Shown here in pieces: positions 1 to 27,052 of a stretch of 27,052 nucleotides of DNA. The DNA is from a virus (lineage: Duplodnaviria; Heunggongvirae; Uroviricota; Caudoviricetes), in the IMG/VR virus record IMGVR_UViG_2541047934_000004, positions 1 through 27,052 of that record. One strand, given 5' to 3'. A program made the position numbers and the translations under genes. How positions within the stretch are numbered: position 1 is the first letter of the stretch; each line of letters starts with the position of its first letter. The notes under the pieces are model-generated. The model did no database searches and was not told where the DNA came from. It worked only from the letters and a program-made list of their open reading frames with translations.

Positions 1-255
1 ACCGGATATTGTTGTCGGAGATGTAAAGGCCTTGCACTGTCAAGAACATCGAGGCGTCTGTCTCAGGAAGTCACCGAGCGTTTTTATGTGTGCACGGAGC
101 CGGGTTGTGGTCTGGTGTTTAAAACGCTTCAGACCATCAACCGCTTCATTGTTCGCCCGGTCACGCCGGACGAACTGGCAGAAAGCCTGCATGAAAAACA
201 GGAACTGCCGCCAGTACGGTTAAAAACACAATCATATTCGCTGCGTCTGGAATGA
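1..255 (+). CDS. delta: Delta/Ogr-family zinc-finger late-gene activator, C-terminal part (5' end outside window)
   Basis: Frame 1 is open from position 1 to TGA at 253-255. Translation ...CCRRCKGLALSRTSRRLSQEVTERFYVCTEPGCGLVFKTLQTINRFIVRP... carries the Ogr signature (C-x2-C, RTSR, ERY/F, second Cys pair, R-x-IV-P). It lies immediately upstream of psu as in the P4 sid-delta-psu operon. The listed ORF 32..223 is in another frame. Confidence 0.7.
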   Translation, partial: TGYCCRRCKGLALSRTSRRLSQEVTERFYVCTEPGCGLVFKTLQTINRFIVRPVTPDELAESLHEKQELPPVRLKTQSYSLRLE

Positions 256-328
256 GGGCTGCCGGTTAACCCCGGCCGTCGCCGCACACCGTATTTTTAT
301 TCTTCAGCATGATGAGAAAGAGATAACG

Positions 329-901
329 ATGGAAAGCACAGCCTTACAGCAGGCCTTTGACACCTGTCAGAATAACAAAGCAGCATGGCTGCAACGCAAA
401 AATGAGCTGGCTGCGGCCGAACAGGAATATCTGCGGCTTCTGTCCGGGGAAGGCAGAAACGTCAGTCGCCTGGACGAATTACGCAATATTATCGAAGTCA
501 GAAAATGGCAGGTGAATCAGGCTGCCGGTCGTTATATTCGTTCGCATGAAGCCGTTCAGCACATCAGCATCCGCGACCGGCTGAATGATTTTATGCTGCA
601 GCACGGCACAGCACTGGCGGCCGCACTGGCACCGGAGCTGATGGGCTACAGTGAGCTGACGGCCATTGCCCGAAACTGTGCCATACAGCGTGCCACAGAT
701 GCCCTGCGTGAAGCCCTCCTGTCCTGGCTTGCGAAGGGTGAAAAAATTAATTATTCCGCACAGGATAGCGACATTTTAACGACCATCGGATTCAGGCCTG
801 ACGCGGCTTCGGTGGATGACAGCCGTGAAAAATTCACCCCTGCGCAGAACATGATTTTTTCGCGTAAAAGTGCGCAACTGGCATCACGTCAGTCTGTGTA
901 A
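329..901 (+). CDS. psu: Psu, polarity suppression / capsid decoration protein (P4-like)
   Basis: 190-aa ORF whose translation (MESTALQQAFDTCQNNKAAWLQRKNELAAAEQEYLRLL...) matches the P4 Psu protein as I recall it, at the expected length and position (after delta, before cos). Confidence 0.85.
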   Translation: MESTALQQAFDTCQNNKAAWLQRKNELAAAEQEYLRLLSGEGRNVSRLDELRNIIEVRKWQVNQAAGRYIRSHEAVQHISIRDRLNDFMLQHGTALAAALAPELMGYSELTAIARNCAIQRATDALREALLSWLAKGEKINYSAQDSDILTTIGFRPDAASVDDSREKFTPAQNMIFSRKSAQLASRQSV

Positions 902-935
902 AACTCCCCGAAAATCCGCCCGTTTTACTGAAAAA

Positions 936-975
936 AGCCATGCATCGATAAGGTGCATGGCTTTGCATGCGTTTT
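936..975 (+). terminator. Rho-independent terminator after psu
   Basis: Perfect 9-bp stem agccatgca / tgcatggct (936-944 and 954-962) with a 9-nt loop, followed by ttgcatgcgtttt. Confidence 0.5.
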
Positions 976-1064
976 CCTGCCTCATTTTCTGTAAACCGTG
1001 CCATTCCCGGCGCGGTCTGAGCGTGTCAGTACAACTGCATTAAAACCGCCCCGCAAAGCGGGCG

Positions 1065-1083
1065 GGCGAGGCGGGGAAAGCAC
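1065..1083. other. cos cohesive-end 19-mer of P2/P4 type (satellite packaging site)
   Basis: Exact string ggcgaggcggggaaagcac, which is the 19-nt cohesive-end sequence of P2/P4 as I recall it, at the position expected for P4 cos (between psu and the cargo/int region). Confidence 0.7.
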
Positions 1084-1110
1084 TGCGCGCAGTATAAGAA
1101 TTAAATAGGT

Positions 1111-1128
1111 ATGGATTTTAAAATCCAT
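1111..1128 (-). terminator. Perfect 18-bp palindrome overlapping the stop codon of the NACHT gene (possible terminator or protein-binding site)
   Basis: atggattttaaaatccat is a perfect palindrome. It overlaps the stop codon of the minus-strand 652-aa ORF and lies 28 nt from the cos 19-mer. No strong U-tract follows, so the terminator call is weak. Confidence 0.3.
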
Positions 1129-3076
1129 CAAGTAGCTGATTGATACCATTGCTCTCATCACAATTTATTTGCTCTAACTCAAATAAAGCACTGTCGTACT
1201 TTATTTGGGGAGTGTTTTCAAATGACAATAAAGATTCGATTAGTCTTATTTCTTTATCTTTATTTATGTCTTTAAGTGAGTCTAAAGTTAAATTGAATTT
1301 AACTTCGGGTTGTTTTCCTACTTCCATCATGATATTTGACTCCAACTCTGGATCAGTATTGAAGAATCGATGTGTCTTATGGAAATAACTAGGTTTTCTT
1401 GATTTTAAAATACTTAGTATATCCGACTTGATAGTGCTTTCCCGTGCTATCACAAGCCAATGGTTGGCAACCCCTGTGATGGTGGTAATGATGTGGGAGC
1501 CATTTTCACTTAGTTCATTAAAGGCTCTTAAGTCACCCTTGAAAAAATCATTTAGCAACTCATTTTCTTTATCTTTATCAAAAAGGTAAATTATTGAATT
1601 GCCGGCTAATGATATTTCAGCCTTGGTTTTTATAGTATCGCAATTAAATTGCGCGGTCTCATTTTTTAATTCTTCGTAAGATGATTTTAAGTCTAAAAGC
1701 AAGCATTTTATTATACTTGATCTGAAAGATGAGTAATCAATATCAGCACAAAGTGAAAATAAATTTCTGTGACGAATGGATTCAGGGCTGTAATATAGCT
1801 TTGTTAATATTTCTTTTTGGCGTTCTTTTGTGTCACGACAGATAAACATAGCTGCAAAATATTCCATTAATGATTTGTGTGACCAACGAATAATAGCGCC
1901 TTCTTTGACAAATAATGGAACGGTTTCAATTAAGTCCTGAATAAAAAGAGATGGTGAAGTTGATATTCCGGGAATTTTTGAAATGATATTTTGCAATGTT
2001 ATTTGCAGATCGTCTTTCGTAAACTCAATTTTACCTCCGTCTTTCAAACACCAAAAACCTAATCTCCTTAAGACCTGATGGAAGTCAGTGGAGTCTAGCT
2101 TAGAAAATTTTTCTCTAACATAACCAAGTTCTTTAGTTAAATCATGAGACTCATACAAAGCGTCAAATACTTGGCTATAAAATAACTCTCTTTTTCTTGG
2201 TATTATCGGTTTGAATTTATATGCACAAAATAATAATGAAACATAAAGAGGTGTGGATAAAAATTCATTTAGATTATGACCATTCTCCAGTCGTAATCCT
2301 TTAATTAATTGAGATGAAATAGGGCCACGTCCATCATATCGACGTAATAGATCATACGCTTGATTCGTTTCTAATGGGTTGATTTTAAATCTTGAGAAAC
2401 CATGTAGTTCTGATAAGAAATTATCATGACGAGAAGTTATAATTATTTTGCTTTCTGAGAAATTATTAGCAAAGGTACTTAGTAAATTTACGATCTTGGA
2501 TTTGAGTTGTTGTGGGATTTCATCTATGCCATCGAAAAGATAAATAAAAGGGATTTTTTTGAGGCAGTTGTCTGAAATGTCTTCTCCTAAACCAAGTTGA
2601 TGTTTCACCTGTAGCGCAAAATCATAATCTTTAGCACGTCGTAATTCAATGTATATTGGAATGTATTCCTTATTAGCGATGCAATCTAAAGCAATTCTTT
2701 TCATTAGGGTGGACTTACCCATTCCTGCTGAGTCAGTGATTAATATATGATTGAAATTATCTAATAAATCTGCATTGTCTTTTATTAGGCATGTGTATGG
2801 TTTTTTTTCATTATCGTAATAAATGCTCATTGGCTCATAAATATCTAGAAGCTCTACTGGAGTATTTTGAAAAGCTAAGGTATTCACAAGGGAGCATTGC
2901 CCTTTCACATTTGATAGGAAACGTTCAAGATTTTTATTCAAGAAGCGTGCTGCATGTACATCTATTAAATAATTACGAACACTACTTTCTATGATAGGTA
3001 ATATTTTATTCTTAATAACCTCCTTTGCCCATGGAAGGGATGCAGAGACTAATACATCAAGAGATACTGGTTGCAT
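1118..3076 (-). CDS. NACHT/STAND-family P-loop NTPase (652 aa), candidate anti-phage NLR-like protein in the P4 accessory hotspot
   Basis: Walker A ILITDSAGMGKSTLMKRIA (GMGKST encoded at 2725-2708), NACHT-type Walker B IPFIYLFDGIDEI (hhhhDGxDE) and a downstream IIITSR motif. About 110 aa precede the P-loop and about 330 aa follow the NTPase core. ATG at 3076 is 3 nt after the integrase stop. The gene is visibly AT-rich compared with flanking genes. Confidence 0.75.
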   Translation of the reverse strand: MQPVSLDVLVSASLPWAKEVIKNKILPIIESSVRNYLIDVHAARFLNKNLERFLSNVKGQCSLVNTLAFQNTPVELLDIYEPMSIYYDNEKKPYTCLIKDNADLLDNFNHILITDSAGMGKSTLMKRIALDCIANKEYIPIYIELRRAKDYDFALQVKHQLGLGEDISDNCLKKIPFIYLFDGIDEIPQQLKSKIVNLLSTFANNFSESKIIITSRHDNFLSELHGFSRFKINPLETNQAYDLLRRYDGRGPISSQLIKGLRLENGHNLNEFLSTPLYVSLLFCAYKFKPIIPRKRELFYSQVFDALYESHDLTKELGYVREKFSKLDSTDFHQVLRRLGFWCLKDGGKIEFTKDDLQITLQNIISKIPGISTSPSLFIQDLIETVPLFVKEGAIIRWSHKSLMEYFAAMFICRDTKERQKEILTKLYYSPESIRHRNLFSLCADIDYSSFRSSIIKCLLLDLKSSYEELKNETAQFNCDTIKTKAEISLAGNSIIYLFDKDKENELLNDFFKGDLRAFNELSENGSHIITTITGVANHWLVIARESTIKSDILSILKSRKPSYFHKTHRFFNTDPELESNIMMEVGKQPEVKFNLTLDSLKDINKDKEIRLIESLLSFENTPQIKYDSALFELEQINCDESNGINQLLDGF

Positions 3077-3079
3077 GAA

Positions 3080-4288
3080 TTATACCTTATTTTCTACGTT
3101 TAAATTTTTGACCTTAAGTCCCCACCAGTTCATTAAATCGATTCTGGTATGTAAATATGTTGAGCGGTTATATGCTCTTCTAACTTCGTTTTTGTCAGAG
3201 TGCGCTAAAGCAGCTTCAATGACATCTGGGTTAAAACCTCTTTCATTCATGGCTGTACTTGCTATTGAACGTAGACCATGAGCAACCAGCTTCCCGCCAT
3301 AACCAATACGTTTTAAAGCAGCATTAGCAGTTTGGCTATTCATTGGCTGTTTTGGGTCATTTCTACTGGGAAAAACATGTTCACGATGAGCACTGATTGG
3401 TTTCATTACCTCCAGAATCTCTATTGCCTGAGGTGATAAAGGAACAATGTGTTCCCGCTTAGCTTTCATCCGTTCGGCTGGAATAGTCCAGAGCTTTGCG
3501 TCAAGATCGATCTCTGCCCAACGAGCACCGGAAGCTTCAGAAGGGCGCACAAGGGTCAGAAGCTGCCACTCAATTAGACAGCGAGTCGAAACAGAGAGGT
3601 TCGACATCACCAAAGAGCGCATGAGTTTTGGTAATTCTTCAGGTCGTAGCGTTGGCATGTGTTGCTTTTTGGGTTTCTCAAATGCCATACCAATACCAGA
3701 TGCCGGGTTTGCATCAATCAGGCCAGTGTTGACGGCGTAGATCATGATTTCGTTAATACGCTGCACCAGTCGACGTACAGTCTCTAGCGCCCCACGTGCT
3801 TTGATTGGCTCAAGGGTTTCAACTAGTGTTCGGGCTTTGATTTGCTGGACAGGGATCTCCCCGATGACAGGGAATACGTCTTTTTCCAGTGACCGCCATA
3901 TATCTTTAGCGTAATCGGGTGTAACGCTTTTGCTTTTGAGCTGGAACCAGTTAGCGGCGACCGTTGAAAAAATACTGTCCAGAGCGATTTGCTGCTGTTC
4001 CTCTGCAACTTCGGCCTGAATTTGCGGGTCAATTCCGTTGGCTAACAAAGCAAGGTAATCCGCTCTTAACCGTCGAGCATCAGCAAGTGAAAGGGCGGGG
4101 AAAGCACCAAGCCCCATCATTGTCCGCTGTTTTGTTGCTGGACGTTGATAACGGAAACGCCACAACTTCTTACCGTTCGTTTTAACGAGCAGAAAAAGAC
4201 CATCGCCATCATGTAACGTTAGATCCTTTTCTAACGCTCTAGCGCGCAGAACTTCTGTGCTGGTCAGGGGGCGTGTCGTTCTTGCCAC
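3080..4288 (-). CDS. int: Tyrosine integrase, P4/CP4-57 (IntA) type
   Basis: 402-aa ORF, N-terminus MARTTRPLTSTEVLRARALEKDLTLHDGDGLFLLVKTNGKKLWRFRYQRP typical of P4-family integrases; C-terminal catalytic region with HGLR and a conserved Tyr context. GTG start with aaggag RBS. Directly downstream of a tmRNA 3'-end copy, as for ssrA-intA. Confidence 0.9.
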   Translation of the reverse strand: MARTTRPLTSTEVLRARALEKDLTLHDGDGLFLLVKTNGKKLWRFRYQRPATKQRTMMGLGAFPALSLADARRLRADYLALLANGIDPQIQAEVAEEQQQIALDSIFSTVAANWFQLKSKSVTPDYAKDIWRSLEKDVFPVIGEIPVQQIKARTLVETLEPIKARGALETVRRLVQRINEIMIYAVNTGLIDANPASGIGMAFEKPKKQHMPTLRPEELPKLMRSLVMSNLSVSTRCLIEWQLLTLVRPSEASGARWAEIDLDAKLWTIPAERMKAKREHIVPLSPQAIEILEVMKPISAHREHVFPSRNDPKQPMNSQTANAALKRIGYGGKLVAHGLRSIASTAMNERGFNPDVIEAALAHSDKNEVRRAYNRSTYLHTRIDLMNWWGLKVKNLNVENKV

Positions 4289-4310
4289 TGTGGCCGCTCC
4301 TTCATTAATT

Positions 4311-4358
4311 GGTATACGCGTTTAGGTAAACATCCTACCGTATACCTAAACGTATACC
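4311..4358. promoter_or_regulatory. Inverted/direct ggtatacg repeats between att core and int start (candidate integrase arm sites or int operator)
   Basis: ggtatacgcgtttaggta (4311-4328) is an inverted copy of tacctaaacgtatacc (4343-4358); cgtatacc also occurs at 4339-4346. Confidence 0.35.
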
Positions 4359-4400
4359 AATAATCACTGGATTTAGCTGGATATCCTCGGACAACGGTAG

Positions 4401-4436
4401 ACACAAAAAAGCCCGCAGAGCTTGTGCCATGCGGGC
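4401..4436 (-). terminator. Rho-independent terminator immediately 3' of the tmRNA 3'-end copy (minus strand)
   Basis: On the minus strand: stem gcccgc, 14-nt loop, stem gcgggc, then tttttt (complement of aaaaaa at 4405-4410). It lies about 35 nt downstream of the CCA end of the tmRNA segment. Confidence 0.55.
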
Positions 4437-4472
4437 TTTCAGGATTTCTCCGGACGTATCCGGAAGAGCAAG

Positions 4473-4517
4473 TGGTGGAGCTGGCGGGAGTTGAACCCGC
4501 GTCCGAAATTCCTACAT
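4473..4517 (-). other. ssrA: 45-nt copy of the ssrA (tmRNA) 3' end = attachment core (attL/attR junction); not a complete tmRNA gene
   Basis: Minus strand reads atgtaggaatttcggacgcgggttcaactcccgccagctccacca, matching the 3'-terminal T-arm/acceptor end of enterobacterial tmRNA as I recall it. Upstream of it (plus coordinates above 4517) the sequence does not continue as tmRNA, so only the terminal ~45 nt are present here. Confidence 0.7.
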
Positions 4518-4602
4518 AGCATTTCAATGTCTGTAAAAACAATGATTTGCTTTGATTTTCAGTTGGTTAGATTTATGCGGTGTCTGTCCGTTTTATGGGT
4601 TT

Positions 4603-5271
4603 TTAACTTTCTGCCGCCAAAGTGCCGCCACTGCATTTGTCGCCTAAACGCCTATTCGAAACGATTAATCTCTCGGCGATCTTAATCTTGGAGAGCTTAT
4701 CTAGGCAGATAAAGCATATTGCTACTCCCGATACCACAAAATAGCTGCTTAAACCAAAGTATTGCCAAGTAGTTAGATGGTTTATCTTCTCCATCATCTT
4801 AGCACTTACTACAACAGAATAACTGAAAGGAAGTGCTACGATGAGACTGCTCATGAAGTAAATTAGAGTTGTTATGATTTTTATTAATTTTCTATATATG
4901 CTGTATTTATATCTTTTTTTATTCCATGCGAATATTTCTTTATGGGTGGTAATGGAAATTAGACTTTGACATTTGGAATAATTATCTATATCGCTAACGG
5001 GGTTTGTTGTGTTGAGTAATATTAATCTTTGTTTTTTTGTCAATGTGTTATCTTTGGTTAATGCAGCAATGCCGTAATCTTCCGCCAGTTTTTTGAAGGT
5101 CGGATCTTCACTGCTTTTATACATCTGATATGAAAATTCGCTAATGTTTTTACGTGATGTGAATAGTTTATCTTTTTTATAAGTCCACCCTGTTTTAAGC
5201 CCTAATAAGGATATAATGGCAGATAGGGAAGGGAATAATATTTTTATAAGTAACTCTAGTTCGCTATTCAT
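4603..5271 (-). CDS. Hypothetical membrane protein (222 aa), AT-rich cargo ORF between helper-prophage int and the att junction
   Basis: ATG at 5271 lies 10 nt after the int stop, same strand. Hydrophobic segments LLIKILFPSLSAIISLLGL, IITTLIYFMSSLIVALPFSYSVVV and YFGLSSYFVVSGVAICFICL suggest about three TM helices. Strongly AT-rich except the last ~25 codons (4603-4690), which are G+C-richer. Confidence 0.6.
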   Translation of the reverse strand: MNSELELLIKILFPSLSAIISLLGLKTGWTYKKDKLFTSRKNISEFSYQMYKSSEDPTFKKLAEDYGIAALTKDNTLTKKQRLILLNTTNPVSDIDNYSKCQSLISITTHKEIFAWNKKRYKYSIYRKLIKIITTLIYFMSSLIVALPFSYSVVVSAKMMEKINHLTTWQYFGLSSYFVVSGVAICFICLDKLSKIKIAERLIVSNRRLGDKCSGGTLAAES

Positions 5272-5281
5272 AAATTACTAC

Positions 5282-6298
5282 TTACCTCAAATTAAATAAA
5301 GGATTTTTAGTTACGGCATCTTCTAAATGGTCTGGGGCGAAGTGTGCATAGACCATGGTCATTTTTATATCTGAATGTCCTAGGATATCCCGCAAAACCA
5401 ATATGTTTCCACCATTCATCATAAAATGGCTAGCGAATGTATGACGCAGAACGTGAGTACATTGACCCTCTGGCAGATCGATACCAGCCCGCTTTACTGC
5501 ACGCTCAAAGGCTTTTCTGCATGGGGTGAATAACTTCCCCCTATTCTTAGGCAGTTCTTCATATAAATCCTTAGAAATAGGCACAGTTCGGTTTTTCTTG
5601 CCTTTGGTCTTGGTATAAGTGATACGGTATTTTGATACCTGATGACTCTGCAGGTTTTCGGCTTCGCTCCAGCGTGCGCCGGTGGCCAGGCATATTTTTG
5701 CAATCAAAAGCAGGCTGGAGCTTTGAGAATCGGCGCAGGCATCCAGCAGACGTTTAATTTCTTCCGGGGTCAGGAACGCCAATTCACTCTCAGCAATTTT
5801 AAATGTTGGCAGCCCAGCAAGCGGGTTGGGGGCTGACCAGTGGCCCAGCTTTTTCAGCGTACCAAAAACAGATGATAGATTGCGCTGTTCAAGGTTTACC
5901 GTGCGGGGCTTAACGGGCGACATAAACGTGCCATCTTCATTTCGTACTTCACCTTTTAACCGTGCTTCGCGGTATTTCGTAAAGTCACCGGCTGTCAGTT
6001 CTGAGGCGATGGGGTCGCCTAGACCATTACAGATAATTCTAAGTTTCGCCATGAGGCGCTTGGGGTCTGCGAGTGTCTGACCATACAGGGAATACCAAAG
6101 CTCAATTAATTCTGATAGGTGTCGCCGATCATCCTTTTCTCCTAACCACGGTTTTTTGTTCACTTCTTCCATTGTGAAGCTTTCAAATGCAATGGCTTCG
6201 CCTTTGGTAGCAAATTGCTTACGCACGCGCTTACCATTGCGTCCATTGGGATAGCACTCACACAACCATTTTCCGTTCGGCTGTTTTCTGATGGTCAT
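5282..6298 (-). CDS. int: Tyrosine integrase, P2/186 type
   Basis: 338-aa ORF; N-terminus MTIRKQPNGKWLCECYPNGRNGKRVRKQFATKGEA resembles P2 Int; C-terminal HVLRHTFASHFMMNGG...LGHSDIKMTMVYAHF carries the R-H-R-Y catalytic context. Sits 3 nt downstream of the repressor gene on the same strand, as in the P2 C-int operon. Confidence 0.9.
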   Translation of the reverse strand: MTIRKQPNGKWLCECYPNGRNGKRVRKQFATKGEAIAFESFTMEEVNKKPWLGEKDDRRHLSELIELWYSLYGQTLADPKRLMAKLRIICNGLGDPIASELTAGDFTKYREARLKGEVRNEDGTFMSPVKPRTVNLEQRNLSSVFGTLKKLGHWSAPNPLAGLPTFKIAESELAFLTPEEIKRLLDACADSQSSSLLLIAKICLATGARWSEAENLQSHQVSKYRITYTKTKGKKNRTVPISKDLYEELPKNRGKLFTPCRKAFERAVKRAGIDLPEGQCTHVLRHTFASHFMMNGGNILVLRDILGHSDIKMTMVYAHFAPDHLEDAVTKNPLFNLR

Positions 6299-6301
6299 AA
6301 G

Positions 6302-6934
6302 TTAGAGGTTCTTGATTACTTTGACTGCACGTCCTACGACTTCCACATCATCTACAGAACATTCAAATGAAGTGTCATCTTGGCTAACTACTATTTTGTT
6401 TCCGGGTATGCGCGCAATTTTGACGATGCTTTTAACTCCGTCCATATCGACTAACCAGAAGCCATTACTGACTTGTTTAACGGACGTATCCACTACAAAG
6501 CTATTATTAGCTGTTTTAACAAATAAAGCGTTGGATGAGTCACCATCGAGCAGGCTGCTATCAATAAGAATTTCATCACTTGCCTGCAGTTCGCCGTTCT
6601 TCAGTTCAACACGTTTGATGCTAGGAGCAACGATCTTAGAAAGTGGTCTTACAGTGACGGGAGGTTCATTTTTGAGATTTGTTTCTTCGTTCTCACACGC
6701 ATACATATCTCCTTGACCAGTAGCCAGCCATAGAAGGGAAGCTCCTGTTTCAAGGGCACATTGAATTACCCATTCGGCAGGAAAGCTATCCCTTAAGTAT
6801 CTGTTAGCCATAGTGCTTTTGGATACTTCCAGATGTTCGCAGAGCTGCTGTCGTGAGCTGAAGTTGTAAGCCTTAATAAGCCTGTTAATTGCATCGCGCC
6901 CACCACTATCATTTCCCGCTTTGATTAAGCTCAT
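6302..6934 (-). CDS. cI: CI-type immunity repressor (186-like, HTH N-terminal domain)
   Basis: About 210 aa; N-terminal HTH-like segment (SSRQQLCEHLEVSKSTMANRYLRD); position between int and the divergent early promoter. Start chosen at ATG 6934 (aagagg RBS) rather than the TTG at 6940 listed in the ORF track. Confidence 0.75.
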   Translation of the reverse strand: MSLIKAGNDSGGRDAINRLIKAYNFSSRQQLCEHLEVSKSTMANRYLRDSFPAEWVIQCALETGASLLWLATGQGDMYACENEETNLKNEPPVTVRPLSKIVAPSIKRVELKNGELQASDEILIDSSLLDGDSSNALFVKTANNSFVVDTSVKQVSNGFWLVDMDGVKSIVKIARIPGNKIVVSQDDTSFECSVDDVEVVGRAVKVIKNL

Positions 6935-6945
6935 AATCAAACCTC

Positions 6946-6974
6946 TTGACGTATATAAAAAGTGATCTTAATAT
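6946..6974 (+). promoter_or_regulatory. Sigma70-type early lytic promoter (pR-like) in the cI/apl intergenic switch region
   Basis: ttgacg (6946-6951), 17-nt spacer, taatat (6969-6974); about 75 nt upstream of apl. Overlaps the cI translation-initiation region. Confidence 0.6.
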
Positions 6975-7050
6975 CCATTCATGGTTTGAAAAGCAAAACC
7001 AAACCACATAAAACAAGATAAAACGAAACCAAACTAAGAGATACTGCACT

Positions 7051-7293
7051 ATGAGTACTGATATTTCAATTCGTGTACCAAAAGAGATGGCAACGCCTGC
7101 TGAGTTCGCTGAATGGGAAGGTATCTCCCGCGGCTCTGTGTATCAAAAAATTCACCATGGTCAGCTTGCTAAATACATGGTCAAGAAGGAAAAAAACAAA
7201 GGCCGCGTAAGCCTGCGTTATTTAATGTACAAAACCGATCAGGTCCGTGAATCCCTCGGTCATTCCAACTTCCGCGTCATTGTTGGTAAGTAA
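7051..7293 (+). CDS. apl: Apl/Cox-like excisionase/early regulator (small HTH protein)
   Basis: 80-aa ORF, first gene of the rightward early operon opposite cI; HTH-like segment PAEFAEWEGISRGSVYQKIHHGQL. Confidence 0.7.
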   Translation: MSTDISIRVPKEMATPAEFAEWEGISRGSVYQKIHHGQLAKYMVKKEKNKGRVSLRYLMYKTDQVRESLGHSNFRVIVGK

Positions 7294-7325
7294 GTTCAAT
7301 TATGAGAACTTTCTAAGGGGGTAGC

Positions 7326-7835
7326 ATGTTTGATTATAAGATTTCCAAACACCCGCATTTTGATGAAGCCTGTAGAGCTTTTGCACTTCGTCACAATATG
7401 GCGAAGCTGGCAGAACGTGCAGGAATGAATGTCCAGACTCTGCGAAACAAACTCAACCCAGATCAACCGCATCAGCTCAATGCGCCAGAAATCTGGCTGC
7501 TTACCGATCTGACTGAAGATTCAACGCTGATAGATGGTTTTCTGGCACAGATTCACTGCCTGCCATGTGTACCGATTAATGAGGTAGCAAAAGAGAAACT
7601 GCCGCATTACGTCATGAGTGCAACCGCAGAGATCGGGCGTGTTGCTGCAGGTGCGGTATCTGGCGATGTAAAAACCAGTGCCGGTCGTCGTGATGCCATC
7701 AGCAGCATTAATTCTGTAACACGACTGATGGCGCTGGCGGCTGTTTCATTGCAGGCCCGTTTACAGGCTAACCCTGCGATGGCGAGTGCAGTTGATACTG
7801 TGACTGGTCTCGGTGCTTCATTCGGTTTGCTGTGA
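7326..7835 (+). CDS. cII: CII-like lysogeny establishment regulator (186-type)
   Basis: 169-aa ORF immediately after apl with RBS aaggggg; length and position match 186 CII. Confidence 0.7.
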   Translation: MFDYKISKHPHFDEACRAFALRHNMAKLAERAGMNVQTLRNKLNPDQPHQLNAPEIWLLTDLTEDSTLIDGFLAQIHCLPCVPINEVAKEKLPHYVMSATAEIGRVAAGAVSGDVKTSAGRRDAISSINSVTRLMALAAVSLQARLQANPAMASAVDTVTGLGASFGLL

Positions 7836-7842
7836 GGTGCTT

Positions 7843-8139
7843 ATGCTGACGAAAGAACCATCATTTGCGTCGCTGCTGGTAAAACAAAGTCCGGCAATGC
7901 ACTACGGTCACGGCTGGATCACGGGTGAGAATGGAAAACGCTGGCATCCATGTCATTCACAAGATGAATTGCTGTCTGAATTGACCACGAGGAAACGGAG
8001 AAAGTCCAAATGTATGCGGCAGAAAGTGAAGTGGTTTATCAGTTTCGTTACAGAGGGGAGAGTTATTCAGTACCTGAAGATGATTTGCTCTGTTGCTATC
8101 CGTCATTGTCGGGCGATGGCAGTTACTTTTTCACGTTAA
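7843..8139 (+). CDS. Hypothetical early protein (frame and 3' end uncertain)
   Basis: ATG at 7843 with gaggtg RBS right after cII stop; the N-terminal ~55 codons look protein-like, but the distal part is Cys/Arg/Trp-rich and overlaps the next ORF in another frame. Confidence 0.3.
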   Translation: MLTKEPSFASLLVKQSPAMHYGHGWITGENGKRWHPCHSQDELLSELTTRKRRKSKCMRQKVKWFISFVTEGRVIQYLKMICSVAIRHCRAMAVTFSR

Positions 8140-8234
8140 AGGATGGGACGTTTTTACGGGGAGAGCAGGTTAAAGAGACGATACGAAAAAATGTATCTCC
8201 TCTTGAGCGTTACCGTAAGAACAAAGAACGATAG
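8010..8234 (+). CDS. Hypothetical early protein (74 aa)
   Basis: ATG at 8010 preceded by acggag RBS at 9-nt spacing; translation MYAAESEVVYQFRYRGESYSVPEDD... has ordinary composition. Confidence 0.4.
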   Translation: MYAAESEVVYQFRYRGESYSVPEDDLLCCYPSLSGDGSYFFTLKDGTFLRGEQVKETIRKNVSPLERYRKNKER

Positions 8235-8256
8235 CTGCGTTTGGGGGATATGAAGT

Positions 8257-8598
8257 ATGGCAATTAATGGCGCTGCAGCAACTGTTCCATTAAGCCCCGG
8301 TGAACGCCTGAATGGACTTAATCACATTGCGGAGTTAAGGGCGAAAGTTTTTGGCATGAATATTGAGTCAGAGCTTGAGCGGTTTATTAAAGATATGCGT
8401 GATCCACGGGATATCAATAATGAACAAAATAAACGGGCACTGGCTGCCATATTCTTTATGGCAAAAATTCCAGCTGAACGTCATAGCATCAGCATTAATG
8501 AGCTGACCACTGACGAAAAGCGGGAGCTGATTAAAGCAATGAATCATTTTCGTGCAGTGGTGAGCTTATTTCCCAGACGGCTAACCATGCCGAATTAA
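8257..8598 (+). CDS. Hypothetical early protein (113 aa)
   Basis: ATG with ggggg RBS; co-directional with early operon; no recognisable motif. Confidence 0.5.
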   Translation: MAINGAAATVPLSPGERLNGLNHIAELRAKVFGMNIESELERFIKDMRDPRDINNEQNKRALAAIFFMAKIPAERHSISINELTTDEKRELIKAMNHFRAVVSLFPRRLTMPN

Positions 8599-8665
8599 CC
8601 AACTAATGAAATTAATGGCGTAAACCCGCCGGGCATCCCTTTATCTAAATTCAGGAGAATTGATT

Positions 8666-8899
8666 ATGCGTAATATTGAAACCCTCACGACTAAAACCGG
8701 ACCGGATGATGCAGGGCTTAATATTTTACTGACAGAGGCTCGTCTGGAAGAACGCCGGGCAAGGGCTGAAGCAATGGCAGCTCGCCTTGATAGCCTGGCG
8801 TGTCATATCACATCCCGCCAACTAAACCACGTCGAAGCGGCAGAACTGCTGCGTGTGACTGCTGAAGCAATCCAGAACGAAGCGCAGGAGATCCACTGA
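8666..8899 (+). CDS. Hypothetical early protein (77 aa)
   Basis: ATG at 8666 with aggag RBS at 7-nt spacing; stop overlaps start of next gene (ATGA-type coupling at 8897-8901). Confidence 0.5.
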   Translation: MRNIETLTTKTGPDDAGLNILLTEARLEERRARAEAMAARLDSLACHITSRQLNHVEAAELLRVTAEAIQNEAQEIH

Positions 8900-9126
8900 T
8901 GGCTGATGCAATGGATCTCGTACAGCAGCGAGTTGAAGAAGAACGCCAACGTCATATCCGTGCTGCCCGTGCCAAAACGCCGGGCGTGTCCCGCGTGCTT
9001 TGCGTTGAGTGTGAAGCGCCAATTCCGCCAGCACGCCGCCGTGCCATTCCGGGGGTGCAGCTTTGCATTACCTGTCAGGAAATCGCAGAGCTGAAAGGCA
9101 AACATTACAACGGAGGTGCTGTATGA
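8899..9126 (+). CDS. TraR/DksA-family C4 zinc-finger protein
   Basis: 75 aa with CVECEAPIPPARRRAIPGVQLCITCQE (C-x2-C ... C-x2-C) typical of phage TraR/DksA-like proteins; caggag RBS. Confidence 0.65.
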   Translation: MADAMDLVQQRVEEERQRHIRAARAKTPGVSRVLCVECEAPIPPARRRAIPGVQLCITCQEIAELKGKHYNGGAV

Positions 9127-9980
9127 GCACCATCCTGAAATGGGCGGGAAATAAAACCGCCATTATGTCCGAACTGAAAAAACACCTTCCTGCTGGCCCG
9201 CGACTGGTTGAACCTTTCGCGGGTTCCTGTGCTGTGATGATGGAGACGGATTACCCCAGCTATCTGGTTGCGGATATTAATCCTGATTTAATCAACCTCT
9301 ATAAAAAGGTTGCTGCTGATTGTGAATCGTTTATATCTCGCGCCAGAGTTTTATTTGAGATCGCAAACAGGGAGGTGGCTTATTACAACATAAGGCAGGA
9401 GTTTAATTACTCCACTGAAATTACTGATTTCATGAAAGCGGTATATTTCCTGTATCTCAATCGTCACGGTTACCGTGGTTTATGTCGCTATAACAAGAGC
9501 GGGCATTTCAACATTCCCTACGGTAATTATAAAAATCCGTATTTCCCTGAAAAAGAAATTCGCGCATTTGCAGAAAAGGCCCAGCGAGCAACGTTTATCT
9601 GCGCCAGCTTTGATGAAACGCTGGCGATGTTGAAGGCGGGGGATGTGGTGTATTGCGATCCGCCGTATGACGGTACGTTTTCCGGCTATCACACTGATGG
9701 TTTCACTGAAGATGACCAGTATCACCTGGCATCTGTTCTTGAACATCGGTCATCAGAAGGACATCCGGTCATTGTTTCTAACAGTGACACATCCCTGATC
9801 CGTTCGCTGTATCGCAATTTTACTCACCACTACATCAAGGCAAAACGCAGCATCGGTGTGGCAGCTGGCGAGGGTAAATCAGCAACAGAAATCATTGCTG
9901 TTTCCGGGCCGCGCTGCTGGGTGGGATTTGATTATTCGCGTGGCGTGGATAGTTCTGCCGTGTACGGAGTACGTGCATGA
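9123..9980 (+). CDS. dam: DNA adenine methyltransferase (Dam-like, N6-adenine, DPPY motif)
   Basis: N-terminus [23 protein letters not shown]...EPFAGSCAV (AdoMet-binding FxGxG-like) and catalytic [12 protein letters not shown] (DPPY). ATG 9123 overlaps the stop of the upstream gene; the listed 9063 start is an in-frame upstream extension. Confidence 0.85.
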
Positions 9981-12391
9981 GCCATGCCGATATGAACAAC
10001 TGCTGCGGCTTTAACGAGGCTGCCGCATCGTTCTCATGGAACAGCCCGAAAAAGGCCATTAACCCTTATCTGGACCCGGCGGAAGTTGCGCCGGTTTCTG
10101 CGCTTTCAAACCTGATCACTCTGTACGCTGCCGATAACGAGCAGGAACAGCTGCGCCGCGAGGCACTGAGTGATCAGGTCTGGGAGCGTTATTTCTTTAA
10201 TGAATCCCGTGATCCTGTCCAGCGCGAAATGGAGCAGGATAAGCTCATTAGTCGGGCAAAGCTGGCGCATGAGCAGCAGCGTTTTAATCCAGATATGGTC
10301 ATTCTGGCGGACGTCAATGCCCAGCCTTCCCATATCAGCAAGCCGCTGATGCAACGTATTGAATACTTCAGCAGCCTGGGCAGGCCAAAGGCTTATTCCC
10401 GCTATTTGCGTGAGACGATTAAGCCATGTCTGGAACGACTGGAGCATGTACGCGACAGTCAGCTATCCGCTTCTTTTCGCTTTATGGCAAGCCATGAAGG
10501 GCTGGATGGCCTGCTTATCCTGCCTGAAATGAGTCAGGATCAGGTGAAGCGCCTGTCTACCCTTGTCGCTGCGCATATGAGCATGTGCCTTGATGCAGCT
10601 TGTGGTGATTTGTATGCCACCGATGACGTTAAGCCAGAAGAAATCCGCAAGACATGGGAAAAGGTGGCAGCGGAAACCCTGCGTCTGGATGTTATCCCGC
10701 CTGCGTTTGAGCAACTCCGTCGGAAAAGAAACCGCCGTAAACCCGTGCCCTATGAACTCATTCCGGGTTCGCTGGCGCGTATGTTGTGCGCTGACTGGTG
10801 GTACCGGAAATTATGGAAGATGCGTTGCGAATGGCGGGAAGAGCAGTTGCGCGCTGTCTGCCTGGTCAGCAAAAAAGCATCTCCTTATGTCAGCTATGAA
10901 GCCGTGATGCATAAACGTGAGCAGCGCCGTAAGTCGCTGGAGTTTTTCCGTTCTCATGAACTGGTGAACGAAGACGGCGACACGCTGGACATGGAGGATG
11001 TGGTAAACGCCAGCAGCAGCAACCCTGCGCATCGCCGCAATGAGATGATGGCCTGTGTTAAAGGTCTGGAACTTATCGCGGAAATGCGCGGTGACTGCGC
11101 CGTTTTCTACACCATCACCTGTCCGTCACGTTTCCATTCCACGCTAAATAACGGCAGACCCAACCCGAACTGGACAAATGCGACGGTAAGACAAAGCAGT
11201 GATTATTTGGTCGGCATGTTTGCTGCATTTCGTAAGGCGATGCACAAAGCCGGATTGCGCTGGTATGGCGTGCGGGTGGCTGAGCCGCATCATGACGGTA
11301 CAGTTCACTGGCACCTGTTGTGTTTTATGCGCAAAAAAGACCGCCGCGCCATCACTGCATTACTGCGTAAGTTTGCCATCCGTGAAGACCGCGAGGAGCT
11401 GGGCAATAACACGGGGCCGCGCTTTAAGTCTGAGTTGATTAACCCGCGCAAAGGAACGCCGACAAGCTACATCGCGAAATATATCAGTAAGAACATTGAC
11501 GGGCGTGGTCTGGCTGGCGAGATCAGCAAGGAAACGGGTAAATCCCTGCGTGATAACGCTGAATACGTGAATGCCTGGGCGTCTCTGCATCGTGTTCAGC
11601 AATTCCGCTTCTTTGGCATTCCGGGGCGTCAGGCTTACCGTGAACTGCGATTGCTGGCTGGTCAGGCGGCAAGGCAACAGGGTGACAAAAAAGCAGGTGC
11701 GCCGGTACTGGATAACCCGCGCCTTGATGCAATCCTGGCTGCTGCTGATGCTGGTTGTTTTGCCACCTACATCATGAAGCAGGGCGGCGTACTGGTTCCC
11801 CGTAAATATCACCTTATCAGAACTGCTTATGAAATCAACGAAGAGCCGACCGCCTATGGCGATCACGGCATTCGTATTTATGGCATCTGGTCACCTATTG
11901 CAGAGGGCAAGATCTGCACTCATGCCGTGAAGTGGAAAATGGTTCGTAAGGCCGTTGACGTTCAGGAGGCGGCAGCCGACCAGGGCGCTTGCGCCCCTTG
12001 GACTCGTGGCAATAACTGTCCCCTTGCTGAAAATTTGAACCAACAGGAGAAAGATAAATCAGCTGATGGGGACCCCAGAACGGACATTACCAGCATGGAT
12101 GACAAGGAGTTGCACGATTACCTGCACAGTATGAGCAAAAAAGAGCGCCGGGAACTGGCAGCAAGGTTACGCCTGGTGAAACCGAAACGGCGTAAAGACT
12201 ACAAACAGCGAATTACAGACCATCAGCGACTGCAGCTCGTGTATGAGCTGAAGTCCAGAGGATTTGATGGCAGCGAGAAAGAGGTCGATTTACTCCTTCG
12301 CGGAGGCAGTATTCCGTCAGGAGCAGGCCTGCGTATCTTCTATCGGAACCAGCGTTTGCAGGAAGATGATCAGTGGCGGAACCTGTATTAA
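9977..12391 (+). CDS. A: Replication initiation protein A (P2 gpA / 186 RepA family, rolling-circle nickase)
   Basis: 804-aa ORF at the gpA position. Contains an HUH-like motif (TVHWHLLCF) and a tyrosine-rich motif [12 protein letters not shown] typical of rolling-circle initiators. Start overlaps dam stop. Confidence 0.85.
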
Positions 12392-12475
12392 TTACGCGGG
12401 TTAACAATTCGTGCTCTTAATAATACCAGGCTGATGAACGTAAAAAATCGTTTTACATCAGTAAGATTATTATAT

Positions 12476-12492
12476 ACTGTAAATATAAACAG
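12476..12492. promoter_or_regulatory. LexA-box-like palindrome (CTG-N11-CAG; spacer one nt longer than canonical) upstream of the Tum/DinI-like operon
   Basis: tactgtaaaatataaacagtgg: ctgt and acag half-sites with an AT-rich spacer, in an AT-rich promoter-like region about 45 nt upstream of ATG 12536. Confidence 0.3.
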
Positions 12493-12535
12493 TGGTTATG
12501 CATACAGCATTGCGTGTGGTGTCATAGGAGGAAAG

Positions 12536-12724
12536 ATGCAGGACTATTTTTTGGAGTCTTTGAAGCTCCAGCGCATTGATTTTTTTCTTAAGCTTGTAGC
12601 GGCTAGTGAGTGTAGTGATGAAGAGAAGGGGCTGGCTCTGCAGTGGGTTTCTGAATTGACTGATGAACTCATGGCAAAAATCAGAACCCACGAATACAAC
12701 CGCTCAATGGATGTCATCAGCTGA
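12536..12724 (+). CDS. Hypothetical small protein (62 aa), first ORF of Tum/DinI-like operon
   Basis: ATG 12536 with aggagg RBS at 5-nt spacing; followed 10 nt later by the DinI-like ORF. Confidence 0.45.
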   Translation: MQDYFLESLKLQRIDFFLKLVAASECSDEEKGLALQWVSELTDELMAKIRTHEYNRSMDVIS

Positions 12725-12734
12725 GGTGACTTTT

Positions 12735-12968
12735 ATGCGCATTGAAATAATGATCGATAAAGAGCAGAAGATTAGCCAGTCTACCCTGGACGCCCTTGAA
12801 TCCGAGCTTTACCGCAATCTGCGCCCCCTGTATCCCAAAACGGTAATTCGCATTCGCAAAGGTAGCTCTAACGGTGTGGAACTAACCGGACTGCAACTGG
12901 ACGAAGAAAGAAAACAAGTGATGAAAATTATGCAGAAGGTGTGGGAAGACGACAGCTGGCTGCATTAA
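12735..12968 (+). CDS. DinI-family protein (Tum antirepressor-like)
   Basis: Translation MRIEIMIDKEQKISQSTLDALESELYRNLRPLYPKTVIRIRKGSSNGVELTGLQLDEERKQVMKIMQKVWEDDSWLH aligns along its length with E. coli DinI as I recall it (MRIEV..., ...ETWESADDW...). Position after gene A matches the 186 tum region. Confidence 0.7.
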   Translation: MRIEIMIDKEQKISQSTLDALESELYRNLRPLYPKTVIRIRKGSSNGVELTGLQLDEERKQVMKIMQKVWEDDSWLH

Positions 12969-13103
12969 GAAACGTTGCTGGCGTCTGAACTTGCTTCTGG
13001 CGTCAGCAAGGTTGAACAACGAGCCCTTGCGAGGCGTTAGCTCTGTAGTGCATGTCTATGCCGCATGAGATCGCATGATCGTTTGAGGATCGTTTTTGCT
13101 AAG

Positions 13104-13127
13104 GCCCGCCAGAACTGGCGGGCTTTT
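13104..13127 (+). terminator. Rho-independent terminator after the Tum/DinI-like operon
   Basis: gcccgccag aa ctggcgggc (perfect 9-bp GC-rich stem) followed by ttttg. Confidence 0.65.
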
Positions 13128-13172
13128 GCGTAGATCATGCAGGTGCATGAAAACCACTACATAAAGCGGGCA

Positions 13173-13191
13173 GGCGTGGCGGGGATACGAG
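13173..13191. other. cos-like 19-mer of the P2/186-like prophage (diverged from the satellite cos)
   Basis: ggcgtggcggggatacgag with flanks aaagcggg...cgcgcg, homologous to the region around the satellite cos at 1065-1083 (aaagcggg...ggcgaggcggggaaagcac...gcgcgc). Located where cos is expected, between the end of the early region and portal gene Q. Confidence 0.5.
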
Positions 13192-13289
13192 CGCGCGTAT
13201 TTGGTCGTTACTTAGCTTTTTTTTATCAATAGATTAAGCTAACTTAAGTCTTTTTAGGAAAAAATATTTTTTCGTGATGAGGTAGAAAG

Positions 13290-14699
13290 ATGTCTTTTCT
13301 TGATATAAAAAAAATGAGTAAAGAGAGGTTTAATGCTTTTGTTGATTGGACCAGAATGCCAAATACTGAACTTTTAGGCTATGAGTTTGAGTGGTACTGT
13401 AGTCCGAGAGAGTTCCTGCTAGGGGCACTATTATTGGATCAAATCGATGAAGATTATAGCGGTATTGTTTTAGCAAGAGACTTAAGTGGGAGATATAGAT
13501 GTATTGACCTATTTACTAGTGTTTCAGAAATGAATTCTGCACGAGCAAAACTAAAGAAATTAATGCGGAAGCATACTAAATTAAACGTAAAAGTATTTCC
13601 ACAAGGTGATGAAACTTATAAAGCAATGGATTTATTCACACCTATAGTTACACCAGATAAACTTCATCATCATTTTTCATTATTTGGTAAATACGCGAAC
13701 TGGTCGCCTGCAACAGGGATAATCAAGGAAATGATGAATCATTTTGAGGATGTCGACGGGAATTTTATAGAGCAGTTTCAGACAACAGGTTTTGATGCCC
13801 GGCTATGGGAGTTATATCTTTTCGCATATTTACGAGAGGAACACTTTTGGCTAGATAGGCAGTTTAATGCCCCTGATTATGTGGCACGTAAGTATGGTAA
13901 TACTATTTGCATTGAAGCTGTAACGGTTAATCCAACAGGGAATGATATTAATCAATCATCTGAAATGCTATCAGAACCTAAAAGTAAGGAAGAATTGCTA
14001 GAGAAAATAGAGAATTATATGCCGATTAAATTTGGAAGTTCTCTCTATTCTAAACTGAAAAAGAAAACTCGATACTGGGATCTAGAACATGTTAAGGGGA
14101 ATCCTTTAATTTTCGCAATTGCTGATTTTCATGAACCAAACTCTATGATTTGGTCCCATAGTGCACTTTGGCAGTATCTTTATGGTATTCGCTATGAGCA
14201 TGTTAAATCTGAAGATGGATGTTACAGTTTAGCAACTAAGAAAATTATATCGCATCAATTTGAGAAAAAGGAAATTCCTTCAGGCTTTTTCTTCTTGGAT
14301 GAGTCTGAAAATATTTCGGCCGTCCTTAGTTCTAATAGTGGTACTATATCGAAGTTTAATCGGATGGGAAAACTGGCTGGTTTTGGAAGAAGTGACCTTA
14401 GATTATTTAGGAGTGGTTACTGCCATGATCATGACCCAGAGGCATTATATCCAGCAGCATTTAGTTTTGAAGTGAAAGAAGGCGATATTACAGAAACATG
14501 GGCAGAAGGTTTAAATATGTATCATAATCCTAATGCTAAATATCCTGTAGATCCTGATTTATTTCCTTCAATAGCACATCATTTTCTTGAAAATGGAGAG
14601 GTTAAAAGTATAGTTCCTGACTTTCATCCGTATACATCTATTACCATAAATGTCTTAACTCAAAATAATAAAAAACAAAAAATCAGAGTAGATGAGTAA
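13290..14699 (+). CDS. Hypothetical protein (469 aa), AT-rich cargo gene between cos and portal gene; candidate novel anti-phage or accessory function
   Basis: Long ORF with gagg RBS 7 nt upstream of ATG, own AT-rich promoter-like leader, convergent with Q. No P-loop, HNH, HTH or other motif I can recognise by eye. Composition is clearly more AT-rich than the neighbouring phage genes. Confidence 0.75.
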   Translation: MSFLDIKKMSKERFNAFVDWTRMPNTELLGYEFEWYCSPREFLLGALLLDQIDEDYSGIVLARDLSGRYRCIDLFTSVSEMNSARAKLKKLMRKHTKLNVKVFPQGDETYKAMDLFTPIVTPDKLHHHFSLFGKYANWSPATGIIKEMMNHFEDVDGNFIEQFQTTGFDARLWELYLFAYLREEHFWLDRQFNAPDYVARKYGNTICIEAVTVNPTGNDINQSSEMLSEPKSKEELLEKIENYMPIKFGSSLYSKLKKKTRYWDLEHVKGNPLIFAIADFHEPNSMIWSHSALWQYLYGIRYEHVKSEDGCYSLATKKIISHQFEKKEIPSGFFFLDESENISAVLSSNSGTISKFNRMGKLAGFGRSDLRLFRSGYCHDHDPEALYPAAFSFEVKEGDITETWAEGLNMYHNPNAKYPVDPDLFPSIAHHFLENGEVKSIVPDFHPYTSITINVLTQNNKKQKIRVDE

Positions 14700-14720
14700 T
14701 TAATTAGGTTTATTCTTGTT

Positions 14721-14742
14721 AACCACCTCATAGAGGTGGTTA
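14721..14742 (+). terminator. Hairpin between convergent cargo gene and Q (possible terminator)
   Basis: aaccacctc atag gaggtggtt, a perfect 9-bp stem; weak U-tract on either strand. Confidence 0.35.
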
Positions 14743-14746
14743 TTAA

Positions 14747-15781
14747 TTAGTCTAGGGATAGTTGATATTCTTTGAATGTAATAATATTATTTTTTAGCCA
14801 TAAATTTAATTCTTCGAAACGTTTTTGCAAAGGTATTAATTCATTACGAACAAATACCCGACTTGCCTTCTCCACATCCCCAAACCCCCCAACATTATTC
14901 GGCAAAATTCCCATCATCTGAGGCGGTACGCGGTGTGCAGCCATCATGTCGTCCCGGCTCACGTTCTTGATGTTCAGAAATTCATCTTTCGCTGCGACTT
15001 CTGACAACGGGATGATCTGAAGCCCGTCCTTTTTGCCGTTAGGCGAGTACATAAACAGGTTGCGGAAGTTGCCAGGGCCTTTGGCGCTTTTCATCGCGTT
15101 GCGGAGGTTGTTCACATCTTCCTGGTTCTGCGCGGCGTCGGTCATATACATGATGAAGCCTGCATGACTGCCGTTAATGTAATACTTGCGGCGGAACAGC
15201 GTGGCAGACTCGTTGAGCAGGGCGGATGGAATAGCAGAAAGATAACCGGGCAGGCCGTAGATCTCCTGGTTGATGTCCGGTTCCATCAGATGAAAGATGC
15301 TGCCTTTCGTGAACTGATATGGCTGCGTGGTCATACCGTATTGCACAAACCAGTAGGTATCCAGGTCTAACCCGCGTCGGGTGTATTTTGCCAAGGCAGG
15401 TTCAAGGGCGATAACTTCACCGAAGCGGTTCGTGCGTTTCTCCAGGTAGGCGTTACCAAATACCAGATAGTCCTGCACAAAACGCGAAAAAGCCTGCTGG
15501 CTGAGCAGCGGGTGAGGGATGTAGGTGCTGGTCAGAATGTTGCACTTTACTGCAATCGGGGAACTATGATGAACGGCAGCGCGGAAGGTGCGCGCCAGTC
15601 CGTCAAAGCTGACGGGCGGCTCATACCAGCGGTCCATCTGTACGCATTCCACATAATCCAGCAGTTCTCGGCGGTCCAGAACAGGAACGGGATCGCCGAA
15701 GCTGAATGCTTCGGCTGTAGTTTGACTTTTAAGCTGGATCTGTTTCGTCGCCGCAGCGCGGTTCTTCTTACTCTTTCCCAT
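14747..15781 (-). CDS. Q: Portal protein (P2 gpQ)
   Basis: 344 codons from ATG 15781, which overlaps the P stop as ATGA; size and position match P2 Q. Confidence 0.9.
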   Translation of the reverse strand: MGKSKKNRAAATKQIQLKSQTTAEAFSFGDPVPVLDRRELLDYVECVQMDRWYEPPVSFDGLARTFRAAVHHSSPIAVKCNILTSTYIPHPLLSQQAFSRFVQDYLVFGNAYLEKRTNRFGEVIALEPALAKYTRRGLDLDTYWFVQYGMTTQPYQFTKGSIFHLMEPDINQEIYGLPGYLSAIPSALLNESATLFRRKYYINGSHAGFIMYMTDAAQNQEDVNNLRNAMKSAKGPGNFRNLFMYSPNGKKDGLQIIPLSEVAAKDEFLNIKNVSRDDMMAAHRVPPQMMGILPNNVGGFGDVEKASRVFVRNELIPLQKRFEELNLWLKNNIITFKEYQLSLD

Positions 15782-17547
15782 CAAAAAATCTCCACAATAT
15801 TGCTGGTATTGGCGGATTCGCCCTGCAGCGGTTCGTTAAACAGTGCGTGCATCGTTGCCCAGGCCAGATCGGCGTGGCTGGCTTCTTCGCTGCGGCTGGC
15901 TTCATAGGTCGGGCGGTTGCCACTGGCGGTGGTGGCGCGACGGATTGCCATAAAGGACTGCGCTATGTCGGTGTGTCCGGCGTCAAACTCCAGACGGCGG
16001 TGGCTGATAATGTCGTAGGCCTTGAGTACCAGGGCGTTTTTAACGTTGGGGTTGTAGACAAACTCCCGGACGGCAGGAAAAAACGCTTTCACGTTCTCGT
16101 AAACCCCGTGACCAACGCCGGTTGAGTCGATACCGATATAGGTCACGTTGTACTGTTCGGTCAGTTTTTTGATGGCGTCAGCCTGGGCGCGGAAGTCCAT
16201 TCCGCGCCACTGGTGACGCTCAAGAATGCGGAACTTACCGCCCGGCACGGCTGGCGGCGCCACCACCACGCATCCGGCGCTGTCGCCGTTCTGCGTACCT
16301 TTCGCCGGGTCATATCCGATCCACACTTCGCGCCAGCCAAACGGGCGCAGGGCCAGTGCATGAAAGTCGGTCCAGACTTCCCAACTGTCCACCATGCACG
16401 CCTGCAGCTCGCTGAGTGGGAACACAGACGCGAGATCGTCCACGAACTCACACATCAGCAGGTTCTGGTATTCGTCCGGGCTGTACTCCATGCGCAACTG
16501 GTCGAGGTCGAACAGGTTACAGCCGCCGCGCACCGCATCTTCCACAGTGACTATCTGGCGGTACTGCCCGTCTGCGCACAGCAGGCCGGGGGCCAGATTG
16601 CTGTGGGACAGGTCGATGTCCACCTTATCGGCTTTGTTGCGCCCTCGGTTGAACAGCGCACCGGACCAGAACGGATAAGCACTGTGTGTCAGGCTGGATG
16701 GCGTGGAAAAATAGGTTTGTCGCCATTTTTTGTGAATAGCCATACCGGAAGCCACTTTGCGCAGCTCCTGGAATTTCGGTATCCAGAAATATTCATCCAG
16801 ATACAGGTTGCCGTGGTAACTCTGGGCCGTGCGGGCATTGGTGCCGAGGAAGTACAGCGTGGCCCCGTTAGGAAGCACCATCGGATCGCCTTTCAGCTCC
16901 ACCTCCACTTCTTTGGCGAAGTCGATGATGTACTGCTTAAAGACGTGGGCCTGAGCCTTGCTGGCGGAAAGGAAAATCTGGTTACGCCCGGTTAGCAGGG
17001 CGTCAATCAGGGCTTCACGGGCAAAATAGAAGGTCGCGCCGATCTGGCGTGACTTCAGCAGGTTGCGGATGCGGTTGGTTTTTCCGGCTTCCCACCAGTG
17101 GCGCTGGTAGTTGAACATGGAGGAATGGAAGATTTCTTCCAACTTCTCAATCTGTTCATCGGTGAAAACGTTCTTTTCCGGCTGACGGCGCGGGCCTTTG
17201 TTGCGGTTGGCGACGTTAGGGTTTAAGTCGGCTTCGTTGCCGCCATTGTTAAACTTGCCGATCCGCGCATGGCGCTCCGACTGGCGCGCCAGCAGGTCAA
17301 TCTCTTTGAAATCTTTCCCTTCTTTGTGCTCCTTCATAATGAGCTGGCAGTAGCGTGCGGCGGTGGTGAGCTGCATCTGATCCAGCGGCCCATAGTCACC
17401 CCACTTGTCGCGTTTTTTCCAGCTGTGAACGGTTGCAACTTTCTCGCCCAGCATTTCAGCAATGCGGGCTACGCGGTATCCCTGAAAGTACAGCAGCATG
17501 GCCTGCCGACGGGGATCGAGATCTGCGGGTGTCAGTGTGGTGTTCAT
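15781..17547 (-). CDS. P: Terminase large (ATPase) subunit (P2 gpP)
   Basis: 588-aa ORF upstream of Q and divergent from O; size and position match P2 P. Confidence 0.9.
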   Translation of the reverse strand: MNTTLTPADLDPRRQAMLLYFQGYRVARIAEMLGEKVATVHSWKKRDKWGDYGPLDQMQLTTAARYCQLIMKEHKEGKDFKEIDLLARQSERHARIGKFNNGGNEADLNPNVANRNKGPRRQPEKNVFTDEQIEKLEEIFHSSMFNYQRHWWEAGKTNRIRNLLKSRQIGATFYFAREALIDALLTGRNQIFLSASKAQAHVFKQYIIDFAKEVEVELKGDPMVLPNGATLYFLGTNARTAQSYHGNLYLDEYFWIPKFQELRKVASGMAIHKKWRQTYFSTPSSLTHSAYPFWSGALFNRGRNKADKVDIDLSHSNLAPGLLCADGQYRQIVTVEDAVRGGCNLFDLDQLRMEYSPDEYQNLLMCEFVDDLASVFPLSELQACMVDSWEVWTDFHALALRPFGWREVWIGYDPAKGTQNGDSAGCVVVAPPAVPGGKFRILERHQWRGMDFRAQADAIKKLTEQYNVTYIGIDSTGVGHGVYENVKAFFPAVREFVYNPNVKNALVLKAYDIISHRRLEFDAGHTDIAQSFMAIRRATTASGNRPTYEASRSEEASHADLAWATMHALFNEPLQGESANTSNIVEIF

Positions 17548-17593
17548 GGCACAAACCTACAGCCTTGAATGAAGGCTTTCCCCGCCTGCGGTT

Positions 17594-17611
17594 TGTGTGG
17601 TTGTCGGTACA
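17594..17611. promoter_or_regulatory. TGT-N12-ACA dyad in the divergent P/O late promoter region (Ogr/Delta activator site)
   Basis: tgt gtggttgtcggt aca in the 142-nt P-O intergenic region; this is the dyad reported upstream of P2 late promoters. Confidence 0.5.
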
Positions 17612-17689
17612 AATACCGCGCATTGTTTCACTGCCCCCATCACCGCAACCATAAGGCTCCAGTAAGTTTTTTCTAACGGAGCACGGCTC

Positions 17690-18523
17690 ATGACAGTGAA
17701 AGCAAAGCGTTTTCGCATCGGGGTGGAAGGTGCCACCACCGACGGACGCGAAATCCAGCGTGAATGGCTGGAACAGATGGCAGCCAGCTACAACCCGGCG
17801 GTGTATACCGCGCTGATTAACCTTGAGCACATCAAGTCTTATCTGCCGGACAGCACCTTTAACCGCTACGGCAAGGTGACGGCGCTGTTTGCTGAAGAAA
17901 TCACGGAAGGTCCGCTGGCAGGCAAGATGGCGCTGTATGCCGACGTTGAGCCAACGGAGTCCCTGGTGGAACTGGTGAAAAAAGGCCAGAAATTATTCAC
18001 CTCTATGGAAGTCAGCCCGAAGTTCGCTGATACGGGCAAAGCCTATCTGGTCGGCCTGGCTGCCACTGATGACCCTGCCAGTCTGGGTACGGAAATGCTG
18101 ACATTCAGCGCCAGTGCAGCCCATAACCCGCTGGCAAACCGCAAGCAGAATCCTGCCAATCTCTTTACCGCTGCAGAGGAAACGGTGATCGAACTGGAAG
18201 AAATCCAGGACGACAAACCGTCCCTGTTTGCCCGCGTCACGGCGCTGTTTACCAAAAAAGAGCAGTCCGATGACGCCCGGTTCTCTGATGTGCATAAGGC
18301 CGTGGAGCTGGTCGCCACTGAGCAGCAGAACCTGAGCGCACGCACCGAAAAATCCCTGTCTGAGCAGGAAGAACGCCTGTCTGAGCTGGAGACTGCCCTG
18401 CAGGCACAGCAAACCGCCTTTAACGAACTGGTGGACAAGCTGAGTCATGAAGACAGTCGCCAGGACTACCGCCAGCGTGCAACAGGCGGTAACGCCCCCG
18501 CTGACACTCTGACCAATTGCTGA
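17690..18523 (+). CDS. O: Capsid scaffolding protein (P2 gpO)
   Basis: 277-aa ORF, ggag RBS; acidic coiled-coil-like C-terminal half; position between P and N. Confidence 0.85.
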   Translation: MTVKAKRFRIGVEGATTDGREIQREWLEQMAASYNPAVYTALINLEHIKSYLPDSTFNRYGKVTALFAEEITEGPLAGKMALYADVEPTESLVELVKKGQKLFTSMEVSPKFADTGKAYLVGLAATDDPASLGTEMLTFSASAAHNPLANRKQNPANLFTAAEETVIELEEIQDDKPSLFARVTALFTKKEQSDDARFSDVHKAVELVATEQQNLSARTEKSLSEQEERLSELETALQAQQTAFNELVDKLSHEDSRQDYRQRATGGNAPADTLTNC

Positions 18524-18539
18524 TGGAGCACAAAACCCG

Positions 18540-19598
18540 ATGAAGAAGAATACCCGCTTTGCTTTTAACGCTTACCTGCAGCAGCTGGCGCGTCTGAACG
18601 GTGTGGCAGTTGAAGAACTGTCCAGCAAGTTCACCGTGGAGCCGTCTGTGCAGCAGACGCTGGAAGACCAGATCCAGCAGTCCGCCGCTTTCCTGACGCT
18701 GATTAACGTCACGCCAGTGACTGAGCAGTCCGGTCAGCTGCTGGGGCTGGGAGTTGGCAGCACCATTGCCGGAACCACTGACACCACCGCGAAAGAGCGT
18801 GAACCTGTCGATCCGACGCTGATGGTCGATGTGGAATATAAATGCGAGCAGACCAACTTTGACACGGTGCTGACCTACGCGAAGCTGGACCTGTGGGCGA
18901 AGTTTCAGGATTTCCAGGTGCGCATCCGTGACGCCATCGTGAAACGTCAGGCTCTGGACCGCATCATGATCGGCTTTAACGGCGTGAAGCGTGCGAAAAC
19001 CTCCAACCGTAGCGAAAACCCGCTGCTGCAGGATGTGAACAAAGGCTGGCTGCAGAAAATCCGTGAAGATGCACCGGATCACGTCATGGGCAGCACCACC
19101 ACGGGCGGTGAAACCACACCGGGTGCGGTGAAAGTCGGGAAAGGTGGCGAATATGCCAACCTGGACGCCGTGGTGATGGATGCCGTCAATGAGCTTATCG
19201 ATGTGGTCTACCAGGACGATGACGATCTGGTGGTGATTTGCGGTCGTGAACTGCTGTCTGACAAGTATTTCCCGCTGGTCAACAAAGAGCAGGAAAACAG
19301 TGAAAAACTGGCTGCCGATATGATCATCAGTCAGAAACGCATGGGTGGCCTGCAGGCCGTGCGTGCGCCGTTCTTCCCGCCGAATGCACTGCTGATCACC
19401 CGTCTGGATAACCTGTCCATCTACTGGCAGGAAGACACCCGCCGCCGCTCAGTTATCGACAACCCGAAACGTGACCGGATTGAAAACTTTGAATCCGTTA
19501 ACGAAGCCTATGTGGTTGAGGACTACCGCTGCGCCGCACTGGTGGAAAACATCCAGATTGGCGACTTCAGCGCCGCAGCAGCAGAAACCGGAGCGTAA
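18540..19598 (+). CDS. N: Major capsid protein (P2 gpN)
   Basis: 352 aa; translation aligns along its length with P2 gpN as I recall it (..RFKFNAYL..., ..KFTVEPSV.., ..RIRNAI/DAIVKRQ.., GFNGVKRA, VIISQKR, ..VGDFS..). Confidence 0.9.
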   Translation: MKKNTRFAFNAYLQQLARLNGVAVEELSSKFTVEPSVQQTLEDQIQQSAAFLTLINVTPVTEQSGQLLGLGVGSTIAGTTDTTAKEREPVDPTLMVDVEYKCEQTNFDTVLTYAKLDLWAKFQDFQVRIRDAIVKRQALDRIMIGFNGVKRAKTSNRSENPLLQDVNKGWLQKIREDAPDHVMGSTTTGGETTPGAVKVGKGGEYANLDAVVMDAVNELIDVVYQDDDDLVVICGRELLSDKYFPLVNKEQENSEKLAADMIISQKRMGGLQAVRAPFFPPNALLITRLDNLSIYWQEDTRRRSVIDNPKRDRIENFESVNEAYVVEDYRCAALVENIQIGDFSAAAAETGA

Positions 19599-19601
19599 TT
19601 C

Positions 19602-20252
19602 ATGAGCCTGAGTCCCGCACGGCAGCATCGCCTGCGCGTTCAGGCTGAACAGGCCGCCCGCGAGGGCGGCAGCGTTCGCCACGCGTCGGGCTATGACCTG
19701 ATGCTGCTGCAACTGGCGGAAGACCGCCGCCGTCTCAAGGGCGTTCAGTCCACGGTCAAAAAAGCGGAAATCAAGGTGGAGCTGCTGCCGAAGTACGCCG
19801 CCTGGGCGGAGGGTGTCCTGGCTGCCGGAGGCGCTCAACAGGATGACGTGCTGATGTACGTGATGCTGTGGCGCATTGATGCCGGAGATTATGCCGGGGC
19901 GCTGGAGATCGGGCGTCACGCCCTGCGTCATGGCTGGGTGATGCCGTTAGGTAACCGCAACGTGCAGACCGTGCTGGCAGAGGAAATGGCAGATGCAGCC
20001 CAGAGCGCAATGCTTGCCGCCACCGGCTTTGATGCCGATCTGTTGCTGCAGACCCTGGAGCTGACAGACGGTATGGATATGCCGGACCAGTCACGGGCGC
20101 GTCTGCATAAAGCGATTGGCGCTGTCCTGAGTGAAAGAAATCCGGCGTCTGCCCTTAATCATCTCAACCATGCGTTACAGCTCGATCCCCGCTGTGGCGT
20201 GAAAAAAGACAAACAGCAGCTGGAGCGCAGACTGCGCAATGACAGCCGCTGA
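19602..20252 (+). CDS. M: Terminase small/endonuclease subunit (P2 gpM)
   Basis: 216-aa ORF immediately after N; position as P2 M. Confidence 0.8.
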   Translation: MSLSPARQHRLRVQAEQAAREGGSVRHASGYDLMLLQLAEDRRRLKGVQSTVKKAEIKVELLPKYAAWAEGVLAAGGAQQDDVLMYVMLWRIDAGDYAGALEIGRHALRHGWVMPLGNRNVQTVLAEEMADAAQSAMLAATGFDADLLLQTLELTDGMDMPDQSRARLHKAIGAVLSERNPASALNHLNHALQLDPRCGVKKDKQQLERRLRNDSR

Positions 20253-20347
20253 CAGAACGTGCCCCCGCGCACGGGCGGCACGGGGTGGCGAAAGGCACTG
20301 CCACATCAAAACCCCGTCCACCGCCCTCTATTTCAGGAGAAAGCAGC

Positions 20348-20812
20348 ATGAAGTTTGTTGCGCCAGAACAGGCACCGGAACAGGCGGAAATCATCAGGAA
20401 TACGCCGTTCTGGCCTGATGTGGACCTGTCGGAGTTTCGCAGTGTGATGCGCACTGACGGCACGGTGACGCAGCCGCGTTTAAAACAGGTTGCCCTGTCG
20501 GCAATTTCGGAGGTCAACGCAGAGCTGTATGAGTTTCGCAGACGCCAGCAGATGCTGGGGTATGCCTCGCTGGCAGAAGTCCCGGCGGAACAACTGGACG
20601 GCAAAAGCGAGCGCATTCAGCACTATTTCAACGCGGTTTACTGCTGGGCACGCGCCATGCTCAACGAACGTTACCAGGACTATGACGCCACGGCATCCGG
20701 TGCGAAGCGAGGCGAGGAACTGGCGGAAGCAAGCGGTGATTTATGGCGTGACGCCCGCTGGGCCATCAGCCGGGTGCAGGATGCGCCGCACTGCACAGTG
20801 GAGCTTATCTGA
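20348..20812 (+). CDS. L: Head completion/stabilisation protein (P2 gpL)
   Basis: ATG 20348 with aggag RBS (the listed ORF starts at an upstream in-frame GTG); about 154 aa; position after M. Confidence 0.8.
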   Translation: MKFVAPEQAPEQAEIIRNTPFWPDVDLSEFRSVMRTDGTVTQPRLKQVALSAISEVNAELYEFRRRQQMLGYASLAEVPAEQLDGKSERIQHYFNAVYCWARAMLNERYQDYDATASGAKRGEELAEASGDLWRDARWAISRVQDAPHCTVELI

Positions 20813-21015
20813 TGAAAGTGCGTGCGCATCAGTATGACACGGTGGACGCACTTTGCTGGCGTCATTACGGGCGCACGCAGGGTGTCACGGAGCAGGTACT
20901 GAAGGCAAATCCGGGGCTTGCCGAATACGGCCCCTTTTTACCTCACGGGCTGCAGGTGGAGCTGCCGGACATTCCGACAACCACCACCGTGCAGACCGTC
21001 CAGCTATGGGACTGA
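20812..21015 (+). CDS. X: Tail protein X (P2 gpX)
   Basis: 67-aa ORF, start overlaps L stop; size and position as P2 X. Confidence 0.75.
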   Translation: MKVRAHQYDTVDALCWRHYGRTQGVTEQVLKANPGLAEYGPFLPHGLQVELPDIPTTTTVQTVQLWD

Positions 21016-21018
21016 ATT

Positions 21019-21234
21019 ATGACGCTTGAGCGAATCAGCGCCTTTATCACGTATTGCATCGCCGTCGTGCTGGCCTGGCTGGGCGATTTGTCCATCAAGG
21101 ATGCCTCAACGCTGGGCGGCCTGATGATCGGTGTGCTGATGCTGGCTATCAACTGGTACTACAAACACAAAGCCTACCAGCTTCTGCGCGACGGGCAGAT
21201 CTCGCGGGAGGACTATGAATCCATCAATCGTTAA
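21019..21234 (+). CDS. Holin (small two-TM membrane protein)
   Basis: 71 aa with two hydrophobic helices (ISAFITYCIAVVLAWLG, LGGLMIGVLMLAINWYY) and a charged C-terminus, immediately upstream of and overlapping the endolysin gene. Confidence 0.6.
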   Translation: MTLERISAFITYCIAVVLAWLGDLSIKDASTLGGLMIGVLMLAINWYYKHKAYQLLRDGQISREDYESINR

Positions 21235-21727
21235 ACGCTGCCTTGTCGGGGCCGTGCTGGCTATTGCTGCCACGCTGCCGGGGTTTCAGCAGCTTCACAC
21301 CTCCGAGGAGGGACTGAAACTGATCGCCGATTATGAAGGCTGTCGTCTGCAGCCGTATCAGTGCAGCGCGGGTGTCTGGACCGACGGCATTGGTAATACG
21401 TCGGGCGTCATTCCCGGCAAAATTATTACGGAACGACAGGCAGCTGAAGGGCTGATCTCCAACGTGCTACGAGTGGAGCGGGCGCTGGAAAGGTGTGTGA
21501 AGCAACAGCCGCCGCAGAAGGTGTATGACGCTACGGTGTCGTTTGCCTTCAACGTGGGGACGGGCAATGCCTGTAGTTCCACGCTGGTGAAATTGCTCAA
21601 TCAGCGGCGCTGGGCGGATGCATGCCGACAGTTGCCGCGCTGGGTTTATGTGAAAGGTGTTTTTAATCAGGGGCTGGATAACCGCCGTGCGCGGGAGATG
21701 GCCTGGTGTTTACAGGGAGCAAACTGA
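21215..21727 (+). CDS. Endolysin, lysozyme-like with N-terminal signal-anchor-release (SAR) segment
   Basis: N-terminal hydrophobic RCLVGAVLAIAATLPG, then EGLKLIADYEG...GVWTDGIGNT resembling the lysozyme E...D...T catalytic region; gggagg RBS. Confidence 0.75.
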   Translation: MNPSIVKRCLVGAVLAIAATLPGFQQLHTSEEGLKLIADYEGCRLQPYQCSAGVWTDGIGNTSGVIPGKIITERQAAEGLISNVLRVERALERCVKQQPPQKVYDATVSFAFNVGTGNACSSTLVKLLNQRRWADACRQLPRWVYVKGVFNQGLDNRRAREMAWCLQGAN

Positions 21728-21728
21728 A

Positions 21729-22106
21729 ATGAAAAAGAAATTAATCAGCGGACTGTTTCTGATGTTATGGATGGCGCTGTTAATCGCAGCAATGGTGTAT
21801 CCGCAGGGGATTTTTCCGGTACTGGCAGCGTCCGGCGTTTGGGTAGCCTGTTTGCTGACATGGGCGGTAATTCCGGTAGCACTGGCTGCGTTAATTAAGA
21901 ATGGCCCGCTCTGGCAGGAGTTAAGGGCATCTTTGCTGAAGACAATTACCCGAAAAGAAAACGTATTTACCAGTTGGGTGATGCGATTGCTGATTGTTGT
22001 AAGTCTCGCCTGGACGGGGTGGGCTATTACCCTGGTCTTTTATCTACTGACCGTTATTGCCTTCTGGATCACCCGTAATCAGATGGCGCAACAGGTAGCA
22101 GCATGA
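21729..22106 (+). CDS. lysA: LysA-like membrane protein
   Basis: 125 aa, several TM segments, gggag RBS, position after endolysin as P2 lysA. Confidence 0.6.
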   Translation: MKKKLISGLFLMLWMALLIAAMVYPQGIFPVLAASGVWVACLLTWAVIPVALAALIKNGPLWQELRASLLKTITRKENVFTSWVMRLLIVVSLAWTGWAITLVFYLLTVIAFWITRNQMAQQVAA

Positions 22107-22531
22107 ACCGGTTGCTGCTGGTTGTGCTGACGTTATTACTGGCGGCGCTGGGCTGGCAGACGTGGCGGCTGGCTGATGCCAGCCAGACCATCAGCACGCA
22201 GGCAGACGAGCTGCAGAGCAAAAGCCAGGCACTGGCAAAGAGCAATAGCCAGCTTATCAGCCTGTCCATTCTGACTGAAACCAATAACCGGGAGCAGGCG
22301 CGGCTCTATGCCGAAGCAGAACAGACCAGCACGCTGCTGAGACAACGACAACACCGGATCGAGGAACTGAAACGTGAGAACGAGGATTTACGCCGCTGGG
22401 CTGATACTCCTTTGCCTGCTGACATTATCCGGCTGCGGAAACGTCCGGCACTCACCGGAGGTATGGCTTACCGTCAGTGGTTGTCCGCGAGTGACGCCGT
22501 GTCGGCTGGATCAGGCAACGCCGCGCACTAA
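22103..22531 (+). CDS. lysB: LysB, Rz-like inner-membrane spanin
   Basis: 142 aa, N-terminal TM (LLLVVLTLLLAALGW) then coiled-coil-like periplasmic domain; ATGA overlap with lysA. Confidence 0.7.
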   Translation: MNRLLLVVLTLLLAALGWQTWRLADASQTISTQADELQSKSQALAKSNSQLISLSILTETNNREQARLYAEAEQTSTLLRQRQHRIEELKRENEDLRRWADTPLPADIIRLRKRPALTGGMAYRQWLSASDAVSAGSGNAAH

Positions 22532-22664
22532 CGGTGATCTGAACGCGTTGCTGGATGAAACGGAGGCCGCCTGGGCGGTCTGTGCAGACAAAGTGGACAT
22601 GATTATTGCGTGTCAGGAGCGAAACAGTGAACAAACCACAATCCCTGCGCCACGCCCTCAATAA
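22374..22664 (+). CDS. lysC: LysC, Rz1-like outer-membrane lipoprotein spanin (embedded in lysB in another frame and extending past it)
   Basis: GTG start with gagga RBS; signal peptide ending in lipobox LSGC; Pro-rich mature part. Confidence 0.65.
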   Translation: MRTRIYAAGLILLCLLTLSGCGNVRHSPEVWLTVSGCPRVTPCRLDQATPRTNGDLNALLDETEAAWAVCADKVDMIIACQERNSEQTTIPAPRPQ

Positions 22665-23058
22665 AGCGGTGCCTTATGTCCGCAATAACCCGGACAAACT
22701 GCATCTGTTTGTGGATAACGGTTCGCTGGTTGCCACGGGGGCCAGCTCCATGTCGTGGGAGTACCGTTACACACTGAACGCGGTGATTGAGGATTTCAGC
22801 GGCGACCAGAATCTGCTGATGGCCCCGGTTTTGCTGTGGCTGAGGGATAACCAGCCCGATGCCATCAATAACCCGGCGTTACGGGAAAAGCTATTCACCT
22901 TTGAGGTGGATATTCTGCGCAACGATGTCTGTGATATCAGCCTGAACCTGCAACTGACGGAACGTGTGCTGGTCAGCACTGACGGCAGTGTGTCGAGCGT
23001 TGAAGCTATAGCGGAACCTGATGCACCTGAAGAAATGTGGACGGTGAAACGTGGCTGA
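22627..23058 (+). CDS. R: Tail completion protein (P2 gpR)
   Basis: GTG 22627 with aggag RBS 7 nt upstream (the listed ORF starts at an upstream TTG); position as P2 R. Confidence 0.8.
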   Translation: MNKPQSLRHALNKAVPYVRNNPDKLHLFVDNGSLVATGASSMSWEYRYTLNAVIEDFSGDQNLLMAPVLLWLRDNQPDAINNPALREKLFTFEVDILRNDVCDISLNLQLTERVLVSTDGSVSSVEAIAEPDAPEEMWTVKRG

Positions 23059-23497
23059 ACTGCAGAAGGTGGACGACTGGCTGAGTGCCTTGCTGGCGAA
23101 TCTGGAACCAGCCTCGAGAAGCTGCATGATGCGCCAGCTGGCGCAGGAACTTCGCCGGACACAGCAGCAGAATATCAGGATGCAGCGCAACCCTGACGGC
23201 AGCAGCTATGAACCGCGACGGGTAACAGCACGCAGTAAAAAAGGCCGTATCAAACGTCAGATGTTTGCAAAGCTGCGCACCACAAAATACCTGAAAACTG
23301 CCGCCAGCACCGACTCTGCCAGCGTGCAGTTTGAAGGCAAGGTGCAGCGCATTGCCCGCGTTCACCATTACGGCCTGCGAGATCGCGTCAGTCGTAAGGG
23401 ACCGGAGGTGCGTTACGCAGAGCGTCGCCTTCTGGGTGTAAATGATGATGTTGAGGCAATGACCCGCGACATGATTCTGCAATGGCTGGCGGGGTGA
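23051..23497 (+). CDS. S: Tail completion protein (P2 gpS)
   Basis: 148 aa, GTG start overlapping R stop; position as P2 S. Confidence 0.8.
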   Translation: MAELQKVDDWLSALLANLEPASRSCMMRQLAQELRRTQQQNIRMQRNPDGSSYEPRRVTARSKKGRIKRQMFAKLRTTKYLKTAASTDSASVQFEGKVQRIARVHHYGLRDRVSRKGPEVRYAERRLLGVNDDVEAMTRDMILQWLAG

Positions 23498-23501
23498 TCT
23501 T

Positions 23502-23519
23502 TGTATCAGCACTGATACA
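23502..23519. promoter_or_regulatory. TGT-N12-ACA dyad upstream of V (late promoter activator site)
   Basis: tgt atcagcactgat aca, nearly a perfect palindrome, in the S-V intergenic region. Confidence 0.5.
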
Positions 23520-23565
23520 AGTTGCAGCACTGCCGCCTTTCTTCCCCTGATGGCAACCTTTCCCT

Positions 23566-24144
23566 ATGAACGCACAATTAACCGAAATCATGCGCCTTAT
23601 CACCAACCTGATCCGCACAGGGGTAGTCACCGAAGTGGACAGGGAAAACTGGCTTTGCCGGGTGAAAACGGGCGAGCTTGAAACCAACTGGATCAGCTGG
23701 CTGACGCTGCGTGCCGGGAATGCCCGTACATGGTGGCGACCATCGGAAGGTGAGCAGGTGGTGCTGCTGAGTCTGGGCGGCAATCTGGAAACCGCCTTTG
23801 CGCTGCCCGCTGTCTATTCGAATCAGTTCGCACCACCGTCGACGTCGGCGGACGCCTGCGTGACAGAACATCCTGACGGTGGCTGGTTTGAATACGAACC
23901 CGCCACCGGGCGCTGGTATGTCAGGGGCATCAAATCAATGGTCATTGAGGCTGCTGACAACATCACCATGAAAACCAGTGAGTTTGTACTGGAGGCTGAC
24001 CGCACGCGCATTAACAGCGAAGTGGTGATCAATGGTGGCGTTACCCAGGGCGGCGGAGCGATGAGTTCTAACGGGATCGTGGTTGATGCGCATCAGCATA
24101 CTGGCGTCCTGAAAGGCGGCGATACAACCGGAGGCCCGGTATGA
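23566..24144 (+). CDS. V: Baseplate spike protein (P2 gpV)
   Basis: 192-aa ORF after S; size and position as P2 V. Confidence 0.85.
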   Translation: MNAQLTEIMRLITNLIRTGVVTEVDRENWLCRVKTGELETNWISWLTLRAGNARTWWRPSEGEQVVLLSLGGNLETAFALPAVYSNQFAPPSTSADACVTEHPDGGWFEYEPATGRWYVRGIKSMVIEAADNITMKTSEFVLEADRTRINSEVVINGGVTQGGGAMSSNGIVVDAHQHTGVLKGGDTTGGPV

Positions 24145-24500
24145 CGCTTTATAGCGGGATGAACAATACCAGCGGCAAAGTCATTACTGATATTGATCAT
24201 CTGCGCCAGTCGGTGCGGGACATTCTGCTGACACCGCAGGGTAGCCGTATTGCCCGCCGGGAATATGGTTCCCTGCTGTCGGCACTGATAGATCAGCCAC
24301 AAAATCCGGCATTACGCCTGCAGGTCATGTCGGCAGTGTATGTGGCGCTGAGTCGCTGGGAGCCACGGTTGACGCTGGATTCCATCACCATCAACAGCAA
24401 TTTTGACGGTTCAATGGTGGTGGAGCTGACCGGGCGGCGGAATAACGGTGTGCCTGTGTCCCTTTCCGTATCAACAGGAGCAGAGAATGGCAGTGATTGA
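24141..24500 (+). CDS. W: Baseplate wedge protein (P2 gpW)
   Basis: 119 aa, ATGA overlap with V, ggagg RBS. Confidence 0.85.
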   Translation: MTLYSGMNNTSGKVITDIDHLRQSVRDILLTPQGSRIARREYGSLLSALIDQPQNPALRLQVMSAVYVALSRWEPRLTLDSITINSNFDGSMVVELTGRRNNGVPVSLSVSTGAENGSD

Positions 24501-25395
24501 CCTTTCGCAGTTGCCTGCACCGCAGATTGTGGATGTGCCGGACTTTGAGACGCTGCTTGCCGAACGCAAGGCAGAATTTGTGGCGCTTCATCCGAAAGAT
24601 GAGCAGGAAGCAGTGATCCGCACGCTGGAACTGGAATCTGAACCCGCCACTAAATTGTTGCAGGAGAACGCTTACCGTGAGTTGCTTCTGCGCCAGCGCA
24701 TTAACGAAGCCGCGCAGGCGGTGATGGTGGCTTACGCGATGGGCGGCGATCTTGACCAGCTCGCTGCCAACTACAACGTGACACGCCTGACGGTGACGCC
24801 TGCTGATAATGATGCTGTGCCGCCCGTTGCAGCTGTGATGGAAAGCGATGAAGCGTTGCGCCTGCGTGTGCCTGCAGCCTTTGAAGGGCTTTCTGTTGCG
24901 GGGCCAACTGCAGCTTATGAATTTCATGCCCGAAGCGCCGACGGTCGGGTGGCGGATGCCAGTGCAACCAGCCCGGCACCTGCAGAGGTGGTGCTGACTG
25001 TCCTTAGCCGCGAAGGCGATGGAACTGCAGAAAAAGACCTGCTGGACGTGGTGGAAAAAGCTCTGAACAGTGAGAACGTCCGCCCGGTGGCTGACCGTCT
25101 TACGGTTCGCAGCGCAGAAATCATCCCGTATCGCGTGGATGCCACCATTTTTCTCTATCCTGGACCGGAAGCAGAGCCGGTAATGGCAGCGGCAAAAGCC
25201 AGCCTGCAGAAGTACATCGCCAGTCAGACGCGTCTTGGTCGGGATATTCGCCGTAGCGCCATCTTTGCCGCCCTGCATGTTGAGGGGGTGCAGCGTGTGG
25301 AGCTGGCTTCTCCTCTGGCGGATGTGGTCCTGAACAAAACACAGGCGGCATCATGTACGCAGTGGAGCGTAACCAACGGAGGAACGGATGAATAG
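24487..25395 (+). CDS. J: Baseplate assembly protein (P2 gpJ)
   Basis: ATG 24487 with aggag RBS (the listed ORF starts upstream in frame); about 302 aa. Confidence 0.85.
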   Translation: MAVIDLSQLPAPQIVDVPDFETLLAERKAEFVALHPKDEQEAVIRTLELESEPATKLLQENAYRELLLRQRINEAAQAVMVAYAMGGDLDQLAANYNVTRLTVTPADNDAVPPVAAVMESDEALRLRVPAAFEGLSVAGPTAAYEFHARSADGRVADASATSPAPAEVVLTVLSREGDGTAEKDLLDVVEKALNSENVRPVADRLTVRSAEIIPYRVDATIFLYPGPEAEPVMAAAKASLQKYIASQTRLGRDIRRSAIFAALHVEGVQRVELASPLADVVLNKTQAASCTQWSVTNGGTDE

Positions 25396-25993
25396 TCTGC
25401 TGCCACCGGGTTCAACACCACTGGAGCGCCGACTGGCGCAAACCTGCAGCGGGATTTCTGATCTGCAGGTGCCGCTTCGTGACTTGTGGAATCCGGCAAC
25501 CTGTCCGGTCAGTTTCCTGCCTTATCTCGCCTGGGCGTTCTCTGTGGATCGCTGGGACGAGGGCTGGACAGAAAGCGTCAAGCGCCAGGTGGTGAAGGAT
25601 GCTTTTTATATTCATCAGCATAAAGGGACCACCAGTGCCGTGCGGCGGGTGGTGGAGCCGTTCGGATTCCTGATCCGCATTATTGAGTGGTGGCAGACCG
25701 GAGAAACACCGGGCACGTTTCGCCTGGATATCGGCGTGCAGGACCAGGGCATCACTGAAGATACCTATCTGGAACTTGAGCGACTGATAAGCGATGCCAA
25801 ACCATGTAGCCGCCACATGATCGGCATGTCCATCAATCTGCAGACCAGCGGCCCGCATTGGGTGGGAGCCGCCAGCTATCTTGGCGAAGAAATCACGATC
25901 TATCCGTATATCAACGAAACGATTATTTCCGGTGGCACCGCGCATGAAGGCGGGGCGGTCCATGTTATTGACACAATGAGAGTGAATCCATGA
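25388..25993 (+). CDS. I: Baseplate protein (P2 gpI)
   Basis: 201 aa, start overlaps J stop, ggagg RBS. Confidence 0.8.
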   Translation: MNSLLPPGSTPLERRLAQTCSGISDLQVPLRDLWNPATCPVSFLPYLAWAFSVDRWDEGWTESVKRQVVKDAFYIHQHKGTTSAVRRVVEPFGFLIRIIEWWQTGETPGTFRLDIGVQDQGITEDTYLELERLISDAKPCSRHMIGMSINLQTSGPHWVGAASYLGEEITIYPYINETIISGGTAHEGGAVHVIDTMRVNP

Positions 25994-27052
25994 GCACAAA
26001 ATTTTATACCCTGCTGACGGATATTGGCGCGGCGAAACTTGCCAGCGCCGCCGCGCTCGGTGTGCCGCTAAAAATTACCCATATGGCGGTGGGCGATGGC
26101 AGTGGAGTATTGCCAACGCCGGACGCAAAGCAGACGGCACTGGTAAATGAGAAACGCCGGGCTGCGCTGAATATGCTTTATATCGACCCGCAGAACAGCA
26201 GCCAGATTATTGCCGAACAGGTGATCCCTGAAAACGAGGGCGGTTGGTGGATACGTGAAGTGGGCTTGTTTGATGAGTCCGGGGCATTGATTGCCGTGGG
26301 CAACTGCCCGGAAAGCTATAAGCCGCAACTGGCTGAAGGTAGCGGGCGCACTCAGACCGTGCGCATGGTGCTGATTACCAGCAGCACGGACAATATCACC
26401 CTGAAAATCGACCCTGCTGTAGTGCTGGCAACCCGCAAGTATGTGGATGACAAGGCACTGGAGCTGAAGGTGTACGCGGATGATCAGATGGCAAAACATC
26501 TTGCCGCACCGGACCCGCATTCACAGTACGCGCCAAAAGCCAGCCCGACATTTACCGGAACCCCCAAAGCGCCAACGCCAGCGGCGGGGAATAATACCAC
26601 GCAGGTTGCGACCACTGCGTTTGTACAGGCGGCACTGACGGCCCTTATTAATGGTGCGCCAGCCACGCTGGACACGCTGAAAGAAATAGCCGCAGCCATT
26701 AACAATGATCCGAATTTCAGTACCACCATTAACAATGCGCTGGCACTAAAAGCACCGTTGTCGAGTCCGGCACTCACCGGAACGCCAACAGCCCCCACGG
26801 CGGCGCAGTCGGTCAACAATACACAGATTGCCACTACGGCTTTTGTGAAATCGGCGATTGCAGGAATGGTGGGTTCTGCACCTGCTGCACTGGATACACT
26901 GAACGAACTGGCGGCGGCACTGGGGAATGATCCGAACTTTGCCACGACAATGCTTAATGCGCTGGCAGGTAAACAACCGCTGGACAATACGCTTACCAAT
27001 TTGAGTGGAAAGGATGTAGCTGGTCTTCTCACATACCTTGGTTTAGGAGAAG
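25990..27052 (+). CDS. H: Tail fibre protein (P2 gpH), N-terminal part; 3' end outside window
   Basis: Frame open from ATG 25990 (overlapping I stop) to the window end; N-terminus MSTKFYTLLTDIGAAKLASAAALGVPLKITHMAVGDGSG matches P2 gpH as I recall it. Confidence 0.85.
   Translation, partial: MSTKFYTLLTDIGAAKLASAAALGVPLKITHMAVGDGSGVLPTPDAKQTALVNEKRRAALNMLYIDPQNSSQIIAEQVIPENEGGWWIREVGLFDESGALIAVGNCPESYKPQLAEGSGRTQTVRMVLITSSTDNITLKIDPAVVLATRKYVDDKALELKVYADDQMAKHLAAPDPHSQYAPKASPTFTGTPKAPTPAAGNNTTQVATTAFVQAALTALINGAPATLDTLKEIAAAINNDPNFSTTINNALALKAPLSSPALTGTPTAPTAAQSVNNTQIATTAFVKSAIAGMVGSAPAALDTLNELAAALGNDPNFATTMLNALAGKQPLDNTLTNLSGKDVAGLLTYLGLGE
26545..26988 (+). repeat. Imperfect tandem duplication (~222 nt / 74 aa period) inside tail fibre gene H
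   Basis: PTFTGTPKAPTPAAGNNTTQVATTAFVQAALTALINGAPATLDTLKEIAAAINNDPNFSTTINNALALKAP is followed by PALTGTPTAPTAAQSVNNTQIATTAFVKSAIAGMVGSAPAALDTLNELAAALGNDPNFATTMLNALAGKQP. Confidence 0.5.

Follow-up and report, generated by a model that had tools for sequence, protein, structure and literature searches.

The locus considered here raises the question of what a single AT-rich gene does in the cargo position of a P4-like satellite, directly behind the integrase gene int, and whether this gene is new. The window, that is, the whole 27,052-nucleotide stretch of viral DNA that was analysed, had been the subject of a preliminary description that placed a 652-aa open reading frame at 1118–3076. The frame is present exactly as described, and its GC content is 0.327, compared with 0.467 for int and 0.532 for psu. 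As the features listed below show, a P4-like satellite is integrated here at an ssrA-derived att site, and the gene is the only cargo in its psu-cos-int hotspot.

1–255, plus strand: 3′ part of delta (ogr/Delta-like), a satellite gene cut at the window edge and equal to an annotated CDS in L001 (11755–12255 of L001; window position 1 corresponds to L001 position 12001)
329–901, plus strand: psu, which encodes the polarity suppression protein and serves as a marker of P4-like satellites (Pfam Psu, E 1.2e-87)
1046–1065, minus strand: GC-rich hairpin followed by a T-run, a candidate terminator-like site about 50 nt past the bNACHT22 stop (consensus scan)
1065–1083, plus strand: presumed P2/P4 cos, the cohesive-end sequence that bounds the hotspot on the side away from int (single exact match)
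1118–3076, minus strand: bNACHT22 coding sequence, 652 aa, WP_001183326.1, stop codon included (open reading frame identical to the annotated CDS)
3077–3079, minus strand: the three nucleotides TTC that separate the int stop from the bNACHT22 ATG (sequence)
3080–4288, minus strand: int, P4-type tyrosine integrase of 402 aa, preceding bNACHT22 in the presumed operon of the two genes (three Pfam domains)
4289–4472, minus strand: region upstream of int, presumed Pint, part of the bNACHT22 clone of Kibby et al. (2022 preprint); promoter activity is presumptive
4473–4517, minus strand: 3′-end fragment of ssrA (tmRNA) with the att core, common to the satellite and the adjoining P2-like prophage (tmRNA match, homology borders)

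Both borders of the hotspot lie within the window, together with the cargo. The 19-nt sequence GGCGAGGCGGGGAAAGCAC, which I take to be the P2/P4 cos, occurs once, at 1065–1083, where an exact search would be expected to give 0 matches by chance. On the other side, the int product carries all three domains of a P4-type integrase (Pfam Arm-DNA-bind_3, Phage_int_M and Phage_integrase) and is labelled integrase in E. coli genome annotations. Only 34 nt separate cos from the bNACHT22 stop codon, and bNACHT22 is therefore the sole cargo gene, as had been proposed. The same gene is found in E. coli EPSSH018 within a full satellite comprising primase-helicase, derepression protein, Icd-like protein, sid, delta and psu. 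The hairpin at 1046–1065 is a candidate only, since terminator-like sites are no more numerous in this region than in shuffled sequence.

The att site was delimited from homology. Satellite-only genomes are homologous to the window up to 4517 and a prophage-only genome from 4480 onwards, and the last 32 nt of tmRNA match exactly at 4473–4504; in other genomes, the full ssrA gene adjoins int. ARAGORN finds no tmRNA in the window because the latter retains only the last 30–45 nt of ssrA. A consensus scan gives a terminator-like hairpin at 4409–4423, downstream of the ssrA fragment. In the window the satellite adjoins a P2-like prophage directly, as it does in one Klebsiella locus.

The junction between int and the cargo gene is tight. 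The int stop codon, TAA, occupies 3082–3080 and the bNACHT22 ATG 3076–3074, which leaves the three nucleotides TTC (3079–3077) that the preliminary description had counted; an AAGG Shine-Dalgarno-like sequence lies upstream of the ATG, within the final codons of int. The gap amounts to 2–24 nt across five genera (the window and orthologous loci of four others), and a NACHT gene stands directly downstream of a P4-type int in every orthologous locus compared. An independent promoter at the junction was considered and rejected, given the 3-nt spacer and a scan of the minus strand that found no promoter-like site in the 3′ part of int. The natural reading of this arrangement is that, in the lysogen, a transcript begun at the int promoter would cover both int and bNACHT22.

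That the frame arose by chance was rejected as well, on the grounds that full-length homologues exist across Enterobacterales and beyond and that dN/dS between bNACHT22 and its Enterobacter orthologue is 0.08. The gene is under strong purifying selection. It is present at 99.7% identity or more in 25 of 5426 complete E. coli genomes, and homologues that are 41–42% identical are found in Proteus and Pseudomonas chromosomes, outside satellites.

The gene is not new, contrary to what the preliminary description implied. The protein encoded in the window has exactly the sequence of the RefSeq product WP_001183326.1, which is bNACHT22 of clade 14, from E. coli ECOR36 (Kibby et al., 2022 preprint, Tables S1 and S2); the clade is taken from Table S1 through the identical accession, and the same table annotates the protein solely as "NACHT 100..477". 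All 399 bNACHT22 residues printed in Table S2 match the window protein, and the first 399 nt of the clone are, exactly, window positions 4472 down to 4074, the first base of the clone being 4472. The accession is also listed, at least 24 times, as a one-gene "NACHT" system between psu and int in Table S1 of Rousset et al. 2022 (PMC9122126). In that work the term "NACHT" occurs only in the supplementary files (the hotspot inventory, HHpred results for other systems and the reference list), and other cargoes of the hotspot were validated, among them TIR-NLR and PARIS. Protein, clade, operon-like link with int and place in the P4 hotspot are thus all published.

So is the phage challenge that the preliminary description had proposed, with int and the NACHT gene together or with the latter alone. 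Kibby et al. (2022 preprint) cloned bNACHT22 together with int and the native upstream DNA, as a predicted two-gene operon, and cloned alone bNACHT24, an ECOR35 allele identical to bNACHT22 across the 399 residues compared. Their panel comprised ten phages: T2–T7, lambda-vir, M13, MS2 and Qbeta. After this challenge, the "Phage Defense" entry is empty for bNACHT22, for bNACHT24 and for bNACHT04, a Klebsiella relative about 65% identical to bNACHT22; a drop in T3 titre with bNACHT22 was distrusted by the authors (Kibby et al., 2022 preprint). The outcome of the proposed experiment was hence no accepted defence phenotype against ten phages. By analogy, I nevertheless infer an anti-phage function for bNACHT22. 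The parts of the protein on which this analogy draws are the following.

2891–3076, minus strand: N-terminal helical extension, residues 1–62, starting MQPVSLD, a candidate death-effector segment (AF2 model, homologue conservation)
1742–2779, minus strand: NACHT module (NBD, helical domain, winged helix, second helical domain), approximately residues 100–445 (Pfam, Foldseek, HHalign)
2708–2725, minus strand: Walker A/P-loop GMGKST, residues 118–123, with K121 (sequence, invariant in homologues)
2519–2545, minus strand: Walker B IYLFDGIDE, residues 178–186 (sequence, invariant residues)
1163–1741, minus strand: SNaCT5 domain, residues 446–638, presumed to sense phage (Pfam)
1121–1162, minus strand: conserved C-terminal tail, residues 639–652, ending CDESNGINQLLDGF (homologue conservation)

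bNACHT22 is a NACHT-clade STAND NTPase. Pfam NACHT (PF05729) matches residues 113–247 with 34.5 bits, above the curated cut-off of 26.7. The motifs that had been recognised in the preliminary description (GMGKST, DGIDE and TSR, the last a sensor motif at residues 214–216) are intact and align with those of bNACHT01, 02, 11, 12 and 23; 60 homologues show no variation at K121, D182, G183, D185, E186 or R216. Searching the PDB by sequence with the single protein gave no match, and with the family profile only weak matches to NLRC4 and NLRP1. With the AF2 model (pLDDT 85), on the other hand, the top 40 Foldseek matches are all chains of NLRC4, NLRP3, NOD2, NAIP or other NLRP-family proteins (best E 9.3e-12). 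The assignment to a P-loop family other than STAND, which had been put forward as an outcome that would overturn the description, is rejected by the Pfam NACHT match and the Foldseek matches to NLRs. PADLOC v2.0.0 and NCBIfam returned no meaningful match to bNACHT22; neither has a model for a bNACHT of this type, so that their silence is uninformative as to function.

The flanks of the NTPase core, which had seemed beyond assignment, can be accounted for. Of the C-terminal segment of about 330 aa that had been called unrecognised, approximately 195 aa belong to the helical and winged-helix parts of the NACHT module (to about residue 445), and the remaining 200 or so are SNaCT5 and the conserved tail. 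The Pfam SNaCT5 match exceeds its cut-off by a narrow margin (31.0 bits versus 27). SNaCT5 is the fast-evolving domain of the protein, with the highest entropy (2.64 versus 1.09–1.53 elsewhere) and the highest dN/dS (0.16 versus 0.03), and fast evolution has been ascribed to SNaCT domains by Kibby et al. (2022 preprint). No structure in the PDB set searched, which did not include that of bNACHT11, 9ORF, matches its fold. Despite the variability of the SNaCT body, D640, S642, N643, G644 and L648 of the tail are nearly invariant; the tail ends LLDGF in bNACHT22 (LLxGF in the family).

At the other end, the flank of about 110 aa contains a short helical extension typical of clade-14 bNACHTs, residues 1–62, with helices at 6–12, 14–32 and 40–62 in the AF2 model; there is no Pfam domain in residues 1–100. 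Homologues start with either MQPV[ST]L[DE] or LETITLE, and the former start is kept across Escherichia, Enterobacter, Citrobacter, Klebsiella, Arsenophonus and Rahnella. A resemblance to the "MDPIT" extension of bNACHT11 is suggestive: in an ungapped profile comparison of the two N-termini z is 2.7, a value reached by about 0.6% of shuffles, and MQPVS retains P3 of MDPIT, with conservative changes at I/V and T/S and with Q instead of D2. When the bNACHT22 and bNACHT11 families are compared by HHalign, the alignment does not reach the N-terminal segment.

The explanation that I favour, to which I would give a probability of roughly 0.6, is that bNACHT22 is a clade-14 bacterial NLR-related protein that causes abortive infection in the manner of bNACHT11 and is expressed in an operon with int. 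Made in the lysogen from a transcript shared with int and started at the int promoter, bNACHT22 would rest as an inactive monomer, as the bNACHT11 analogy suggests, until SNaCT5 binds one or more phage proteins. Binding would activate the protein, and ATP-dependent oligomerisation through the NACHT interface, with docking of the C-terminal tail, would form a ring. The ring would cluster the N-terminal extensions, and these may then disturb the inner membrane or the osmotic balance, killing the cell before phage release. The details are borrowed from bNACHT11, for which beta-augmentation by the SNaCT, a heptamer and tail docking have been described, and in which deletion of the tail LKEILGF abolishes oligomerisation and defence (Robbins et al., bioRxiv 10.1101/2024.12.17.629029). 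Sensing by beta-augmentation is an extrapolation in the case of bNACHT22, since the SNaCT regions of the two families are not aligned by HHalign, whose alignment stops at residue 465, and no Pfam SNaCT model matches bNACHT11; a relative of the latter, P0190 (46% identical), matches Pfam SNaCT1. It is possible, though I hold this part tentatively, that SNaCT5 recognises proteins of elements outside the published panel, such as T3-like podophages, rival satellites or temperate phages other than P2 types, and that the protein signals through a Gln-2 variant of the death motif.

The empty defence entries of bNACHT04, 22 and 24 would also be explained if the allele were intact and effectively inactive, or very narrow in spectrum, and carried along with the satellite, for instance through a weak Gln-2 death motif or low expression from Pint. 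The gene is rare in E. coli, and in bNACHT11 the MDPIT/MEPIS motif is needed for death, the D2A;P3A substitution abolishing function (bioRxiv 10.1101/2024.12.17.629029), at a position where bNACHT22 has Gln. Yet a dN/dS of 0.08 and a full set of intact catalytic residues are not what an inactive gene would be expected to show, and the conservation of MQPV[ST]L[DE] in six genera points to a working variant rather than to decay; the SNaCT evolves faster than the remainder of the protein, as expected of a sensor under conflict, and a panel of ten phages is small. This reading seems unlikely. Somewhat less probable still is a functional anti-phage NLR that senses or kills otherwise than bNACHT11, by monitoring a perturbed host factor or by killing via a partner protein. 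Such a protein would fit the lack of detectable homology between SNaCT5 and the bNACHT11 SNaCT and of a fold match in the PDB set, as well as the weakness of the N-terminal motif match, and indirect sensing has a precedent among other bNACHTs (PMC12169576), bNACHT25 detecting a perturbed host factor, DnaJ. Against it, the hotspot offers no partner gene, bNACHT22 being the sole cargo, and architecture, length, N-terminal helix and C-terminal tail all parallel those of bNACHT11.

The tight coupling to int, always directly upstream in the orthologous loci, could also be accounted for by a role in the life cycle of the satellite itself, bNACHT22 sensing proteins of a P2-like helper or of a competitor satellite to time or bias propagation; the P2-like prophages next to the satellite, here and in the Klebsiella locus, would suit such a role. 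I regard this as improbable, since the psu-int interval is a general swap site for many unrelated defence systems (PMC9122126), the Proteus and Pseudomonas homologues lie outside satellites, and no evidence ties any bNACHT to satellite regulation. The bNACHT11-like explanation remains the one that I prefer.

Identification of the gene in the window adds little by itself, the tables having been published and the obvious experiment performed. What it brings into focus is the bNACHT04/22/24 subfamily, which is conserved, evolves under purifying selection and is linked to satellite integrases, but has shown no accepted protection, and whose SNaCT5 is unrelated in sequence to the sole SNaCT domain with known ligands, that of bNACHT11. 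Were a trigger identified, SNaCT5 would have its first ligand, and the bNACHT11 model would come to cover a second SNaCT family. If SNaCT5 does sense phages outside the panel, the purifying selection acting on an apparently inactive gene, linked in a presumed operon to the int of ssrA-targeting satellites in at least five genera, would be explained.

Compared with published bNACHT22, the gene shows no difference: accession, DNA at the start of the clone, int-NACHT arrangement and clade 14 are the same, and the cargo position between psu/cos and int is that of the P4-like satellite hotspot (PMC9122126). The surroundings differ from those of bNACHT22 elsewhere in that the satellite of the window adjoins a P2-like prophage and not, directly, a full ssrA gene. 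With the Avs/AVAST proteins, bNACHT22 has in common the STAND superfamily and the logic of sensor, NTPase and effector; it differs from them in having neither TPR-like sensor repeats nor a nuclease or other enzymatic effector. Membership of Avs was rejected, the best PADLOC match, to Avs2 (E 0.002, 13.8 bits), covering 83 residues around the P-loop only.

A close parallel is bNACHT11 (WP_114260439.1, K. pneumoniae; structure PDB 9ORF, Robbins et al., bioRxiv 10.1101/2024.12.17.629029), which has the same clade-14 architecture in 639 aa, as against 652 aa for bNACHT22. The two proteins are 27% identical over 366 aa (BLASTP, E 2e-28), their families align over residues 39–465 with an HHalign probability of 99.95%, and K121 and R216 of bNACHT22 align with the ATP-contacting K115 and R214 of bNACHT11. 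Both start with an N-terminal helix beginning M-[D/Q]-P-[I/V]-[T/S] and have a tail ending L-x-G-F. They differ at position 2, where bNACHT11 has a functionally required Asp and bNACHT22 a Gln, and in that bNACHT11, whose triggers are known, protects against T2, T4 and T6, whereas bNACHT22 has neither accepted protection nor a known trigger. Eukaryotic NLRC4, NLRP3, NOD2 and NAIP5 display the same fold of NBD, helical and winged-helix domains (E 9e-12 to 1e-8 over about 450 columns) and the same Walker A, Walker B and sensor motifs, but at only 13–18% identity, and bNACHT22 is devoid of LRRs, CARD and PYD. In place of the repeat sensor of NLRs, bNACHT22 has a SNaCT of about 200 aa, and in place of their adaptor domain, a helical extension of about 60 aa.

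The NACHT gene of the window is, with near-certainty, bNACHT22, a bacterial NLR-related protein published from E. coli ECOR36. Complete E. coli genomes contain the same locus; its coding sequence there is annotated as WP_001183326.1 and translates to exactly the protein of the window. In Table S1 of Kibby et al. (bioRxiv 10.1101/2022.07.19.500537) this accession appears as 'bNACHT22', of clade 14. Rousset et al. 2022 (PMC9122126), in their hotspot table, give 'NACHT WP_001183326', in at least 24 entries, as a one-gene psu-int system. Since the accession stands in both lists and a direct phage test has been done, the gene, its classification, its context and the proposed experiment are already published. 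The preliminary description, which implied novelty, was thus right on family and context but out of date on novelty and on the flanking domains. The psu-cos-int interval of this P4-like satellite is laid out as follows.

329-901: psu (Pfam Psu, E 1e-87)
1065-1083: 19-nt P2/P4 cohesive-end sequence, single exact copy in the window
1118-3076, minus strand: bNACHT22 ORF, 652 aa, exactly as first reported
3080-4288, minus strand: int, P4-type tyrosine integrase, 402 aa (Pfam domains Arm-DNA-bind_3, Phage_int_M and Phage_integrase)
3082-3074, minus strand: int stop codon TAA (3082-3080), TTC spacer, bNACHT22 start codon ATG (3076-3074)

The claimed 3-nt distance between the int stop and the ATG is this TTC spacer, and an AAGG lies upstream of the ATG within the last int codons. 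A consensus scan of the minus strand from bNACHT22 to the middle of int found no sigma-70-like site, which makes co-transcription from the int promoter the simplest reading. Because only 34 nt separate the 19-mer, which I take to be the P2/P4 cos, from the stop codon, bNACHT22 is the sole gene of the interval, as had been proposed. It is also AT-rich, with a GC content of 0.327 versus 0.467 for int and 0.532 for psu. It is not a chance ORF: a homologue search found full-length relatives of about 650 aa in many Gammaproteobacteria, and comparison with the Enterobacter orthologue gives a dN/dS of 0.08.

The motifs noticed initially, GMGKST (118-123), DGIDE (within FDGIDE, 181-186) and TSR (214-216), are invariant across 60 diverse homologues, and the Pfam NACHT match scores 34.5 bits (cut-off 26.7). 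An AlphaFold2 model built from 60 homologues (mean pLDDT 85, confident) has NLRC4, NLRP3, NOD2 and NAIP5 as its best Foldseek PDB matches (lowest E 9e-12, about 450 aligned columns). Given these Pfam and Foldseek matches, the NTPase core is a true NACHT module extending to about residue 445. The 330 C-terminal residues initially called unrecognised are in fact the helical and winged-helix parts of NACHT, followed by the approximately 200-aa Pfam domain SNaCT5 (446-638) and a short tail (639-652). Before the P-loop, where there is no Pfam match, the model predicts helices at 6-12, 14-32 and 40-62, then two short strands that run into the nucleotide-binding domain. PADLOC and NCBIfam searches returned nothing meaningful. 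Of the two groups proposed for comparison, bNACHT and Avs, the protein belongs to the first (clade 14) and is not a member of the Avs family.

The first 399 nt of the cloned bNACHT22 region match window 4472 to 4074 exactly, so the clone spans window 4472..861 and carries int with its promoter region, bNACHT22, cos and the end of psu. Its 'Phage Defense' cell is empty for a panel of T2-T7, lambda-vir, M13, MS2 and Qbeta, as are those of two relatives (Kibby et al., bioRxiv 10.1101/2022.07.19.500537). One, the ECOR35 allele bNACHT24, is identical to bNACHT22 across the 399 residues printed in Kibby Table S2 and was cloned alone, preceded by unrelated sequence; the other, bNACHT04 of Klebsiella, shares its N-terminal 60 residues with P0006, a protein 65% identical to that of the window. 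No mention of the three was found in the later papers searched. The defence function implied for bNACHT22 remains unproven despite a direct test.

Among 5426 complete E. coli genomes, 25 carry bNACHT22, always chromosomal, single-copy and at least 99.7% identical. In strain EPSSH018 it lies in a complete P4-like satellite directly beside ssrA, in the order primase-helicase, DUF5375, derepression protein, Icd-like protein, HTH regulator, sid-like gene, delta, psu, NACHT, int. Orthologues 84-56% identical in Enterobacter, Klebsiella, Pectobacterium and Rahnella all lie immediately 3' of a P4-type int (gaps of 10, 9, 24 and 2 nt, respectively), and in the latter two int is just downstream of smpB, the expected place of ssrA. 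Proteus and Pseudomonas homologues (41-42% identity) are outside satellites. The int C-terminus is conserved to a ...MNWWG motif, after which the last 10-20 codons differ at every locus and turn AT-rich (window 3080-3130, minus strand; L003, L005, L006 and L008, orthologous loci); because of this divergence the hotspot swap boundary seems to fall within the final int codons, not past the int stop. Between E. coli and Klebsiella, dN is 0.288 for the NACHT gene and 0.087 for int; the cargo is older than its integrase or has been exchanged more often.

In the ECOR35 clone, at the place that corresponds to approximately window 3060-3090, about 75 nt unrelated to the window int stand 5' of a conserved AATAAGGTATAATTC-ATG (Kibby Table S2). 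Several complete genomes have IS1 or IS21 insertions in the int-bNACHT22 locus. Together with the ECOR35 stretch, by its look presumably an insertion-sequence end, these suggest that the operon has been repeatedly disrupted by IS elements.

The remainder of the window, 4480-27052, is occupied by a P2-like prophage that E. coli MSB1_4I also carries at 100% identity, with int, CI, Cox-side regulators, replication endonuclease gpA, portal, terminase, capsid, lysis and tail genes. Satellite and prophage are joined head-to-tail via a common ssrA-derived att core (4480-4517), a junction found in no complete RefSeq E. coli genome of the collection searched; in the Klebsiella locus, the same P2-like int/CI adjoins the P4-type int-bNACHT. 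Two AT-rich prophage genes stand out.

4603-5271, minus strand: hypothetical ORF, 222 aa (about 36% GC; RefSeq WP_001083625.1), between the att core and the P2-like integrase
13290-14699, plus strand: PD-T7-1 gene, 469 aa (PADLOC E 1.3e-196; no Pfam match), between P2-like gpA and portal gpQ

Rousset et al. (PMC9122126) describe the gpA-gpQ interval as the P2 hotspot, and the PD-T7-1 match means that the helper-type prophage beside the satellite has its own known defence gene. WP_001083625.1 has no significant family match (weak PADLOC 1TM-TIR, E 0.012); the Klebsiella locus has an unannotated 327-aa gene without Pfam match in the same place behind the P2-like int, pointing to a further variable cargo slot.

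The negative screen could reflect an inactive bNACHT22 allele or one of very narrow spectrum, and Q2, a glutamine where bNACHT11, the best-studied relative, needs an aspartate, points the same way. However, strong purifying selection, an MQPV[ST]L[DE] start conserved in six genera and a fast-evolving sensor domain make this unlikely. All that speaks for a part in the satellite's own life cycle is the close coupling with int and the P2-like prophage next door; with homologues outside satellites and a hotspot of general nature, such a role is highly improbable. That bNACHT22 works as an NLR but senses or kills in another way, which the lack of SNaCT homology with bNACHT11 would allow, I consider quite doubtful.

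I favour, with a probability of about 0.6, a scheme of the bNACHT11 type, because of the aligned NACHT region and ATP residues, a similar tail and, more weakly, the N-terminus: SNaCT5 would sense a phage signal, ATP would drive ring assembly and the N-terminal helix would kill the cell. In bNACHT11, SNaCT binds several unrelated phage proteins via beta-augmentation, protomers with bound ATP assemble into a heptameric wheel, docking of the last seven residues in the adjacent SNaCT is needed for this assembly, and an N-terminal extension of about 45 aa, starting MDPIT, is needed for death by plasmolysis (Robbins et al., bioRxiv 10.1101/2024.12.17.629029). The two proteins are 27% identical over 366 residues (E 2e-28), and their family profiles align over residues 39-465 (probability 99.95%). 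K121 and R216 are the counterparts of the ATP-contacting K115 and R214 of bNACHT11, and the ...NQLLDGF tail resembles LKEILGF of bNACHT11 and is conserved across the bNACHT22 family, in contrast to a hypervariable SNaCT body. The N-terminus MQPVSLDVLVSASLPWAKEVI aligns ungapped with MDPITNEILKIGIGETAKLIF of bNACHT11, with weak statistical support (z 2.7). A nearer relative than bNACHT11 is gp84 of the temperate C. difficile phage CDMH1 (HG531805.1 / NC_024144.1, 52391-53629; 'putative signalling/NTPase protein'), 37% identical to bNACHT22 residues 64-464 (E 1e-68), so that this NACHT subtype is common to mobile elements of Firmicutes and Proteobacteria.

Follow-up and report, generated by a model that had tools for sequence, protein, structure and literature searches.

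A P4-like satellite and a Fels-2-like prophage at a displaced 3′ end of the tmRNA gene: the probable internal junction of a tandem array in Escherichia coli

Genes and sites on both sides of the junction

The window (the whole stretch of 27,052 nt of DNA analysed here) starts at base 1 of scaffold KE702323.1 (700 kb) of a draft E. coli genome (GCA_000461175.1), with 0 mismatches over 14,288 nt. Its left side carries genes and sites of a satellite, its right side those of a prophage, and the two meet at a short piece of the tmRNA gene, ssrA (Table 1). As window position 1 is also the end of the scaffold, the satellite is truncated there, and its far part belongs to another scaffold; the regulatory genes of the satellite fall outside the window.

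Table 1. Features of the window, in window coordinates
Feature	Position	Strand	Basis or remark
delta (Ogr/Delta transactivator), C-terminal 84 codons	1..255	+	Frame 1 open to the stop at 255; cut by the scaffold end
psu (polarity suppression/capsid decoration protein), 190 aa	329..901	+	Pfam Psu, full length, E = 1.2e-87; 98% DNA identity to P4 psu
Satellite cos, 19-nt cohesive end GGCGAGGCGGGGAAAGCAC	1065..1083	+	Exact match, found nowhere else in the window
Hotspot cargo, 652-aa NACHT/STAND NTPase with SNaCT5 C-terminal domain	1118..3076	-	Pfam NACHT and SNaCT5 above cut-off; 33% GC
Satellite tyrosine integrase, ssrA-specific CP4-57/IntA type (P4 integrase subfamily), 402 aa	3080..4288	-	Pfam Arm-DNA-bind_3, Phage_int_M, Phage_integrase
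Candidate arm-type integrase binding repeats CGTATACC	4309..4360		4311-4318 minus; 4339-4346 and 4351-4358 plus
Intrinsic terminator carried by the satellite	4405..4440	-	Hairpin and U6
Displaced ssrA 3′-terminal 45 nt	4473..4517	-	attR core of the Fels-2-like prophage
Satellite attL core inside the 45-mer	4473-4495		Last 23 nt or fewer; from the distal copy in relatives (TTCA...CCA segment only)
Prophage-side att arm	4518..4640		Includes TGGCGGCACTTTGGCG at 4615-4630 minus; aligns with the stretch from int to att of Fels-2
ORF222, accessory gene between att and int, 222 aa	4603..5271	-	phrog_21256, full length, E = 6.6e-155; 34% GC
Prophage integrase, Fels-2 type, 338 aa	5282..6298	-	92% identical to Fels-2 Int; Pfam Int_N, Phage_integrase
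186-type CI repressor	6302..6940	-	Pfam Phage_CI_repr, Phage_CI_C
Apl/Cox-like excisionase-repressor	7051-7293	+	PHROG "Cox-like excisionase and repressor"
CII	7326-7835	+	Pfam Phage_CP76
Replication endonuclease gpA	9977-12391	+	ORF list, annotation of relatives; small ORF after gpA
DinI/Tum-like gene	12735-12968	+	PHROG DinI
Prophage cos-like site GGCGTGGCGGGGATACGAG	13173..13191	+	14/19 identical to satellite/P2 cos; predicted from alignments (satellite, P2, 186, P4)
Prophage cargo, PD-T7-1 anti-phage protein, 469 aa	13290..14699	+	PADLOC PD-T7-1, E = 1.3e-196; 35% GC
P2-type late genes: Q portal, P terminase, O scaffold, N capsid, M terminase, L, X, holin, lysozyme, LysB/C, R, S, V, W, J, I, start of H	14747..27052		ORF list, PHROGs (portal, terminase)

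At the left end of the window, positions 1–1064 are 98.2% identical to positions 10560–11624 of phage P4, in whose record delta is annotated at 10314–10814, and PF04606 is assigned to the delta gene called on the source scaffold. The likeness (98% at the DNA level over delta and psu) extends up to cos and stops at window position 1064, which corresponds to the final base of the linear P4 genome; the cos itself has the same sequence as the 19 nt with which both the P2 and the P4 record begin. Between cos/psu and int, i.e., in the described P4 defence hotspot, the satellite has the NACHT/SNaCT5 gene, probably an anti-phage gene, in place of the gop-beta-cII cargo of P4. The integrase also differs from that of P4: it shares 37% identity with P4 Int but 61% with IntA of E. 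coli K-12, is assigned to the IntA family (NCBIfam NF007246) with 588 bits versus a cut-off of 434, and the satellite targets ssrA rather than the attachment site of P4. Three copies of CGTATACC, where 0.27 would be expected, are found in the window, every one of them between the start of int and the core. As the doubled motif is also present beside the distal att copy of the satellite in relatives, we infer that the repeats are arm-type sites of the integrase.

In the window psu, delta, and the integrase gene follow one another as in P4, and cos and the hotspot lie between psu and int. The genes sid, alpA, epsilon, and alpha are all present in a 99.9% identical element in the complete genome of SCU-172, and in contigs with identical Int; the genes of the full element in SCU-172 (sid, delta, psu, alpA-like, epsilon, and alpha) are arranged as in P4. 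By its gene content and gene order the left element is thus a true P4-like satellite whose integrase is specific for ssrA.

The right element combines a 186-type CI/Apl/CII switch with a P2-type morphogenetic set, the genes from CI through I being of full length, and is in these respects like Fels-2 and SopE-phi (Felsduovirus). The integrase is of the Fels-2 type, the attP core is the ssrA 3′ end, and the arms are conserved and can be aligned; the two halves of the annotated Fels-2 attP, when joined, give the same 45-mer. Among the phage records, those nearest to it come from Felsduovirus-like phages of Escherichia, Klebsiella, and Salmonella. The late genes match those of related prophages gene for gene and are of full length as far as the window reaches. 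The part of the prophage inside the window looks intact. The integration of Fels-2 and SopE-phi into ssrA has already been published, with Salmonella rather than E. coli as host. In the att arm of the prophage the motif TGGCGGCACTTTGGCG, which occurs once and is conserved with Fels-2, is a putative binding site; the related motif GGCGGCAAAATGGCG is found in the ogr-side arm of Fels-2 and of the prophage in the complete genome 1002W03.

The differences from Fels-2 and SopE-phi concern accessory genes. Next to cos the prophage has the gene for PD-T7-1, which occupies the cos-proximal gpA-to-gpQ hotspot; conservation among related phages ends at position 13197, 6 nt beyond the cos-like site. Fels-2 lacks ORF222 and its int is 118 nt from att, whereas here ORF222 has its place between the two. 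The product of ORF222 is predicted to be a membrane protein with one N-terminal and two C-terminal hydrophobic helices. Its homologues form 22 clusters, of which those named are all from Enterobacterales and none has a Pfam domain; for the family itself there was no match in Pfam, NCBIfam, or PADLOC. The AlphaFold model is moderate (pLDDT 71.6), and the best hit in a search against viral folds, a SLATT-type 2TM effector, was not significant (E = 0.26, TM about 0.3). All three accessory genes (NACHT/SNaCT5, PD-T7-1, and ORF222) are found in known cargo slots.

The displaced ssrA 3′ end, its terminator, and the nested att cores

The 45-mer ATGTAGGAATTTCGGACGCGGGTTCAACTCCCGCCAGCTCCACCA is present in the window as a single copy with 0 mismatches, and in a control none of 100 shuffles gave a match, up to 3 mismatches being allowed. 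In the alignment with the annotated intact ssrA of E. coli the identity runs from the first A of the 45-mer to the 3′ CCA; one base upstream ssrA has a G and the window a T. The tmRNA body (318 nt) is missing at this locus and only the last 45 nt of ssrA are left. Neither ARAGORN nor Rfam at the gathering score called a tmRNA in the window, and what is present there is therefore just a fragment of ssrA. In terms of the Islander criteria, the fragment is co-directional with both integrases, and each of the two members has a tyrosine integrase of its own.

The initial annotation had described the tmRNA as reduced to its last 45 nt, and the exact 45/45 alignment bears this out. It had also named a 45-mer unlike the ssrA 3′ end of the host as something that would speak against its reading; no deviation from the annotated E. 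coli ssrA was found. Nor is there anything to correct in its view that P2/186-like prophage DNA has taken the place of the tmRNA body: upstream of the fragment are the 222-aa ORF, Int, CI, Apl/Cox, CII, gpA, and the late genes. It had further placed the natural terminator and then a P4-type int behind the fragment. Both terminator and int are indeed there, but the terminator is borne by the P4-type element.

Between the 45-mer and the terminator there is a small hairpin on the minus strand (4467–4447), and the 78-nt stretch that comprises both (4395–4472) has a folding energy of −32.1 kcal/mol (z = −4.3). The terminator has a homologue in K-12, where it stands between ssrA and intA and is supplied by CP4-57, and a homologous terminator is also found behind the 45-mer in other genera. 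Where the 45-mer of the prophage adjoins native DNA the satellite-type terminator is missing. It is from this absence and from the homology to the CP4-57 terminator that the terminator is regarded as element-borne. Behind the regenerated ssrA in 1002W03 and with Fels-2 a different, phage-supplied terminator is found. In a chromosome with the satellite directly behind ssrA, the satellite's terminator would end ssrA transcription.

The two elements share the ssrA 3′ end without sharing an identical core. The block of identity between the prophage and ssrA is 45–47 nt long and intact, as in the annotated Fels-2 attP. The distal copy of the satellite, which can be read in relatives, comprises only the last ~20 nt of ssrA and is damaged, TTCAAACTCCGCCAGC(C)CA as compared with the intact TTCAACTCCCGCCAGCTCCACCA, and the block of the satellite is therefore 23 nt or fewer. 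As judged from these comparisons the cores are nested, the damaged one of the satellite (≤23 nt) lying within that of the prophage (45–47 nt). The proposal in the initial annotation that both elements use the same ssrA-derived core thus holds for the shared 3′ end but has to be modified with respect to its extent, which is 45 nt for one and the last 23 nt or fewer for the other.

Damage of this type is not new. P4-type integrases at ssrA have been reported to leave deletions in the acceptor stem, whereas P2-type integrases (Fels-2, SopE-phi) do not; 3′-end damage is described as typical of satellites, and attachment subsites have been divided into T-stem and anticodon-centred classes. The damage of the distal copy in relatives of the satellite agrees with the published types. 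CP4-57 of E. coli K-12 offers a close comparison: it sits at the ssrA 3′ end with its int immediately downstream and co-directional, brings a homologous terminator, and has a damaged distal copy, the psaA remnant, which is flanked by the same native DNA (ATCATGATTGGACGG) as the distal copy of the satellite. The satellite has a size of ~10 kb, whereas CP4-57, a cryptic island of 22 kb, lacks psu, delta, sid, and cos.

Tandem arrays in other genomes and the question of the helper

In the complete genomes of SCU-172 and 1002W03 the order is smpB, intact ssrA, a prophage of ~35 kb, the 45-mer, the satellite, a degenerate copy, and then ypjA or glaH, and this third, distal copy of ssrA keeps the orientation of the array. 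Each element is also found singly at ssrA, with its boundary exactly at the 45-mer. The satellite alone (99.4–100% DNA identity over window positions 1–4517) stands directly behind intact ssrA in many genomes, and the end of the prophage alone (100% over 4473–6400), followed by native DNA ATCATGATTGGACGG, in VCSW8 and others. A single composite element was considered and rejected, since each part occurs alone at ssrA with its boundaries at the core. The satellite in SCU-172 (99.9% identical) is combined with a different Fels-2-like prophage: with window positions 3300–6400 SCU-172 has 92.8% identity at 74% coverage, and instead of ORF222 a 216-aa homologue is found. Outside this circle of close relatives, four of the five other species representatives with a Fels-2-like 45-mer fragment have a P4-type leader/terminator next to it, which in three is of the CP4-57 type, and in one of these representatives a P4-type Int follows directly behind it. 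The pattern of a fragment followed by a P4-type leader is thus, going by these matches, one that occurs in several enterobacterial genera.

Taken as a whole, the region is very probably the place where the two members of a tandem array at the tmRNA gene of E. coli adjoin each other. Along the direction of ssrA transcription, which is the minus strand of the window, the array would read smpB, ssrA, prophage (~35 kb), 45-mer (4517–4473), and satellite (~10 kb); intact ssrA would be expected about 35 kb along the scaffold, outside the window, and the far end of the satellite with its own displaced att copy would fall past window position 1. The initial annotation had read the junction as two elements in tandem at ssrA, a reading upheld by the complete genomes with the same array and by those in which each element is alone. 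It had also expected intact ssrA and further copies of the core outside the window. In close relatives (SCU-172 and 1002W03) both are present, except that the third copy is a damaged remnant of ~18–19 nt and no further 45-mer. Its remark that a P4-like satellite adjoins a potential helper is in line with delta, psu, and cos on the left and the P2-type late genes on the right.

It is known that mobile elements form tandem arrays at tRNA and tmRNA genes, and P4-type and P2-type elements at ssrA have likewise been described. An Islander-type catalogue gives 125 tandems among 3,919 islands, finds no target more enriched than the tmRNA gene, and records fragment damage; for ssrA of S. Typhimurium LT2 the literature lists Fels-2 (P2-integrase, intact fragment) together with Stm27X (P4-integrase, damaged fragment). 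As in the array described here, the catalogued arrays begin with an intact tDNA, behind which come islands that each have an integrase and a co-oriented tDNA fragment of their own. What differs is that the P4-integrase member is here a P4-like satellite (delta, psu, cos) beside a potential helper. A satellite and its helper are also physically linked in the chromosome in the case of the helper-embedded PICI satellites (HE-PICIs). These, however, integrate inside a late gene of the helper and are regulated in cis, whereas the two elements here just share a target and abut at att.

In a survey of 5,426 complete E. coli genomes, in which a junction was counted when at least 80% of the query was covered, the att arm of the prophage was found in 164 genomes, the attL of the satellite in 397, and both joined at one 45-mer in 17. 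Independent carriage would give 12 joint cases (hypergeometric P about 0.09, phylogeny ignored). With 17 against 12, the adjacency looks like a by-product of the shared target. The other view, that of a selected association of satellite and helper with co-regulation or co-mobilization in cis, is quite improbable in our judgement. It can draw on the exact P2/P4 cos and the P4-type delta and psu of the satellite, on the P2-type set of head, tail, and terminase genes of its neighbour, which looks complete within the window, and on the published finding that P2 and P4 are often together in genomes, but it has to contend with the count of 17 against 12, with a cos-like site of the helper that differs at 5 of 19 positions, with a prophage repressor of the 186 type instead of the P2 C type, and with the regulatory genes of the satellite being outside the window. 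Selected co-localization was rejected, the genome counts giving it no support. The cos regions of satellite and prophage are homologous (73% over ~220 nt), with cohesive ends that differ at 5 of 19 positions, and the prophage may be competent as a potential helper of the satellite.

Order of integration and consequences for ssrA

Both elements would have entered the ssrA 3′ end independently, each by site-specific recombination with its own tyrosine integrase, and both integrases may be active at present. As each element brings a replacement 3′ end and a terminator, ssrA would stay functional. The satellite integrase would act inside the terminal 23 nt or less, and the distal copy that results would be damaged. 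It is most likely that the satellite integrated first and the phage later, into the regenerated full-length ssrA. Since most of the 45-nt target is missing from the damaged distal copy, the phage would be able to land only on the ssrA-proximal side.

The reverse order, with the Fels-2-like phage first and the satellite later in the attR 45-mer of the phage, is possible but clearly the weaker proposal. The 45-mer holds the whole segment from the T-loop to CCA that the satellite integrase uses, the product would be identical in sequence to the one seen, the core copies being identical, and there is a precedent in Sp10, which was integrated experimentally into the attR of the resident prophage Rac. 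With a free choice between two identical cores, on the other hand, arrays in the order ssrA, satellite, prophage would be predicted, and among the 5,426 genomes there were 0 of these, searched with one arm variant per element, versus 17 in the order seen; moreover, the satellite is common directly behind ssrA, so that satellite-bearing recipients are plentiful. A further proposal dispenses with integration in this particular lineage and lets the combination arise through homologous recombination or an exchange of modules between arrays that already existed, e.g., by a swap of the prophage. The pairing of the 99.9% identical satellite with a different Fels-2-like prophage in SCU-172 would be explained in this way, as would the satellite–satellite duplication in CP169104.1, whose internal junction is without a core. 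Yet both element boundaries here fall exactly on the att core, which is the signature of an integrase and is not needed by homologous exchange, and we consider this origin rather unlikely. Finally, the window comes from the very end of a draft scaffold, where an assembly chimera might be suspected, and the 45-mer could in principle be a chance match. The chances of either are negligible: the junction lies 4.5 kb away from the scaffold end and is found again in at least 17 finished genomes, and for a 45/45 match the expectation is essentially nil.

With the satellite as the earlier and the phage as the later arrival, the nested cores together with the damaged distal copy provide a reason why the phage would always be ssrA-proximal. 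The junction reveals no new kind of system; it is a clear worked example of two mobile elements with nested att sites stacked at the tmRNA gene. The only part with some novelty is a consequence of the tandem order for the host. It is known that excision of CP4-57 passes the damage on to ssrA, whereby the tmRNA is inactivated. From this biology and from the anatomy of the array it may be supposed, although we regard it as doubtful, that a prophage which separates the satellite from ssrA would protect the host against the excision penalty of the satellite, since excision would shift the damage onto the non-functional 45-mer and spare the working ssrA. If so, excision of the satellite would leave a prophage attR with a damaged 3′ part.

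The base-exact limits of both elements allow island boundaries to be set correctly in annotation. One RefSeq genome annotates a stretch of 177 nt at such a junction as "ssrA".

Cargo of the two elements and their cos sites

The prophage differs from Fels-2 in its att-to-int slot, which is empty in Fels-2 whereas here, between the att core and int, it is filled by an AT-rich 222-aa ORF (Table), the product of which is predicted to be a three-helix membrane protein. The ORF is assigned to phrog_21256, a small family with named members from Enterobacterales only; searches of Pfam, NCBIfam and PADLOC gave no family match and a fold search no significant fold match. A 216-aa homologue (53% identical) occupies the equivalent slot in SCU-172, an E. 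coli relative with the same architecture. It should be noted that the att-to-int slot of P2 was recently reported to be a minor defence hotspot.

The cos-proximal hotspot of the prophage is filled by a PD-T7-1 anti-phage gene (PADLOC, E = 1.3e-196), flanked by a cos-like site and the portal gene. Because the PD-T7-1 gene lies between these two, the distance from cos to Q is approximately 1.5 kb, whereas it is approximately 170 nt in P2 and 186. The cos site of the satellite is identical to the 19-mer of P2/P4; the cos-like site of the prophage, GGCGTGGCGGGGATACGAG, in contrast, equals that of P2 in only 14 of 19 positions and is not identical to that of 186 either.

The hotspot cargo of the satellite is a STAND NTPase with NACHT and SNaCT5, for which PADLOC gave just a weak match (Avs2, E = 0.002). 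At least 24 complete E. coli genomes carry the satellite with this gene conserved in it.

Cargo genes and cos sites in the window
Feature	Position	Strand	Remarks
Satellite cos	1065-1083		19-mer
NACHT + SNaCT5 STAND NTPase	1118-3076	minus	652 aa; 33% GC
222-aa ORF	4603-5271	minus	34% GC
Prophage cos-like site	13173-13191		19-mer
PD-T7-1 gene	13290-14699	plus	full-length

Related junctions in other genomes

At the equivalent tandem junction of PSS-08-2 (NZ_AP027679.1; locus L003, 4173-4349) RefSeq lists an "ssrA tmRNA" of 177 nt, which overlaps a prophage ORF. This annotation is over-extended, since only its last 45 nt are derived from ssrA. In Klebsiella sp. WOUb02 (L033, NZ_CP170106.1) a Fels-2-like Int (93% identical) is found with its 45-nt fragment of ssrA, behind which lies a P4-type Int (44% identical). 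The replicon is labelled as a 775-kb "plasmid unnamed6": unless this label is wrong, a megaplasmid or chromid carries an ssrA-type att site. In Citrobacter pasteurii (L032, 3956-4117) a short segment resembling Psu (50% identical over 54 aa), beside which no P4-type int was detectable, lies immediately downstream of the 45-mer and a CP4-57-type terminator and may be a decayed satellite remnant.

Multiple satellite copies

Two tandem copies of the satellite lie behind ssrA in E. coli CP169104.1 (L011 and L012, 1899311-1927672). The first copy ends prematurely after epsilon and the ssrA core is not present at the internal satellite-satellite junction, which together suggest that the tandem arose by duplication or by homologous recombination and not by integrase-mediated stacking. 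Position 1 of the window is base 1 of the draft scaffold KE702323.1 (GCA_000461175.1), the end of which interrupts the delta gene of the satellite; the assembly perhaps broke there because the genome contains a further P4-like copy.

Follow-up and report, generated by a model that had tools for sequence, protein, structure and literature searches.

A gene of the PD-T7-1 defence family lies beside cos in a P2/186-like prophage of Escherichia coli

The window analysed here, a stretch of 27,052 nucleotides, contains the end of a P4-like satellite followed by a P2/186-like prophage, and positions 4480-27052 are 99.996% identical to the genome of E. coli MSB1_4I. The gene order in the region of interest is the replication endonuclease gene A (9977-12391), cos (19-mer at 13173-13191), a cargo gene (13290-14699) and the portal gene Q (14747-15784). 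The cargo gene is an ATG-to-stop open reading frame (ORF) of 469 codons on the plus strand, and the same coding sequence is annotated in MSB1_4I as WP_000008839.1, a "hypothetical protein" in RefSeq. Given its base composition, a stretch of 469 codons without a stop has a chance probability of about 2e-17. Q, the homologue of P2 Q and 186 W, lies on the minus strand as an ORF labelled "phage portal protein" by RefSeq and forms the right boundary of the cargo slot. On the replication side, the conserved backbone ends with a DinI-like gene at 12735-12968 on the plus strand (Pfam DinI, 6.6e-23, in agreement with the RefSeq annotation). Between A and this gene, a hypothetical 62-aa ORF (WP_001154434.1; 12536-12724, plus strand) is conserved across the prophage lineage, and searches of Pfam and PADLOC with it returned no match.

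The cos core of the prophage, at 13143-13197 on the plus strand, aligns with the 55-bp core of P2 and P4. Its cos-like 19-mer, GGCGTGGCGGGGATACGAG at 13173-13191, agrees with the annotated cohesive ends of 186 at 15 of 19 positions and with those of P2 at 14 of 19, recurs unchanged in all ten related E. coli prophage loci, and is followed by a 2-nt deletion relative to P2. The distance from cos to the stop codon of the portal gene is 1,555 nt in the prophage, as compared with 187 nt in P2 (Q stop to cosL) and 196 nt in 186 (W stop).

The composition of the cargo gene is aberrant. Its G+C content is 35.0%, versus 53% for A, 50% for Q and 57% for the terminase gene P, and at third codon positions the value is 26%, versus 58%, 60% and 72%, respectively. 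Upstream lies an AT-rich leader (13198-13289, plus strand; 26% G+C) that travels with the cargo and contains a ribosome-binding site, GAGG at 13279-13282, read from the sequence 7 nt ahead of the ATG. Scans for sigma-70 promoters between cos and the ATG (13100-13295) gave no match at 9 of 12 consensus positions or better, nor at 8 of 12. Downstream, the cargo gene and Q converge, with stop codons 47 nt apart. The intervening spacer (14700-14746) holds a hairpin at 14720-14742 with a 10-bp stem and a 3-nt loop, UAACCACCUC-AUA-GAGGUGGUUA. It is predicted to fold as RNA at -15.4 kcal/mol (z = -4.0), and none of 200 shuffled sequences was equally stable. There is no T-run beside the hairpin on either strand and the terminator scan made no call there; the hairpin is possibly a bidirectional terminator of an atypical kind. 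An earlier note on this DNA, made by reading the sequence, had already pointed out the 469-aa ORF convergent with Q, its visibly low G+C, its good ribosome-binding site, the cos-like 19-mer and the expansion of the cos-to-Q interval from about 200 bp in P2 to about 1.5 kb, and the ORF and RefSeq records, the composition figures and the cos alignments bear out each of these. The "promoter-like" leader that it also described found no backing in the sigma-70 scans, even at the lower threshold.

Positions 1-4479 of the window are the end of the P4-like satellite, where MSB1_4I instead has its ypjA region, identity with that genome beginning at 4480. The satellite end comprises Psu (329-901, plus strand; Pfam Psu, 1.2e-87), a cos core (1035-1089; 53 of 55 positions shared with the P2 core), a gene for a 652-aa NACHT/STAND NTPase with a SNaCT5 C-terminus (1118-3076, minus strand; Pfam NACHT, 2.2e-08, and SNaCT5, 3.4e-07) and a P4-type tyrosine integrase (3080-4288, minus strand). 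The cos 19-mer of the satellite, GGCGAGGCGGGGAAAGCAC at 1065-1083, is identical to that of P2 and differs from the prophage 19-mer at 5 of 19 positions. By its domains, the NTPase in the cos-adjacent hotspot of the satellite is a defence candidate of the bacterial NLR-like type; PADLOC v2.0.0 returned no match for it. At the junction of satellite and prophage, 4473-4504 on the minus strand is an exact 32-nt match to GGACGCGGGTTCAACTCCCGCCAGCTCCACCA, which we take to be the 3' end of ssrA (tmRNA). Because ARAGORN finds no complete tmRNA there, the match is probably an att-site repeat. Since the end of the satellite adjoins the P2-like prophage, the window holds a satellite and a helper-type prophage in tandem, each with known or putative defence cargo beside its cos.

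The interval between A and Q that adjoins cos, in which the 469-aa gene resides, is a described defence hotspot of P2-like phages (Rousset et al. 2022, PMC9122126) and was named "hotspot #1" in a functional survey (Vassallo et al. 2022, PMC9519451). As a direct test of the hotspot, a 4.5-kb backbone query spanning A, DinI, cos, cargo, Q and P was compared with 5,426 complete E. coli genomes. The backbone was found in 1,293 of them, of which no more than 22 reach a coverage of at least 80% of the query with the cargo included. The cargo alone occurs in 25 genomes, always in single copy, always chromosomal and with at least 99.6% identity. Extra-intestinal pathogenic strains, among them S88, UPEC132 and ExPEC XM, account for many of the carriers, and two copies are interrupted by IS1, in E. 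coli 33-6 and 58-3 (NZ_CP050031.1 and NZ_CP050036.1), both isolates from broiler chickens. Other genomes carry dozens of different cargo annotations in the A-Q interval, and the content varies among close prophages. It includes retrons Ec67 and St85, GmrSD, DarT-macro with AIPR, PRTase-DprA, TIR, PIN and DUF262 proteins, an AAA ATPase with HNH, and P-loop NTPases.

A comparison of the cos-Q interval across related prophages, which the earlier note had called for, confirmed that the slot is variable and allowed its breakpoints to be mapped. The cos 19-mer was located in ten related loci and the flanks were aligned in six of them. In these six, homology on the left stops at 13196-13197, only 6 nt past the 19-mer, which marks the left edge of the slot. 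Homology on the right restarts at 14762-14804, within the AT-rich 3' end of Q, where G+C is 24% at 14747-14800, 37% at 14801-14900 and 53% further in. The varying restart points in the tail of Q suggest that cassettes are exchanged by recombination inside the end of this gene. The locus resembles the P2 hotspot in its flanking A and Q genes, its adjacency to cos and its hypervariable content across E. coli. It differs in that P2 itself has tin and old A-side of cos, with 187 nt between cos and Q, whereas the Q side holds the main cargo here and in the DinI-bearing relatives: all ten related loci have a portal-side cargo on the plus strand converging on Q. The earlier note had remarked on the portal-side location as a departure from the classical old/tin position, which is correct with respect to P2, but the arrangement is the usual one in this lineage. 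A further difference is that the DinI-bearing lineage has a second sub-slot between DinI and cos. In the present prophage it is empty (12969-13046, the 78 nt from DinI to the cos-proximal block), while 8 of the 10 related loci have cargo there as well; in related E. coli prophages this sub-slot houses DUF8087, DarT-macro, HNH, RNase A-like/CdiI-like or hypothetical genes.

The 469-aa protein is recognized along nearly its entire length by the PADLOC model for PD-T7-1 (PDLC04073), with residues 7-457 matching positions 2-449 of 452 (E = 1.3e-196, 651.7 bits). The next-best PADLOC model, PD-T7-5 (PDLC04110), covers residues 113-436 only (E = 1.4e-56, 190 bits), and membership of that family was rejected on this partial coverage and far lower score. 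The protein also matches PHROG 8571, a group of unknown function, at 5e-152. Pfam and NCBIfam searches were silent, hence the "hypothetical" label in RefSeq, and neither database gave a match to a virion or housekeeping protein. Three features of PD-T7-1 are thus present together: the best-scoring defence profile, a single-gene layout (the gene is the sole ORF between cos and Q) and a segment resembling Hjc and PD-(D/E)xK nucleases near residues 170-220. We conclude that the gene is very probably a PD-T7-1-family single-gene anti-phage defence. The earlier note, which had found the gene unrecognizable and a candidate for an undescribed single-gene function, was therefore right about the single-gene defence character and wrong about novelty, as this is a full-length member of a validated family. 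Its view of the gene as horizontally acquired cargo agrees with the aberrant composition and with the presence of the gene in only 25 of the approximately 1,290 E. coli genomes with this backbone. Neither observation that it had named as contrary to that view was made: the gene is not conserved in this position with ordinary composition, and it resembles no virion or housekeeping protein.

No conserved partner gene accompanies the homologues in Klebsiella, Burkholderia and Pseudomonas, whose neighbouring genes are unrelated. The Klebsiella homologue lies in a satellite-like element, between primase/integrase and Ogr/Delta-capsid genes, and the Burkholderia homologue adjoins a type I restriction-modification operon; these two neighbourhoods support a defence role.

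PD-T7-1 was among 21 systems recovered in a functional selection (Vassallo et al. 2022, Nat Microbiol, PMC9519451). The reference is one coding sequence of E. coli ECOR46, RCQ85672.1, which was cloned together with its native promoter (PMC9519451). It protected against T7, the selecting phage, and more strongly against T-even phages, with adsorption unaffected (PMC9519451). Both PD-T7-1 and PD-T7-5 are single-gene systems that were labelled "Nuclease", and 7 of 11 putative DNase systems in that study conferred direct immunity (PMC9519451). In an independent study, PD-T7-1 from strain NILS69 protected against a Teseptimavirus and made T7 plaques smaller. The literature groups PD-T7-1 with PD-(D/E)xK DNases; our search of it found no mechanistic study of the system. 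The prophage protein resembles the reference in being encoded by a single gene (469 aa here versus approximately 450), in its collinearity along the entire model, in the weak Hjc/PD-(D/E)xK-like segment that both have near residues 170-220 and in its residence in an E. coli mobile element. It is an allele distinct from the tested ECOR46 protein and has 5 additional N-terminal and 12 additional C-terminal residues, which are Lys/Asn-rich and modelled with low confidence. PD-T7-5 is likewise a single-gene system and is homologous across residues 113-436, but its model lacks the N-terminal domain of approximately 110 residues and scores 190 versus 652 bits. Membership of the family, location in the slot and the variability of the slot were observed directly in the sequences compared here; activity against phage would follow by analogy from the literature on the family, which covers the ECOR46 and NILS69 alleles.

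An AlphaFold2 model built from 68 homologues (pLDDT 89.5, pTM 0.90) predicts an N-terminal alpha/beta domain (residues ~1-100), a central helix/sheet domain (~125-300) and a beta-rich C-terminal domain (~300-457). E174, P195-D196, E209-A210, K255, D279 and H281 are invariant in the alignment of 68 sequences, and the model places E174, D196 and E209 on the expected helix and strands. The closest known folds are the archaeal Holliday-junction resolvase Hjc, VRR-NUC and restriction-endonuclease-like (PD-(D/E)xK) proteins. Thirteen residues separate D196 from E209, which is also the spacing of D42 and E55 in Hjc. The position of the motif lysine is occupied by V211, with valine in 66 of the 68 sequences and threonine in 2. 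Membership of the PD-(D/E)xK superfamily is supported in part: the protein fails the D...(D/E)-x-K test at this lysine, and the evidence for the fold is weak. We therefore describe the central domain as restriction-endonuclease-like rather than canonical PD-(D/E)xK. The earlier note had seen no PD-(D/E)xK signature by eye; the lysine is indeed absent, yet the remainder of the motif, E174...P195-D196...E209-A-V211, is present on a restriction-endonuclease-like fold. Judged from conservation, K255 in the following helix, D279 and H281 might complete the site. The C-terminal domain has its own set of invariant polar residues (T352, K355, R358, R374, E402, E406, H412-N413 and H431), and a structure search with residues 300-457 gave no informative match.

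We propose that the prophage carries the gene as lysogenic-conversion cargo in the sub-slot just portal-side of cos and would express from it a single 469-aa protein, with the central restriction-endonuclease-like domain as the putative effector. This domain would use E174, D196 and E209, with K255 as a possible substitute for the absent motif lysine, and the orphan N- and C-terminal domains may serve as sensor or regulatory modules. When a competing phage infects (for the reference protein, a T7-like or T-even one), nucleic acid would be cut and phage production blocked, with the cell either spared or killed. For this infection-triggered nuclease mechanism taken separately, we regard the odds as about even. 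The explanation as a whole, in which a PD-T7-1 gene is cargo of a cos-adjacent hotspot and may encode such a nuclease, is likely, with a probability of roughly 0.8.

The protein could instead target RNA. Under this alternative, which keeps the family and the defence role, it would cleave tRNA or rRNA and act through abortive infection, as a member of the tRNA-splicing-endonuclease or CdiA-CT tRNase branch of the fold. We consider this unlikely. The acidic triad E174/D196/E209, which is typical of metal-dependent DNases, is invariant, and splicing endonucleases have their residues in the order Y...H...K, whereas the order in the PD-T7-1 protein is K...Y...H. The placement of the family among PD-(D/E)xK DNases in the literature also argues for a DNase, as does the direct immunity conferred by 7 of the 11 putative DNase systems (Vassallo et al. 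2022, PMC9519451). Alternatively, the endonuclease-like domain could be a non-catalytic sensor that binds nucleic acid, the effector being the C-terminal domain (residues 300-457) or a host partner. The missing lysine would fit such a sensor, as would the many invariant polar residues of the C-terminal domain and its want of an informative structural match. Invariant acids at the exact catalytic positions are hard to square with binding alone, and the PD-T7-5 model, which spans the central and C-terminal regions together (113-436), suggests a single functional unit; we find this improbable, more so than an RNA target. A third possibility, which we find very improbable, is that the gene is a cargo with a role other than defence (in virulence, as a metabolic moron, or as the "glycosaminoglycan attachment (site) protein" for which homologues are named in a few sources) and that the anti-phage phenotype of its homologue does not carry over. 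In its favour are these names, the fact that the phenotype was shown with other alleles, and the many extra-intestinal pathogens among the carriers. Against it stand the full-length match to a validated defence family and the overwhelming share of known defence systems among other alleles of the slot, and neither a signal peptide, a transmembrane segment, a Pfam domain nor any evidence in the records backs the other names.

Returning to the proposed nuclease effector, we also entertained a bolder joint reading, which we hold to be doubtful. PD-T7-1 proteins, this allele among them, would then be mechanistically new enzymes with a restriction-endonuclease-like but lysine-less E-A-V core and a site rebuilt from K255, D279 or H281, and their terminal domains, which lack structural relatives, would control the core as a new type of phage sensor. 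If so, the stronger protection against T-even phages would suggest that glucosyl-hydroxymethylcytosine DNA or a T-even-specific trigger is recognized. The breakpoints between cos and portal gene, 6 nt past cos and in the 3' end of Q, could in that case reflect a dedicated cassette exchange linked to packaging.

Because the gene family and the slot have both been published and current defence annotators would pick up the gene automatically, the finding is not new, and its value lies in annotation and not in discovery. The prophage equips its host with an anti-phage gene of a validated class, one that PADLOC models recognize where RefSeq records a hypothetical protein. The interest that remains concerns the biochemistry of PD-T7-1, with its atypical lysine-less core and two orphan domains, and the two-part organization of the hotspot, which in the DinI-bearing P2/186-like lineage is divided by cos into two sub-slots with sharp breakpoints.
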